Counted from the first letter of the stretch, positions 1-58,596 are shown. The stretch: DNA of 58,596 nucleotides from Lentisphaeria bacterium (GCA_017456495.1 JAFTJI010000028.1:1-58596), one strand, 5' to 3'. Notes: a model not told the origin generated them from the sequence alone. Translations and numbers: made by a program.

Positions 1-1065
1 CAGGCAGCAAAGAAATTCAATGTGATCGAAGTCGTTGCCTGCGCCGATATCATTCCGGAACGCGCCGCAAAGAAAACTGAACTTTACGGTGTGCCGAACA
101 TGACCAATGAAGAACTTCTCGCCAGAGAAGATATTGAGATCGTGCTCAACCTTACACCGCCGCGTGTTCACTCCAAGATCGCAATGGATACCCTCAACGC
201 CGGGAAACATGCCTACTCCGAAAAACCCTTCGGCGTGGATGCAGCGGATGCTGCAAAAGTCATGACTCTGGCAAAAGAAAAAGGGCTGCGCGTCGGCTGC
301 GCTCCCGATACATTCCTCGGCGGCGGACAGCAGACAGCCCGGAAACTGATCGACGACGGCTGGATCGGGAAACCTCTTTCCGGTACGGCAATGGTTCTCG
401 GCAGAGGTCCGGAAAAGTGGCCTCAGGCACCTTTCTTCTACGATTACGGTGCAGGTCCCATGCTGGATTTGGGTCCTTACTATATCACCGCTCTCGTAAA
501 CATGCTCGGCCCTGCGGAAAGCGTTACGGCTGTTACGACCAAAGGTTTTGAAACACGCACCTACGGTGCAGAAGTGGCAGACGAATACAAAGACAAGTAC
601 AAACCGTTTGACAAGTATCCTGTCAATGTGACCACACACCTGACCGGAATCATCAAATTCAAATGCGGTGCAGTGATCACTATGATCGCCAGCTTTGACT
701 GCTACAAGCACGGACATTGCCCCATTGAGATTTACGGTACGGAAGGTTCTCTGCAGGTTCCCGACCCCAATACATTCGGCGGTCCCGTGCGTGTCTTCAA
801 GCCGGGTTATGAAAGCTGGCAGGAAGTTCCGCTGACTCACGGCTATACCGAAAACAGCCGTTCCATCGGTGCTGCGGATATGGCAAACGCTCTTCACAGC
901 GGACGTCCCCACCGTGCAAACGGCGATCTGGCAAACCATGTTCTTGAAGTCATGCTTGCCTTTGACAAGTCCAGTGAACTCGGCAAAGAAGTTATTCTGG
1001 AAACCACCTGTGAACGTCCGGCAGCACTTCCTCTGGGACTGGAACCGGGAATGCTTCCTGAATGA
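1..1065 (+). CDS. Gfo/Idh/MocA family NAD(P)-dependent oxidoreductase, 5' end cut by the window edge
   Basis: Frame 1 is open from base 1 (QAAKKFNVIEVV...), so the GTG at 22 is internal. The N-terminal Rossmann GxGxxG part is missing. The family-typical EKP motif (YSEKPF) and C-terminal domain are present. Stop TGA at 1063-1065. Confidence 0.85.
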   Translation, partial: QAAKKFNVIEVVACADIIPERAAKKTELYGVPNMTNEELLAREDIEIVLNLTPPRVHSKIAMDTLNAGKHAYSEKPFGVDAADAAKVMTLAKEKGLRVGCAPDTFLGGGQQTARKLIDDGWIGKPLSGTAMVLGRGPEKWPQAPFFYDYGAGPMLDLGPYYITALVNMLGPAESVTAVTTKGFETRTYGAEVADEYKDKYKPFDKYPVNVTTHLTGIIKFKCGAVITMIASFDCYKHGHCPIEIYGTEGSLQVPDPNTFGGPVRVFKPGYESWQEVPLTHGYTENSRSIGAADMANALHSGRPHRANGDLANHVLEVMLAFDKSSELGKEVILETTCERPAALPLGLEPGMLPE

Positions 1066-1106
1066 TCGTCTGACCGTTTCAAAGGCAGATCAAAGCCAAA
1101 AGAAAA

Positions 1107-1147
1107 CGCCCCGAAAGTACATTTCAGCTTTCGGGGCGATTTTTTTC
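1107..1147. terminator. Bidirectional intrinsic terminator between convergent genes
   Basis: Perfect stem CGCCCCGAAAG / CTTTCGGGGCG with a 9-nt loop. It is preceded by an A-run and followed by TTTTTTT. Confidence 0.8.
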
Positions 1148-1170
1148 AGATGCTGTCAAACGATCTCAAC

Positions 1171-1659
1171 TCAGCGATGTCCGCCGCGATGAGGGGGACG
1201 GGGTGCAGGTTTTCTCGGAGGAGGAGCTTTTCTGACATATTCGTCAAGAGTTCTCATCATTGCACGGGGACCGCCCTTCATATAGCCGGTTTTTCCCAAA
1301 AATTTTCCATGATCGTTCGTAATAATGATCGTGGGATAACCGCGGACGCCATATTTTGCAGCAAGAACGCGATTCTTTGCCATAATATGTTTAGGCGGCT
1401 GATTCCGTCTCGGGAAATCTGCTTTATACAGGATAAAATTATCATTGAGATATTTTACCATTTCCCGTTTGGAAAGGATCTCGCGATCCAGTCTGATACA
1501 CCATCCGCACCAGTCTGAACCTGTAAAGAATGCAAAAACAGGTTTTCCGGTTCTCTTTGACAGACGTAACGCCTCGTCGAAATCCCGCTGCCAATGGAGT
1601 CCCTGGGCAAAAAGACCAACTGTCAAAACAGTCAGCAGACACACTAACATTTTCTTCAT
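1171..1659 (-). CDS. Secreted thioredoxin-fold protein (thioredoxin_7/DUF255-like)
   Basis: CxxC motif in FTGSDWCGWC and signal-peptide-like MKKMLVCLLTVLTVGLFAQG. Start moved to the ATG at 1659, which has GGAGG 7 nt upstream. The longer ORF to 1707 has no RBS. Confidence 0.75.
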   Translation of the reverse strand: MKKMLVCLLTVLTVGLFAQGLHWQRDFDEALRLSKRTGKPVFAFFTGSDWCGWCIRLDREILSKREMVKYLNDNFILYKADFPRRNQPPKHIMAKNRVLAAKYGVRGYPTIIITNDHGKFLGKTGYMKGGPRAMMRTLDEYVRKAPPPRKPAPRPPHRGGHR

Positions 1660-1756
1660 AACGAACCTCCTTCTATTGTTATCAGGGGGGATGTTTGAAT
1701 CCGGCACCGGGAACCGCCCCGATGCCGGCAGTGCTTTTTATTCAGAGAGGATTCTC

Positions 1757-2776
1757 TCAGTTGCACCACTCAGTGATGCTTGCGACTGCAGCGCAGTCTG
1801 CGATGTCCTGGGGAGAACAACCGCGGGAGACGTCCACGAAGGGACGGCGGAGACCCTGGATCAGGGGTCCGATTGCAGTAGCACCGGCAAGACGTTCTGT
1901 TGCCTTGTAGATAGAGTTACCGCAGTTCAGGTCGGGGAAGACGAGAACGTTGCAGTATCCTGCGATTTCGGAGCCGGGAGCTTTTTTCTTTCCGATTTCG
2001 GGAACGACAGCTGCATCGAACTGGAATTCGCCGTCGACTTTCAGTTCGGGATCAAGAGCTTTTGCCTTGGCAACAGCTTCCACGACTTTGTCGATAATGG
2101 GATCATGTGCGGAACCCTTGGTGGAACAGCTGATCATACCGACTTTGGGTTCTGCGCCGGTGAACATCTTGAAGGAACGGGCGGTTGCGACAGCGATTTC
2201 AGCCAGCTGATCGCTGTCGGGGTTGATGTTCAGACCGCAGTCTGCATAGAACAGTGCACCGTTGTGTCCCCACTTGGGATCGGGCATCTGCATCAGGAAG
2301 AATGCGGAAGCGGATTTGAAACCGGGAGCGGTCTTAAAAAGCTGAAGAGCCGGACGGGTCTTGCTTGCGGTGTTGTGGTTGTAACCGTTGGGGTTTCCAC
2401 CGCCGGAGACATAACCGTGAGCATCACCTGCGCAAACCATTGCAGCGGAGAACACGCAGGTATCTTTCAGCCATTCGCGAGCCTGTTCGGGGGTCAGACC
2501 TTTGCTCTTGCGGATTTCGCAGCAGACCTGAATATATTTTTCCAGGTTGGGGGTCTTGAGAACGTCAACGACTTCAACGCCGTCAAGATTGATATTTTCA
2601 GCTGCAGCCAATGCTCTGATAGCATCTTCATCGCCAACGAGAACCGGTTTTGCAACGCCGGTTGCGACCATGATTTCAGCTGCTTTGAGGTTACGGGGAT
2701 CATCGCTTTCGGTCAAGCAGACCTTGCGGCCCAGAGTCTTCGCTTTCGCGCGGATTTTGTCGAGAACTGTTTCCAT
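1757..2776 (-). CDS. pta: Phosphate acetyltransferase
   Basis: Full-length PTA_PTB-type sequence (about 339 aa) with conserved blocks such as GNSIYK and RGCSPQDI-like C-terminus. The ATG at 2776 sits 5 nt after GGAG; the listed start at 2782 is a GTG overlapping that RBS. Confidence 0.9.
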   Translation of the reverse strand: METVLDKIRAKAKTLGRKVCLTESDDPRNLKAAEIMVATGVAKPVLVGDEDAIRALAAAENINLDGVEVVDVLKTPNLEKYIQVCCEIRKSKGLTPEQAREWLKDTCVFSAAMVCAGDAHGYVSGGGNPNGYNHNTASKTRPALQLFKTAPGFKSASAFFLMQMPDPKWGHNGALFYADCGLNINPDSDQLAEIAVATARSFKMFTGAEPKVGMISCSTKGSAHDPIIDKVVEAVAKAKALDPELKVDGEFQFDAAVVPEIGKKKAPGSEIAGYCNVLVFPDLNCGNSIYKATERLAGATAIGPLIQGLRRPFVDVSRGCSPQDIADCAAVASITEWCN

Positions 2777-2894
2777 ATTCACTCCATTTCTGATTTATTT
2801 TGCCTGTTCTTTGAACAGATTACCATCTTTGGGAAATTTAGCACAGATTCCTGCACTTTCAACCCGTATTGGATAAAAAAAACATTTTTTCTCT

Positions 2895-3059
2895 GAGGCA
2901 ATTTCTAAAGTCCGGCAAAATTTGGCTGAAAAAAGATTGTTGATGAGTTGGAAATGGTAGTTTGAGCGTGGCTACCCACAAGGTAACCACCGAAAACGCT
3001 CCATTTGCAGATCGCAACAAGAATTTTCTGACATTTTTGAAGACTTTTGAAATTGCCTC
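2895..3059 (+). mobile_element. MITE-like repeat, copy A (165 bp)
   Basis: Terminal inverted repeats GAGGCAATTTCTAAAGTC ... GACTTTTGAAATTGCCTC, flanked by direct CTCT/CTCT. Homologous to 50264-50447 and 58459-58596. The central segment is shorter and different from copies B and C. Confidence 0.8.
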
Positions 3060-3213
3060 CTCTGTTCAAACGTCTGAAAATGAGAAAAAAAAGGATCTGT
3101 TTCAAAAAAGACCGGATTTTTTTAGCACAGAAGAATCCCGGGATTCATTTGAACCTGTAAAATTCCTCACAAGAGTACTGATTTCACAAAACAGAAAAAC
3201 AAGGCTAAAAAAA

Positions 3214-5118
3214 CTACCGGCGAACTCTTTTTAGTAGCTGTAAATTGTTCTTTGCCAGGGGATTTCCGTATTGGATTGCAATTTGTAAATACTTTTCAGC
3301 TTTTGCAAAATCCGGTTTTAATCCTCTGGTTCCAAGCATATGGATATACCCCAAAGCATTATATGCGTACCCTAAAACTTCCCGGTTATTACTTTCAGCC
3401 GTAATCTGCAGGAGTAAACGTCTTGCCTCGATATAAGATACATTTCTCCCCTGCCGATTCACAATCTTACAACGCCGGTTCACCAATAGCAAGGCTCTAT
3501 TCAATCTTCCGTATTCATTACCAAGTTCGGCAGCTTTTGTATAACTTTGAAATGCTTCATTGTATTTACCTTTATTTTCCAAAGCAATACCTTTATTATT
3601 ATAATAAGTACCGCTATCTTTATCTCTCGGTGGATTGGCTGAAGGCTTTTCTGCGCTAACTGAAGGCTTTTTCGGACTATTCAAAAGCTTTTCTGCGCTA
3701 ACTGAAGTTTTTTTCGGACTATTCAAAAGCTCTTCTGCGCTAACTGAAGGCTTTTTCGGACTATTCAAAGGCTTTGGTACGCTAACAGAAGGCTTTGCGC
3801 TGTTCGAAGGCTTTTCTGCGCTAACAGAAGGCTTTGCGCTGTTCGAAGGCTTTTCTGCGCTAACCGAAGGCTTTTTCGGAATATCCGAAGCTTCTTGTGT
3901 ATTGTTCGAAGCGTTTGCTTCGAACAATTTATTAAGCTCAATTTGTTGGGGATGGGGAACCGCAACTGCGGCTATATCCTGGGCTAAATCTTTAAACAAA
4001 TAACTGTTCGGTATTAGATGGGACCTCGTTATTTTACCCGAAGAAAATGATGAGCTATACTTTACGGGACTCACCGTGAAATTTTTTTGTTTCTCTATCG
4101 ACAGAAGAGTACTCGGATAAAGCTGCTCGGAAAACGCAAAACTACACCATTTTTGAGGTCTCATATCTACCACCAGCACATCGAACTCCGGAGAACGCCA
4201 TTTGGATAATCTGGAGCATGGTATATTTCCCCGCCATATATCGGAGAAAGATATTTCAAAATTCATGGCACGATCATTATCAAAAATATGCCAAGCATCA
4301 AAATTGTCTAAATCAAACCTGGATTTTTCGCCGTAGTAGATTTCAAAATCTTTTTTATTCTCGGATTTGACAAAACAAATGAACATATTGTGCTTTTTTG
4401 GATCACGCTGCTTTGTAAAGCCAAGTTCCGTCATAAATATATCCGGTTTGATCTGGATTTTTTTCGGATCAAATTGCCAGTATCCATTGACGATCAGTCT
4501 TGATTTATTGCCATACATATCATTTCCGATCCCGACGGAATCAATAACGATTTCATATCCTTGAGCAGTATTCAGCAAACATTTGCTCAAAATTTCTTTC
4601 CGTTGACCAACAGACATATCTCCACGGGCAGCATACTGTCTGGTAAATTCATTATCAATGCGACTGTTGAGCGAAGTAAGACATTCCACTGCATTGATCA
4701 CGAATTCATTATCGGTATTTTCACCGGATTCTGACAGAATTTTGTTTGCCTTGGCATATTGTACAAAGGCTTTTTGAATATCTTCTTCCATCTTTATAAA
4801 GACAGCCAACCGAGGCAGAGAAAAAATATTGGCAACGAAATTATCCAACTTCTGTTTCTGCTTATCCAGTTCCAAGCGGAGGTTCCGGTTTTGATTTTTC
4901 CGGGATTCTGTCGAAAGTTTTTTTCTGGTTTCAGCAAAATATTTACCGTCACTCATATCAGAAATAAAGCTGGTCACTGCAAAAATCACCCGTTTTCCTG
5001 GAGATAATCTCTGATCTCCAGCCCCCAGCAACACTAAAACCAGAATTGTAGAATTTGAAAACAGCCAAATAATAAGAGATACAAAAATATTGCTCCAGCA
5101 GATTTTTTTATTATCCAT
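3214..5118 (-). CDS. Hypothetical membrane-anchored protein with coiled coil, unknown core domain, Pro/Ser-rich tandem repeats and C-terminal Sel1/TPR-like repeats
   Basis: N-terminal hydrophobic helix (IFVSLIIWLFSNSTILVLVLLGAG). PSVSAEKPSNSAK-type repeats. C-terminal YYNNKGIALENKGKYNEAFQSYTKAAELGN and GYAYNALGYIHMLG...AEKYLQIAIQYGNPLAKNNL resemble Sel1 repeats. AAAGGGA RBS before the ATG at 5118. Confidence 0.7.
   Translation of the reverse strand: MDNKKICWSNIFVSLIIWLFSNSTILVLVLLGAGDQRLSPGKRVIFAVTSFISDMSDGKYFAETRKKLSTESRKNQNRNLRLELDKQKQKLDNFVANIFSLPRLAVFIKMEEDIQKAFVQYAKANKILSESGENTDNEFVINAVECLTSLNSRIDNEFTRQYAARGDMSVGQRKEILSKCLLNTAQGYEIVIDSVGIGNDMYGNKSRLIVNGYWQFDPKKIQIKPDIFMTELGFTKQRDPKKHNMFICFVKSENKKDFEIYYGEKSRFDLDNFDAWHIFDNDRAMNFEISFSDIWRGNIPCSRLSKWRSPEFDVLVVDMRPQKWCSFAFSEQLYPSTLLSIEKQKNFTVSPVKYSSSFSSGKITRSHLIPNSYLFKDLAQDIAAVAVPHPQQIELNKLFEANASNNTQEASDIPKKPSVSAEKPSNSAKPSVSAEKPSNSAKPSVSVPKPLNSPKKPSVSAEELLNSPKKTSVSAEKLLNSPKKPSVSAEKPSANPPRDKDSGTYYNNKGIALENKGKYNEAFQSYTKAAELGNEYGRLNRALLLVNRRCKIVNRQGRNVSYIEARRLLLQITAESNNREVLGYAYNALGYIHMLGTRGLKPDFAKAEKYLQIAIQYGNPLAKNNLQLLKRVRR
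3636..3892 (-). repeat. In-frame tandem repeats (about three 42-nt units, then 39-nt units) inside the 3214-5118 CDS
   Basis: TTCTGCGCTAAC recurs at 3649, 3691 and 3733 (42-nt period), then CTTTTCTGCGCTAACAGAAGGCTTTGCGCTGTTCGAAGG repeats with a 39-nt period. It encodes the PKKPSVSAEKLLNS / AKPSVSAEKPSNS units. Confidence 0.85.
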
Positions 5119-5129
5119 GACGTTCCCTT

Positions 5130-5702
5130 TCAGCGTTCTTTGAACTGACCATTTCCTATTTCTTCATAAGGCCTGCCACTTGCATTCCGCCAAATTCCTA
5201 TTGGATCATCAGCATGCCGCAGTAATTCAGTTCCATTCGACAGCCGAACCGTTTCAACCACTCTTCCTGGCGAGTCTGTTGGTTTTTGCATATTAGCCTT
5301 TATTGTTACTGATATAAAAATACCAATAAAAACAATTGCAATCAACAATATAATACCCATAACGACTGCATATACCACAAGAGATGTTATCAACAGAAAT
5401 GCTGATGTTATGATTGCCACAAAAAAAGGGTAGAAAAATTTACGAAAAAAACCGGGCAGCACAAATATATGATCGATATGAAAAATCTCATTAAAAAATC
5501 CAGTGGCGAAACAAAAATATTCCAGAGATAATTTGTCGATCGCCGCCAGAATGGATACTGAAAGAAGCCCCGAAAGAAGCGACAATGAAAGCATATGTTT
5601 TGCTCCCTGATAATTTGATAGAGCTTTACCCTTATGATTAAAAATAAACTCATCCAGTTTTCTTATCTGATCCTGAATTTTCCCCAACCCCAATCGATCC
5701 AT
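5130..5702 (-). CDS. Hypothetical multi-pass membrane protein
   Basis: Three or four hydrophobic segments (e.g. LSLSLLSGLLSVSILAAI, FFVAIITSAFLLITSLVVYAVVMGIILLIAIVFIGIFISV) and a soluble C-terminal tail. AGGAGA RBS. It ends 11 nt before the next gene's start. Confidence 0.65.
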   Translation of the reverse strand: MDRLGLGKIQDQIRKLDEFIFNHKGKALSNYQGAKHMLSLSLLSGLLSVSILAAIDKLSLEYFCFATGFFNEIFHIDHIFVLPGFFRKFFYPFFVAIITSAFLLITSLVVYAVVMGIILLIAIVFIGIFISVTIKANMQKPTDSPGRVVETVRLSNGTELLRHADDPIGIWRNASGRPYEEIGNGQFKER

Positions 5703-6179
5703 TTCACTTCTCCTGCTTTGCAGTTATTGTTAATGTCCCAAATTTTATGATAGGACGAATTATTAAAAAAAAGAGCTTCTTCCTTTTTTAACAACCGAAC
5801 AAAAAAGAAAAGGAAGAAACAAATATATAATAAATTTATCATGGAAACAATAATTTGTCAAGCGGAAAATGTATTTTCTTTTGATTAATTAGTCATAAAT
5901 TTATCAGCAACCTGCGAAAAGAACGGCCTTACAGAGATTTTGAAAATGAATTTGAAATACTGGTAATTGAAACTGTCAGCGGAAAGGTTTCCGTTTTGCC
6001 TCAAACTGCCCATAACAGTGTATGCAACACAGATTACGATAGATGGTCAAAAGAGGGGGAGGCTGTTGCAAACTGGCATTTTTGAAAGAGCAATTTTGTA
6101 TAAAGAGCTCCATTAAAAAAGCATTTTCAGCATATAGTTTTTGCAACAGCTCCTGAAAAAGATCTTTCTAATATTGAGA

Positions 6180-7076
6180 TCAAAGATGGAAGACAGGCTC
6201 CGCTTTTCCGCTTTGGAGAGATTTCAAAGCAGCTTCCTGCAACGCCATGACTTCCACAGAATCTTCCAGCGCAACAGGCTGTTCCCCATGGAGGAATTTG
6301 ACAAATTCTTTCATCAGCATGTAGTAGAACGGAACGCGTCCGGTCACCTTGATGAAAAGTCCGTCATTTTCTTTGGTACGGATCAACGCACCGTAGCTGT
6401 ATGCGGAACCAAGCTCAACAATACCTGTTCTGCCGTCGGCATACTTGATACGGAACAGGTAGTTATCCCCTTCTTTTACGCCGCGGACAGATTCGGCACC
6501 GCAGCCCATGATGCGCTGGATCATTTCAAATGTATGACAGCCGTACCAGATGACCGCTTCGCCTTTCGGCGGGATCCCGGCAGGTCCCCAGGTCATGCCT
6601 TTTTCCACGGGCAGATTCTTTTCCAGACCTTCCACGAAGTCGATATCGAACCGGAGACTGGAGGAAGTGAAGAAGCGGACATTATATTTCTTTGCAAGGT
6701 CGATGATCTTGCACATGTTTTCCACGCTGTCGGCAAAGGGTTTGTCAAGAAAGATCGGCTTGCCCAGGGGAGCGCATTTTTCAAAATATTCCAAATGCAG
6801 TGCGGGATCGTTGATTTCGATCATGATCGCATCGCAATCTGCAACAGACTCTTCAAAGTTTTCAGTGACTGTCACGCCGATGCTTTCCAGATATTCCTGA
6901 CGTTTATCGAGACCTTCTTTGTTCTGAAACGCGGTTTCAAAGCGGAGGCATCTTGTGACGCGCAAACCGGAGATTTTCTGATCTTCGGGGGTGGCGGGAT
7001 CCTGCATCAGCTTCGGGAACGCTGTTGCGTGGCTGGTATCAAGTCCAACAATGGCAATTTTGATTTCTTCTGACAT
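6180..7076 (-). CDS. Gfo/Idh/MocA family oxidoreductase
   Basis: N-terminal IKIAIVGLDTSH Rossmann-like start and family-like length. Start set to the ATG at 7076 (AAAGGAA RBS); the listed 7094 start is a TTG that overlaps the upstream gene's stop. Confidence 0.8.
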   Translation of the reverse strand: MSEEIKIAIVGLDTSHATAFPKLMQDPATPEDQKISGLRVTRCLRFETAFQNKEGLDKRQEYLESIGVTVTENFEESVADCDAIMIEINDPALHLEYFEKCAPLGKPIFLDKPFADSVENMCKIIDLAKKYNVRFFTSSSLRFDIDFVEGLEKNLPVEKGMTWGPAGIPPKGEAVIWYGCHTFEMIQRIMGCGAESVRGVKEGDNYLFRIKYADGRTGIVELGSAYSYGALIRTKENDGLFIKVTGRVPFYYMLMKEFVKFLHGEQPVALEDSVEVMALQEAALKSLQSGKAEPVFHL

Positions 7077-7090
7077 GGTTGATTCCTTTC

Positions 7091-7876
7091 TCAATTATTT
7101 TTCCGGAATTCGGATGGTGATTGTTTCATAAATTTACTGAACTGGCGGGAAAAGTAAAATTCTCCGCCGAATCCGCTGGCAAAAGCGATCTCTTTGACAA
7201 GCATATCTGTTGTCTGAAGCAGATGTGCTGCGTAACGGATCCGCTGCTGCAGAATATAATGGTTCGGGGAATATCCGGTTTCGCGCCGGAACAATCGTCG
7301 GAAATGCACCTCCGACAGTTTATTTTCCAATGCAAACGCCCCGATATTCCACTCTTTTTCAGGATGTTCCGCGATTTTTTCTGCAAAACCAGCAATGATT
7401 TTATGGTTGAATGCTCCAGCTTGACGGGGCGCAGGCTGATTCATGGAAAGCAGCAGAGCCTTTTCCAGCAGCAGAACGGATTCTCCGAAACCCGTCCGTG
7501 AATTTTTCTGCAGCTGCCGGACGATTTCCCCCATCAGAGAGGTGAACTCTTTCTCTTCCGTGATGATGATTTTCTCTCCGATCTCCGGCATCAAACCTCC
7601 GGCAAGATAACGGTTCACCCGCTCTCCGCGGAAACAAACATAATAATGTTCGCGTCCGCCGGAGGGTGTGTGATAGGTGAACCTTTTCCCCGGTCCGGTC
7701 AGAAACAGAAGCGGACCTTCCGCCAGCCATGCCGGACCGTCATCGCATTGAACATAGATCTCCCCTCCCCTGATGTATTGCAGACCGTAGTAATCAAAGG
7801 AGCGATCCTTTGTCACTCCGGTCGCATGTTTACTGCTGCCGAAGCAGACAAACTCAAGGTCAGAGAAGTAATCCAT
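7091..7876 (-). CDS. AraC family transcriptional regulator
   Basis: N-terminal cupin-like sensor domain and C-terminal double HTH (FRRLFRRETGYSPNHYILQQRIRYAAHLL...FYFSRQFSKFMKQSPSEFR). Confidence 0.9.
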   Translation of the reverse strand: MDYFSDLEFVCFGSSKHATGVTKDRSFDYYGLQYIRGGEIYVQCDDGPAWLAEGPLLFLTGPGKRFTYHTPSGGREHYYVCFRGERVNRYLAGGLMPEIGEKIIITEEKEFTSLMGEIVRQLQKNSRTGFGESVLLLEKALLLSMNQPAPRQAGAFNHKIIAGFAEKIAEHPEKEWNIGAFALENKLSEVHFRRLFRRETGYSPNHYILQQRIRYAAHLLQTTDMLVKEIAFASGFGGEFYFSRQFSKFMKQSPSEFRKNN

Positions 7877-7881
7877 GATGA

Positions 7882-8994
7882 TTACATGATTCCTTTGGGA
7901 ACCTTGACGGTCTTTTTCAGCGGGTTCTGCTTATGGCATTCTTCAATGATCGCGATCTGACGGCGAACCTGTTCGAGCTGGACAACCAGCGGTTCCCCGG
8001 CTGTGATTGCATCGTAGATATTGCAATAGTATTTGGTTCCCCAATCGTCAAAGGAGTTGGCGAAATCGGGGAGTTCCATCTTTTCAGAATAGAAATTCAG
8101 TTTTTCGGAGCAGTAGACGGGAAGACGTCCCTCGGTTTCCATAGTTTCGATTCTGACCTGAACAGGCTGTGCCTCGGACGGCTTGTAATACTTCCATTCC
8201 ACGGTGCTGCCGTCTGCAACGAGAGAACCGTTGGAACCGAAGACCTGGTACATCTTCTGGGGGAAGAGACACTCTTTGGTCACTTCCAGGTCGATGACCG
8301 GATGACCTTTTCCATCAAAAACGAGTTTGACAAAATCTTCTGCATCGCCTGCGTTATTGTAGTTGGCGAGTCTGGAGAAAATGCGTTCCGGCATGGATGC
8401 GCCGAACATATCCCACAAAGCGATCATCTGATCCAGCGGATGGGGAGCGGTGTTCATCAGTTCCCCGGCATTCAGCCCCTGAACGGTCTGCCAGTCCCAG
8501 CGTCTGCCGAATGAGTTGTAAGAAACTTTGACCATTGCGATTTCGCCGAGGACTCCGGAGCGGATAACATCACAGATTTTCTGATAAAGGGGACGGAAAC
8601 GCGCCTGCTGGAAGACCGCGAAGAACTTTCCTGTTTCTTTCTGAACTTTCAGGAGACGGTCAACTTCGCTGACTTTGTTGGTCAGAGGTTTTTCGCTGAT
8701 CACGTTATAGCCGGCTTTCATGGCTTCGATGGAGATATCCACATGCTTGTGGCTGCGGCTGGCATTGACGACCAGTTCCACATTTTTATCTTTCAGAAGC
8801 TCTTTGTAATCGGCATAGTGCTTGCACTTGGGATTTGCACCGGGGTTGGTGTTGGCTCTGCGTTCTTCAATGGGGTCCGCAACGGCTACCACATCAAAAC
8901 GTTCCTGCAATGCGGGACAGCATTCAAAAAGATGACGGTGGATGTTCCGTCCGCTGCGACCCTGACCGATGATACCGACTTTGATCCGTTTCAT
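7882..8994 (-). CDS. Gfo/Idh/MocA family oxidoreductase
   Basis: MKRIKVGIIGQGRSGRNIH Rossmann motif, EKPL motif (ISEKPL), AAGGAG RBS. Confidence 0.85.
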   Translation of the reverse strand: MKRIKVGIIGQGRSGRNIHRHLFECCPALQERFDVVAVADPIEERRANTNPGANPKCKHYADYKELLKDKNVELVVNASRSHKHVDISIEAMKAGYNVISEKPLTNKVSEVDRLLKVQKETGKFFAVFQQARFRPLYQKICDVIRSGVLGEIAMVKVSYNSFGRRWDWQTVQGLNAGELMNTAPHPLDQMIALWDMFGASMPERIFSRLANYNNAGDAEDFVKLVFDGKGHPVIDLEVTKECLFPQKMYQVFGSNGSLVADGSTVEWKYYKPSEAQPVQVRIETMETEGRLPVYCSEKLNFYSEKMELPDFANSFDDWGTKYYCNIYDAITAGEPLVVQLEQVRRQIAIIEECHKQNPLKKTVKVPKGIM

Positions 8995-9140
8995 GATACT
9001 TTTCTCCTTTGTGAGTTAAAGTGATTGATTCTATCTTAAACTATCACAAAAAAAACAAAATGCAAGCATATCAGAGAAAAAAAGGATATCTTTTCTGATC
9101 ATCCATAAACAAAAAGAAACATTTCATACAGAAGTAAAAA

Positions 9141-10166
9141 TCAAAAAGTTGCTATCCAGGGGATAACTTTTTCCATGACCTCTTCCGGTGTGATCAGATC
9201 CATGCATGAGCCGCTTTCTTTCGGACAAATCCCTTTTCTGCATCCGGCACACGGAACTTCTTTCCGGATAAAGAGATGTCCTTTTCCCACCGGATGCCAC
9301 TTTTCTTCCGGAAGTTCATGAGCGGAATAAAGGATCGCACACCGGATTCCGGCTATCCCGGCAAGATGCGCACTTCCGGTGTCGTTTCCGATATAACAAA
9401 GGCATTTCCGGTAAAATGCAATCACTTCTCTCAACGTCTTACAATCGGTATCAGGCAGAAAAACACCCCCACATGAAGCGATCAGCTTTTCAGCGAACAC
9501 TCTATCAGAAGGACCTCCTGTATAGACAGGCAGAAAATCCATTTTTGTTTTCAGCAGTTTTATCAGCTCAACATAATTTTCCTGTTTCCAGAGACATGCC
9601 GGTTTTTTACCGCCGATTCCAAAAGCGATCATTGGAACATCAGAGCCGTCTTGAATTGCCTCAGCTGTTTTTTCTGCAGTCAGCACTTCAGCTTCTGTTA
9701 GAGGAAAATTGAAAATCTCTTCTGAAAAAGTCAGACCACAATCCTGCAATTGATTGATATACTCCTGATAGATCGGTCCTCCCGCGCTTTCCTGGTATTG
9801 CGAGAGCTCCTGCTTTTTGAATTGAAACAGTAGAGAACCAACTGCTATTGTCTTGGAATATTCATGATTGAATGCAAAGGAAAAGACCCGGTCAAAACGA
9901 TATTTGAGGAGAAGACGGAAAAATGGCAGATAGAAGCTCAATTTTTCGCGGAGATTCCGGGGCGGCGGCAACAAGTGAACTTCCGAAAAAAGATCATCAC
10001 CGGCAAAAAGTTCCGCATGGAGCGGGTAATTTGTGGTATAATGATTCATCAGAATCAGGTCGGCATCAGGATAATTCTTCCGGATCATACGGAATGCGGG
10101 ATATGTTACAAGAGTATCTCCCACGTGACCGAAATAATAGATTAAAATCTTCCTGCGCTTTTTCAT
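9141..10166 (-). CDS. Glycosyltransferase family 9 (heptosyltransferase-like)
   Basis: HVGDTLVTYPAFRMIRKNYPDADL N-terminus and C-terminal GNDTGSAHLAGIAG motif, both typical of GT9. Confidence 0.75.
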   Translation of the reverse strand: MKKRRKILIYYFGHVGDTLVTYPAFRMIRKNYPDADLILMNHYTTNYPLHAELFAGDDLFSEVHLLPPPRNLREKLSFYLPFFRLLLKYRFDRVFSFAFNHEYSKTIAVGSLLFQFKKQELSQYQESAGGPIYQEYINQLQDCGLTFSEEIFNFPLTEAEVLTAEKTAEAIQDGSDVPMIAFGIGGKKPACLWKQENYVELIKLLKTKMDFLPVYTGGPSDRVFAEKLIASCGGVFLPDTDCKTLREVIAFYRKCLCYIGNDTGSAHLAGIAGIRCAILYSAHELPEEKWHPVGKGHLFIRKEVPCAGCRKGICPKESGSCMDLITPEEVMEKVIPWIATF

Positions 10167-10599
10167 CCAAAGGTTCCGTAATTTTGTTTCAGAGTTCCAG
10201 CCTCTTTTTGTTCACGCGTAATATACTGCAAGTATTCTTAAAATCAAGCAGAACAAAAAAGATAAACTCGTGAAATATAAATGAGATCGTTGCAAAACCT
10301 ACATGCAGAACACACGTTTTAACGGAGTCTTTTATGATGATTTCCGGTGCAAGCAGCGTAAACCGGATGATCCGGGAAACATACGCATCGTCTTTCCGAT
10401 GTGACAGAAATAAGGAAAAGACAAAGCTGTTTCCGCAGTTTTGCAATGCCATAACCATAAATTTTTAACAGTCTTTTGTGTTTGAAAAACATTTTCCGAA
10501 ACGATGTTCTCTATAATGAAGGATTTGTAAGAGTATTTTCTTCTGTACGCCAAACACAGATATGAGACAATATTGATATTAATTGAGAATATATCAATA

Positions 10600-10628
10600 T
10601 TGACAAAAAAGTTGTTTTGTGTTATATT
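10600..10628 (+). promoter_or_regulatory. Sigma70-like promoter candidate (TTGACA-17-TATATT)
   Basis: TTGACA at 10600-10605, exact 17-nt spacer, TATATT at 10623-10628. It lies about 265 nt upstream of the first pseudopilin gene. Confidence 0.5.
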
Positions 10629-10892
10629 TAGTTTCAGAAGGGAGTTTCCGGTATTTCAATCTGCGCTTCGTGTAAATGTTTGAATATTTTTTTTATTTTC
10701 AACAAATTAAATGATCCGCAAAAAATAAAAGCAAATCTCCGGATGATAATAAAAAGCAGTTATCTGCTGAAAAGTATGCTGATTTTTATTATGTACACTC
10801 CCGGGTTCGTATTGCAATTATTTTGATAATTGCATGAATCAGAATCATTGCAAAAGATCGGAAGGACCTTAATTGTAGAAGGAGATAAAAAA

Positions 10893-11609
10893 ATGAGACT
10901 ATTACACAAAAGAAACAAATGCTTCACACTGATTGAACTTCTGGTCGTAATCGCAATCATCGCAATCCTTGCCGGAATGCTGCTGCCTGCGCTGAATAAT
11001 GCAAGAGCACACGCAAAGGCTTCCAGTTGTACTGCAAAGTTGAAACAGCTGGGAACTTATACGACCCTTTACAGCGATGATAATGCCGGCTTTATTATTC
11101 CTGCGTATGTGAAGAAGTGGGGATCAAATCACACTTGGGCAGTGGTTCTGAGAGGAGAGATGAAAATGGATTGGAAACTTCTCTGGTGTCCCGGAGATCC
11201 GCCGCCGGTCATGAGCCGTGAACATATTCCCAATGCCCTGATCAATATGAGTGATTATATCCGCTATTCATTGAATCAGAATGCTTCCCCGTTCAGCAAC
11301 GATGCCTCGTTTACTCCGACTCTCTGGAAAACCTCACACATCAAACAGCCTTCCAATTTTATTCATGCGATGGACCGGAAAAATACTCATGCGTTCTCCC
11401 CGAAACCGCGTATCGGCAAGCCGTTTTTTGACAAGAACAGTCTTGAACAAAATTCCAGTTTCCCTGTTCTGGGATGGCACGGCGGATCTGTTTCGTTCCT
11501 GCATTTCGACGGTCACACTTCCAGTACCAAACGCGTACCGATAGATCCCTCTGTTGATAAATGGCTGTGGTTCCGGACGGGAGACTCTGATGAACCGTAT
11601 GCAGATTGA
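10893..11609 (+). CDS. Prepilin-type N-terminal cleavage/methylation domain protein, H-X9-DG (DUF1559-like) pseudopilin
   Basis: [24 protein letters not shown] class III signal and C-terminal [14 protein letters not shown] (H-X9-DG). ATG at 10893 follows GGAGA. Confidence 0.9.
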
Positions 11610-11658
11610 TTTCTGTTTGTAATATTTTTAAGCACGATAATAAGGAGTATTTCAGAGA

Positions 11659-12411
11659 ATGTCTGTTTTGCAACAAAAAATGAAACAATTACACAAAAGA
11701 AACAAATGCTTCACACTGATTGAACTTCTGGTCGTAATCGCGATCATCGCAATCCTTGCCGGAATGCTGCTGCCTGCGCTGAATAATGCCAGGGGACGGG
11801 CACGCGCTACTGATTGTATTTCGAGACTGAAACAGCTGGGGCTTTTCAATCAGACCTACAGTGATGATTCCGGAGATTGCATTATACCTTCCTATGTAAA
11901 AAAATGGCATGGAAATTATACATGGGCACGGGTTCTCAACCTTAACTATGGTGTCGAACGCAAGTTTTTTGTGTGTCCCGGCAATCCGCCGCCGTCTGGA
12001 AATTATGAAAATCCCGATCTGAAGAATATGAACTATATTATCCGGTACGGTTACAACAGGTACGCTTCACAGTATTGTGATTCCACCTCTGAAATTCCGA
12101 GATTCCATAAATTATCCAATATCAAAAATCCCTCGAGATTTGTACATGTTATGGATCGAAAAAACGCTTATGTATTCCGTGGGGTATCAGGTTATCCGTT
12201 TTTTGCAAATGTATCAGGGGGACCCGGTGAGGATTTGCGGAGCTGGCCTGTGGTTTCAGAAAACTGGCATGCAAGAAGTGCTTCTATGCTGCACATGGAT
12301 GGTCATGTGACAAATACAACGACACTTCCGATCAAAGCTGAAGATGATCCTTACATGTGGTATCGTACCGGAGACAGTTCTGAATCATACTCAGATACCA
12401 TAAGTGAATGA
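11659..12411 (+). CDS. Prepilin-type H-X9-DG pseudopilin (tandem paralog)
   Basis: Same [24 protein letters not shown] signal and C-terminal [14 protein letters not shown]. An alternative start at 11680 (MKQLHK) is possible. Confidence 0.9.
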
Positions 12412-12458
12412 TGCTGAAAATGTTACGATCTCGATTAAAAAAATATTAAGGAGTAAAA

Positions 12459-13475
12459 ATGTCTGCACTAGAACAGAAGATAGACCATTACATCAAAGAG
12501 GGCGTTTTTGACGGGGCGGTTATCCTTGCCGGAACAGAAAAAGAAGATCTGTTTTCCCATACGCAGGGGCTTTCCAACCGGAATACGAACCGTCCCATGA
12601 GTATGGACACTGTCTTTGATGTATCAAGTATTTCCAAGCCTATGGGGACAGCGACTTCGGTTCTGCTGTTAGCGGAACGCGGTCTGCTGGATCTGGACCG
12701 TCCGTTTACAGATTATCTTCCCGAATACAACGGAACGATGGTGAATCCGAACGTTAATTTCCGGATGCTTGCCAGTCATTATTCCGGGATCATTCCGGAT
12801 TATCCCCTGGGCGTTTCATCGGAAGAACTGATGTCCCGGATGATGAAATCTCCGTTTGTACACGAACCGAATACTTTGTTCCGTTACTGCTGTGTCAATT
12901 ACAATTTTATGAGTCTGATCGTTGAAAAAATCAGCGGTCAGCCGCTGGAAGTGTTCGCGGAAGAAAATATTTTCAAGCCCCTTGGCATGACAGATACCGC
13001 CTGGGCGACCCCGAAACCGGAACAGCGGGACCGTTTGGTGATCCATTGCCGTTGTGTCGACAGTGATCCGGCGGTGATTTTTGACCGCTGGGCGCGTGTT
13101 TTGCATCCTCATGCCATGGGAAATGCGGGGATTTTCACAACTGCACCGGACCTTGCAAAATACGCCAGAATGATCCTGCGGAAAGGAAAAGGATTTTTCC
13201 GGAGTGATATCGTTGAACGCGAAATGTTCCGGAATTTTGCTCCGGAGGGGATGAAACCCCGTTCGTTCGGATGGGATCTCACCCCGGAACTGCTGATCAA
13301 AAACTTCTCGGATCAGACCATTTACCACAGCGGTTCCAGCGGACAATCCATGTGGATCGACTGGGGTACCGGAAAATTCTGTATTGTTCTGACCAATCTG
13401 TTCGGGGAGCATGATGCAGGAATTGCCGCCCGCCTGGATATAGCAAATGAAATAACAGGAGAAATATGGAAATGA
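12459..13475 (+). CDS. Serine hydrolase of the beta-lactamase/transpeptidase-like family (PF00144-like)
   Basis: SxxK motif SISKPMGTA. Size and overall pattern resemble class C-like esterases. AAGGAG RBS. Confidence 0.7.
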   Translation: MSALEQKIDHYIKEGVFDGAVILAGTEKEDLFSHTQGLSNRNTNRPMSMDTVFDVSSISKPMGTATSVLLLAERGLLDLDRPFTDYLPEYNGTMVNPNVNFRMLASHYSGIIPDYPLGVSSEELMSRMMKSPFVHEPNTLFRYCCVNYNFMSLIVEKISGQPLEVFAEENIFKPLGMTDTAWATPKPEQRDRLVIHCRCVDSDPAVIFDRWARVLHPHAMGNAGIFTTAPDLAKYARMILRKGKGFFRSDIVEREMFRNFAPEGMKPRSFGWDLTPELLIKNFSDQTIYHSGSSGQSMWIDWGTGKFCIVLTNLFGEHDAGIAARLDIANEITGEIWK

Positions 13476-14335
13476 AACTGTTCGGATTCATTATCGGAGT
13501 TCTTTTCTTCCATTTGGTCTGCGCCGATCAAATTGCGGAAAGAACTGCATGGCTGAAAAAATTCAATGCAGCAAAAGATCCCCTTCCCATTCTGGAAGAA
13601 GGGATGAAATCTTCAGATGCGGAGATTCAGGCAAAAGCTGTTTTTGAGTATTTTCAAATCAAAAAAGATGCCGCGTATCCGGTACTTCTGCGTCTGGCAA
13701 ACAAGTCTTCGGACCAGCTCGCCAGAGTTCTGATCTGCTGCGCTGAAACTTTGAAGGATAAAAAGCAGAAAGCAGAATTGCTGAAAGCGATCGCTTACGG
13801 AACATACAGTTCCTCTGCTGCGGCAGAAGCAAACCGGAAGAATTTTTCCTTCCACAGAATCAATGTCCGCTTGCAGGATAGAAAAGATTGGGACTTCAAC
13901 ATTGAAAAAATCATGACTGTCCGGATTCCGGAAACGAACTGGAAATCTTTCCATGACAGAGATGCTTCGGGGCACATGAAAGGCTTTTTCAGTGTGGATT
14001 ATTCAGACAAACATTGGGTGAAAGCGGGTCCGAAGACTTTGAAATATCAGCCGCTTGTCTGGTACCGCATCAGATTTACAGCTCCGAAAAAACCTGTATG
14101 CAATGCAGCGGAACTCCACTTTGCAGGAGTTGAAGCAACGGCATGGGTCTGGTTGAATGGCATTTACATCGGTGCCAGAGATGAAGGGCAGTCTGCCTGG
14201 AACAAACCCTTTGCCCTTGATATTACCAACGAAATCCGTTGGGGAGAAGAAAATGTACTTGTTGTCAGAGTCAGTTCCACTGATGTTTCTGACAGCGGAA
14301 TTTATAAACCTGTAACTTTGGAGATTTTGAAATGA
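13466..14335 (+). CDS. Secreted protein with C-terminal GH2-type sugar-binding (galactose-binding-like) domain
   Basis: Signal peptide MKLFGFIIGVLFFHLVCA. The C-terminal VWYRIRF...AELHFAGVEATAWVWLNGIYIGARDEG...FALDITNEIRWGEENVLVVRV resembles the GH2 N-terminal beta-sandwich. The start overlaps the upstream stop. Confidence 0.5.
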   Translation: MEMKLFGFIIGVLFFHLVCADQIAERTAWLKKFNAAKDPLPILEEGMKSSDAEIQAKAVFEYFQIKKDAAYPVLLRLANKSSDQLARVLICCAETLKDKKQKAELLKAIAYGTYSSSAAAEANRKNFSFHRINVRLQDRKDWDFNIEKIMTVRIPETNWKSFHDRDASGHMKGFFSVDYSDKHWVKAGPKTLKYQPLVWYRIRFTAPKKPVCNAAELHFAGVEATAWVWLNGIYIGARDEGQSAWNKPFALDITNEIRWGEENVLVVRVSSTDVSDSGIYKPVTLEILK

Positions 14336-15012
14336 AAAAAACAACATTCTTTGCACTTTTCACCGCTTTGACCACCTCTGTTTTCGCACAGGAAATCGAA
14401 TGGGATTTTACCAAAGGAATCAAACCGAACGGCCCTTATGAATTTAAGCTTATCGCACCGGCAACTATTGAAGACGGCTATCTTTATGTGAATGATCCTC
14501 TCGACAGAAAATGCCCGGGATCAGTTTATTCAATGCAGAAATATGCAGACCTCACTCCGAAAGGGGCATTTTCCATGACATTTGTATTCACCATGGAAAA
14601 AGCAAGATCACCGCAGTATTACCAGATGCTTTGGGACAGCAAAGGTGATTACTACGATAAAAAAAGCGGTAAGCCGCTTGACAATTCCGGTTTTACAGTA
14701 GCGATCTACCGTCCGAAAAACGCAAAGGTCATGGGAATCAATATCTGGCTTGGAAATGGAAAAGAGACCTCGACCATCAAAACAAAGAGAGTCCCCTTTG
14801 AAATCGGGAAAAAATATACTCTGGTGTTCAATTATGATGGAAAGAGCAAATATTCCGTTACGCTGGATGGAAAAGTTCTCGGAGAAGGAACTGTGGCTCC
14901 CGGCGGTGCGATCGGTCAGGCTATCTACAAACCCACGATCGGGAACCGTTCTGTTGGAAGTTACTTCCCCTTTGACGGAAAGATCTACTCTGTCAAAATG
15001 GTCAAAAAATGA
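14332..15012 (+). CDS. Secreted LamG/concanavalin-like jelly-roll domain protein
   Basis: Signal peptide, stand-alone roughly 200-aa domain ending GNRSVGSYFPFDGKIYSVKM. Clear paralog of the N-terminus of the next gene. ATGA start/stop overlap. Confidence 0.55.
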   Translation: MKKTTFFALFTALTTSVFAQEIEWDFTKGIKPNGPYEFKLIAPATIEDGYLYVNDPLDRKCPGSVYSMQKYADLTPKGAFSMTFVFTMEKARSPQYYQMLWDSKGDYYDKKSGKPLDNSGFTVAIYRPKNAKVMGINIWLGNGKETSTIKTKRVPFEIGKKYTLVFNYDGKSKYSVTLDGKVLGEGTVAPGGAIGQAIYKPTIGNRSVGSYFPFDGKIYSVKMVKK

Positions 15013-15015
15013 GGT

Positions 15016-18000
15016 ATGACAGTGAATTTCAAAACTAAAATAACAGCTCTGCTTGGCGGACTTCTCTTATGGAGCGGTCTCCATGCAGATGTTTTGGAAT
15101 GGGATTTTTCCAAAGGGATCAATCCGCTGAACAACAAGATGCAGTTCAAAATTTCCGGAACGGCAGCAGAAATCAAAGATGGTTATCTGCGGCAGCCGGT
15201 CGTCAACCGGACAACTCCGGGCGGCATTTTTGCAGCTGAAAAATACCCTGAACTGACCCCGCAGGGTGCGTTCCGGATAGCCTTTGAAATCACGATGGAG
15301 CCGAAACGAAATCAGGACAGTTTTCTGTTTCTCTGGGATAACAAAGGGGATTACTATGGAGACAAGTCGGGGAAACCGCAGAAAAATTCCGGGTTCACCA
15401 TTGGAATGTACCGGGCTCCGAATGGAAAAGTGATCGTTCCCAAAGCTTGGCTCGGATTCGGAAAAGAGACCTTTGCCGTCAACGGGGTTTCCTTTGCAGT
15501 TGTGCCCGGTAAAAAATATCTCTTTGAATTTTACTACAACGGCAGCGGACTTGCGGCATTTTACATTGATGGTAAGCTGAACAGGGAAGTTGCAGTATTT
15601 CCCGGCGGACCTGTTGCGCCCGCACTGTATAAAACAGCGATCGGAAACCGCACTGTCGGAAATTATCTCGGCTTTGATGGAAAGATCCACTCTGTAAAAA
15701 TGACGACAGCGAAAGCAGAACATCTGGTTGTGCGAGCTGCCGGACGGAAAGTTTTCCAGCGCGGAGAAAAGAATGCTGTTCTCAAAGTTGAGGTACGGAA
15801 TGTCTCCCATCAGGAAACGGAAGGCTTGAAAGTCGGCGGGAAAAAGATTATTTCCGTTCCTGTCCGAACAAATCTTACAGCAGGAGATTATAAAGTTGAT
15901 TTTTCTTTCAACGGAAAAAAATATTCTCTGTCTTACACTGTAGCGCCTTTGATCCACGAAAAAATGCCCATTCTGATGTGGGGATTCGGTGATTCTTTTC
16001 ATATTCTCAGAAAAACCGGTTTTACGCATATGCTGAACAGCTATGCCGGACCGCAGTTCTTCCGTCCGAAAGAAAATCACAAAGCAAGAATGCTTTCTGA
16101 ACTGGATGAGATGTACAAGTACGGCTTCTTTTTCAGCGACTATTTTACGTTGCCGCATTATCCGCAGGTCACCAAAAAATATCCCCGTCTGACCCGTGAC
16201 GGAAAGCCGTATCTCAAGGGAAGAAGGATGAATCTGGATGCCCAGAATCCGCAGGCACAGAAAGATATGCGGGAATGGGCGGAAAAATTTGCTTTGACGT
16301 ACGATGGACATCCTGCACTTCAGATGCTTGATATCTGTTCTGAGATCCGTGACTGGTCCACACCGTCATTTTCAAAATATGAGCGGGATGCATGCCGGAA
16401 AGCCACCGGAGCGGATATTCCTGCGAAGGTGAATGGACGCTCGATCCATTATCTGCAGATCCCCGGTCTCCCTGTCAGCAGGATCATTCCGGATAACAAT
16501 CCTTATCTGGTTTATTACCGCTGGTTCTGGTCAAACGGAGACGGCTGGAATCCGCTGTTCTCGATCATTGCAGACGGCTATCGGAAACATCTTCCGTCCA
16601 CATTCAAAAGCTACTTTGCGCCTGCGGTCCGTCAGCCGCCCTGCAGAGCAGTCGGCGGCAATGCTGATTTCCTCGGACAGTGGTCCTATTCCAATCCGGA
16701 GCCCATGCTGCTGGCAGCCACAGCGGATGAACTTCTTGCAACTGGAAACGGCAGACCTGTTATTCAGGGAACGCAGCTGATCCTTTACCGCAACGCGACG
16801 GCTCCGAAAAATGTGAAAGTCTCACCGGAACCGGCTTGGGTCGCAAAGGAAAAAGATGCAAATTACATCACGAACCCGCCGGATACACTGATCCAGTCTG
16901 TCTGGGCAACGCTCTCCAGACCGGTTCACGGAATGATTTTCCACGGTGACGGTTCTTTCTATCCGCCGCCGATCAAAGGAGCAAGCATTTACAGATGCAC
17001 CAATGACAAATCGGAACCTGCATTACGGAAACTGATTCAGGAAGTCATCCAGCCTCTGGGTCCGGCATTGCGGAATGTAAAAGGAAAGAAATCTGAAGTT
17101 GCGATCCTGCACAGTTTCACCTCTTCTGTTTTAGCGTTGCGCGGAAGTTACGGCTGGAGCGGCTGGCTGCCCGATCTGCATATTGCCCTTCAGACAGCAG
17201 GTCTTGATCCGTATGTGATTTTTGAAGAGGATATTCTGGAAGGAAAAATCGACCATGTCAAGATCATTTTCCTTTCCCATTGTGATGTTCTGACGGAGTC
17301 TCTTTACAAAAAGCTGATGGAATTTCAGGTTCGCGGCGGAATCATTATCGCCGATGAGTTTGCGCCTCCGGCAATATTGCCGAACCTCCGTTTCCATACG
17401 GTTGCGCGCGGCAGAGATGTTCTGCAGAATAAGAAAAATCTTGTGAAGCTTGGTGCCACGATCCGGAAACAGCTTGCGGGACATTATGTTCCCCGTTCTG
17501 AAACCAGCACCCCCGACCTGATCTCTCACCTCCGCGACGATTATCTGTTCGTAATCAACGACAAACGGATATTCGGAGATTATATCGGTCAGTGGAAACG
17601 GTTTGCGGAAAAAGCTCTCCCGAACAAAGGGACTGTAACGGTCAACCGGAAAGCCGGAGCTGTTTATGATCTGGTCAAACGCTGCGCTGTTCCGTTCAAA
17701 GTCGTCAACGGAAAAACCGTCATAGATGTTGCCTTTGACGGTGCCGGCGGTAAACTGTTCCTGCTGCTTGATTCTCCGCTCAAACCGTTCACACTGGTTG
17801 TGAAACCGAATGGTGAAGTGATTGCAAAAAGCGGAACCTCTGCAGTGATCCCGGTTCAGCTGATCGTGCGTGATCCCAACGGAAAAGAAACCGATGATAC
17901 TCATTACGGAGCAGCTGTAAACGGAGAGTTCCGTTATAAGATCAATATTCCCGAAAATGCTGCGAAAGGAAAGTGGTGTGTTGAACTGAAGAGTCTTCCC

Positions 18001-18039
18001 GATCAGAGCATTGTGAAAGGAGCGTTGATCGTAAAATGA
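15016..18039 (+). CDS. Large secreted protein: N-terminal LamG-like domain plus probable glycoside-hydrolase-like TIM barrel and GH42-trimerisation-like module
   Basis: Signal peptide. Residues about 25-225 align by eye with the 14332-15012 product. The central and C-terminal regions resemble GH42-type architecture only loosely (IIFLSHCDVL...GGIIIADEF). Confidence 0.45.
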   Translation: MTVNFKTKITALLGGLLLWSGLHADVLEWDFSKGINPLNNKMQFKISGTAAEIKDGYLRQPVVNRTTPGGIFAAEKYPELTPQGAFRIAFEITMEPKRNQDSFLFLWDNKGDYYGDKSGKPQKNSGFTIGMYRAPNGKVIVPKAWLGFGKETFAVNGVSFAVVPGKKYLFEFYYNGSGLAAFYIDGKLNREVAVFPGGPVAPALYKTAIGNRTVGNYLGFDGKIHSVKMTTAKAEHLVVRAAGRKVFQRGEKNAVLKVEVRNVSHQETEGLKVGGKKIISVPVRTNLTAGDYKVDFSFNGKKYSLSYTVAPLIHEKMPILMWGFGDSFHILRKTGFTHMLNSYAGPQFFRPKENHKARMLSELDEMYKYGFFFSDYFTLPHYPQVTKKYPRLTRDGKPYLKGRRMNLDAQNPQAQKDMREWAEKFALTYDGHPALQMLDICSEIRDWSTPSFSKYERDACRKATGADIPAKVNGRSIHYLQIPGLPVSRIIPDNNPYLVYYRWFWSNGDGWNPLFSIIADGYRKHLPSTFKSYFAPAVRQPPCRAVGGNADFLGQWSYSNPEPMLLAATADELLATGNGRPVIQGTQLILYRNATAPKNVKVSPEPAWVAKEKDANYITNPPDTLIQSVWATLSRPVHGMIFHGDGSFYPPPIKGASIYRCTNDKSEPALRKLIQEVIQPLGPALRNVKGKKSEVAILHSFTSSVLALRGSYGWSGWLPDLHIALQTAGLDPYVIFEEDILEGKIDHVKIIFLSHCDVLTESLYKKLMEFQVRGGIIIADEFAPPAILPNLRFHTVARGRDVLQNKKNLVKLGATIRKQLAGHYVPRSETSTPDLISHLRDDYLFVINDKRIFGDYIGQWKRFAEKALPNKGTVTVNRKAGAVYDLVKRCAVPFKVVNGKTVIDVAFDGAGGKLFLLLDSPLKPFTLVVKPNGEVIAKSGTSAVIPVQLIVRDPNGKETDDTHYGAAVNGEFRYKINIPENAAKGKWCVELKSLPDQSIVKGALIVK

Positions 18040-19208
18040 AAAACAGAGAGATGCAAACCGTCAAAACAGATGTTGTTGTTTGCGGAGGCGGAATTGCCGG
18101 TTGTGCTGCAGCGATCCAGGCTGCACGCAGCGGAGTAAAGACTATTCTTCTGGAAAAAACAGTTTTTCCCGGCGGGCTCGCCACCTCCGGACTGGTCTAT
18201 ATTTATCTGCCGATTTGCGACGGTTATGGAAATCAGATGGTTCATGGACTTGGAGAAGAGCTGCTTCACGCCTCCATCAAGTATGGGCCCGGTGATATTC
18301 CGGAGAATTGGCGTTCTCCGGAACCGAAGATGATGAACCAGAGATTTTTTACAAAATTTTCACCGCCAGCCTTTGTTCTGAGCTTGGATGAACTTCTGGA
18401 AGAAGCAGGCGTGGATGTCTGGTATGATACTCTTCTGTGCGATGCGGAAACGGATGAAGATTCCCGTGTCCGGGCAGTTGAAGTGGAGAACAAGAGCGGC
18501 AGGATCCGGATCGAAGCGCACTGTTTTGTTGATGCAACAGGCGATGCTGACCTTGCGGTCCGGTGCGGTGCAGAGATCATCGAATCAACCAACCTGCTTT
18601 CTATCTGGGCAATCGAATATGATAAGAATGCGCTCGAGGACTGGCATAAACTTGCGCCGGAACTGGGACGGATCGTGATCAATCAGAAAGATCCTCAGGC
18701 AGAAGAGCACCGGGGAATTTCCGGCGCAGGCGTCAGCCGTTTTATCCGGGAAACCCGCGGATTTGTCAGGGAACGTTATCAGACAGCATTGAAAAACGGC
18801 GCGAACAGAAATGATCTGTTCCCCGTGCTGCTGCCCTCCATGGCAGATTACCGGACGACCCGTTTTATCAAGGGAAAAATGACTCTTGACAGCAGTATGT
18901 CCAAAATGAGCTTTGAGGATTCCATCGGCATGATCGGCGATTGGACAAAGCCGGCTCCCACCGTGGAACTGCCTTACAGGATCCTGCTGCCGGAAAAAGT
19001 CCGCGGTCTGCTTGCTGCCGGACGGTGTATTTCTGTTCAGGGAGAATCTGTTGAACTGACCCGTGTGATTCCTGTTGCCGCAATGACAGGACAGGTTGCA
19101 GGTTATGCTGCAGCTCTTTCCCTGCAAAAAGGCTGTATGCCGGATGAATTGCCTGTGGAAGAGCTGCAAAACGAATTGAAACAGCAGGGCTTTATTCTGC
19201 ACAAATAA
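18036..19208 (+). CDS. FAD-dependent oxidoreductase (PF12831-like)
   Basis: VVVCGGGIAGCAAAIQAARSGVKTILLEK dinucleotide-binding motif followed by GGLATSG. ATGA overlap with the upstream gene. Confidence 0.8.
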   Translation: MKNREMQTVKTDVVVCGGGIAGCAAAIQAARSGVKTILLEKTVFPGGLATSGLVYIYLPICDGYGNQMVHGLGEELLHASIKYGPGDIPENWRSPEPKMMNQRFFTKFSPPAFVLSLDELLEEAGVDVWYDTLLCDAETDEDSRVRAVEVENKSGRIRIEAHCFVDATGDADLAVRCGAEIIESTNLLSIWAIEYDKNALEDWHKLAPELGRIVINQKDPQAEEHRGISGAGVSRFIRETRGFVRERYQTALKNGANRNDLFPVLLPSMADYRTTRFIKGKMTLDSSMSKMSFEDSIGMIGDWTKPAPTVELPYRILLPEKVRGLLAAGRCISVQGESVELTRVIPVAAMTGQVAGYAAALSLQKGCMPDELPVEELQNELKQQGFILHK

Positions 19209-19224
19209 GACGAGAGGAGTTTTT

Positions 19225-21543
19225 ATGTCTTGGATTGATTGGATCATTGCAATCGTGCCGGTGGCATTTGTGATCGGGATCGGTATCTGGTCCAGAAGAT
19301 ATGTCCGCGGAGTATCGGATTACATGGCGGCGGGGCGAATCTGCCGGCGTTATGTTCTGACCACGGCGCTGATGGCAGAAGCGATTGGATTGGTCACACT
19401 GATTTCCTATGTGGAAGTCCGTTATATGACAGGGTTTGCATTGACTTACTGGAACAACCTGATGCTTCCGCTTGGGATGATCCTGACCATGTCGGGCTAC
19501 TGTTACTACCGTTACCGCGAAACCAAAGCGATGAGTATCGGGCAGTATCTGGAAATGCGTTACAATCGGAGTTTGCGTGTTTTTGCAAGTTTCCTGCGTT
19601 CCATTTCTGAAATCATAGCCAACTCGATCATGCCGGCTCTTGCTGCAAGATTCTTCATTACATTTCTTGACCTTCCGCAGAAATTTACAGTTTTCGGTTT
19701 TGAGATCTCCACCTTTGCCGTTATCATGCTGGTGACACTGACGTTTGCAGTGTTGTTGATCTGTTTGGCAGGACAGCTTTCTCTTACGGTCACGGACACG
19801 ATCCAGGGGTTGATCTTCTTCCCCGTCATGCTCGTGTTTATTGCGTTCGTCTGGTACAAATTCTCCTGGTCCGGAGAAATCATGGAGGTTCTCAGCGACC
19901 GTTCAGCGGGGGAAAGTTTTCTGAATCCTTACGATATCAAGAAGCTGAAAGATTTCAACATCCTCATGCTTCTTACGACATTTATCGGAATGTTTCTGAA
20001 CCGTCTTGCCGGTATCGGAGGAGAAGCCAGTGCCGCATTGAATGCGCATGAAGCCAAGATGGGAGCGATCCTCGGAACATGGCGCGGTGCATTCATGGGA
20101 ATCTTTATGGTGCTGATCGCCACTGCTCTGATCACGATGCTGCATCATAAAAACTTCTCTGCAGATGCAAAAGAGATCCGTACAAATATTTCAAGAAAAG
20201 CTGCGGAAGAATTGGTGAATGATCCGGCAGAGCGGGCAGCTCTGATGCAGAAAATAAGAGCGATCCCGGAACATAAACATCAAAAAGGAATTGATGCGCC
20301 CTACTCCAGAAAAAATTCCCCTGATGAAGTCTATTTCAATACGGCACAGGCTCAGTTCGGAACAGATGGAGAGGGAAGTTCCAGGACCCAGCAGTTCAAA
20401 ACGCTGTTCCGTCAGCTGCTTCTGCCTGCAACGTTCCGTCATATGCTCCCGGTGGGGCTGACAGGATTGTTCTGTATGATGATCCTCCTGTTCATTCTGT
20501 CCACGGATGACAGCCGTATTTTCTGCGCCAGCTCCACGCTGGTTCAGGACTGTGTGGTTCCGTTCTATAAGAAAGGAGAACTGACTCCGGAAAAACATGT
20601 ATTTTACTTACGTGTTCTGTCGATCCTCGTTGGCGTGGTCTTCTTTATCGGTTCACTGTTCATGTCGCAGCTGGACTTTATCAACCTGTTCGTTCAGATC
20701 ACCTACGGGATGTGGCTTGGCGGCTGCGGACCGATGCTTGTGTTCGGGCTTTACAGCCGGTTCGGAACTGCTGCGGGTGCCTGGAGTTCCCTGCTGAGCG
20801 GTATGGGCTTGACTGCGTTCGGGATCTTCCTGCAGCGCGGCTGGGCGAAAACAATTTATCCCTGGCTGGAAAGCAACGGATATGTCCCCGCCGTTCAGAA
20901 TTTCCTGACGACCATCTCCAAGCCGTTCTATCCGTATGTTGACTGGACGGAGATGACCCGGTTGAAATGTCCCATCAACTCTTATGAGTTCTATCTGTGT
21001 TCCATGCTGCTGTCACTGGCAGTTTATGTGATCGTCTCCAAGCTGACATTCAAGGAACCGTTCAATCTTGACCGTATGCTTCATCGCGGAGAGTATGCAG
21101 TGGAAGGCGAAGAAAAGAAGACATTCAGCTTCAAAGAAAATTTCAATCTGAAACGGTTTTTCTCCATCTTCGTAGGAATCACTCCCCAGCATACACGCGG
21201 CGACAAAATCATTGTCTGGAGTGTGTTCATCTATACGTTCGTTTACAAATTCCTGTTGTTCTTTGTAGGTGTGGCAATCTGGAACGAGATCTCTCCCTGG
21301 CCCATTGAGTGGTGGGGCAAATACTTCTTCATCACCTGTCTGCTGGTTCCCGGTATTTCCGGTTTGATCACCGTCGTCTGGTTCACCATCGGAAGTTCCA
21401 GAGACCTTGTCCGGATGTTCCGGGATTTGGAACAACGCACCGATAACCCGCTGGACAACGGAATGGTGGAAGGAGATATTTCCATTTCTGACAAAGAGCA
21501 GGTGGAAAAAGTTGAAGCACCGAAAAACGAAGAGAAAAAGTAA
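19225..21543 (+). CDS. Sodium:solute symporter (SSS) family transporter, long form
   Basis: At least 13 hydrophobic segments, SSS-like N-terminus (IAIVPVAFVIGIGIWSRRYVRGVSDYMAAGR) and a charged C-terminal tail. GAGGAG RBS. Confidence 0.8.
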   Translation: MSWIDWIIAIVPVAFVIGIGIWSRRYVRGVSDYMAAGRICRRYVLTTALMAEAIGLVTLISYVEVRYMTGFALTYWNNLMLPLGMILTMSGYCYYRYRETKAMSIGQYLEMRYNRSLRVFASFLRSISEIIANSIMPALAARFFITFLDLPQKFTVFGFEISTFAVIMLVTLTFAVLLICLAGQLSLTVTDTIQGLIFFPVMLVFIAFVWYKFSWSGEIMEVLSDRSAGESFLNPYDIKKLKDFNILMLLTTFIGMFLNRLAGIGGEASAALNAHEAKMGAILGTWRGAFMGIFMVLIATALITMLHHKNFSADAKEIRTNISRKAAEELVNDPAERAALMQKIRAIPEHKHQKGIDAPYSRKNSPDEVYFNTAQAQFGTDGEGSSRTQQFKTLFRQLLLPATFRHMLPVGLTGLFCMMILLFILSTDDSRIFCASSTLVQDCVVPFYKKGELTPEKHVFYLRVLSILVGVVFFIGSLFMSQLDFINLFVQITYGMWLGGCGPMLVFGLYSRFGTAAGAWSSLLSGMGLTAFGIFLQRGWAKTIYPWLESNGYVPAVQNFLTTISKPFYPYVDWTEMTRLKCPINSYEFYLCSMLLSLAVYVIVSKLTFKEPFNLDRMLHRGEYAVEGEEKKTFSFKENFNLKRFFSIFVGITPQHTRGDKIIVWSVFIYTFVYKFLLFFVGVAIWNEISPWPIEWWGKYFFITCLLVPGISGLITVVWFTIGSSRDLVRMFRDLEQRTDNPLDNGMVEGDISISDKEQVEKVEAPKNEEKK

Positions 21544-21574
21544 AACGCTGTTTTGTTGAGAAGCGATCATATCA

Positions 21575-21619
21575 AACCTGTCAGCACGGAAGAACCTTTT
21601 TCCGGCTGACAGGTTTTAT
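21575..21619 (+). terminator. Intrinsic terminator at the end of the 10.9-21.5 kb operon
   Basis: Stem AACCTGTCAGC / GCTGACAGGTT followed by TTTAT. Confidence 0.7.
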
Positions 21620-21664
21620 GGATTTGACAGAAAACAGAAAAATCCGCACAGGAAAGGTTGTTTT

Positions 21665-24124
21665 ATGTACGATAAAGATTCTTTGATCAGATATTTTCAT
21701 GATTTTTCGCAGAAAATCAACCGGAAACGGCTGATGTCCCGGCTGGAAACGCTTGCAAACTTTGAAAGACCGCAAACCTCTCCGGCTCAGGAACGCGCGG
21801 CAGAATATACATTTTCCCTTTTGAAAGAAGATGGTTTCACCAATCCGGAACTGCTGAAATTCCCTGCAGATGGAAAAACTGTTTATCAGGATAAGATCAT
21901 GCCTTTGCTGTGGGATGTCTCCAAAGCCGTTCTTTCGTCCGCTGCAACGGGGGAAGTCTATGCGGATTATGAAGCGAATCCCTTTGCCATCGTTGCCGGC
22001 TCCACTGCCACGCCGCCGGAGGGGATCTATACCCAAGTCATTACGGAAACGCAATTATTGTCCGGAGAAGATGCTGCCGGTGCATTGGTTCTGCTCTCCC
22101 CCGGAACCAGGCCCTGCAATACGGTTTTACGTCCGCTGCTGGATTTGGGCGCGATCGGTTTTGTGAGCGATTATCTTTCCGGACGGTATCAAACTCCCGA
22201 TGCGTGTCAATGGGTCAACGGCTGTACCGATGCCGGAGATTGGCATGTGACTTTGGAGGACCGGGACTTTATCGGTTTTTCCGTATCTCCGAAAGTCGGG
22301 GCAAAACTGCGCGCTCTCGCTGATAAAGGGAACTGCAATGTTCATGTCATCAGCGATGCCCGCCGGTACAGCGGAGAAATCTCCGTTGTGACCGGATTGA
22401 TCCCCGGGAAATCAGAAAAAGAGTTCTGGATCGTTGCGCATCTCTATGAACCTCTGCTGAATGATGATTCCACCGGAGTGACTGCTGCTGTCGAAATTGC
22501 AAGAATGATCCGGGATACGGTTCAGACAGAATACTCCATCCGGGTCGTTTTCGCCCATGAACTCTACGGTTTTGCCGCATACGCATCATATCGGGGCGAT
22601 TATCTTGGAAATCAAGTCGTTGGCGGCTGCAATCTTGATGATCTTGCTTCCTGTCAGCCGGGAAAACTTTTGCTTGTTCCTGCCGGAGAAGCTGTTCCGT
22701 TCCACGGAAATGAGATCCTGAAACAGTGTTTTGAATCCATGCAGGAGGTCGTCCCGGGACTTCAACTGGACTCCTGCGGACAATATTATGATGACCTTGC
22801 TCTGGGCGATCCGACCGTTGGTGTTCCCATGACCTGGCTCATGGGAAAAGGTTCACTCTGGCACAATTCAGCACAATGTGAGAAGGATTATATCGACCCG
22901 GAAATCTTTTTCCGGACAACAGCCTTCGCCGCAGCATATATTTTCGCCTGTGCTGATACGCCTGCCGGAACAGTAACGATCCGCCGGACTCCTCCGGCTG
23001 CAGAAAAACATTCTCCCGTCCGGGATTATGCCACACAAATCGTTTTTGCAAGAAACAGCTGCGGTTTTCCGTTCTCATTGGCGAAGATCCCTCACAGAAA
23101 ACGCCCGGTTCTGCCAGACGGTGTGCTGTATGGTCCTTTTGCGAACGTGCTTGCGAATATGGACGGCAAAAAGAATATGGCGCAAATCATTCTGGAAACG
23201 GAAGGGGAACGGCATACAGAACTGAAAGATTCTCAGATCATGCAGTATCTGAACCGTCTGAATGTTCTGGAAAAATATGGATATCTGACCGCGGTCAAGC
23301 GTCCGGCGATCACAGAAAACGAGATCATTTCCGCCTTGAAAGAGTTGGGAATAACTCCTGATAATATCCTGCTTGTTCATGCCTCGACAACAAAGTGCGG
23401 TTTTGTTCAGGGCGGATCTGAAACGATCGTAAACGCCATCAGAAAAACAGCCGGAACTGCTTTGTTTACCACCTTTACCAATCCTTATATCTACCTCGGC
23501 GGACCTTATAAAGTCTGGAATTACCGTCCGTTTTCCAGTGATAATATAAAAGCGGTCTGGACTGGCGGCGCAGGACGTTATCTTCTTGAAAACGTTCCGG
23601 ATGCCGTCCGCAGCCGTCATGTGACCCACTCCTGGACAGGAGTCGGAGCTTTGGCGCACGCATGTCTGGATTCTCATGGTCCGGCGGATCCGCCCTGCGG
23701 AGAAACCAGCCCTATGGCAAAAGCATTGGAACTGAACGGAAAAGTTCTGTATTTCGGTTCAGGTCTTGCACCGTCCACCTTCCTGCACTATCTGGAAGAT
23801 CAGCTCCGTCTGGCATATCTTGACAGCGCAATTTGCAAAGTCAAGGAGGCTGACGGACGGTTGAAAACGGTTCTGATAGAACGCCATTTGCCGGGACACC
23901 GGGAGTTTTATACTCTGGATGCTGAACACGGAAAATTTTTCACGAAAGCCATTGCGGCGGGACTGGAAGTCAAAACGGTTCCGCTGGGGATCGGAAAACT
24001 TCAGCTGATTGATTTGCGGCAATTCTATGAAGTCGGTATGAAACTGCTGAAAGCTGAACCGGATCTGTTATTGTGCGACAGCGAAAAATGTGTATTTTGC
24101 AGTAAGTACCGACAGAAGAGGTAA
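21665..24124 (+). CDS. Fusion protein: M28/DUF4910-like aminopeptidase-fold domain + winged-helix-like segment + C-terminal AAC(3)-family N-acetyltransferase domain
   Basis: The C-terminal roughly 270 aa carries the AAC(3) pattern (ILLVHASTTKCGFVQGGSETIVNAI ... SRHVTHSWTGVGALA ... SPMAKALELNGKVLYFGSGLAPSTFLHYLE). The N-terminal roughly 480 aa looks peptidase-M28/DUF4910-like. Confidence 0.6.
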   Translation: MYDKDSLIRYFHDFSQKINRKRLMSRLETLANFERPQTSPAQERAAEYTFSLLKEDGFTNPELLKFPADGKTVYQDKIMPLLWDVSKAVLSSAATGEVYADYEANPFAIVAGSTATPPEGIYTQVITETQLLSGEDAAGALVLLSPGTRPCNTVLRPLLDLGAIGFVSDYLSGRYQTPDACQWVNGCTDAGDWHVTLEDRDFIGFSVSPKVGAKLRALADKGNCNVHVISDARRYSGEISVVTGLIPGKSEKEFWIVAHLYEPLLNDDSTGVTAAVEIARMIRDTVQTEYSIRVVFAHELYGFAAYASYRGDYLGNQVVGGCNLDDLASCQPGKLLLVPAGEAVPFHGNEILKQCFESMQEVVPGLQLDSCGQYYDDLALGDPTVGVPMTWLMGKGSLWHNSAQCEKDYIDPEIFFRTTAFAAAYIFACADTPAGTVTIRRTPPAAEKHSPVRDYATQIVFARNSCGFPFSLAKIPHRKRPVLPDGVLYGPFANVLANMDGKKNMAQIILETEGERHTELKDSQIMQYLNRLNVLEKYGYLTAVKRPAITENEIISALKELGITPDNILLVHASTTKCGFVQGGSETIVNAIRKTAGTALFTTFTNPYIYLGGPYKVWNYRPFSSDNIKAVWTGGAGRYLLENVPDAVRSRHVTHSWTGVGALAHACLDSHGPADPPCGETSPMAKALELNGKVLYFGSGLAPSTFLHYLEDQLRLAYLDSAICKVKEADGRLKTVLIERHLPGHREFYTLDAEHGKFFTKAIAAGLEVKTVPLGIGKLQLIDLRQFYEVGMKLLKAEPDLLLCDSEKCVFCSKYRQKR

Positions 24125-24139
24125 TACAGACCGACTGGC

Positions 24140-25018
24140 TTATTCATTCATTTTCCGGGTGATTCTCCGTGCATATTCTGCCGGAGAACACCCTTTTTCT
24201 CTTTTGAAAATCGCGCAGAAGTATGCCGAAGAGGAAAATCCAATCTGTTCGGCTATGGATTGGATCGTGTTTCCGGTTTCCAGAAGCAGCCGTTCTGCTT
24301 CCTGCATCCTCAGATTCATCTGATAAACCTGCGGGGATTTGTCGTAGACCGCGTTCCAATGCCGGAAAAAAGTTGCACGGGAAATATGGTTTGCTGCCAG
24401 CAGTTCGTTCAGATCTATGGTCGTATTGTAATTCATTTTGATGTATGAAGCAATATTCTGGATCCGTTGACGGCTGTCATTGTGAAGCTTCTGTTTTCCG
24501 GTATTGATCCGGAACAGGATCAATTCTTCCAGCAATTGAAATGCGAGCAGATCGAGTTTATCGGCAATAGAATAATTCTGGGAGATCCGCAGTTTTTCCG
24601 TCATTTCATGAACGATTGCAGTGATTTGCGGGGTCAATTCAAAATCCCAGACAAGAGGACCGCTGGAAAAATGGGCATCGAAAAACGGCTGAAACAGTGT
24701 TTTGTTATAGTGAATGCAAATACTGTTTGGAGAATATAAATAGTCGTTGTAATACCTGTGTCCCGGACATTTCAGGATCACATGGGGAAACGTGTTGATA
24801 TACTCTTCTCCATTGATATTATTCCGGATTTTTTCAACGTTTCCGGTCAACCGGAGAGAGAATTGGTATTCATCCCGGAAGTAAAAAACAGAATCTTTTC
24901 CACGCAGGGAACTGTCTGCTTCTGTTCCGCCTGGATAATAACCGATCGCATCAAGGGGATAGGGAAATGCAAAAAGGCGTTCTGTCTCATTCAAGCTGAT
25001 CCGGATATGATTATCCAT
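24140..25018 (-). CDS. AraC family transcriptional regulator
   Basis: C-terminal double HTH (ISRATFFRHWNAVYDKSPQVYQMNLRMQEAERLL...SSSAYFCAIFKREKGCSPAEYAR). Confidence 0.9.
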   Translation of the reverse strand: MDNHIRISLNETERLFAFPYPLDAIGYYPGGTEADSSLRGKDSVFYFRDEYQFSLRLTGNVEKIRNNINGEEYINTFPHVILKCPGHRYYNDYLYSPNSICIHYNKTLFQPFFDAHFSSGPLVWDFELTPQITAIVHEMTEKLRISQNYSIADKLDLLAFQLLEELILFRINTGKQKLHNDSRQRIQNIASYIKMNYNTTIDLNELLAANHISRATFFRHWNAVYDKSPQVYQMNLRMQEAERLLLETGNTIQSIAEQIGFSSSAYFCAIFKREKGCSPAEYARRITRKMNE

Positions 25019-25036
25019 AATATCCTTTTTCCGTTT

Positions 25037-26290
25037 TTACTCTTGTATAAATTCCCGGTAAATCGTAATCGGAATCAGTGCTGACCAGCCGCAGAAATCA
25101 GGGGATGCTGCCTTGGATTCGCTCTCACTCTGCAAAGGAGAATAATTCTCCCAGAGAGTCCCGGTTTTTTCCCAGACATTGTATGCTGCTGTATAAAAGC
25201 GTTCCGCTATTTGTTTTGCCAGATCCATACGCCCGTAACGGCGCAAACCGCACAGGGTCATATACATTGTGGGAGCCCAGACGGGACCTTTCCAGTAATG
25301 TTTTTCCGTAACGCCGAATCCGTCATCATCAGCAGACAGACTGGGGATTCCGCAAGGCAAACCGAATGTTTCCGAATTTGTCAAATGTCCGATCAGCCGT
25401 TCCGCACGTTCCTGCGGGGCTACTTCTGCAATCAGGCTCCAATAAGCTCCAATATGTTTGTGACGGATCAAGGATCCTTCCATGTAATCTTTGTAAAAGC
25501 CTTCTGTTTCATCCCAGCAGAGCCTGTTGATCGTCTCTGCCAGTTTTTTGTGTTCGGTCCGAAACTCTGCGGCATCCTTTTCATATCCGAATTTTTCCGC
25601 GATTTTTGCCAGGTTCAAAGCATCGAAAGCGACCTGACATGTTGTGTCGACCCAGCCCAACTGTCTGTTCAAATCAAAATATTTTTCACCGTGGGATATC
25701 ATGTTCCGGTAGAAACGATCGCCCCGTTCCCCCTCATCAAGAATCGCTGCTCGTGTCAGTTTGATTCCGTCCGGATGAGAATAAGTTTCCGGATCATTCA
25801 CTCTTGGGATATCGTCCATTCCGCAGCCCCAATGATCTGTGAAATACAAACCGTCGCTGCGCTGCCATTTGTAATTGAAGCGGTGCAGTTTGACCAAATG
25901 AGGATAAACTTTTTTGAGTCTTCCGGGAAAAATCCCCAGTTCATCCAGCTCCAGTTCGATCCAGCTCAACAATGGCGGTGCGAAACTTACGGGAAAATCC
26001 GGGGACCATTTGCTGATCCCGTTGCTGTGGATCTGACGGGAGATGAATCCCTCCTCAGTCTGACAGCGGTAGAAGTTATCCAGAGATCCTTCCAGCGGGA
26101 AGCGGGTACTGTAATATTTTGCCCAATGTCCGCAGAAAGCAGTATCCCATAAAAAGATATCTTCAAAAGCCCCGCCGGTTCCCAAACGCGGAGAACAAAG
26201 TTTTGTCGGTTTTTCATCCCGGAACATTTTCCTGTCAGCGATCTCCAACGCTGCCTGACAAAAAGCCTCTGTACGCATAACTGAACACAT
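25037..26290 (-). CDS. Six-hairpin (alpha/alpha)6 glycoside hydrolase, GH63/GH37 trehalase-like
   Basis: FEDIFLWDTAFCGHW, WKGPVWAPTMYM and GTLWENYSP blocks are typical of MGH1/GH63-like enzymes. The ATG at 26290 has better RBS spacing than the one at 26299. Confidence 0.65.
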   Translation of the reverse strand: MCSVMRTEAFCQAALEIADRKMFRDEKPTKLCSPRLGTGGAFEDIFLWDTAFCGHWAKYYSTRFPLEGSLDNFYRCQTEEGFISRQIHSNGISKWSPDFPVSFAPPLLSWIELELDELGIFPGRLKKVYPHLVKLHRFNYKWQRSDGLYFTDHWGCGMDDIPRVNDPETYSHPDGIKLTRAAILDEGERGDRFYRNMISHGEKYFDLNRQLGWVDTTCQVAFDALNLAKIAEKFGYEKDAAEFRTEHKKLAETINRLCWDETEGFYKDYMEGSLIRHKHIGAYWSLIAEVAPQERAERLIGHLTNSETFGLPCGIPSLSADDDGFGVTEKHYWKGPVWAPTMYMTLCGLRRYGRMDLAKQIAERFYTAAYNVWEKTGTLWENYSPLQSESESKAASPDFCGWSALIPITIYREFIQE

Positions 26291-26499
26291 CTTCAACATT
26301 CCTTTTCAGAATTGGATCTTTTCACGATATACCGGTATTTCCGGGATGGGAGTTAATATACCATTTTCAGCAGAAAAATCAAGAAAATTGTTGAAAAGGA
26401 CGCCTTTTTAACGCGGAATATTTTATGAGTGACGGAACGGGGCTGTTCAACAGTGAAATAAAATTACCTCCTGAAATAAAAAATATAGCAGTTTTCTTC

Positions 26500-26528
26500 T
26501 TGACAAATAACGTTTTAACGTGTATAGT
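26500..26528 (+). promoter_or_regulatory. Sigma70-like promoter candidate (TTGACA-17-TATAGT)
   Basis: TTGACA 26500-26505, 17-nt spacer, TATAGT 26523-26528, about 33 nt upstream of the regulator's ATG. Confidence 0.55.
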
Positions 26529-26560
26529 AAACTTGGTTAACCTAGTTGGAGTATATCCCC

Positions 26561-27616
26561 ATGTCCCTTGATTTTGCTCAAATAGCAAAGAAAATTGAAA
26601 TGGATATTAAAAACGGCACATATCCTGATACGCTGCCGTCTATTACTTCATTGGCAAAAATGTTTCAGGTTTGTACCTCCACGGTCAAACGGAGTTTGTC
26701 TCTGCTGCGGTCACAGGATCTTGTATCAGGAGAACACGGGCGGTGCGTCAGAGTAAATTCCAAAGCAGCCAGCAATCCTTATTTCAGGAAAAATGTGATT
26801 TTTTTGACTTCACTGGTGAATCTTTCCATGCCGTTTTATGCGGAAACGCTGGAGCTGTTGACGAAACTGCTTTTTGAAAAGTATATCAGCGTTCATATTT
26901 TCATTTCGGAAAATCAGGTAAATGAATGCAGTTTCACCCCGGATTGTGTCGTGTTTATCAACAGCGAGAAACAAGTTTTGCTTGATACGCTTCTTCGCAG
27001 ATTTCCGGATTGCAAAGTGATAAAACTGAATCAGCGGTCCAGCCGTTTTCCTTATGTGATCACAGACAATTACAACGCCGGTTACAAAGCGATGCGCCAT
27101 CTTGCAGAGGATTGCGGACACACACATATCGGTATTCTTGCGACCCAGCTGCACTACCCTCAGGCAATTTTTCATCAACGGTACTGCGGGGCAATGGATT
27201 ACGCAAAGAAACATCCGTCTGTAAAACTCAGTATGGTTGAAGTGGCGGAACTGGATTTGGAATCAGCAGGAAGATTAATGCCCCAGCTGATGAAAAAAGA
27301 TCCGCAGATCAGCGCGGTTTTTGCATCCTGCGACATCATGGCTCTGGGCGTTTATGGTTATGCAGCAAGATACGGATTGAAGATCCCGGAGGATCTGGCT
27401 GTTATCGGCGTTGATAATCAGAGTTTCGGAAAAAGTCTGGTTCCGCCTCTGACAACGATGTCGGAGAACGTGAAAGAGACTGCGGATCATCTTTATTTCG
27501 GAATCCTCAACCTGCTCATGAACAATCCTGTTGACAGAGAATGCGTTACGCAGCCGTATCTTATCGAAAAAGAGAGCACCGTAAAAAATTTATCCAGAGA
27601 GAGAGGTGAATTTTGA
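26561..27616 (+). CDS. Chimeric regulator: GntR-type winged HTH fused to a LacI/PBP1-type sugar-binding domain
   Basis: N-terminus LPSITSLAKMFQVCTSTVKRSLSLLRSQDLVSGEHGRCVRV is GntR-like. The rest (VITDNYNAGYKAMRHLAEDCGHTHIGILA ... DIMALGVYGYAARYGLKIPEDLAVIGVDN) is LacI-family-like. ATG at 26561 follows GGAG. Confidence 0.8.
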   Translation: MSLDFAQIAKKIEMDIKNGTYPDTLPSITSLAKMFQVCTSTVKRSLSLLRSQDLVSGEHGRCVRVNSKAASNPYFRKNVIFLTSLVNLSMPFYAETLELLTKLLFEKYISVHIFISENQVNECSFTPDCVVFINSEKQVLLDTLLRRFPDCKVIKLNQRSSRFPYVITDNYNAGYKAMRHLAEDCGHTHIGILATQLHYPQAIFHQRYCGAMDYAKKHPSVKLSMVEVAELDLESAGRLMPQLMKKDPQISAVFASCDIMALGVYGYAARYGLKIPEDLAVIGVDNQSFGKSLVPPLTTMSENVKETADHLYFGILNLLMNNPVDRECVTQPYLIEKESTVKNLSRERGEF

Positions 27617-29358
27617 ACAGACCGCCGCAACAGATATTCCCCCCTGCTTCCGACCGGAAGGCATGGACAGAAGCAGCCCGAAAGCCCCTTAACAAAGGAC
27701 TGAAAAAAGATATTATGAAAAGAGCCGGGGAGCTTCTGAAAGAACCGATCCCCGATTTTACGGCTTCTCTTTTCATGAATTTCGTCCGGAACGGAAACCG
27801 GAATAAGCTGGAAACGCCTTACTTTCTGCGCAGACAGAATCTCGGGATCCTTGCCGTGGCAGAGTGCTTTGAACATAAAGGAAAATATCTCGACAGAGTC
27901 ATAGACTATATCTGGGAGATCACTTCCGAACATACTTGGTGCGTTCCGGCTCACTGCCGGCTGCAGGATGATCCGTTCCCGGAATTTCCTGTTGAAATTG
28001 TTGACCTGTTCAATGCTGAAACCGCCGCCGTGCTTGCGCTGACGATGAATCTTCTGGAAGAAGAGATCAAAGCGGTCTCTCCTAACTTCATAAAGATGAT
28101 CAAAGAAAAAATCGTCAGCCGCATTGCTGTTCCGTTGGAAAACGGACCGGATCCGTTCTGGTACGAGGGAATCAACAACTGGACCCCCTGGTGCTGCACA
28201 AACTCACTCTGTGCGGTCATCTGGGCGTTACGCGATGAACCGGAACGGCAGGAACGGCTGATCCGGAAACTTTATACGGCAATCAAAAACTTTATACGAC
28301 ACTATCCGGAAGATGGTTTCTGTTTTGAAGGACCGTCGTACTGGGCAGTTTCCCCCGGAAAAATGCTCGGCTTTTTCGAGCTGATGGGGGAATGGGACGA
28401 TGATCCGAAAGTCAAAAAGATGGCGGAATATATTGCAGATACCCGCATGACTTCTGTCAACAGCATGAATTTCGGAGACAATATATCCACCGCAAAATTT
28501 CCAGCCTGGATCATTTACCGTTTCGGGGAAAGAGTCAACAGCCAGCCCTTGAAAAATATGGCTCTTGAGTGCGTGAAAAAACTGGTTTTCCAGGATATTA
28601 CCCGTGAACTTTTCAATATGCTCGGATATCTTTTCTGGCTGCCGGGAAAGACCGGAAAAGTAAAATTTACAGGAAAACCGTTATCTTTTTATGATAAAAT
28701 GCAGGTTTTTGTGATGCGGCAGAATGATATGACTCTTGCGGTAAAACGCGGTCATGCCTGGAGCCATCATCATCTTGATATCGGGCATTTTATGTTGTTT
28801 TTCAAGGATAAACCAATAATCATTGATCTTGGCAAGCCGGAATATACGCGGGATACTTTTAACGAAAACCGTTTCAAGAATGATATCATGAACAACAGAG
28901 GACATAATATCCCGTTATTCAATGACGTTGGACAGCTTGAACTTGCCCCCCCGGCTCCCGATGCAATGAGTTATCAGGAGGGAAAAGATTTTATCAGCTG
29001 TAAAATGGATTTAACGACAGCGTATTGTCCGGAAGCAAAACTGAAATCCTTCGTCCGGGAACTTGTCTACAACCGGAAAACAAAAGTTCTGGATCTGCTG
29101 GACCGCTGGGATTCAGATGAGGAAAAGAACGATATTTATGCAAATTTCTTCACGCCTGCGAAAGTTGTGCAGCGTGACGGAAAATTATTCATCGGAGAAG
29201 CAGAAGTAACTGTCGAAGGCGGCAGTATCTCTGTAGAAAAAATCAAGGTTACAGATGTAAACCAGCGTCTTGCATGGGGAAACTCTCTTAACAGGATCCG
29301 GATCAAAACACAAACAGGAAAACAGGGAAATTGGCGGGTGTCATTTCTCTTGAAGTAA
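27613..29358 (+). CDS. Heparinase II/III-like polysaccharide lyase family protein
   Basis: The (alpha/alpha) toroid-like N-half and the WSHHHLDIGHFMLF block are typical of the heparinase II/III C-terminal domain. The TTG start overlaps the upstream TGA, so the start is uncertain. Confidence 0.65.
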   Translation: MNRPPQQIFPPASDRKAWTEAARKPLNKGLKKDIMKRAGELLKEPIPDFTASLFMNFVRNGNRNKLETPYFLRRQNLGILAVAECFEHKGKYLDRVIDYIWEITSEHTWCVPAHCRLQDDPFPEFPVEIVDLFNAETAAVLALTMNLLEEEIKAVSPNFIKMIKEKIVSRIAVPLENGPDPFWYEGINNWTPWCCTNSLCAVIWALRDEPERQERLIRKLYTAIKNFIRHYPEDGFCFEGPSYWAVSPGKMLGFFELMGEWDDDPKVKKMAEYIADTRMTSVNSMNFGDNISTAKFPAWIIYRFGERVNSQPLKNMALECVKKLVFQDITRELFNMLGYLFWLPGKTGKVKFTGKPLSFYDKMQVFVMRQNDMTLAVKRGHAWSHHHLDIGHFMLFFKDKPIIIDLGKPEYTRDTFNENRFKNDIMNNRGHNIPLFNDVGQLELAPPAPDAMSYQEGKDFISCKMDLTTAYCPEAKLKSFVRELVYNRKTKVLDLLDRWDSDEEKNDIYANFFTPAKVVQRDGKLFIGEAEVTVEGGSISVEKIKVTDVNQRLAWGNSLNRIRIKTQTGKQGNWRVSFLLK

Positions 29359-29396
29359 GGTAGTTTTATAACAAAATATAACAGAAAGGATTACTT

Positions 29397-30083
29397 ATGA
29401 AAAGTAACGCAGCAGTTCGGAAGAAACAGTTCACCCTGATAGAACTTCTTGTTGTAATCGCTATCATCGCGATTCTGGCAGGAATGCTTCTGCCCGCATT
29501 GAATCAGGCAAGAGAAAAAGCACGCGGCACCACTTGCGTCGGAAACCTGAAACAGCTTGCTCTGATCAAACACATGTATGCAGACTCCAATAATGGTTTT
29601 CTGCCCGGTCCCAATAACCAAGGTGCGGCCCCTTATTCCACATGGCTTTCAGTTCTCTATAACACAAAATATATTACCAGCCGGAACAACAAGCCGGAAT
29701 ATGTGCACTATAACGATGCCGGTGTGAACAAAATGCTGGATTGTCCGTCAACGACCACTTCCGATCCGGGCTGGAGATATGATCAAAACGTTACTTCCTC
29801 TGACTATTCCATCAACTGGTACGGCAGCAATAACAACGGAACCAACTCCGGAGCCCATTGTCTGAAAAAAGTGATCAATCCTTCAAACTGGCTGATGACT
29901 ATGGATGCCAAAGGAACAAACGCATCCGGAACAAAAACACCTAACGTGATCTCCGGCATTGATCAGATCTCCTCCATCCGCCACAATCAGAAATTCAACT
30001 CTGCAATGGGCGATGCCAGTGTCAGAACATTCCAGTATTCTATGATGAAAAACAGTTACCTGCAGTACTACTGGGGTAAATAA
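29397..30083 (+). CDS. Prepilin-type pseudopilin, H-X9-D(A) variant
   Basis: [24 protein letters not shown] signal. The C-terminal [15 protein letters not shown] places His and Asp at H-X9-D spacing, but with Ala instead of Gly. Confidence 0.85.
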
Positions 30084-30097
30084 AACGGGGAGCTGAA

Positions 30098-32431
30098 ATG
30101 AGAAAAGTACTTTCTACTCTCCTGCTTTTTACCTTTGCGCTTGCGGTGATGGCAGATATCACCATCGCAGAAAAAGGCAAAAGCAATTATGTTATCATGA
30201 TACCGGACAACTGTCCCGGTCATATTCAAAAATCTGTCTATGATATGCAGGATATTCTGCACCGGATCACGGGAGTCAAACTTCCGGTCAAAAAAGAAAG
30301 TGCAGTTGCCGCCGGAGTACCGAAGCTCTCTGTCGGAAACACAAACTTTGCAAAGCAGCACGTCCGTTTTGCAAAGGGAGCCAATGCAGAAGAGATGGCA
30401 GTCAAGACAGTCGGAAAAGATATTGTCATCAACGGAAACTCCATTGTCGGGACCTGTTTTGCCATTTATGATTTTCTGGAAAATCAGTGCGGCTGCCGCT
30501 GGTATGACAAGTTCAATGTAAAAATCCCCAAAAAAGCGAAGCTGGTGATCAAAGATGTGAACATGCAGCGTGCGCCGTCATTCATTTTCCGGCGTATTTT
30601 CACGCAGGCTCGCAACTGGTCCTCCGGGGATCCTCTTGGCTCCCTCCGCAGCAAAGCGACCTATAACTCCATTCCCAACCCCGTCATGGGGCGTCCGACA
30701 GATATCCATTCCATGTACTTTTATACAAGGGATTGGCCCAAGGATAAACTTTATCTTCTTTCCAAAAATCCGGATGGAAGACGGAATGCGCAGAAAGGAC
30801 AGCTTGGACCGAACACCTGCGTGACCCATCCGGAAGCGGTTGCTCTCTTCAAAAAGAAACTCCGCTATTTCATCAGCCGCGACCGTGCTGACAGCAAGAA
30901 ATACGGTTATGTTGCGCCGATCCTTTACAATATCAGTATCAACGACTGTTCCAGCTATTTCTGTTACTGCGACAGCTGTCAGGCTGTTGTGAAAAAGCAC
31001 GGGGAATCCGGACTTCTGCTCCACTTCATCAACATGCTTGCAAAGGATATTGCGAAAGATTATCCGGATGTGATCATTCACACCTGTGCCTATGCTTTTA
31101 CCGCGCCGCCGCCGAAAACGGATATCAAAGCCGCGCCCAATGTGGCAGTTGAACTTGCCCATAATATCGGGAACTATTATTCAGCGATCGAAGAGGATAC
31201 CAATCCCGCATTTGCAAATCAGGTCAAAAACTGGGGTGCAAGAACCGGAATGCTCGGGATCTGGGATTACTGGGTTTTCTATTGGGATACCTACCCGGCG
31301 CCGTACCACAATGTTCATCAGATCAAAAAAGATTTGATGTTCTACTACAAAAATGGTGTCCGCACGCTGAGAATTGAATCTGAAGCAGCAGATACAGCAA
31401 ACTTCTTCAGTCTCAAATACTGGCTGGGCTACAAACTCATGGATGATATCACGCAGGATGATAAAGCGTTGATCAATGAATTTATGAACGACTATTACGG
31501 TCCGGCAGCTCCGGAAATGAAAGAGTTCATGGATTATCTCGCCCTGCGCCAGAAAGGACAGTACAAAGAAGTTTTCAAAAGCAAGTTTGAAAAAGATCCG
31601 CGCCCCTGGCTCGACAAAGCTTTTTATGACAAAGTTCAGGCTCTGTTTGACCGTGCAGAAGCAAAATGCAAGCCCGGATCTATTTATCTTATCAACGTTC
31701 GCAGAGAACGGATCCCTGTGGATGTCAGTTTGCTCAACCGTTATGACCTGATCAAACCTGCCATTTCCCGGAAAGCTCTTGCAGAACGTTACCGCTCCTA
31801 TGCGATCGCCCACATCAAACGGAACAAAAAGCCCTCTTCTCATGATGCAGAGATCCTTCTCATCAACAATGAAGTGGAAAAATATATCCGCGCCGATGAG
31901 ATCAATGCCATGAAAAAGGCAAAGAAACCGTCCTGGACGATCACCGGAAACTGGAGCAAAAAGGTCATCAAGTATGAAACGACCGGTATTCCAACAAAAC
32001 GTGATCTGACGATTGAGGCAAAACACCTGAACGGGATCCTTTATCTGCGTTTGACGGAAAATATTGATACCAGAAAGATCAAAACCGGAAAACAGACCTT
32101 TATGGGCGATGACTGGGAAATTTTCCTGTCATCTGACCGCAAAGGGAACTATGTTCAATTTCTGGTTGACCCCTCCGGCAGATGCGATATGACCATGATG
32201 AAAAATAAGAAAATCGGTTATATCAACGTCAAAGGTGTCACTGTCAAATCAAAAGTGGAACCCCAAAAATGGATTCTTGAAGTGGCGATCCCTCTTAAGA
32301 ATCTGCCGATCAAAAATATCCGCTACGGCAATATCATCCGCGGCATACAGAATGCCGGATGTGCCTGGAGCCCCACATTTACGTTAACCTACGGACACAC
32401 TGAAGCTTTCGGTGAATTAATCTTTCAATAA
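30098..32431 (+). CDS. Secreted DUF4838/GH20-like glycoside-hydrolase-like protein with C-terminal CBM9-like domain
   Basis: Signal peptide. CYCDSCQ motif region and overall layout resemble DUF4838. The C-terminal GDDWEIFL...WILEVAIPLKNL pattern is CBM9-like. Confidence 0.5.
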   Translation: MRKVLSTLLLFTFALAVMADITIAEKGKSNYVIMIPDNCPGHIQKSVYDMQDILHRITGVKLPVKKESAVAAGVPKLSVGNTNFAKQHVRFAKGANAEEMAVKTVGKDIVINGNSIVGTCFAIYDFLENQCGCRWYDKFNVKIPKKAKLVIKDVNMQRAPSFIFRRIFTQARNWSSGDPLGSLRSKATYNSIPNPVMGRPTDIHSMYFYTRDWPKDKLYLLSKNPDGRRNAQKGQLGPNTCVTHPEAVALFKKKLRYFISRDRADSKKYGYVAPILYNISINDCSSYFCYCDSCQAVVKKHGESGLLLHFINMLAKDIAKDYPDVIIHTCAYAFTAPPPKTDIKAAPNVAVELAHNIGNYYSAIEEDTNPAFANQVKNWGARTGMLGIWDYWVFYWDTYPAPYHNVHQIKKDLMFYYKNGVRTLRIESEAADTANFFSLKYWLGYKLMDDITQDDKALINEFMNDYYGPAAPEMKEFMDYLALRQKGQYKEVFKSKFEKDPRPWLDKAFYDKVQALFDRAEAKCKPGSIYLINVRRERIPVDVSLLNRYDLIKPAISRKALAERYRSYAIAHIKRNKKPSSHDAEILLINNEVEKYIRADEINAMKKAKKPSWTITGNWSKKVIKYETTGIPTKRDLTIEAKHLNGILYLRLTENIDTRKIKTGKQTFMGDDWEIFLSSDRKGNYVQFLVDPSGRCDMTMMKNKKIGYINVKGVTVKSKVEPQKWILEVAIPLKNLPIKNIRYGNIIRGIQNAGCAWSPTFTLTYGHTEAFGELIFQ

Positions 32432-32446
32432 GCAAGGAGAAAGAAA

Positions 32447-33334
32447 ATGAGTGTTATTTTACCTGCGCTGGTTGCGCTTGCCATCGGGCAGTCTCACCTC
32501 GTAAAAATTGATGACCGGACAGAAGCCAGGATCACAGTTCAAAAAGAATCTGTAAAAATCAACTGGGTCTGCAATGAATCCAATATGGCTCATGTCAAAA
32601 GTTATTACCACAAAAAGAACCGCTGGAATCTCTTTATCGGAGAAAATGTTGACTTGTGGTTTACTCCCCACTCCTACAAATCCCACAAAGTGGTTTATCC
32701 CCCGAATTACCGGGTCATGTCCAACCCATCCGGAAACTTCTTCAGTGCATTCCTCGGAGTACCCCGTCCCTGCAAAGATTTCCGTCATGAGGTGAAGCTG
32801 AATGATAAAAGCTGGACCGTTGAATGGGAAATCCCTTATGCCGCACTGGAATCCGGGACGTTCAACAAACCAGCCGTTTCCAAAACATATTCGCCTAATG
32901 TGTATTGGGCATTTCAATTCAACCGCCGCAGCGAATCCGGCGGAAAGAAAACCTATGTAAAATCTCCGGCTTTCGTCATTGAACTTCCCAAGGATCTTAT
33001 TGCGCCCTACCAGCAGATCATGCTGTACAATTTCACCGCAAAGAACGGAAAAGCGGCAGGAGAGACTGTTGTTGATTTCAAACTGAACAACCGGTTCAAG
33101 AGTGCTTTTAACGGAAAATTGAAAATCGTTCTTCTGGAAGGCAGCGCGGAAACCGTTCTCAAAGAACAGGCAGTAACGATCCCGGCACAAGGCAATATGG
33201 CAATTTCCCATACGGCAAAATTACCGGAAAAAGCTGTTAAATTCGGTATTAAAGTTTATGTATATGATGCCAAAGGACTTCTGGTTCGGGTCTCTTATGA
33301 TCTGCCGGTCAAAAATCCCTGGGTTGCATTCTGA
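32447..33334 (+). CDS. Hypothetical protein, CBM9/DOMON-like N-terminal domain
   Basis: GENVDLWFTP ... WTVEWEIPYAAL ... WAFQFNRR resembles CBM9 signatures. AAGGAG RBS. Confidence 0.4.
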   Translation: MSVILPALVALAIGQSHLVKIDDRTEARITVQKESVKINWVCNESNMAHVKSYYHKKNRWNLFIGENVDLWFTPHSYKSHKVVYPPNYRVMSNPSGNFFSAFLGVPRPCKDFRHEVKLNDKSWTVEWEIPYAALESGTFNKPAVSKTYSPNVYWAFQFNRRSESGGKKTYVKSPAFVIELPKDLIAPYQQIMLYNFTAKNGKAAGETVVDFKLNNRFKSAFNGKLKIVLLEGSAETVLKEQAVTIPAQGNMAISHTAKLPEKAVKFGIKVYVYDAKGLLVRVSYDLPVKNPWVAF

Positions 33335-33348
33335 GTTGAGGTAAGAAC

Positions 33349-35145
33349 ATGGCAAAATGGATGTCTCCGGCAAACGCTCCGGAATCAACGTATATTACAG
33401 TTTACAGAAACTGTTTCTCTGTTCAGAGCGAACAGAATCTTGAATTTGAGTTCAGTGCGGATAACCGCGCACAGCTTTATCTGGATGGACAGCTGCTGAT
33501 CAACGGTCCGGAACGCGGAGCCGCTGAATACTGGTATCTGCAGAGAGTAAAAACTCAGGTTCCTGCCGGGGATCACGTTTTGACTGCCCGCGTGATCAGC
33601 GTTCGTCCGGCAGATGTGAAGCTCCGGGAATATGCTTATGCTCAAATGAGCATCAGACCCGGTTTTTACATCAACGAAAAGACCTCCCTGCTGAACGGAT
33701 GGGAATATCAGCTTGAAAAGATCCATGCGTTTGTAAAACCTTTCCCGGATTGGGGAACATTCCCCCGGGTCCACCTGAAACCGGATCATAACTCCGGTAT
33801 TCTCTCCGGCATCGGCGGAGAATGGGAACCGGTTGCATATTTTGAGGATGAACGGGTTCTGCATGAACCGGATCTTCCGCTTATGCGGCACGAAAAAATC
33901 GAACCTGACCAGATTGCCCCCGGACTTTATTACTTCAAACAGTACGTTTGTGTCTGGACTGATTACAAATTCAAAGGAAAAGGAACCGTCCGTATCCGCT
34001 GGAGCGAAACTCCTTATCTGACCGATGAGTTTGATTCTCTTCATCTCAAAGGAAAGAAAGGAAACCGTGACGGTAAATTCTTTGTCGGGACACCTGATGT
34101 TTTTGAAGTCGACGGGGAAACGGTCTGGCAGGATTTCTGGTGGAAAGCCGGACATTATCTGGAAATTTCAGTCGAAGGCGATGTCTCTTATGAGGCAAAT
34201 TTCTATCTGACCGGATATCCTTACAAGGAGTTCAAACCGCGTTCCGAGCTGGAAAAAATGGCATTTGAAACCTTGCAGGCATGTTCGTTCGAAACGTATA
34301 TGGATTGTCCATATTATGAACAGCTTCAATATCTCGGAGATTCCAGACTGGAAGCATTATGCACCTATCTGATCACCGATGACCACCGTCTGATCCGGAA
34401 AGCTCTCCGGATGTTCTCACTTTCCCAGAGACCGGATGGCTCCCTGAACGCACAATATCCGTCATGCAGCATACAGACGATTCCCTCTTTCATGCTGGTT
34501 TGGCTGCTGATGCTGCAGGATTATCACAAACATCACGGCAATGATGATCTGGTGATGGAGTTGAGACCAAGAGCTGAAAAGCTTCTGAAATTTCTCTTTT
34601 CCAATATCAAAGATGATCTGATCCGGGTTCCCGGCTGGAACTTCTTTGACTGGTGCGACTGCTGGGAGAGCGGAGTTCCCCCGGGAGGTGAACTCAACAG
34701 TGCCATGAATTTCATGTTTGTTCTGGCAATGCAAAGTGCTGCAGATATGGGATTCGGTGAAAATCTGCGGGAACAGGCTGCACGTACAGCGGCAAAGATC
34801 AGAGAAACATTTTACGATGAAGAACGGAACCTTTACGCGCTCGATATTGAAAAGAAGCATTTCTCTGAACATTCGCAAGTTCTTGCCCTGCTGACGGTTG
34901 GAGATAAATCTGTCATTCCCGGATTGAGAACAGTCGAACTCACGCCCTGCAGCATTTACTTCTCCTATTATTATCTTGAAGCCTGTCTGAAATATGAACT
35001 CAACGATCTGCGGGAAAAACGGCTTGACCGCTGGCGCGCGCTCTGTTCGGAAGGGTTGACAACGTTCCCGGAAGAGTTTGACAATCCCCGTTCAGACTGC
35101 CACGCATGGAGTTCTCATATTCTCGGGATCCTGCTGAAAATGTAA
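33349..35145 (+). CDS. GH78-like alpha-L-rhamnosidase family protein
   Basis: N-terminal beta-sandwich (FEFSADNRAQLYLDGQLLINGP), catalytic-domain hallmark MDCPYYEQLQYLGDSRL, and a six-hairpin C-half. Confidence 0.6.
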   Translation: MAKWMSPANAPESTYITVYRNCFSVQSEQNLEFEFSADNRAQLYLDGQLLINGPERGAAEYWYLQRVKTQVPAGDHVLTARVISVRPADVKLREYAYAQMSIRPGFYINEKTSLLNGWEYQLEKIHAFVKPFPDWGTFPRVHLKPDHNSGILSGIGGEWEPVAYFEDERVLHEPDLPLMRHEKIEPDQIAPGLYYFKQYVCVWTDYKFKGKGTVRIRWSETPYLTDEFDSLHLKGKKGNRDGKFFVGTPDVFEVDGETVWQDFWWKAGHYLEISVEGDVSYEANFYLTGYPYKEFKPRSELEKMAFETLQACSFETYMDCPYYEQLQYLGDSRLEALCTYLITDDHRLIRKALRMFSLSQRPDGSLNAQYPSCSIQTIPSFMLVWLLMLQDYHKHHGNDDLVMELRPRAEKLLKFLFSNIKDDLIRVPGWNFFDWCDCWESGVPPGGELNSAMNFMFVLAMQSAADMGFGENLREQAARTAAKIRETFYDEERNLYALDIEKKHFSEHSQVLALLTVGDKSVIPGLRTVELTPCSIYFSYYYLEACLKYELNDLREKRLDRWRALCSEGLTTFPEEFDNPRSDCHAWSSHILGILLKM

Positions 35146-35195
35146 ATTTTTCAGCAGGCTGCATGCAGGGGTATGTTATGCAGCAACCGGAAAAT

Positions 35196-35231
35196 CCGCG
35201 GAACAGAAAGCGATTCTTTTCTGTTCCGCGG
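35196..35231. terminator. Long perfect hairpin between convergent genes (terminator candidate)
   Basis: CCGCGGAACAGAAA / TTTCTGTTCCGCGG, 14-bp stem. On the minus strand it is followed by ATTTTCC. The U-tract is weak in both directions. Confidence 0.5.
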
Positions 35232-35256
35232 GAGTCTGATAAAAATCTTTTGTCCG

Positions 35257-36645
35257 TTACAGTTCAATATCCGGCAAAGTCCGGAGAGATTTTCTGATAT
35301 CATCCTCTGCAAGAGAAGATTCATTCATCTTTCCATCATTGAACTTGCCATACGCCAGCATATCAAAATATCCTGTTCCGGTCAAGCCGAAAACGATCGT
35401 CTCAGCCCGGTTTTCCCGTTTGCAGCGCAACGCTTCCTGAATTGCTGCATAGATCGCATGACTGCTTTCGGGAGCAGGCAGGATCCCCTCGACCCGGGCG
35501 AATTCTGTTGCCGCCTTAAACACCTCTGCCTGAGGAACAGCAACAGCTTCAAGAAGTTTGTCGTGATACAACTGCGATATGATGGAGTTCATACCGTGGT
35601 AGCGCAGTCCGCCGCTGTGAACAGGCGACGGCATAAATCCGCTGCCCAGCGTGTACATTTTAGCCAATGGACAGATTTTTCCGGTATCGCAGTAATCATA
35701 CACGAACTTTCCACGGGTCAAGCTGGGACATGCTTCCGGTTCAACAGCAATCAAACGGTAATTCTGTTCTCCACGCAGCATTTCACCTGCAAAGGGAGCA
35801 ATCAGACCGCCCAGATTTGAACCGCCCCCGGCACAGCCGATGATCACATCCGGCTTGATACCATACATTCCCAACGCAGTTTTCGTCTCAAGACCAATCA
35901 CACTCTGATGCAGCAGAACCTGATTCAATACCGACCCGAGAACATAACGGAAGCCATCCATCTTCAACGCAGCCTCCACAGCCTCGGAAACAGCACATCC
36001 CAAACTGCCGGATGTTTCCGGATACTCTGCCAGAATCTTTTTTCCGACTTCCGTGGTCATTGACGGCGATGGGATCACGTTCGCACCGTAAGTCCGCATA
36101 ACTTCCCGGCGGAATGGTTTCTGTTCGTAAGAACACTTGACCATGAACACGCGGCATTCCAAACCGTAAAAAGCACAAGCCATTGAGAGAGCAGTTCCCC
36201 ATTGACCAGCCCCGGTTTCCGTGGTCACGCCCTTCAGCCCCTGCTTTTTTGCGTAATATGCCTGTGCAATCGCGGAGTTGAGCTTGTGGCTCCCGGATGT
36301 GTTATTTCCCTCAAATTTATAAAAGATTTTTGCAGGAGTTTCCAGCATTTTTTCCAGAAACTCAGCATGGATCAGCGGAGCAGGACGGTACATCCGGTAA
36401 AAATTACGGACATCTTCCGGGATCGGAATCAAACGGTTCGTTTCGTCCATTTCCTGTGCTGCGGCTTCCGCGCAGAACACCCTTGACAAAGCACTTACTG
36501 TTACCGGCTCCATTGTGACAGGATCCAGAAGAGGTGCAATTTTTCCCGGCATATCAGCCCGCATATTATACCAATGCCGGGGAAGTTCCTTCTCTGCGAG
36601 AATGATCTTGTACGGAATTTCCCTGTTTTCTGTGTTGTTTTTCAT
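35257..36645 (-). CDS. trpB: TrpB-like PLP-dependent enzyme (tryptophan synthase beta chain, type 2)
   Basis: 462 aa, which is TrpB2 length. PLP lysine context GSHKLNSA, TETGAGQWGTALS and GCAGGGSNLGG blocks. GGAG RBS. No trpA or other trp genes in the window. Confidence 0.85.
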   Translation of the reverse strand: MKNNTENREIPYKIILAEKELPRHWYNMRADMPGKIAPLLDPVTMEPVTVSALSRVFCAEAAAQEMDETNRLIPIPEDVRNFYRMYRPAPLIHAEFLEKMLETPAKIFYKFEGNNTSGSHKLNSAIAQAYYAKKQGLKGVTTETGAGQWGTALSMACAFYGLECRVFMVKCSYEQKPFRREVMRTYGANVIPSPSMTTEVGKKILAEYPETSGSLGCAVSEAVEAALKMDGFRYVLGSVLNQVLLHQSVIGLETKTALGMYGIKPDVIIGCAGGGSNLGGLIAPFAGEMLRGEQNYRLIAVEPEACPSLTRGKFVYDYCDTGKICPLAKMYTLGSGFMPSPVHSGGLRYHGMNSIISQLYHDKLLEAVAVPQAEVFKAATEFARVEGILPAPESSHAIYAAIQEALRCKRENRAETIVFGLTGTGYFDMLAYGKFNDGKMNESSLAEDDIRKSLRTLPDIEL

Positions 36646-36660
36646 TTTGTCTCCTTATGT

Positions 36661-36700
36661 GAGGCAATTTCAAAAGTCTCCGGACTTTTGAAATTACCTC
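36661..36700. mobile_element. Mini copy of the MITE family (terminal inverted repeats only)
   Basis: GAGGCAATTTCAAAAGTC-tccg-GACTTTTGAAATTACCTC is the two 18-bp TIRs of the family joined by 4 nt. Flanks are ATGT/GTGT. It lies 15 nt upstream of the trpB2 ATG. Confidence 0.7.
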
Positions 36701-36705
36701 GTGTT

Positions 36706-36741
36706 AAAAAATAAACCCCGCTCGGCTCATTCCGGACGGGG
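36706..36741 (-). terminator. Second intrinsic terminator in the trpB2 leader
   Basis: Minus-strand RNA CCCCG(U)...CGGGG followed by UUUAUUUUUU. Confidence 0.65.
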
Positions 36742-36744
36742 TAA

Positions 36745-36778
36745 TAAAAAAGCGGATCAAACACCATGTTCAATCCGC
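36745..36778 (-). terminator. Attenuator terminator (segments 3:4) of the trp leader
   Basis: Minus-strand RNA GCGGAU-15 nt loop-AUCCGC followed by UUUUUU. The left arm can instead pair with UCCGCCG, which lies just after the leader stop codon. Confidence 0.65.
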
Positions 36779-36829
36779 CGATCTGACTGTTCTATTTATC
36801 TGTACAAAAACGAAGATGCCCCGGCGGAA

Positions 36830-36883
36830 TTACCACCGGCGCCACCAGCAAAAAGATAAAAAGTTATGAATTTCGTTTCTCAT
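36830..36883 (-). CDS. Tryptophan-rich leader peptide (17 aa: MRNEIHNFLSFCWWRRW)
   Basis: ATG AGA AAC GAA ATT CAT AAC TTT TTA TCT TTT TGC TGG TGG CGC CGG TGG TAA read on the minus strand. Three of the last five codons are Trp. It sits upstream of trpB2 and is followed by alternative hairpins. No SD is visible. Confidence 0.6.
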   Translation of the reverse strand: MRNEIHNFLSFCWWRRW

Positions 36884-36892
36884 AATAGTAAA

Positions 36893-36921
36893 AATATAAT
36901 ACTGCTGTTTTGATTTTTCAA
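36893..36921 (-). promoter_or_regulatory. Sigma70-like promoter candidate for the trp leader (TTGAAA-17-TATATT)
   Basis: On the minus strand, TTGAAA (36921-36916), 17-nt spacer, TATATT (36898-36893). The -10 box ends 9 nt before the leader ATG, which implies a leaderless or near-leaderless transcript. Confidence 0.45.
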
Positions 36922-37012
36922 GTCAGAAAAAAAAATTTTTTTTTGAGGTAATTTCAGCTGAAGGCTTTCCATGGTCATCAGTCATGCAAAACAGCATCGT
37001 TTTCTATCCCTT

Positions 37013-37070
37013 TTTTGATACAATAATGCACCTTGAAAATCTTGACTTTCAATTTTACGTCATCTATATT
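37013..37070 (+). promoter_or_regulatory. Conserved upstream motif plus sigma70-like promoter (site 1)
   Basis: TTTTGATACAATAATGCACCT (37013-37033), 8-nt gap, TTGACT (37042-47), 17-nt spacer, TATATT (37065-70). Same architecture as 40591-40648. Confidence 0.6.
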
Positions 37071-37101
37071 ACAGAAGAACTTCCATGAAAGGAATAGAAA
37101 A

Positions 37102-38958
37102 ATGAGTAAATTTTCTGTCAGGAAAAATGATGGTGTTCCGGCATTATTCAGGGATGGGATTCCGGAAGTTCCTGTGATGTACTGGATGCGTGAATTGAAT
37201 GCGGAAGACCTTACTGATATCTATGCGGCGGGGATCCGTCTTTTTACCTGTTACTGGACACGAACGCCCATGAATCATCCTTTCTGGATCGGAGAAAATA
37301 AATACGATTTCAGCTGGTTCGATGAACAGATGGAGCTTTTTGCAAAACACTGTCCGGAAGGATGGCTCGCACCGCGTATTTTTGTTTCTGCACCGGAATG
37401 GTGGCTGAAAGAGAACCCTGATGAATGTATCGGTTACGCCCAGCCGGAAGGGGTTCCGCTGAACGTTTCCTTTGCTTCGGAGAAATGGAAAAAAGAAGCG
37501 GGTGAAGCACTCCGTCAACTGCTCCGTCATTTCAAGTCCATGCCGTGGGCAGAGAGGATCGGCGGGATCCAGGTCGCTGCAGGTCATTGCGGAGAATGGC
37601 ACGTTTGGAACTCCTACTCGATCCCGGGCGGCAGCAAAGCGATGGAACAGCGTTACGGAGCCCCGATCCCGCCGCCGGATCAACGCGGTGAAAAATTCTG
37701 GAAGTGCTTCTTCAGTGCCGGAGCTGAAGCGATCGACGGCTTTTGCAATATTGTAAAAGAGGAAACGGATTATCTTGCCATTGCATTTTACGGTTATTTT
37801 CAGAACAGCGACAATCCGTATCTGATGCACCTTGCTGTGGATCAGCTGATGCGCAGTCCCAATGTGGACATGCTGGCAAGCCCCCATGTGTACAGCAGAC
37901 GTCTTCCCGGAGAGGATGCCTATTTCCGGGCATTTCCCGCGACATTGGCAAAACATGGGAAGATGTTTGTGGATGAAGCCGATGACCGGACTCATCTCGG
38001 CAGTTACCATGATTACAACGGCAAGCGGATCATGGGGGATACCGTGGAAGAATCTCAGAATATGATGTACCGGGAACTGGGCAACGCAATGACCCATTGT
38101 GTCGGACTCTGGTACATGGATATCGACGGAGGAATGTTCCATGCTCCGGTTTACCAGAAGATCATTGCCGATGCTTATCAGCTCTATAAAAAACATCTGC
38201 GTCTGCCGCAGAAACGGGTCTCGGAAGTTGCTGTCGTTCTTGATCCGGCAGGCAGAATGAGCCGTCCGAACTACTCCACTTCAAACTGTATTGATGAGGT
38301 TGCAGTTCAGGAACTTGCGTTTTCTTCGCTGACAAGATCCGGTGCACCGTTTGATGTTTATACCAGCGGTGATCTGGATTATGAAACATTATCCCGGTAT
38401 AAAGTCCTTGTGATCATGAGCGGAGCCGCGCTCAGTGCAGAAGCCCGGAGCGGTTTGAGAGAACTGAAAAGTGATAACCGGACGATCATCTGGCTCTGGG
38501 GCGCAGGCTCCGTTCTGAATGAGGAGTTTACAGAAAAAGGGATCCGGGAATTGACAGAGCTTGATATCCGGATGACACCGGAGCAACCGTTCCCGCATCT
38601 CACGGAAGATGGGTTTTGTCCCGGAAAAATCGTGCCCGGTTTTGAACCGATTGAAACAGAAAAAGAGTTCGGAGCATGGCGCAGTATTTACTTCGGAACA
38701 GCAGATGTCCCCCCCGCAAAATTCCGGGAGATCCTGCGGAATGCCGGGGTCTTCATTTACTCGGAAAGCGACGATGTCATTTCTGTTTCAAAGAGTGCAT
38801 TGATGCTTCTGGCATCTTCTGCCGGAGTCAAAAACATCACCCTGCCGGAAACGAAGACGGTTTGGAACATGCGGAAAAAAGAACTCCTCGGGACAGATAT
38901 CACCCGCCTTTCCGTCTCAATGGAACAGGGGGAAACGCTGCTTTTGGAACTGCAGTAA
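37102..38958 (+). CDS. Putative glycoside-hydrolase-like TIM-barrel protein (GH42-like layout), function unknown
   Basis: Start set to the ATG at 37102 (AAAGGAA RBS); the listed TTG at 37033 lies inside the promoter. No signal peptide. The C-terminal YKVLVIMSGAALS region resembles the GH42 trimerisation module. Confidence 0.4.
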   Translation: MSKFSVRKNDGVPALFRDGIPEVPVMYWMRELNAEDLTDIYAAGIRLFTCYWTRTPMNHPFWIGENKYDFSWFDEQMELFAKHCPEGWLAPRIFVSAPEWWLKENPDECIGYAQPEGVPLNVSFASEKWKKEAGEALRQLLRHFKSMPWAERIGGIQVAAGHCGEWHVWNSYSIPGGSKAMEQRYGAPIPPPDQRGEKFWKCFFSAGAEAIDGFCNIVKEETDYLAIAFYGYFQNSDNPYLMHLAVDQLMRSPNVDMLASPHVYSRRLPGEDAYFRAFPATLAKHGKMFVDEADDRTHLGSYHDYNGKRIMGDTVEESQNMMYRELGNAMTHCVGLWYMDIDGGMFHAPVYQKIIADAYQLYKKHLRLPQKRVSEVAVVLDPAGRMSRPNYSTSNCIDEVAVQELAFSSLTRSGAPFDVYTSGDLDYETLSRYKVLVIMSGAALSAEARSGLRELKSDNRTIIWLWGAGSVLNEEFTEKGIRELTELDIRMTPEQPFPHLTEDGFCPGKIVPGFEPIETEKEFGAWRSIYFGTADVPPAKFREILRNAGVFIYSESDDVISVSKSALMLLASSAGVKNITLPETKTVWNMRKKELLGTDITRLSVSMEQGETLLLELQ

Positions 38959-38971
38959 AAGGAGGGAAAAC

Positions 38972-40369
38972 ATGGATCATGCGCCTTTTTCCATCCGCGG
39001 CTTCAATATGTGTGAAAGCCTGCTCCGTCATTCGTCTGAACAGCTGAAGACGTTCATCTGCCGTATGAAACGGCTCCGGCTGAACACATTGATCCTTCAT
39101 TATGATTACGGCTGGAAACGTTATCAGGAGTTACTTCTTGAGGAGTGCAGAAAAGCCGGAGTTGAAATTATTCTCATGACATTCGGTCCCAGGACATTTC
39201 TTTCCTGCTGCGACTGGAAACCTCAATGGTTTGCCAGGAAGGAAGATGGAAGCCCGTGGACCCGGAAGCTGGAGTGTGAAACCTATCCCTGCGCTGCTGA
39301 ACCGGAGTGTCTGGAGGCTTATGAATACGGTGCGCGGACGTGGCTCAGAGAACTTCCCCCGCAAATCAGACACGTTCACATGCGTGCTGCTGACGGAATC
39401 ATGTTCTGTCAGTGTGAACGCTGCCGGAAACTGCCGGAACATGAACGCTGGCAGCCATTTGTTGACTGTTTTGCAAAAGCTGCGCAGGAAGTCCGCCCGG
39501 ATTTGAGATTTGAGACAGATATCTATGTGATGCGGTACAACATCCCGGAAAATCCTGCGGCGTTCCATCGGATGAACAACATCATGTACGACACCTTTTA
39601 CCGCGCGCCATCTTATCCGCTTGACACTGATGAGGATATCTGCACCGGAAACTGCATGGATTATGCCTCAGGTCATACAACTCCGGATGCGGCAACGATC
39701 TCCCGCTATCATGCCAACCGGCTGAGAGAGTGGAGCACGGCATTTCCCGGCAAGGTTTATATTCATGAAAACGCAATGATGCAAAGTTATTACGGCACGT
39801 TCCAGCACGGGACAAGCTCATATCTGAAAGATCTGGAGCTGTATCGGGAACTTGGGCTGCAAGGCGTTTGTTATGAAGCGTTTGAACCGGGATTTATCAA
39901 TTTTGAACCGATGTTTGAAACCCTTGCGCAGGCGATGAACGGAGAAGAAGTTCAGCATGAAATGAGTGAAATTGAACGTTATCTCCAGAATCATCCCCAG
40001 CCTGTTTTCTGTCTGGATCCGGATTTCCCGCTGGAAAAATTTTTCAAAGATCCTTTTCTTCTGGAACAGAACCGTCTTTTCCGGGAAATGATGCTGAAAC
40101 CGGGATTCGGATTGTTCCGCCGCTATGTGGATTTTGCGTTTGCCAACGAAGAACGGATGGATCCGCTGTATATCGGTTATGGGATTGCAAAAAATTGTCT
40201 GGCTGAAAAAGTTGCGGAATTTCCCGATATTTCTGCAGAAGCTCAAGACTTTCTCTCCCGCAGAAAACTTTGGGACTTTATGGAAGATATCCCGCAAACC
40301 AAAGATCCCCGGGAAGTTTGTAAAAAGATCATCTTTGAACTGATGGAAAAAGGACGCGGAATCCTTTAA
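38972..40369 (+). CDS. DUF4838/GH20-like TIM-barrel protein, function unknown
   Basis: LRLNTLILHYDYGW and the CQCERCRKL cysteine motif resemble the CYCDSCQ region of the 30098-32431 product. AAGGAGGG RBS. Confidence 0.4.
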   Translation: MDHAPFSIRGFNMCESLLRHSSEQLKTFICRMKRLRLNTLILHYDYGWKRYQELLLEECRKAGVEIILMTFGPRTFLSCCDWKPQWFARKEDGSPWTRKLECETYPCAAEPECLEAYEYGARTWLRELPPQIRHVHMRAADGIMFCQCERCRKLPEHERWQPFVDCFAKAAQEVRPDLRFETDIYVMRYNIPENPAAFHRMNNIMYDTFYRAPSYPLDTDEDICTGNCMDYASGHTTPDAATISRYHANRLREWSTAFPGKVYIHENAMMQSYYGTFQHGTSSYLKDLELYRELGLQGVCYEAFEPGFINFEPMFETLAQAMNGEEVQHEMSEIERYLQNHPQPVFCLDPDFPLEKFFKDPFLLEQNRLFREMMLKPGFGLFRRYVDFAFANEERMDPLYIGYGIAKNCLAEKVAEFPDISAEAQDFLSRRKLWDFMEDIPQTKDPREVCKKIIFELMEKGRGIL

Positions 40370-40590
40370 GACGCCGAATCTGCCAGTTTAATTATTCTAT
40401 ACTTTACAAAAGTTTTACTCCGGTCAGAAAATGATCGTTCCGGGCTGAAGTATTTCTCTGCCATCCATTGATCGCGCCGGATTCCATTATCTGTTGAAGT
40501 TCTGTGAATCAACATGATTCAGAAAAGTCTTCTGCTCTGTTTTCAGCGAACAGAACATGCGGAAAACAATCAGTGTTTTTTGTATCCGCA

Positions 40591-40648
40591 TTTTGATAAT
40601 ATAATGCACCTGAAAAAGTTTGCATTTGTCTTTTTTCTCTGCTATATT
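40591..40648 (+). promoter_or_regulatory. Conserved upstream motif plus sigma70-like promoter (site 2)
   Basis: TTTTGATAATATAATGCACCT (40591-40611), 8-nt gap, TTGCAT (40620-25), 17-nt spacer, TATATT (40643-48). Upstream of the pseudopilin gene. Confidence 0.6.
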
Positions 40649-40725
40649 AGCTCCGGATCTTAAAAAAACGGGGGTATCCCGTGAGTCCGGCATTTTTGCA
40701 AACAATAAAAGAAAGGTATGAGATC

Positions 40726-41472
40726 ATGAGTAATGAAAATTCAAAGGTACTTTCTGGAAAGAAAACAAAGTTGTCAAGTTTTACTCTCATCGAATTGCTT
40801 GTAGTGATCGCAATTATCGCGATATTGGCAGGAATGCTGCTGCCGGCATTGAACAATGCCCGGGAATCCGGACGTGCCGCCGCCTGTAAATCCAACCTGA
40901 AACAGCTCGGAGTTGCTTCATCCATGTACTCTGATGAAAACAATGGGTATATGGTTGGGAACAGACAGCATTTGTCCTGGAGTACACAGATCGTTCCTTA
41001 TATCGGAGGCAAAAGATATGATACCATGGGAACTGCCGATGCAGTAGATGCATTCAAAAATAATGTATTCAAATGTGCGACTGCCGACAGCAAATTCGGA
41101 TTGTCCACAGACTATGGAAGTTATGGATTACAGACTCTTTTCTATGATAAAAACAATATCAAAACATCAAAAATCACAACAGCTTCCACTCTGATTCAGC
41201 TTTGCGATACAAACATTGCTACTGTATATTCCGGAATCGTGCGTATTGCTGTCGTTTGGAACATCTTCCCTTATAACATCAACGCCCGAAAATCGGCGGG
41301 AGTTATAAACAACAACATCGGGGATCACCATAAGAACAGTGCAAACTTCTGTATGGTTGATGGTCATGTGGAATGGATCAACTTTTTTACCGTTTACCAG
41401 AGAGGGGTTGACCGGAAGTATTGGAGTGCAGACGGAACATTTGCCGGAGCCGGTGCCGATCTTAGTCTGTAA
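40726..41472 (+). CDS. Prepilin-type H-X9-DG pseudopilin
   Basis: [24 protein letters not shown] signal and C-terminal [18 protein letters not shown] at 40726 follows GAAAGG; the listed GTG at 40681 is less likely. Confidence 0.9.
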
Positions 41473-41527
41473 AAAATCAACTTTTAAATCTTTGCAAACT
41501 TGAAATAAAACAAGAGAGGGGCTTTTT

Positions 41528-43516
41528 ATGCTTAATTTCCTGAAAATCACTGGTGCAATTGCAGCTTTAAGTGCCATTTCTGCCTTCGCCGCACCGAAAG
41601 AACCGCTTGATACAGTAAACCGTCAGCCGGTTCCGAAATGGTCCTGGAACGTAAAAAACAATGGTGAACTCACCATCACCCTCCCGGGAAACAGTTACGC
41701 ATTGAGAACACGGATCTCCTATCCTCACATGCCGAAAGAAGGCTGGTATCTCATTCCGGGAAACGCTGTTAAAGTGACAAAAGACGGTGCAAAAACAGTT
41801 GTTGATTTCAAGTGCAAATATTACACACTGCACCGCACGATCCATGCTGCCGGACACAAACTTGTAGTTCGCGATACTTACAAAAACATCACTTCCGGCG
41901 ATCTTGCCATTGCATTTGATAATATTCTGACCCCGGCAAGGATCCCGAAAAAGGACAATGTCCGTATCGCGGGCTGCTACCGTCCCGGTTCCGCTCCTGT
42001 TCCGGATTCTCCGGCGCAAAACTCTTCCATTCTTTTTGAAAATCCCAATGGCACGCTGGCAATGGTTCTGGAAGATGACTTCTACCGTCTGCAGGCAGCT
42101 CTGAAAAAGTCTACCGGAAGAGGTGCGGTGCAAAACCGTTCTTTCGCGTTGCCGCCCAATGACAGCTACACCTTTGAGTTCAGTTTTTATCCCATCGGGA
42201 ATGGAGATTACTGGGATTTCATCAACCAGCTCCGCAGGGATTGGAAACTCAATACAAAGATCGACGGCAACCTGATTTTCTGTACCTGTCCGCACCCGCA
42301 AGTTGCAAGCTATACGCCTGAAATATTGCAGAATGCTGTCGTCAAATACCTCGGCGGGAAATATATCGGAGGAACCAATAACACCTGGTATGGCCAGCCC
42401 TCTTTCTGGATCACGCCCGGTTCAAGAAACTTCATGAAAGATTACGTTTCCCGTGACCACCAGCTGAAAAAACTCCTGAACGCCTCAAAAAAAGTCCGGA
42501 AATGGTCTCCCGATCTTTCTGTCGTTGCCAGAATCCAGACTGTTTTCGGCGCGCCTCCGCAGGGATTGAAAGATCCCGTTCCCTATGCTGACAGTGTGAT
42601 CATTGAGGCAAACGGAAAACCAAAACAGAGAATTTCCAGAAGCAGAGATAAAAAACCTGTCGGTTATATCAATCTTCATTACCCGATGGTGGGCAACAGC
42701 TATTACAAACTCCTTGTCGATCTGGTCAACAAAGCGATGGACAGCGGGATCAAAACGATTTACTTTGACACGTTCTGTTACAGTTTCTGGTCTCTTTACG
42801 GACGCTGGACATATGACCGCTGGGACAACCGCACAGTGGATATTGATCAGAAGACCTGGACGATTGCAAAGAAAAAAGCTGACCTTGCAGTGCTTTCTTC
42901 CGATGCCGCGGTCGAATTGAACAAACTCATCACCAAACGCGGAGGTAAGATGTTCTTCAACGGAACTCCTACCACCCGGAAGCAGATGTCTATCCTTCCG
43001 ACAAGTTACAGTTTCGCAGAATCTTCCTACAATCAGCTGCCCATTACCCAACACGCATCCCATCCGGTAAATCTCGGATACTATCCCGGTTACCAGACCA
43101 GAAAAAATGCCTGGAAGACTCCGAAAGATATGTACGAAAATGCCATGGACAATCTGGAATACGGCTGTTTGACCTACGTTTACTGGCTGACCAGCAAGCT
43201 CCCGACAGCCCCGACAATTTATGCACGGATGTTCCCGATCACCATCAAGAACATTTATGCCGGATGCGTGGAAGGGGAAGAACGGATCGTCACGAAACGG
43301 TCCGGGAAATACAGTTTCGGAACAAATACAGAGCCTAAGATTTATATTTATAACAAGGAAGGCGTGGAAAGTTCCCCGACAGCAGATCAGGTTAAATTTG
43401 AAACCGTTGACGGCAAAGTCATTGTTCATCTGACTCTGCCGGAAGGATTTGCTGCGATTCTTGAAAAACAGACAGAAAATGTCCGCGATGCGCTGGCAAA
43501 TGAACTGAATTTCTGA
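41528..43516 (+). CDS. Secreted hypothetical protein (662 aa)
   Basis: Signal peptide MLNFLKITGAIAALSAISAFA. I recognise no motifs. Position and size suggest a glycan-active enzyme. Confidence 0.5.
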   Translation: MLNFLKITGAIAALSAISAFAAPKEPLDTVNRQPVPKWSWNVKNNGELTITLPGNSYALRTRISYPHMPKEGWYLIPGNAVKVTKDGAKTVVDFKCKYYTLHRTIHAAGHKLVVRDTYKNITSGDLAIAFDNILTPARIPKKDNVRIAGCYRPGSAPVPDSPAQNSSILFENPNGTLAMVLEDDFYRLQAALKKSTGRGAVQNRSFALPPNDSYTFEFSFYPIGNGDYWDFINQLRRDWKLNTKIDGNLIFCTCPHPQVASYTPEILQNAVVKYLGGKYIGGTNNTWYGQPSFWITPGSRNFMKDYVSRDHQLKKLLNASKKVRKWSPDLSVVARIQTVFGAPPQGLKDPVPYADSVIIEANGKPKQRISRSRDKKPVGYINLHYPMVGNSYYKLLVDLVNKAMDSGIKTIYFDTFCYSFWSLYGRWTYDRWDNRTVDIDQKTWTIAKKKADLAVLSSDAAVELNKLITKRGGKMFFNGTPTTRKQMSILPTSYSFAESSYNQLPITQHASHPVNLGYYPGYQTRKNAWKTPKDMYENAMDNLEYGCLTYVYWLTSKLPTAPTIYARMFPITIKNIYAGCVEGEERIVTKRSGKYSFGTNTEPKIYIYNKEGVESSPTADQVKFETVDGKVIVHLTLPEGFAAILEKQTENVRDALANELNF

Positions 43517-43590
43517 GTTCCCGGAACAGATAACGGTCCGGAACACTAATCCGGACCGGACTTTCACAAAATCATAACTTTTGCCACAAA

Positions 43591-44340
43591 ATGAATGATT
43601 ACAGCGTATTGGTTTACGGAGCGACCTTCTGGGGGATCGGCTTTGCTGCGGCATCGTCCGGCGTACTCGTTATTGATCCGGGAATCAATCCCGGACACGA
43701 GTTCGCTGACACATTCTGCACAAAAATCTGCCGTCCGGAACAGCTGCAGACAGAGTTTGCCAGATATTTTTATTCTGTATTGCAAAAACACAATGCAATC
43801 CATGATGGAAAACTTCATCCCGCAGCGTTGGTTCCAATGCTTTGTTCTTTTATCCTGGAACACAAAATCAATGTTCTGCTTGATACGATTCTGATTGAAA
43901 AACAGCCGGTTTGCATCATGAGCGGTGCTTCAAAGAGGAATATTTCTGCCGATCAGATCATTGATACGCTGACTCCATCCGGAACGGTATGGAAAAAGTA
44001 TTTCAATGCGCTTCTTCACGGAGAAGAGAATGCCGTGATTCCAACGGAATATCTGAACGGCAGCGCAGATTCTCCAACAATTGCTCCGGGCAGATTTTCA
44101 TCCGAAGCAGTGCTTCATTTTCCTGTTTCTCCCGGAACGGGTTATGCTGAAGCAAGGCAGGAACTCGAAGCGTTCTGGAGATTGCGCCCCGAAATGCTTT
44201 CCAAATGGAAAATCGCAGCTCTTGCACCTGAATTTTATGAAATAACAGATTCTTCACAGCAAAAAAACCGCTTTTTCAGTCAGGGCTATTCCGATCCGCT
44301 GCTTGCGCTGGATTCCGGCATTATGGAGGCTTTAAAATGA
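43591..44340 (+). CDS. Hypothetical protein with degenerate dinucleotide-binding-like N-terminus
   Basis: VLVYGATFWGIGFAAAS resembles a decayed GxGxxG. No clear RBS. The stop overlaps the next start (ATGA). Confidence 0.45.
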   Translation: MNDYSVLVYGATFWGIGFAAASSGVLVIDPGINPGHEFADTFCTKICRPEQLQTEFARYFYSVLQKHNAIHDGKLHPAALVPMLCSFILEHKINVLLDTILIEKQPVCIMSGASKRNISADQIIDTLTPSGTVWKKYFNALLHGEENAVIPTEYLNGSADSPTIAPGRFSSEAVLHFPVSPGTGYAEARQELEAFWRLRPEMLSKWKIAALAPEFYEITDSSQQKNRFFSQGYSDPLLALDSGIMEALK

Positions 44341-46022
44341 TACGTTACGATATCATCGTTGCCGGAGCCGGAACCGCCGGAGTCTTTGCCGCATTATCTG
44401 CTGCAAAACAGGGGATGAACGTGCTGCTTCTTGAGAAGACCACCGCATGCGGAGGAATCGGGACAAACGGAGCGATCGCACCTTATTATGACCGCAGTTT
44501 CATTGATCTTTCTGCTGATATTGATAAAGATGTTTTTGACCGGCAGGACGGATCAGGTTTTCTTCTGCCGTTGAAAAGAAATTGTGTTTCCACAGAGCTG
44601 CTCAAAAGGGCGTATGAACAGGAACTTCTGAAAAATGGGGTTGAGATCATCTACCGGGCAGTTGTCTCCGGAGTTCTTTCTGATGGGAACCATGTCATCG
44701 GTTTGAGATGGCATGATCCGCAGGGAAATCATGAAGCGGGGGCTGGAGTTGTGATTGACGCAACCGCGGACGGAACCGTTCTGGCACTTGCCGGGGCTGA
44801 GTTCCTTGAAGATGGGATCCGTCAGCCTTATGCCAGAATTTATTCTTATCTTGCCGGTGATTCTTTATGGAACTTTGGCGGTGATGCCGGATATGTCAAT
44901 CAGGATGATCCGGAAAATTTGAGTCTGGAACTGCTCAAAAGTGCTGCTGCACAAGTTCCGGAGCAGTTTTCGGAAGTGGAAAAACGTTTTCTGACAGCTC
45001 CGGTGCCTGGACTTCGGGAAGGACGGCATCTCCGGGGACGTGAAACGGTGCGTTTCTCTGATATCGTTCACAATAAGCAGACCGGGAATCCGGTTGCCCG
45101 GGAGTATGCGAACTTTGATACTCATACCATTGATCTGGTCTTTGAAGATGAGGAATTTTATTTATTCTGCGTTGCAGCACTCCAATGGGAGACGCACTTC
45201 AATATAACGATCCCGTTCGGGGCATTGTTACCTGTTGGAATGGAAGGAATTATCGCTGCCGGACGAATGATTTCAGCCGATCATGAAGCATCACAGGGAG
45301 TCCGGATGAAAGGATGTATGAAACATCTCGGAGCTATTGCCGGAGCGGCGGCAGCGATCTCTGTGAAAAAAAAGATTTCTCTTTCAAAGGTTTCTTCACA
45401 GGAGATCACAGCCCTTTATCCCCTGCCGGAACGGGCGGAGTTACTCAAACAAAATACGGATCTCTGGCTTTCGGATCCTGTTGAAATAAAGGAAAAATTA
45501 AAGAAAAGCAATCCCGGAACAGCCATCTGGTCGGCGTATTTGAATGGCGTAACGGAACCGCTTTATGAACTGCTTGACGAATCGGGATTTGCCCGTGTCC
45601 ATGGGGCTTTTGCACTGGCTTTGCAACATGATAAAAAAGCTCTGAAAGTTTTGCGGGAGCTGGTGGAAAGGGAGGATCAAACCCGTTCTGAGACATTACG
45701 GAACGAACCTGTCCGGGAACCTCATGGAGCGATTGCTGCCTATCTGCTGGGCAGATTGAATGATAAAGAGAGTTTTCCGTTGCTTTGCAGCCTTTTTGAA
45801 AACAGCAGAGATTTCTTTTTTGTATCAGCCGCATGGCATTCTCTGCTTCGTTTGACAGAAAACAATTCAGAGCTCCGTCGATCCGGCTATGAAGTTCTGA
45901 AAAGTTTTGCTGAAGGGCAGAGAAAAATCCCCCCCTTCCGCTGTTACTGCGGAGAAATCTGTGATGCAACGGAAAAAATGAAAAGCATTACTTTGAAACA
46001 TTTGAAAAATATTACTCTCTAA
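44337..46022 (+). CDS. FAD-dependent oxidoreductase (PF12831-like) with C-terminal HEAT/ARM-like helical repeats
   Basis: YDIIVAGAGTAGVFAALSAAKQGMNVLLLEK ... GGIGTNG. The C-terminal roughly 170 aa is helical-repeat-like (ALKVLRELVE...AAYLLGRLNDKESFPLL). Confidence 0.7.
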   Translation: MIRYDIIVAGAGTAGVFAALSAAKQGMNVLLLEKTTACGGIGTNGAIAPYYDRSFIDLSADIDKDVFDRQDGSGFLLPLKRNCVSTELLKRAYEQELLKNGVEIIYRAVVSGVLSDGNHVIGLRWHDPQGNHEAGAGVVIDATADGTVLALAGAEFLEDGIRQPYARIYSYLAGDSLWNFGGDAGYVNQDDPENLSLELLKSAAAQVPEQFSEVEKRFLTAPVPGLREGRHLRGRETVRFSDIVHNKQTGNPVAREYANFDTHTIDLVFEDEEFYLFCVAALQWETHFNITIPFGALLPVGMEGIIAAGRMISADHEASQGVRMKGCMKHLGAIAGAAAAISVKKKISLSKVSSQEITALYPLPERAELLKQNTDLWLSDPVEIKEKLKKSNPGTAIWSAYLNGVTEPLYELLDESGFARVHGAFALALQHDKKALKVLRELVEREDQTRSETLRNEPVREPHGAIAAYLLGRLNDKESFPLLCSLFENSRDFFFVSAAWHSLLRLTENNSELRRSGYEVLKSFAEGQRKIPPFRCYCGEICDATEKMKSITLKHLKNITL

Positions 46023-46043
46023 CCACTTGAGGGACGGAACGAT

Positions 46044-47855
46044 ATGAAACAAAGACAGCCTGCTTTTGAAATCAACGATAACTTGATCATTGTCGAAAAC
46101 CGCTATGGGAAATTGACCCTTGCACTGCCGCCGCAGCCCAGTTATTTTTTCTGCAAAACGACAAAGCGGCTTTTCGGCATGATCGCCGGAGGGGATTGTA
46201 CTGCTTCAGAAAAGAAAGAAGATGTTTCTGAAACGGAAAATTGGCAGATCGAAACATTGGATAACGGGGATCTTCTGCTGAAACGGAGTGAATCTTCTGC
46301 CGTCTGGAAGAAAAAAACATTTTGTCTCAGAGTAACTTCCAACGCATTTTGCTGGTACCATGAGCTGGAAGGCGAAGGCAAGCTGGAAGATGTCCGGTTT
46401 TTCCGCAGCTGTTATCAGGGCAGAGAATATGGATTTGCCGGAAATTTTGATGAAGTCTATACAGCAGCCCCAAACTTCCGGGAACAGCAGTGGTTCCATC
46501 CGTGTTCGCGGGTTGTGATTTCCAATGGAAACGACAGCAGCCCCAATACCGGGCTTCATGCGCTGGCATCTGTTCCCCACGTTATGGGATTGCATGACCG
46601 CCGCGATAAGACATTGATGGGAGTTGCCGCATTTGCAGAACCGGGAGAGTATCTCTGGGATGAAATGATCTGGAATCCGGAAGTATTGATTTCCCCCTCT
46701 GATTATCATGGAGATCTTGTAAGAGCCGGAGGGTTCGCACTCAGTTACTATGGGAAAAAACAGATCAACGGGAACTGGACCTCTCCGGAACTGGTTTTCA
46801 CGTTCCCGGACAAAGTGGAAAATACTTTGGGAACAGCTCTGGAATATGCTTACGCCGAAAAACTTCTGCCCCGTCCGAAAAAACACAAAATCACAGCATG
46901 GTGGCAGGAACCCATTTATTGCATGTGGGATGATCAGACGGCTTTAGCGTTCAAATCGGAAATTGATTATCACCGTGTTCCGGATGGTAATCCGGGGGAA
47001 TTTGCAAGCGAATACTGGGCTGACCGCTGGCTTGATAAACTGGCGGAAAACAACATAAAACCCGGAATCATCATCCTTGATGACAAGTGGCAGAAAACAA
47101 AAGTTGCTGCCGATCCGGATACGGAAAAATGGAAAGATCTGCGCGGATGGATCGACCGCTGTCATGAAAAAGGGATCCGGGTGTTTCTCTGGGGGCTTGC
47201 GTGGCACAATGAGGATATTCCCCTTGACGAAGCGATCACCCGTGACGGTGAAATCGTTGCCGGAGATGTCACAAATCCTGCATATGAAAAGCGGCTCAGA
47301 GAAAAAGTCTACCGCTATTTTTCATCCGATCCGGGCTGTTTGAACGCCGATGGAGTGAAGATTGACGGTCTGATGGCTTTGCCGGTGGGGCGCGGGTTGA
47401 AGAATTATGGTAATATCTGGGGACTGGAATTACAGAAACGTTTTCTGCAAACCGTTTATTCCGAAGCAAAAAAAGTGAAACCGGAAGTTTGCATCTCAAC
47501 ATTCACGGCAAATCCTTATCTGGATGAATTTTCAGATATGGTGCGTCTGGCAGATATGTTCACATACCGTCTGACAACCGAAGATTCCATGCGATGGCGT
47601 TATTCCGTATTCAAAACGACCAATCCTTACGTTTTGATCGACACTGACAGTCAGCTGAACTATAATCTGGATCCGGATTATCTGCATGCGCTGGATGTCG
47701 GTGCAGAAATGGGGATCCCGACAATTTACAATGCGGAATTTTTACGCCGGAACCGCTACTTTTTTGCGGCAGACTACCGTACTCTTACCAGAGAAGAGTA
47801 CAGAAAGACAGCTGAAATTTTTGCAAAGCACCGGAAGAAGATCAAAATCTCCTGA
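46044..47855 (+). CDS. Putative glycoside hydrolase, clan GH-D-like TIM barrel
   Basis: IILDDKWQ and ADGVKIDG blocks recall the DDGW and KxD motifs of GH27/36/31-type enzymes. No signal peptide. Confidence 0.45.
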   Translation: MKQRQPAFEINDNLIIVENRYGKLTLALPPQPSYFFCKTTKRLFGMIAGGDCTASEKKEDVSETENWQIETLDNGDLLLKRSESSAVWKKKTFCLRVTSNAFCWYHELEGEGKLEDVRFFRSCYQGREYGFAGNFDEVYTAAPNFREQQWFHPCSRVVISNGNDSSPNTGLHALASVPHVMGLHDRRDKTLMGVAAFAEPGEYLWDEMIWNPEVLISPSDYHGDLVRAGGFALSYYGKKQINGNWTSPELVFTFPDKVENTLGTALEYAYAEKLLPRPKKHKITAWWQEPIYCMWDDQTALAFKSEIDYHRVPDGNPGEFASEYWADRWLDKLAENNIKPGIIILDDKWQKTKVAADPDTEKWKDLRGWIDRCHEKGIRVFLWGLAWHNEDIPLDEAITRDGEIVAGDVTNPAYEKRLREKVYRYFSSDPGCLNADGVKIDGLMALPVGRGLKNYGNIWGLELQKRFLQTVYSEAKKVKPEVCISTFTANPYLDEFSDMVRLADMFTYRLTTEDSMRWRYSVFKTTNPYVLIDTDSQLNYNLDPDYLHALDVGAEMGIPTIYNAEFLRRNRYFFAADYRTLTREEYRKTAEIFAKHRKKIKIS

Positions 47856-47930
47856 ACCGGAAAACCGGGATCATCAGAAATCATTCCAATCAGTTTCCGG
47901 AAAAACATCTGATAAAAAAAGGTTTTTGAC

Positions 47931-47959
47931 TTGACAATCAGGTATTCTTATGGTAATTT
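47931..47959 (+). promoter_or_regulatory. Sigma70-like promoter candidate (TTGACA-17-TAATTT)
   Basis: TTGACA 47931-36, 17-nt spacer, TAATTT 47954-59. Upstream of the DegT-family gene. Confidence 0.45.
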
Positions 47960-47979
47960 GTGTGCAGCAGGAAAAAAAA

Positions 47980-47997
47980 TGATGTTCGCAAACATCA
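47980..47997. promoter_or_regulatory. 7-4-7 inverted repeat, operator candidate
   Basis: TGATGTT-cgca-AACATCA, perfect arms, about 20 nt downstream of the putative -10 box. Confidence 0.4.
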
Positions 47998-48074
47998 GCA
48001 ATTTTGCCCCAAAAAGAGACTTGAGCTACTGAGAAATAAAGTTTCAAATATAACAGAAATGAGGAGAACAAAGA

Positions 48075-49292
48075 ATGAACACATTAGCAGTTAACGGTGG
48101 AACACCGGTTTTTTCCGAACCGAAAACATTTGCCCCCTGGCCGCCGGTTTATCCGGAAACCGGAGATAAGCTGCGGGAAATATATATGAGTGCGAACTGG
48201 AGTTTTTACGGTCCGGTCGAAAGCGATTTTGAAAAGAAATTTGCAGATTATCACAATGCTGAATACGGCATTTTTATGGTCAACGGAACCACTACGCTGG
48301 AATGTGCCCTCGCCGCTCTTGGAGTCGGGCCCGGCGACGAGGTGATCGTTCCCAGCTGGACTTGGATGGCAACCGGAATGGCACCGATCTATCTTGGAGC
48401 AACACCGGTTTTCGTTGATGGAGAAAAAGACACTTTCTGTATTGATCCTGAGGCATTTGAAGCAGCCATCACACCGCGGACCAAAGCGGTCATTCCGGTA
48501 CATCTCTTCGGCTCCATGGCTGATATGGACAGAATCTGCGCCATTGCAGAAAAACACGGGATCGCCGTCATTGAAGATTGTGCCCATGCTCACGGCGGAA
48601 AATGGAACGGAAAGGGAGTCGGCAGCTTCGGAAAAGTCGGAAGTTTCAGCTTCCAGCAGTCCAAGATCATGACATCCGGCGAAGGCGGTCTCTGTACTGC
48701 AAATGATCCGAAGATTTTTGAGACGATCTGCCGTTTGAAACATATCGGTTATGCACCCGGAGGACGGCGCGGTGTCGCTGCCGGAGGAAAACCGGAAATG
48801 GGATTGCTCTGCCATAACTACCGCGCGACAGAGTTTCAGGCGCAAATCCTTCTGGATCAGCTTGATCATCTGGAAGCAGACTCGATTTACCGTTCAGAAA
48901 ATGCGGAGTATCTGCGCAAAAAACTGGAAGCTATCCCCGGCTTGAAAACGCAGGCTCCCGGACGGTGCGCCACCATGCAAAGCTATTATGTGTTCGGCAT
49001 CACCGTTGATCCGGAAGTTCTGAAGCCCGGTCTGACCAAAGCGGACGTCATTGCAGCGATCAACGCAGAAGGTGCAAATGAAGTTTTCGGCGGCTGGGGA
49101 GCTGTGACCTATGAACAGAATCTCTGGAACGTTGCACCGGAAAAATACCGGGTCGAAAGCCATGAAGTTGTCCGTGATATCATTCAAAACCGGATCATTC
49201 TGCTTGGGATCCAGTGGCTGATGAGCGACCGGGCGGCATTGGATAAACTGGTTGATGCCTTTGCAAAAGTCATGAAGGCATATTCCAGATAA
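48075..49292 (+). CDS. DegT/DnrJ/EryC1/StrS family PLP-dependent aminotransferase
   Basis: NGTTTLECALAALGVGPGDEVIVPSWTW, IPVHLFG and FSFQQSKIMTSGEGG (PLP lysine context) blocks. AGGAG RBS. Confidence 0.85.
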   Translation: MNTLAVNGGTPVFSEPKTFAPWPPVYPETGDKLREIYMSANWSFYGPVESDFEKKFADYHNAEYGIFMVNGTTTLECALAALGVGPGDEVIVPSWTWMATGMAPIYLGATPVFVDGEKDTFCIDPEAFEAAITPRTKAVIPVHLFGSMADMDRICAIAEKHGIAVIEDCAHAHGGKWNGKGVGSFGKVGSFSFQQSKIMTSGEGGLCTANDPKIFETICRLKHIGYAPGGRRGVAAGGKPEMGLLCHNYRATEFQAQILLDQLDHLEADSIYRSENAEYLRKKLEAIPGLKTQAPGRCATMQSYYVFGITVDPEVLKPGLTKADVIAAINAEGANEVFGGWGAVTYEQNLWNVAPEKYRVESHEVVRDIIQNRIILLGIQWLMSDRAALDKLVDAFAKVMKAYSR

Positions 49293-49362
49293 TTACGCTT
49301 GCAATCTGCGGAAGATAGGTGTAAAGCAGATCACCTGATGCGATCAAAGTTACATATATGGG

Positions 49363-50223
49363 ATGATTTTCAGAATGGATTTCGTTTTCAAGAAAAGTAA
49401 AAATCTGACAAAGAAATGGGACGAGACCTACTGGTTTTCGTCCTCGTTTCAGGGGCGGAAAAAACAGATCGTGCTTGCCTTTTACGGGGAAAGCACAGTT
49501 TTTGAACCCTGCGAAATCCCCTGCCCAGGGTGTATGGATCTTTACTGTTTTGAATATATCGTTCAGGGGAAAGGAATCCTGATAGACGCAGATAATTCCC
49601 AGTATCAATTATCTCCGGGGGCGATGTATATCATTTCCCCGGAACGTCATTGCCGGATCCTGGTAAATTCCGGACAGGGCTTGCAGAAAATCATGCTCGG
49701 AGTTGCCAATGGTACGCTGCTGCAGATGATGCTTTATCATTCCCAGCTGGGCAGCGGAGAACTGCTTCAGCTGGATGATAACAGTGAAGCAGTAGAGATT
49801 TTCCGGCAGATCGGCGGGATGGTAAAGACGGGGAGCGTTCCGGAGCAGTGGCTCGCCACGGAATGTTACCGGTTCCTGCTGCAGTTATCCATGGCTGAAA
49901 ATACCGCGCCCTGCCATTCGCTGCATTCCGTCAGTGAATATATGCAGAACAACCTGCAGCACACTTTGACACTGGAGCAGCTTGCTGCTGTCGCGGGGAT
50001 GTCCAAAATCTCATTTATCCGGAAATTCCGGAAAGTATTCGGCTGCACTCCGATCCAGCATTTGATCGCATTGCGGCTGGATTATGCAAGAACTTTGCTC
50101 AAGCTGCCCAATATGTCCGTCAACGAAGTCGCTTCTCTGTGCGGATACCGGAACGTTAAATTCTTTTCACGGGAATACCACCGTCATTTCAAATTTCCCC
50201 CGTCACAAAACAGACAGGGTTGA
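49363..50223 (+). CDS. AraC family transcriptional regulator
   Basis: C-terminal double HTH (MSKISFIRKFRKVFGCTPIQHLIALRLDYARTLL...VKFFSREYHRHFKFPPSQ). Confidence 0.9.
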   Translation: MIFRMDFVFKKSKNLTKKWDETYWFSSSFQGRKKQIVLAFYGESTVFEPCEIPCPGCMDLYCFEYIVQGKGILIDADNSQYQLSPGAMYIISPERHCRILVNSGQGLQKIMLGVANGTLLQMMLYHSQLGSGELLQLDDNSEAVEIFRQIGGMVKTGSVPEQWLATECYRFLLQLSMAENTAPCHSLHSVSEYMQNNLQHTLTLEQLAAVAGMSKISFIRKFRKVFGCTPIQHLIALRLDYARTLLKLPNMSVNEVASLCGYRNVKFFSREYHRHFKFPPSQNRQG

Positions 50224-50263
50224 AATCCTTCCCGAAATCAACCATGACATCTGTAAAAGTGAT

Positions 50264-50447
50264 GAGGCAATTTCAAAAGTCCGGCAAAATTTGTCTGAAA
50301 AAGGATTGTTGATGAGCTGGAAATGGCAGTTTGAGTGTGGCTACCATCCTCCTTCGCTGAAGCTATGGAGGATAAACCGGGAACGCTCCATTTTACAGAT
50401 CGAAACAAGGATTTTCTGACATTTTAGAAGACTTTTGACATTGCCTC
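50264..50447 (+). mobile_element. MITE-like repeat, copy B (184 bp, complete)
   Basis: TIRs GAGGCAATTTCAAAAGTC ... GACTTTTGACATTGCCTC. Perfect 4-bp direct repeats TGAT/TGAT flank it. It contains an internal ATCCTCC...GGAGGAT stem. Confidence 0.85.
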
Positions 50448-50456
50448 TGATATAAA

Positions 50457-51896
50457 TCACATATTCTTAAGCAATTGACGGAACTCTTCTGCCGCCATTT
50501 CAAGAGTACCCGGATAACTTGCTCCGCCGCCAAGACAGAAATATCCGGAGAAGTTGCGGCAGCGCATGATAGAAATCAACTCCTTGATCTCCGCATTCCC
50601 GCGCGCCAGCCCGGTTCCGGTTCCATCCCAGGTGCTATCTGCAATATCAAGCTGTCCGGTCGTCTTGATGAAACGTCCGGTGGAATAGGAATAAAGAAAT
50701 GGATGTTCTCCGGCTTTGGCAAAATTTGCAGCGTTGAAACAAAAAACGGATTCCGTATCTTTTTTGAGCACTCCGGCAAATTCCTGCGCGGCAGATTTTG
50801 CACTCTGAGCAACGTTATAAAGCACAACTGTCAAGCCGGATTTTTTCAGGATCTCAGCTGTTTTTGCAGAACCTGCCAGGGGCATGATCACCCGGAAAAT
50901 CCCTGCTGCAAGGAGTTTTTCTGCCAATTTTTCCGGTTCGTCAGGAATGATCGGCAAACGGATCCCGGAAACTTCGATATTTTCTCCTTTAAGTTCCTGT
51001 ACAGCAGACAGAAGTTTTGCCGCGGGGAGATTCGCAGCGATCTTTCCCTGAACATAATCCAACTCAATACGGCTGATCCCCTGTTTCTTCAGGTTCTCCA
51101 CCATTTCCGGAATATAACGCCCAGCCAGACGGGAAGAGACGGTCAACCGGAAAGATTCTTTCGTCATTTCATGGGCATAAATTGCGGCATGCTGTTTGAC
51201 GCAGTCGGCACATTCCGGATTGTTGCAGAGAACCAGATCGGGGCATTCTCCACCGGCAGTGAGGAGGATATCGAACATGGCAGTACAGTCGATCACTCGC
51301 ACCTGCGCATTGCCGATCCGACCAACATTCATGGCTCCGGATTGCAGCAGAAGAGAATCGAGCCCGATAAAGTCGCGGTGCGGTCCGGGAAAATATTTAT
51401 ATTCTTTCCTGACCTCTTCTCCGGAGGGTGTTTTGACAGTACAGGAAATCGGCTGCAGGTAAGGGAGTTCCAGAAGTGCTTCGATACTGTGAAGCGTTGT
51501 ATTCCGATCCTGATCGACACCAAGCAGGCAGATCATACCTTGTTTTTCCGCCAATCTGGTAAATGGTGTATGGATCCCGTGAGCAGTTTCCGCTTTCCAA
51601 TGATCTTTGCAAAGTTCTTCTGCCGCCGGTCCGTATGCGGCAACAGCCCCGACCGGACAGGTACTGACAATCGCGCCGGGGAGATTTTTGACTTCTTCAA
51701 CAAGAACGCCGAGCTTTCCGAAAGCCGGAACCAGCAAGGTTCCTTTTCTGCCGATCACATCAAGAAACGCCTTGATAACTTCTGAAGGACCGCCTTCCAC
51801 TTCGCCCAGACTCAAATAGGAGCTGTGAAGCATTACGATGCTGCCTTTTTTTAATCCGAGACTCTTCAATCCTTCCGCAATTTCTTTCCGGTCCAT
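50457..51896 (-). CDS. Fusion protein: N-terminal AAC(3)-family N-acetyltransferase domain + C-terminal xylose-isomerase-like TIM barrel (sugar phosphate isomerase/epimerase family)
   Basis: GSIVMLHSSYLSLGEVEGGPSEVIKAFLDVIG ... LLGVDQDRNTTLHSIE is the AAC(3) pattern. Residues about 255-479 look AP_endonuc_2/IolE-like. AGGAG RBS. Confidence 0.6.
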   Translation of the reverse strand: MDRKEIAEGLKSLGLKKGSIVMLHSSYLSLGEVEGGPSEVIKAFLDVIGRKGTLLVPAFGKLGVLVEEVKNLPGAIVSTCPVGAVAAYGPAAEELCKDHWKAETAHGIHTPFTRLAEKQGMICLLGVDQDRNTTLHSIEALLELPYLQPISCTVKTPSGEEVRKEYKYFPGPHRDFIGLDSLLLQSGAMNVGRIGNAQVRVIDCTAMFDILLTAGGECPDLVLCNNPECADCVKQHAAIYAHEMTKESFRLTVSSRLAGRYIPEMVENLKKQGISRIELDYVQGKIAANLPAAKLLSAVQELKGENIEVSGIRLPIIPDEPEKLAEKLLAAGIFRVIMPLAGSAKTAEILKKSGLTVVLYNVAQSAKSAAQEFAGVLKKDTESVFCFNAANFAKAGEHPFLYSYSTGRFIKTTGQLDIADSTWDGTGTGLARGNAEIKELISIMRCRNFSGYFCLGGGASYPGTLEMAAEEFRQLLKNM

Positions 51897-51918
51897 TTTT
51901 TTCTCCTGTTATGACTGC

Positions 51919-52584
51919 TTATTCATTATTCACTTCTGCCAAAACTCTGCACGGAATCTGGGTCAGTGTCGGAATTTTCGGAAATAAAACGGTCAGCTCC
52001 ACCTGTTTTGCCTGAATACGGCTCATGCCGCGCGGCTCGCAGACTGTGCTGACTCCTGCACCGAAAAGTTTCAGAAAAACACCTTCCAGGGATTGGCTTT
52101 CAAAGACATCAGAAACCAGCAGACGGACACCGCATGAGATGATCCAATCCACGGCACTGGAATCCAGCCAGACGCTCCTCCGTTCAATTTCATAAGGTTC
52201 CAATTCTCCGAGAGCATTGATCATGAGAGCCGGTGTGGTCACCTTTGAACCGAATGCCTGTTCCAAATCCACCCCGGTAATTTTTCCGCTGCCGCTTGCC
52301 CGGTCAAGCCGGATCACCGAACAGGGAACCCGATAGAGATCTTCGACCGGAACATTGTCCGCACGAACGCCGTCATCGGTTTCCCTGATATGTCCCGGAA
52401 GATCAATATAGCTTCCGTACATGGAATTGACCTCAAGATCATAAACCATTCCTGTATAAGCAGTATTGGCAGACTTCAAAGGAACCTCTTTGGGACGGAT
52501 CCGTTCAACGGCATCCTGCGGAAAAGTACATGTAAGATCTATGAGACGGCTTTTTTTCTCCGGACTGTTGCAGGGATTTTCCAT
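51919..52584 (-). CDS. Cyclase-family-like protein (PF04199-like) with a divergent metal motif
   Basis: GSYIDLPGHI aligns with the HxGTHxDxPxH cyclase/kynurenine-formamidase motif, but the first two His are replaced. Start chosen at 52584 (AGAGGA RBS); the ORF extends to 52605. Confidence 0.4.
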   Translation of the reverse strand: MENPCNSPEKKSRLIDLTCTFPQDAVERIRPKEVPLKSANTAYTGMVYDLEVNSMYGSYIDLPGHIRETDDGVRADNVPVEDLYRVPCSVIRLDRASGSGKITGVDLEQAFGSKVTTPALMINALGELEPYEIERRSVWLDSSAVDWIISCGVRLLVSDVFESQSLEGVFLKLFGAGVSTVCEPRGMSRIQAKQVELTVLFPKIPTLTQIPCRVLAEVNNE

Positions 52585-52732
52585 TTTATTCCTCTGTTTT
52601 ATCATGGATGCTGGATTATCTGAAATAATGCGTTACTATAGCATCGGTTCCAAAGATTTCAATAAGATCCAAATCCCTCTCTTTCAAAAAGATTTAAGGT
52701 TTCCCGTATGTTTTATGCTTTTTCTGTCCCAT

Positions 52733-52753
52733 TTTTGATACTATAATGCACCT
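52733..52753 (+). promoter_or_regulatory. Third copy of the conserved motif TTTTGATAnnATAATGCACCT (no obvious promoter downstream)
   Basis: TTTTGATACTATAATGCACCT, with the same upstream TTTTCTGTCCC context as sites 1 and 2. It lies in the intergenic region between two minus-strand genes. Confidence 0.4.
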
Positions 52754-52851
52754 TTTTTCATACGGATATTTTCCGGTGGGATCGGACGGTTTACGCGCTG
52801 GCTGGCATTATGAAACGGCAAAAAATGGGACTGTTACACCCTCCCCGTTTC

Positions 52852-54897
52852 TTAAAACCCGGTGATCTGATAAAGTCCGGCAGTATGATGGAGATGCTGA
52901 TTTTCCGGGAGAATCGTTTTCACACCGTAACGCATCAGCTCAGCACCGCTCTGGATCAGCTCTTCATCTGCTGCAAAAAGCTTTTTCACGCGGTAATTTT
53001 TCGCGGGATCAAGATCCTGCAGACGGAAGTTCCGGACAGAACGGCGGGAAGCTCCATCGCTGAACACAAAAAGCAGTGAATCAGTCGTCTGATCCCCCTG
53101 CATCTGGAATGCAAGATACTTTTCATAGTCTGTAACAGAAGAATCCGGAGCAGTCAGCAGGAACACATGGGAATCGGAGAAGAATTTCCGGTTTTCTTTG
53201 TAGAAACTGACAAAGGAGGCAGCCCGGGTCTTGATTTCCGGATCCAACTCAGCGAGTTCTCCGGAAAATCCGGGGATCCCAAGCAGTCCGGAGATCATGA
53301 CATAATCCAGATCGAACAGAGCCGCTTCATCCCAGGTTGCGGCGGCACTTGCAAGAACCTGTGTTACATCGGAAACTTTTGTTCTGCGTTCCGGAGCCGG
53401 ACGCATGACGATCCAGTTCAAGGTCCGTCCGGGTAAAGTCCGCATAAAAGTTCCCTGACGGATCCGCAGCGTTTCAAAAGGATGAGCGTTGTCGCTGATA
53501 AACGCATGGTCATAGATCAAAGCGGTTGAAAGGTCATTGCGGAGACTTCCGGAGCCGCAGTTTTCGATCACGAGGTCAGGGAACTCTTTCCGGAGAAGCT
53601 GCATCTGCTCGTTCAGAATCGTGCAATAATTGTGAAGCTCCGTACCTGTTCCATCATAACCGACACTTGCATTGAAGTCGATCTTAATATATTCCGCACC
53701 GAATTTTTTTACATTTTCAGCGATCACGTTGCGGAAATATTCTGCAGCGGCAGGCTGAGTCAAATCAATTCTTGTGGTATGTTCCGGAAACCATTCAGGA
53801 TGTTCGTTTCTGATGGGGATCCCGAAAGCAAACCGTTCAGGTTCCATCCAGAAACCGAACTTCAAACCGGCAGCGCGGACTTCATCGGCAAAGGCTTTCA
53901 TGTTTCCATAGAAAGGGGCATCCGTCTTTTCCCGCCAGTCACCAACAAGTGACCAGCCGGAATCTCCGCCGAACCAGCCGGCATCGACGATAAAGACTTC
54001 GCAGCCGATCTCTTTTGCCCCCTGAAGTTGCCGGGAGAGCTGCTCACGGGTAAAATCTGTAAAGCGGTAAAGCCAGCCGTTATAAACCACGGGGGGCTGA
54101 TGAAGGTTTGCTTCCGGCATCCGTTCCCGGATCATGTATTTCTGAAGGGGCGCACTGATCTTCAGGAGGTCTCCCATAGGGACATCCTGGATCAGGATTT
54201 CGGGAAGTTCAAGTACCTCTCCGGGCTGAAGCATCAGAAAAAGATCCGTATCTGCCAATCCGGCTTCAAGAACAGCTGTCGGGGCTTCATTGCTGATGAT
54301 ATCGGAATGAACGTGGATGGTCCAGTTTCCGCGGGGGAAAACGTGGAAAGCTGCGGCAGTCATATTTTCTTCATCGCGGATCACACAGAACGGGGTATTG
54401 CCAACAGTTGATCTTGCGGCTCTTCCGTGAAGATGAACATCCGCCCCGCGCAGGGGCTGACACTGCAGGAGATTTTCAGCGTTCCAACGGGACATCTGGG
54501 AATAGATGTTATGTTCGCCCGGAGAGAAAACCCAGCGGGGCAATGCACGGCGCACTGTAACGGCTTTGTCACTGGTATTTTTCAGCTGATAATGACAGTC
54601 GATCAGACCGTATTCCGGTTCAAATTTCCACAGAGATTCCATACAGACCGTTTTTCCGGCATCAGAAGCGGCAAACCGGAACTCCTTTTCAGAAGAGGAA
54701 AGAATTTCATATTTCCATTTGGGACCTTCCAGCCGTTTTTCATCCACACAGACCACAGCAAGCCCGGAACAGGAATAGTCATCCTCCTGCATATTGTGTC
54801 CGCAGGTCATCCCGCAAAGATCAGTCAATGTCAGGGTTGCAGATTCCGTATCATAAGAGAATTTTGTACAATTCGGGAAAGTAAAATTTTTTTTCAT
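52852..54897 (-). CDS. Alpha-galactosidase, GH36
   Basis: FIVDAGWFGG, YIKIDFN and ENCGSGSLRND correspond to the GH36 DDGWF, KWDMN and CxSGGGR blocks. ATG at 54897 follows AAGGAG. Confidence 0.85.
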   Translation of the reverse strand: MKKNFTFPNCTKFSYDTESATLTLTDLCGMTCGHNMQEDDYSCSGLAVVCVDEKRLEGPKWKYEILSSSEKEFRFAASDAGKTVCMESLWKFEPEYGLIDCHYQLKNTSDKAVTVRRALPRWVFSPGEHNIYSQMSRWNAENLLQCQPLRGADVHLHGRAARSTVGNTPFCVIRDEENMTAAAFHVFPRGNWTIHVHSDIISNEAPTAVLEAGLADTDLFLMLQPGEVLELPEILIQDVPMGDLLKISAPLQKYMIRERMPEANLHQPPVVYNGWLYRFTDFTREQLSRQLQGAKEIGCEVFIVDAGWFGGDSGWSLVGDWREKTDAPFYGNMKAFADEVRAAGLKFGFWMEPERFAFGIPIRNEHPEWFPEHTTRIDLTQPAAAEYFRNVIAENVKKFGAEYIKIDFNASVGYDGTGTELHNYCTILNEQMQLLRKEFPDLVIENCGSGSLRNDLSTALIYDHAFISDNAHPFETLRIRQGTFMRTLPGRTLNWIVMRPAPERRTKVSDVTQVLASAAATWDEAALFDLDYVMISGLLGIPGFSGELAELDPEIKTRAASFVSFYKENRKFFSDSHVFLLTAPDSSVTDYEKYLAFQMQGDQTTDSLLFVFSDGASRRSVRNFRLQDLDPAKNYRVKKLFAADEELIQSGAELMRYGVKTILPENQHLHHTAGLYQITGF

Positions 54898-55040
54898 AAT
54901 CCAAACTCCTTCGTTTTCTGTAAGATACACCCTGAAAGATAAATTTCAAATGCTTAAAAAAATAAAAATTCTTATAATATGAGATTGAAAATGATGATTT
55001 TGCAAGTATATTTTTTTTCTGAATCAAGGAAGGGAACAGA

Positions 55041-55784
55041 ATGAAAAACGGTGAAAAAAGTTTTGCGAAATTGTTTGAGCTTCTGGAGCTGATCGCCCGG
55101 AGTCATAATGGAATCAGCGGAAAGGAGCTTTCGTCCCTCTCCGGGATCCCGCAAAGTACAACGTTCCGGATGCTGAAATTTATGGCGGATCATGATTATC
55201 TGCGGGCTGAGCACGGAAAATATACCTTGAGCACCGGATTCATCCGGCTTGGAAACGTGGCATTTCAGCAGAATCCTCTTGTAAAATTTGCCCGTCCGGT
55301 TCTGGAAGAACTCGCCCGTGTGACTCAGGAAACGGTTCATTTTGCAAAATTGCAGAATGACCGGATCATTTATATTGACAAAGTGGAGGGCAGCCGTCCG
55401 ATCCGGATGGGATCGCTGATCGGGAAAACCAACCCGCTTTACTGCACAGGTGTTGGAAAAGCGATTTTTGCATTTCTTGAACAGGAAAAACAGGAACAAC
55501 TTCTTTCCGGAATGAGTTACCAGCAATTCACGGAAACAACGATCGTAACAGATTCCGCAATGCGGAAAGAACTGGCGCAAATCAGAAAACGCGGATATGC
55601 CATTGATAACTGTGAACATGAAACCGGAGTTTATTGTGTGGCAGCTCCGATCCTTGACGGCAACAGAAACAGCATCGCCGGAATCAGTATTTCCGGTGCA
55701 GAATTTTACATGAAAGACAATGCCGCAACATTGGCAAAACTTGTTCAAACCGCCGCAAGACAGATCTCTGAAAAAGTTGTTTGA
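55041..55784 (+). CDS. IclR family transcriptional regulator
   Basis: N-terminal wHTH (FELLELIARSHNGISGKELSSLSGIPQSTTFRMLKFM) and C-terminal IclR effector domain (GVYCVAAPILD). Confidence 0.9.
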   Translation: MKNGEKSFAKLFELLELIARSHNGISGKELSSLSGIPQSTTFRMLKFMADHDYLRAEHGKYTLSTGFIRLGNVAFQQNPLVKFARPVLEELARVTQETVHFAKLQNDRIIYIDKVEGSRPIRMGSLIGKTNPLYCTGVGKAIFAFLEQEKQEQLLSGMSYQQFTETTIVTDSAMRKELAQIRKRGYAIDNCEHETGVYCVAAPILDGNRNSIAGISISGAEFYMKDNAATLAKLVQTAARQISEKVV

Positions 55785-55830
55785 TTTTCGGGGATAAACT
55801 TTTTATTCTGACTGCCTCAGAAACAACGCA

Positions 55831-55871
55831 AAAAAAACTCCGCTGAGCCATAACAGAACAGCGGAGTTTTT
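55831..55871. terminator. Bidirectional intrinsic terminator
   Basis: AAAAAAA-ACTCCGCTG ... CAGCGGAGT-TTTTT between the convergent IclR and glutamine synthetase genes. Confidence 0.8.
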
Positions 55872-55889
55872 GTATGATCGGAAAAGCAA

Positions 55890-57389
55890 TCAGCAGTGGA
55901 AGTATTTTTCCACCAGTTCCAGGATCTTAGCCTGATCGTTGCCAATGTCAGCACGGAGGGTGCGGTCATTGAACTTACGCAGGGTTGCGATCAAGCCGTC
56001 AATCATCGTGGGAGCAAACACGCCGTCTTTTTCATAGAATGCGCGCTGAGCTTCGAGACAATCAGCAGATGCTGCACAGCTGTCGGGCAGAACATTGAGA
56101 GAATCAAGAACAGCCTTGTTTTCATCCTTATGGATATTGACGTTCACATAGGTTTTTGCTGCGACATCAAGAGCGTTGGGGTTTTCGAATCCGTGACGGA
56201 ATGCGACAGCCAGACCTGCGAGGAGCAGGAAGATATCTGCGGAACCGTCGGGGGAACGCATTTCAACAGTCTGCTTCTGGGAGGTATCATAAGAAGCACC
56301 GGATTTTTCGTTCGGGTTAGCCTGAGCACAGAGATCCTTCTTGCTGGTCCATCCGAGGGGAACACGGACAAGCACGGAACGGTTGCGGTCGCCCCAGCAG
56401 ATGTTGGTGGGAGCTTCCTGATGGGGAACCAGACGGAAGTAGCTTGTGGGGTTGGTGTTGCCGAATGCAGTGATGGAGGGAGCAAGTTCCATGAGACCGG
56501 AAATCGCTTTCTTGGCATCATCGGAGAGTGCGCCGTCTTTCTGCATCAGGTTGATACCGTCTTTCATGACGCGGAAGTGGATGTGCATACCGGACCCTGC
56601 TTTTCCGACGGTGATCTTGGGAGCGAAAGTCACATCCAAGCCGTTCTGGTAAGCCAGGTTGCGGATGATCCATTTTGCAACGATGAGCTGTTCTGCAGCT
56701 TCTTCAGCATTGACGGGGAGGAATTCGATTTCGTTCTGTTCGTAAATCTTTCCGTCGAGAGTGAAGTTTCCGACTTCGGAGTGACCGTACTTGATCTGTC
56801 CGCCGGTACGGGAGATGTAGTTCATGCAAAGCTGGCGGAACTCACCGAATTTTGCATAGGGAGCGGATTCGTGATAACCTTTCTGGTCGACTGCAGGATA
56901 GCAGGCATCATCGGGAGCGATAACGTAGTATTCGAGTTCGCCCATTGCCTGAAATTCCAGACCGGTGGAACGTGTGAATGCTTCGCATGCCTTGTGCAGA
57001 GTATATTCCGGAGAGCTGGAAAGGGGTTCGCCGTCTTTATTGAAGAAAGAGCAGAGGAAGTTGATTGTGGGCAGCTCGCAGAAGGGGTCGATGTAAGCTG
57101 TCCGGAAACGGGGAACAACATAAAGGTCGCTGTTGTTTGCTTCGATGAAGGGGAAAAGACTGGAACCGTCAACGCGTTCGCCGCAGGAGAGGATTTCATC
57201 AAGATAAGCAGCGTCGTTGATAACGAAGTTCAAAGTTTTCAGTCTGCCATCGCCGGCAGGATATTGGAAATTAACATGACGGATCTCTTCAGAGATGATA
57301 AAATCAATGATATCTTTTTTGGTAAAATCTTTCGGAGCTTTTCCGATCCGCGCTGCCAGTTCATGACTGGTGTAATTGAGTTTGTCCAT
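55890..57389 (-). CDS. glnA: Glutamine synthetase
   Basis: GSGMHIHF ATP-site block, NPTSYFRLVP, VLVRVPLGW and EMRSPDGSADIFLLLAGL blocks. Start set to the ATG at 57389 (MDKLNY), preceded by AGAGG. Confidence 0.85.
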   Translation of the reverse strand: MDKLNYTSHELAARIGKAPKDFTKKDIIDFIISEEIRHVNFQYPAGDGRLKTLNFVINDAAYLDEILSCGERVDGSSLFPFIEANNSDLYVVPRFRTAYIDPFCELPTINFLCSFFNKDGEPLSSSPEYTLHKACEAFTRSTGLEFQAMGELEYYVIAPDDACYPAVDQKGYHESAPYAKFGEFRQLCMNYISRTGGQIKYGHSEVGNFTLDGKIYEQNEIEFLPVNAEEAAEQLIVAKWIIRNLAYQNGLDVTFAPKITVGKAGSGMHIHFRVMKDGINLMQKDGALSDDAKKAISGLMELAPSITAFGNTNPTSYFRLVPHQEAPTNICWGDRNRSVLVRVPLGWTSKKDLCAQANPNEKSGASYDTSQKQTVEMRSPDGSADIFLLLAGLAVAFRHGFENPNALDVAAKTYVNVNIHKDENKAVLDSLNVLPDSCAASADCLEAQRAFYEKDGVFAPTMIDGLIATLRKFNDRTLRADIGNDQAKILELVEKYFHC

Positions 57390-57476
57390 TACAAAACCTC
57401 TTTTGTTGATATTGAGTTGATGATGGCTTAATATAACACTATAACGCTTGATTGTCAAATAGATCTGCAATGAAAT

Positions 57477-58370
57477 TCAGGCATTTCCGTTCCCTGTCCG
57501 GAATTCTGTCGGGCTCATGCGGAACCTGCTGCGGAACCGTTTGGTAAAATAATTGGAGTCGTGAAAGCCGCAGGAAAAGGCGATCTCTGCAACTTGCTGG
57601 TCAGTATTTTTCAACAGGGAACATGCCGCATTCAAACGGAGCGTGGTCAAATATTGCAGAGGAGTCTGGTTCACAGCAGCTTGAAACGCCCGTAAAAGTG
57701 TATTCACTGACATGCTGGAACATTTTGCCATACGCTGCAAGTCCCAATCCTCCTGAAAAGAGGCTTCAAGGAGACTGAACAAACCAGCCAGCCTGGAGAG
57801 CGGCTGCTTTTCCGTGCTGTTCCCTGTGGAACGGGAAAGGAAGACGGTCAACTCATAGACGGCAGAAAGGATCGCAGCCTCACAGCCGGGTTTCCGGAAC
57901 TCAAACTCCAGTTCCATTTTTCGGATCAGCCCGAGAACATAAGAGAGAGCATGCGCCGAAAGGGTCAGCGTATTATGAAACTCCCGCCTGTTCCGCAGTT
58001 CCGGTTCCAGGCGGAAAATCAGATGATATCCCGGAATCCGGTTCAAATACTCCTGCATATTGGAGAAAATCTTATCAGAAAATATGAAGTTGACCACTTC
58101 AAGATTCTGGTAATCCTCAAAAAAATGGGCAGTTTTTCCGGTAATCATGAAAACATCGCCAACCGAAACAGGATAAGAGGTTCCGTTGATATTCTGTACT
58201 CCGGATCCGGAGGTGATGATCACAAGCTCGGAAAAATCATGCCAGTGAGGAACTCCCGTGTAATCATGGGGATGCGTCAGGACCGTTCCGCGCACTCTGC
58301 GTATGGCAACAGGCACAAAACCTTCCTGAAAATAAAATTCTCCGGGTATCTGTATGATCTTCTTTTTCAT
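57477..58370 (-). CDS. AraC family transcriptional regulator
   Basis: Cupin-like N-domain (HWHDFSELVIITSG) and C-terminal double HTH (MSVNTLLRAFQAAVNQTPLQYLTTLRLNAACSLL...SNYFTKRFRSRFRMSPTEFR). Confidence 0.9.
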   Translation of the reverse strand: MKKKIIQIPGEFYFQEGFVPVAIRRVRGTVLTHPHDYTGVPHWHDFSELVIITSGSGVQNINGTSYPVSVGDVFMITGKTAHFFEDYQNLEVVNFIFSDKIFSNMQEYLNRIPGYHLIFRLEPELRNRREFHNTLTLSAHALSYVLGLIRKMELEFEFRKPGCEAAILSAVYELTVFLSRSTGNSTEKQPLSRLAGLFSLLEASFQEDWDLQRMAKCSSMSVNTLLRAFQAAVNQTPLQYLTTLRLNAACSLLKNTDQQVAEIAFSCGFHDSNYFTKRFRSRFRMSPTEFRTGNGNA

Positions 58371-58458
58371 AATGGTGATAATTTACTATATATTGGTGAT
58401 TTTGTCAAGGCATATTCCGGAAAAATATGCTATATTAGTGCAAAACAACAGATTACAT

Positions 58459-58596
58459 GAGGTAATTTCAAAAGTCCGGCAAAATTTGGCTGAAAAAAGA
58501 TTGTTGATGAGTTGGAAATGGTAGTTTGAGCGTGGCTACCATCCTCCTTCGCTGAAGCTATGGAGGACAAGCCGAAAACGCTCCATTTGCAGATCG
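58459..58596 (+). mobile_element. MITE-like repeat, copy C (3' end cut by the window edge)
   Basis: Starts with GAGGTAATTTCAAAAGTCCGGCAAAATTTGGCTG and is nearly identical to copy B through the ATCCTCC...GGAGGAC core. Confidence 0.8.

What the first reader, a model, noticed from the sequence alone, without database searches (positions are those of the whole stretch)
48075..52605. Candidate amino-sugar or aminocyclitol pathway: DegT aminotransferase, AraC regulator, AAC(3)-TIM-barrel fusion and cyclase-like protein
The cluster has four parts: (i) a DegT/DnrJ/EryC1-type aminotransferase, the family that includes scyllo-inosose and keto-sugar aminotransferases; (ii) an AraC regulator; (iii) convergently, a protein fusing an AAC(3)-type N-acetyltransferase domain to a xylose-isomerase-like TIM barrel of the IolE/sugar-phosphate-isomerase family; (iv) a cyclase-fold protein. 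AAC(3) enzymes are known for acetylating the 3-amino group of the 2-deoxystreptamine ring. I do not recognise a covalent fusion to an inosose-dehydratase-like barrel next to an inosose-type aminotransferase as a described architecture. Together with the Gfo/Idh/MocA dehydrogenases in the window, this suggests metabolism of an aminated cyclitol or amino sugar by dehydrogenation, transamination and N-acetylation, rather than antibiotic resistance. This is inference from domain content only.
Basis: inference. Interest (0 to 1): 0.62.

Follow-up and report, generated by a model that had tools for sequence, protein, structure and literature searches.

The report
AAC(3)-like acetyltransferase fused to degenerate TIM barrel
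A gut Lentisphaeria bacterium encodes an uncharacterised enzyme that joins an intact aminoglycoside-type N-acetyltransferase domain to a sugar-isomerase-like barrel lacking the usual catalytic metal site; it sits in a conserved two-gene operon, probably acetylates an amino sugar-like metabolite rather than an antibiotic, and is only loosely linked to the neighbouring aminotransferase and regulator.

Summary
All four ORFs exist at the stated coordinates. The 479-aa protein is a fusion of an AAC(3)-IV-like Antibiotic_NAT domain and a xylose-isomerase-like (β/α)8 barrel. The barrel is shown by structure prediction and by homologs, not by a Pfam hit on the window protein.

The "four-gene cluster" is really two units.
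- Unit 1 is a two-gene operon, cyclase-like → fusion, found in 62 of 83 related Lentisphaerota loci.
- Unit 2 is DegT at the end of a convergent operon (x249–FAD oxidoreductase–x603–DegT), followed by AraC. It lies next to unit 1 only in close relatives.

A different DegT paralog, Gfo/Idh/MocA dehydrogenases and several amidohydrolases recur beside the fusion in other Lentisphaerota and in a sister subfamily in Armatimonadota.

The acetyltransferase keeps its catalytic Thr/His/Glu and a probable Zn site but lacks the aminoglycoside-contact residues of AAC(3)-IVa. The barrel lacks the canonical Glu-Asp-His-Glu metal ligands.

Best reading: acetyl-CoA-dependent N-acetylation of a sugar- or cyclitol-borne amine, with the barrel acting as a recognition module. 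It is not antibiotic resistance. The substrate is unknown. This is an uncharacterised architecture within a known family.

The parts
51919..52584 (-). Cyclase-fold (PF04199-like) gene, first gene of the conserved two-gene operon. The ORF as listed runs to 52605; the probable start is M8 at 52584.
   Evidence: PF04199 at 26.9 bits against a cut-off of 23.1. Homologs are 209-221 aa. GAGGA lies 6-7 nt before M8. It sits upstream on the same strand in 62 of 83 fusion loci, mostly less than 100 nt away. The metal motif HxGTHxDxPxH is changed to M62-x3-Y66-x-D68-x-P70-G71-H72, conserved in at least 95% of 56 sequences.
51186..51896 (-). Fusion gene, N-terminal AAC(3)-IV-like Antibiotic_NAT domain (aa 1-237), including the probable C3H1 Zn site.
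   Evidence: PF02522 E=1.1e-37. Foldseek best match is AAC(3)-IVa 6mn3 (E 2e-19, TMt 0.80). T133, H136 and E139 are invariant and aligned to NTTLH of AAC(3)-IVa, with H136 opposite H154. H173, C224, C229 and C232 are invariant. AAC(3)-IVa has a C3H1 Zn site in the same region (PMC8956665).
50460..51161 (-). Fusion gene, C-terminal divergent xylose-isomerase-like (beta/alpha)8 barrel (aa 246-479) lacking the canonical metal tetrad. The stop codon is at 50457-50459.
   Evidence: AF2 pLDDT 93.7 with eight beta/alpha units. Foldseek matches YcjR, UlaE, AtHYD, AtOGE and DPEase. PF01261 is hit in 18 of 42 relatives. hhalign and MAFFT against YcjR place the E146, D179, H205 and E240 positions opposite Y360, N388, D417 and G456.
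52635..52662 (-). Promoter-like site upstream of the cyclase-like gene (TTGAAA, 16 nt, TATAGT, with TG).
   Evidence: Best sigma-70-like match in 47700-53000, 10 of 12. This is a consensus match only.
48075..49292 (+). DegT/DnrJ/EryC1 aminotransferase, last gene of the separate, convergent operon x249-FADox-x603-DegT (43591-49292). Not part of the conserved fusion module.
49363..50223 (+). AraC-family regulator downstream of DegT. Not a conserved neighbour of the fusion.
   Evidence: It is adjacent in the 80% relative L089. In 5 of the 80 species-level loci there are only weak AraC-family matches (22-26% identity) 2.5-6.3 kb away.
50262..50449 (+). MITE-like repeat of about 190 nt with about 18-nt terminal inverted repeats, filling the spacer between the two convergent units.
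   Evidence: Three copies in the window against 0 expected. Alignment. Long-hairpin fold with z=-3.8. Copies flank AraC in L089-L091.

Best explanation
The core feature is a two-gene operon, cyclase-fold protein followed by a 479-aa bifunctional-looking protein. It is conserved across Lentisphaerota and has a sister form of about 525 aa in Armatimonadota.

The N-terminal domain is a catalytically competent, acetyl-CoA-dependent N-acetyltransferase of the AAC(3)-IV (Antibiotic_NAT group 1) type. Its aminoglycoside-recognition elements have been deleted or replaced. The C-terminal xylose-isomerase-like barrel has lost the Glu-Asp-His-Glu metal site, yet it keeps an invariant polar surface at the C-terminal ends of its strands. 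It most likely serves as the module that binds the sugar-like part of the substrate and presents its amine to the acetyltransferase site.

The physiological reaction is most likely N-acetylation of an amino sugar or aminocyclitol-type metabolite. That metabolite would be made by a Gfo/Idh/MocA dehydrogenase plus a DegT aminotransferase, possibly at C3 as in the WbpB/WbpE/WbpD or NtdC/NtdA logic. The amidohydrolase-fold partner (cyclase-like; elsewhere creatininase-, CE4-, Amidohydro_2- or Amidohydro_3-type) would process the same metabolite.

The window's own DegT and AraC belong to a neighbouring glycan-utilisation operon and are adjacent by local synteny only.

Shown: the domain identities, the catalytic-residue status, the operon conservation and the taxonomic spread. 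Inferred: the substrate class, the barrel's role and the partner's role.
For: Anatomy and fold.

Catalytic residues: T133, H136 and E139 are invariant and aligned with the TxPhiHPhiAE motif that PMC8956665 describes as catalytic.

Loss of aminoglycoside contacts: Glu185 and Asp187 of AAC(3)-IVa align to Y168 and P170, inside an invariant YxPGPHRDFIG motif. The alpha4-alpha5 hairpin bearing Asp67 is deleted (with residue roles).

Curated resistance thresholds: the protein scores far below the NCBIfam resistance-model cut-offs (AAC_3_IV 110.7 against 420; AAC_3 108 against 270).

Barrel ligands lost: hhalign puts G456 opposite the Glu at YcjR position 240. The MAFFT alignment with the Armatimonadota subfamily and YcjR shows the other positions. 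The invariant residues (R260, Y261, E278, D280, N361, E397, Q415, D417, D420, N434, E436, G456-458) sit at or just after strand ends in the model.

Operon conservation: 62 of 83 loci carry the cyclase-like gene upstream on the same strand. AGGAG lies 8 nt before the fusion start and the gap to the cyclase stop is 22 nt.

Recurrent partners: DegT of about 441 aa, creatininase, CE4 deacetylase and a class I/II aminotransferase. Amidohydro_3 follows on the same strand in 5 of 5 loci of the 525-aa form (two of them, L114 and L115, are near-identical), directly in 2 and after a Cytidylate_kin2 gene in 3. Gfo/Idh/MocA genes are adjacent in L119 and L120, and L120 has the full DegT-cyclase-fusion-creatininase-Gfo-Amidohydro_2-Acyl_transf_3 array. 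L120's DegT is 67% identical to the Lentisphaerota partner DegT.

Family precedent: the family includes a non-aminoglycoside enzyme, FrbF (3sma).

Paralog: a second AAC(3)-IV-like domain in the window, fused to a DUF4910 region, shares the same special motifs.
Against: - No substrate evidence of any kind exists; nothing here was assayed.
- The DegT and Gfo/Idh/MocA association holds for only about 10% of Lentisphaerota loci. Most loci show only the cyclase-like partner amid unrelated housekeeping or glycan genes.
- The barrel's invariant residues could form a new, metal-independent or differently liganded active site, in which case it would be a second enzyme rather than a binding module.
- I could not inspect model coordinates or PAE, so the claim that the barrel faces the acetyltransferase cleft is untested.
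- The YcjR ligand numbering comes from my memory of the YcjR literature, not from a paper read here. The MAFFT alignment at 10-18% identity is reliable only around the anchor motifs.
- Every metagenomic Antibiotic_NAT enzyme tested in PMC8956665 did confer aminoglycoside resistance.
Confidence: 0.5

Rival explanations
1. True two-step bifunctional enzyme. The barrel is catalytically active (isomerase, epimerase, eliminase or hydratase acting on a 3-keto or related sugar) with a non-canonical active site. It feeds, or follows, the N-acetylation step within the same polypeptide.
For: The nearest folds are all enzymes of keto-sugar chemistry (YcjR, UlaE, AtHYD, AtOGE, DPEase). There are many invariant acidic and polar residues at the catalytic face. 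Most sampled members of the Armatimonadota subfamily keep the first Glu in the 'E-N' motif, and they pass PF01261 clearly (80 bits). Gfo/Idh/MocA genes are adjacent in L119 and L120.
Against: Three of the four canonical ligands are replaced in every fusion examined, and all four are replaced in the window's clade. There is no invariant His in the barrel.
Confidence: 0.2
2. The four genes 48075-52605 form one co-regulated amino-sugar or aminocyclitol pathway under AraC control.
For: Adjacency is kept in the 80%-identical relative L089. The window's DegT is closest to 2-deoxy-scyllo-inosose aminotransferases. A DegT paralog is a real partner of the fusion elsewhere.
Against: The genes lie in convergent transcription units, separated by a mobile-repeat-filled spacer. 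Window-type DegT is absent from all 80 species-level fusion loci. Its 66-68% orthologs (L092-L095) lack the fusion in the flanks available; only L092 has the full 10 kb each side and L093/L095 are about 3 kb contigs. AraC is not conserved. In L089 DegT is embedded in the x249-FADox-x603-DegT-ceramidase-like operon.
Confidence: 0.1
3. Acetyl 'protecting-group' pathway on a non-sugar amine (for example a D- or non-proteinogenic amino acid or a phosphonate, as for FrbF). The acetyltransferase and an amidohydrolase bracket a transamination step, as in acetylated arginine or diaminopimelate routes.
For: An amidohydrolase-type partner is the universal theme: cyclase-like, creatininase, CE4, Amidohydro_2 and Amidohydro_3, the last being a family that includes N-acyl-D-amino-acid deacylases. 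A class I/II aminotransferase is the nearest such gene, a median of 66 nt downstream of the fusion, in 9 loci (7 within 3 kb). asd genes are adjacent in L004. FrbF is precedent for a non-sugar substrate.
Against: The fused domain belongs to a carbohydrate-handling barrel superfamily. DegT-family and Gfo/Idh/MocA partners are typical of sugar and cyclitol chemistry. The genomic settings are rich in glycoside hydrolases.
Confidence: 0.13
4. A genuine aminoglycoside 3-N-acetyltransferase resistance gene with an accessory C-terminal domain.
For: PF02522 hit, intact catalytic motif, and closest structure AAC(3)-IVa. All metagenomic family members tested in PMC8956665 gave resistance.
Against: The protein fails the curated AAC(3) resistance-model cut-offs by a wide margin. 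The aminoglycoside-contact residues and hairpin are absent. The gene is vertically conserved across a phylum of gut anaerobes, in an operon with a metabolic partner and without mobile-element context. From general knowledge, strict anaerobes take up aminoglycosides poorly, so selection for such a gene would be weak.
Confidence: 0.07

Closest known systems
AAC(3)-IVa (Antibiotic_NAT group 1; PDB 6mn3/6mn4/6mn5)
   Same: Best structural match (E 2e-19, TMt 0.8, 29% identity). Identical NTTLH catalytic stretch, with H136 opposite H154. Short alpha4-alpha5 region. Four invariant Cys/His residues consistent with its C3H1 Zn site.
   Different: The Asp67 hairpin is deleted. Glu185 and Asp187 are replaced by Tyr and Pro in an invariant PGPHRDFIG motif. 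The C-terminal helix bearing Glu249 is replaced by the linker to a 235-aa barrel. The NCBIfam AAC_3_IV score is 110.7 against a cut-off of 420. The gene is chromosomal, phylum-wide and operonic.
FrbF (FR-900098 phosphonate biosynthesis N-acetyltransferase; PDB 3sma)
   Same: Same Antibiotic_NAT fold (E about 5e-17). It shows that the family has biosynthetic members that do not act on aminoglycosides.
   Different: FrbF is single-domain, actinobacterial and sits in a secondary-metabolite cluster. It has no barrel and no cyclase-like partner.
YcjR 3-keto-D-glucoside/guloside 4-epimerase and related xylose-isomerase-like barrels (UlaE, AtHYD, AtOGE, D-psicose 3-epimerase)
   Same: Same (beta/alpha)8 fold (TM 0.6-0.7). 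The family signature G-x-G-x-x-(D/E)...L...gY.G before beta8 aligns. These enzymes work alongside Gfo/Idh/MocA dehydrogenases, which are adjacent to the fusion in L119 and L120.
   Different: Identity is 10-18%. The metal and catalytic tetrad (Glu, Asp, His, Glu) is replaced. The barrel is compact (about 235 aa) and never found free-standing: 162 hits in 1.84 billion representatives, and all ten examined, except one 245-aa protein with no Pfam hit, are Antibiotic_NAT fusions or fragments of them.
WbpB/WbpE/WbpD and NtdC/NtdA-type routes (Gfo/Idh/MocA 3-dehydrogenase, then DegT aminotransferase, then N-acetyltransferase)
   Same: The same three enzyme classes are found together around the fusion in L120 and partly in L119, L005 and L010. 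This comparison rests on my general knowledge of these pathways.
   Different: The acetyltransferase in those routes is of the left-handed beta-helix or GNAT type, not Antibiotic_NAT. They have no barrel and no cyclase or creatininase partners. The substrates here are unknown.
Kynurenine formamidase / isatin hydrolase (PF04199 'cyclase' family)
   Same: Pfam match above the gathering score. D68, P70 and H72 of the signature are retained.
   Different: Two of the signature histidines are replaced by conserved Met62 and Tyr66. Named members of the family are all from Lentisphaerota. Hydrolase activity is doubtful.
BtrR/BtrS-type L-glutamine:2-deoxy-scyllo-inosose aminotransferase (PDB 2c7t, 5w71), compared with the window's DegT only
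   Same: Best solved relatives (E about 2e-72, 247 bits). The PLP-lysine motif is present.
   Different: The window contains no Pfam-detectable 2-deoxy-scyllo-inosose synthase or other aminoglycoside-pathway gene among the ORFs scanned. Its operon partners are an FAD oxidoreductase, a GH-like protein and, in relatives, a ceramidase-like amidase. No NCBIfam equivalog cut-off is reached.

Membership tests
Antibiotic_NAT / AAC(3) fold family (PF02522) | Pfam domain above the gathering score | tested here: met
   130.2 bits against 25.
Antibiotic_NAT / AAC(3) fold family (PF02522) | Catalytic TxPhiHPhiAE motif (Thr, His, Glu) and conserved Gly | tested here: met
   T133, H136, E139 and G126 are invariant in 42 sequences. 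They are aligned to AAC(3)-IVa H154. Motif definition from PMC8956665.
Antibiotic_NAT / AAC(3) fold family (PF02522) | Three-dimensional fold similar to solved AAC(3) enzymes | tested here: met
   Foldseek 6mn3 E 2.4e-19, TMt 0.80, on a pLDDT 93.5 model.
AAC(3) aminoglycoside-resistance enzymes (functional class) | Score above the curated NCBIfam AAC(3) model cut-offs | tested here: not met
   AAC_3_IV 110.7 against 420; AAC_3 108 against 270; AAC_3_II 72 against 480.
AAC(3) aminoglycoside-resistance enzymes (functional class) | Aminoglycoside-contact residues of the minor subdomain (Asp67 hairpin, Glu185, Asp187, Glu249 in AAC(3)-IVa) | tested here: not met
   The hairpin is deleted. E185 aligns to Y168 and D187 to P170. 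The C-terminal helix is replaced (residue roles).
AAC(3) aminoglycoside-resistance enzymes (functional class) | Confers aminoglycoside resistance or acetylates aminoglycosides | not testable with these tools
   Needs MIC and enzyme assays.
Xylose-isomerase-like TIM barrel (PF01261, AP_endonuc_2) | (beta/alpha)8 fold with best matches in this superfamily | tested here: met
Xylose-isomerase-like TIM barrel (PF01261, AP_endonuc_2) | Pfam hit above the gathering score in the window protein | tested here: not met
   No hit even at E<=10. 18 of 42 relatives hit at E<=1 (best 2.6e-8). The Armatimonadota subfamily passes (80.4 bits against 31.1).
Xylose-isomerase-like TIM barrel (PF01261, AP_endonuc_2) | Divalent-metal and catalytic tetrad Glu(beta5)-Asp(beta6)-His(beta7)-Glu(beta8) | tested here: not met
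   The positions align to Y360, N388, D417 and G456. The beta8 position is supported by hhalign; the others come from a motif-anchored MAFFT alignment. The ligand identities in YcjR are from memory.
IolE inosose dehydratase subfamily | Specific similarity to IolE above other barrel subfamilies | tested here: not met
   No IolE among the top 50 structural matches. No NCBIfam hit for the C-terminal half.
Cyclase / kynurenine formamidase family (PF04199) | Pfam hit above the gathering score | tested here: met
   26.9 bits against 23.1.
Cyclase / kynurenine formamidase family (PF04199) | HxGTHxDxPxH metal-binding signature (from general knowledge of KynB) | tested here: not met
   The family consensus is M62...Y66.D68.P70-G71-H72.
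DegT/DnrJ/EryC1 aminotransferases (window DegT) | Pfam domain and PLP-binding lysine | tested here: met
   PF01041 1.2e-87. SFQQSK with K197.
2-Deoxystreptamine/aminocyclitol biosynthetic cluster | Presence of a 2-deoxy-scyllo-inosose synthase or inositol-pathway genes near the aminotransferase and acetyltransferase | tested here: not met
   The Pfam survey of the window's large ORFs found none. 38 ORFs were scanned; 1445-2896, 5130-5702, 14332-15012, 19225-21543, 32447-33334, 38972-40369, 41528-43516, 43591-44340 and 46044-47855 gave no hit, and a few ORFs (e.g. 35173-35820, 57477-58370) were not scanned.
Single operon / co-regulated four-gene cluster | Same strand, or conserved co-occurrence across genomes | tested here: not met
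   Convergent units. Co-occurrence only in the 80% relative.

The most novel reading that the evidence does not exclude
The cyclase-like/AAC(3)-barrel operon, with its recurrent Gfo/Idh/MocA, DegT and amidohydrolase partners, is a previously unrecognised housekeeping pathway of Lentisphaerota and Armatimonadota. It would make or recycle an N-acetylated 3-amino sugar or aminocyclitol for the cell envelope. The sugar-isomerase barrel has become a pseudo-enzyme that supplies substrate recognition to the acetyltransferase. This would reveal the native, pre-antibiotic function from which AAC(3)-IV-type (group 1) resistance enzymes descend.
Probability: 0.2. Interest if true: 0.7.

Novelty: new variant of a known kind. 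Interest (0 to 1): 0.5.

Why it matters
[quoted passage not shown] Here is a large (over 1000 proteins), two-phylum, vertically inherited branch. Its catalytic core is intact, the antibiotic-binding elements are gone, and a carbohydrate-type barrel is fused in their place. It lies in operons with sugar-type dehydrogenases, aminotransferases and amidohydrolases. That makes the question testable with one recombinant protein and a small substrate panel.
- **Resistome surveys.** These genes are auto-annotated as 'aminoglycoside 3-N-acetyltransferase' in gut and rumen metagenomes and could be miscounted as resistance genes.
- **Pseudo-enzyme example.** The barrel is a candidate case of a catalytic TIM barrel recycled as a recognition domain.

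Tried and rejected
- **Radical-SAM idea.** The invariant CX4CX2C at the domain junction, plus a weak Radical_SAM Pfam hit (E=0.03), suggested an Fe-S barrel. I rejected this. Only 1 of 42 members gives that hit. The motif matches the C3H1 Zn site region of AAC(3)-IVa. The fold search returns xylose-isomerase-like barrels.
- **'Triple fusion' in L052.** The 717-aa cyclase+AAC(3)+barrel ORF is an artefact of a run of N bridging two genes.
- **Sequence searches for the barrel.** Sequence-only searches of the PDB, with the single protein and with the family profile, found nothing for the barrel.
- **hhalign against YcjR.** It aligned only the beta8 region (29 columns, low probability). The other ligand positions rest on a MAFFT alignment.
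- **Partner genes in the window.** The creatininase, CE4, class I/II aminotransferase, LRR and flavodoxin partner genes are absent from the window.
- **Expression evidence.** Only DNA gut metagenomes hold the region. The one metatranscriptome gave fragmentary low-depth contigs on both genes, and none spans the cyclase-fusion junction, so co-transcription is not shown.
- **Rfam.** A scan of the intergenic spacer gave only a chance snoRNA hit.
- **Literature.** Searches for the fusion, or for a Lentisphaerae AAC(3) function, found nothing relevant.
- **Two similar loci in the window.** Locus A (18036-26299) and locus B (41528-52605) each carry an FADox, an AAC(3)-domain protein and an AraC. They share only distant paralogs at 22-25% identity, so this is not a duplication.

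Full report
**1. What is in the sequence**

- **DegT** (48075-49292, +) is a clear DegT/DnrJ/EryC1 aminotransferase (PF01041, E=1.2e-87). It carries the PLP-lysine motif SFQQSK, with K197. No NCBIfam equivalog threshold is reached. Its closest solved relatives are the L-glutamine:2-deoxy-scyllo-inosose aminotransferases 5w71 and 2c7t (E about 2e-72, against 1e-54 for the next class).
- **AraC** (49363-50223, +) is an AraC-family regulator with a ligand-binding domain.
- **The fusion** (50457-51896, -, 479 aa) has an Antibiotic_NAT domain in its first ~237 residues (PF02522, E=1.1e-37; NCBIfam AAC_3_IV aligned over 5-237).
- **The cyclase-like gene** (51919-52605, -) passes PF04199 narrowly (26.9 bits against 23.1). 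Its homologs are 209-221 aa and a GAGGA precedes M8, so the real start is probably 52584.

The window comes from a gut Lentisphaeria bacterium. The nearest named homologs are Lentisphaeria MAGs from ruminant guts, and the region is held by gut metagenome runs.

**2. Is the C-terminal half a TIM barrel?**

Pfam does not see one in the window protein, even at E<=10. The only hit was a marginal Radical_SAM match. Sequence and profile searches of the PDB find nothing for residues 240-479.

Structure prediction with a 42-sequence family alignment gives a confident model (pLDDT 93.5, pTM 0.86). Residues 250-478 form eight alternating strand-helix units. The domain modelled alone (pLDDT 93.7) matches xylose-isomerase-like barrels best:
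- E. coli YcjR, the 3-keto-D-glucoside 4-epimerase (E 5e-9)
- UlaE
- two Parabacteroides 'sugar isomerases'
- the Agrobacterium 3-keto-glucal hydratase AtHYD and the O-glycoside beta-eliminase AtOGE
- D-psicose 3-epimerase

In addition, 18 of 42 family members hit PF01261 on their own (best E 2.6e-8), while Radical_SAM is hit by only one member. The observation of a fusion to a xylose-isomerase-like barrel is therefore correct. The specific 'IolE-like' label is not supported.

**3. State of the two active sites**

*N-domain.* Its best structural match is AAC(3)-IVa (6mn3, E 2e-19, TMt 0.80). PMC8956665 describes the family's catalytic motif TxPhiHPhiAE, with His as the base, Glu raising its basicity and Thr stabilising the intermediate. 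The window has N132-T133-T-L-H136-S-I-E139, aligned residue for residue with NTTLH of AAC(3)-IVa (H154). T133, H136 and E139 are invariant in the family.

AAC(3)-IVa also has a C3H1 Zn site in its C-terminal extension. The fusion family has invariant H173, C224, C229 and C232 in the corresponding regions. This accounts for the CX4CX2C motif that first looked like an Fe-S signature.

The residues that PMC8956665 identifies as aminoglycoside contacts are not kept:
- The alpha4-alpha5 hairpin carrying Asp67 is deleted. The alignment jumps from F59/G60 to AAC(3)-IVa residue ~79, and about 40 residues are missing relative to the Bacillus enzymes.
- Glu185 and Asp187 align to Y168 and P170, within an invariant YxPGPHRDFIG motif.
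- The Glu249 helix is replaced by the linker into the barrel.

The protein also scores far below NCBI's curated AAC(3) cut-offs (110.7 against 420; 108 against 270).

*Barrel.* hhalign aligns the family signature before beta8 to YcjR residues 215-243. It places the invariant G456 (of GGG) opposite the Glu at YcjR position 240. A motif-anchored alignment with YcjR and distant fusion relatives gives the following.

| Strand | YcjR residue | ~520-aa subfamily | Window clade |
|---|---|---|---|
| beta5 | Glu ('LEN') | Glu kept in most sampled members | Tyr/Val/Phe/Ser (Y360), then invariant N361 |
| beta6 | Asp | Asn, in a shared 'FNP' motif | Asn, in a shared 'FNP' motif |
| beta7 | His | Tyr or Val | D417 |
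| beta8 | Glu | Ala, Lys, Arg and others | G456 |

The identities of the YcjR ligands (E146, D179, H205, E240) are from my memory of the YcjR structure papers, not from a paper read here.

The barrel therefore lacks the canonical metal site. It still has many invariant polar residues at the C-terminal strand ends: R260, Y261, E278, D280, N361, E397, Q415, D417, D420, N434, E436 and G456-458. This argues for a conserved ligand-binding, or non-canonical catalytic, face.

**4. Distribution**

- The 479-aa form has 698 hits in the protein collection, and the best 120 are full length.
- 257 species-representative genomes carry it. The best 80 are all Lentisphaerota (Victivallales, Oligosphaeraceae and others, including Victivallis vadensis), apart from one record labelled Bacteroidaceae.
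- Searching the barrel alone against 1.84 billion representatives gave only 162 hits. Nine of the ten examined are Antibiotic_NAT fusions or fragments of them; the tenth, a 245-aa protein, has no Pfam hit.
- A sister subfamily of about 510-535 aa has an undeleted AAC(3) domain and a clear PF01261 barrel. It is widespread in Armatimonadota (402 proteins at E<=1e-20).
- The proteins are auto-named 'AAC(3) family N-acetyltransferase', 'aminoglycoside 3-N-acetyltransferase' or 'TIM barrel protein'. I found no paper on them.

**5. Gene neighbourhood: the cluster is two units**

I called ORFs in 88 loci and searched them with the window's proteins.

- **Cyclase-like gene.** It lies upstream on the same strand in 62 of the 83 loci that have at least 800 nt upstream, nearly always within 100 nt. 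In the window the gap is 22 nt, with AGGAG 8 nt before the fusion start. The best promoter-like site of the region lies just upstream of the cyclase gene.
- **AraC.** It is not a conserved neighbour. Five loci have only weak, distant matches.
- **Window-type DegT.** It is found beside the fusion only in the 80%-identical relative L089. There it is embedded in a co-directional operon, GH63-like-x249-FAD oxidoreductase-x603-DegT-ceramidase-like, followed by AraC and convergent on cyclase-fusion.
- **DegT orthologs at 66-68% identity (L092-L095).** None has the fusion, or any of the window's other neighbours, in the flanks available. Only L092 has the full 10 kb on each side; L094 is 8.6 kb, and L093 and L095 are about 3 kb contigs. 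L094 reads Gfo/Idh/MocA - canonical AP_endonuc_2 barrel - two unknowns - DegT - ceramidase-like.
- **Spacer.** The spacer between the two units in the window is filled by a ~190-nt MITE-like repeat. Copies also flank AraC in L089-L091.

DegT and AraC thus belong to a neighbouring glycan-utilisation-type operon. The window as a whole is rich in such genes: GH36, GH63-like, a rhamnosidase-like gene, DUF4838, a heparinase II/III-like gene, and N_methyl/DUF1559 proteins.

**6.

Unbiased clustering of neighbours in the Lentisphaerota loci finds several recurrent partners:
- a ~441-aa DegT (9 loci, 8 within 3 kb), arranged DegT-cyclase-fusion or cyclase-DegT-fusion
- a creatininase-family amidohydrolase (8 loci)
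- a CE4 polysaccharide deacetylase starting 3 nt after the fusion (7 loci)
- a class I/II aminotransferase, whose nearest copy lies a median of 66 nt downstream (9 loci, 7 of them within 3 kb)

This DegT is 31-36% identical to the window's DegT. It resembles perosamine-synthase and ArnB types rather than BtrR.

In Armatimonadota, the 525-aa form is followed on the same strand by an Amidohydro_3 gene in all five loci examined, two of which (L114 and L115) are near-identical. The gene follows directly in L118 and L119. A Cytidylate_kin2 gene lies between in L114, L115 and L117. DUF72 follows in L117-L119. L119 has two Gfo/Idh/MocA genes directly upstream. L116 has an Amidohydro_2 gene directly upstream.

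L120 shows the fullest array, all on one strand: DegT(421) - cyclase(217) - fusion(476) - creatininase - Gfo/Idh/MocA - Amidohydro_2 - Acyl_transf_3. Its DegT is 67% identical to the Lentisphaerota partner DegT. An Acyl_transf_3 gene also follows the fusion in L005 and L006.

So 'dehydrogenase + DegT aminotransferase + AAC(3)-type acetyltransferase' is a real, recurrent association, although it is seen in a minority of genomes. An amidohydrolase-fold partner is the near-universal companion.

**7. Most likely mechanism**

*Shown:* an intact acetyl-CoA-dependent N-acetyltransferase core; loss of the known aminoglycoside contacts; a fused carbohydrate-type barrel without the canonical metal ligands; and a conserved operon with an amidohydrolase-fold protein whose own metal signature is degenerate (M62, Y66, D68, H72).

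*Inferred:* the enzyme N-acetylates a sugar- or cyclitol-borne amine. The barrel replaces the AAC(3) minor subdomain as the substrate-recognition element. The amine is generated by Gfo/Idh/MocA oxidation and DegT transamination, the logic of WbpB/E/D or NtdC/A (from general knowledge). The hydrolase-like partner acts on the same metabolite.

I put this at about 0.5. The rivals are:
- the barrel is a second, non-canonical catalyst (0.2)
- a non-sugar amine 'protecting-group' pathway (0.13)
- true aminoglycoside resistance (0.07)

**8. Novelty and verdict**

The architecture is not new to databases, but it appears uncharacterised. It is a distinct variant within the Antibiotic_NAT family. It is of moderate interest for three reasons: as a lead to the native function of AAC(3)-type enzymes, as a likely source of false 'resistance gene' calls in gut metagenomes, and as a possible case of a TIM-barrel pseudo-enzyme.

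The window also holds a second multidomain AAC(3)-IV-like paralog (21665-24124) with the same special motifs. This strengthens the view that this phylum uses the module for metabolism.

Noticed in passing
window 21665-24124 (+): A second Antibiotic_NAT protein of 819 aa. It has a DUF4910 region (aa 184-324) and an AAC(3)-like domain at aa 570-795 (PF02522, 4.8e-25). It keeps T/H/E (STFLHYLE at 704), PGHREF (743) and CX4CX2C (LCDSEKCVFC at 803), and is 25% identical to the fusion's N-domain. It sits between an FAD oxidoreductase, a 772-aa unknown, an AraC and a GH63-like gene.
   Followed up: partly
window about 50262-50449, about 2893-3062 and about 58457 to the window end (all +): A MITE-like dispersed repeat of about 190 nt with about 18-nt terminal inverted repeats (GAGGCAATTTCAAAAGTC ... 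GACTTTTGACATTGCCTC). There are three copies against 0 expected. It folds as a long hairpin (z=-3.8). Copy 1 lacks an internal 18-nt hairpin segment. Its core is matched by many very high-depth contigs (depth about 3700) in a gut metatranscriptome. No Rfam family matches. Copies flank AraC in L089-L091.
   Followed up: partly
window 46044-47855 (+) and 43591-44340 (+): x603 and x249 have no Pfam or NCBIfam hit. x603 has only a weak local match to a GH31 alpha-galactosidase (8j53, E 1e-5) and DDKW / KIDG-type motifs. Both are conserved with the FAD oxidoreductase and DegT in L089 (81-91% identity). They may be a new glycosidase-like family in an oxidase/aminotransferase operon.
   Followed up: partly
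L089 3782-5125 and L094 6510-7823, compared with window 49292-49363: A neutral-ceramidase-like (PF04734) gene directly follows the DegT in the 80% relative and in a 66% ortholog, but is absent from the window, where AraC follows DegT after 70 nt. This looks like a local deletion or rearrangement at a repeat-rich junction.
   Followed up: partly
L001/L002/L035 (downstream of the fusion); L114/L115 (upstream): A RecD2-type helicase gene is adjacent to the fusion both in some Lentisphaerota (6 loci) and in L114/L115, two near-identical loci carrying the 528-aa form (the subfamily whose named members are Armatimonadota). This could be an old synteny or a coincidence.
   Followed up: no
L085 (CAZLXM010000127.1): A MAG labelled 'uncultured Bacteroidaceae' carries the Lentisphaerota-type cyclase-fusion pair (49% and 46% identity). 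This is probably a binning or labelling error rather than horizontal transfer.
   Followed up: no
window 18036-19208 (+) and 44337-46022 (+): Two PF12831 FAD-dependent oxidoreductase paralogs (23% identical). Each lies a few genes from an Antibiotic_NAT-domain gene and an AraC gene, and the second has a HEAT-repeat tail. The parallel gene content of the two loci is unexplained.
   Followed up: partly
window 12459-13475 (+): A serine beta-lactamase-family (PF00144, 1.3e-49) protein sits at the head of a GH2-like/MG2-domain gene string. It is more likely an esterase or amidase of glycan metabolism than a resistance gene.
   Followed up: no
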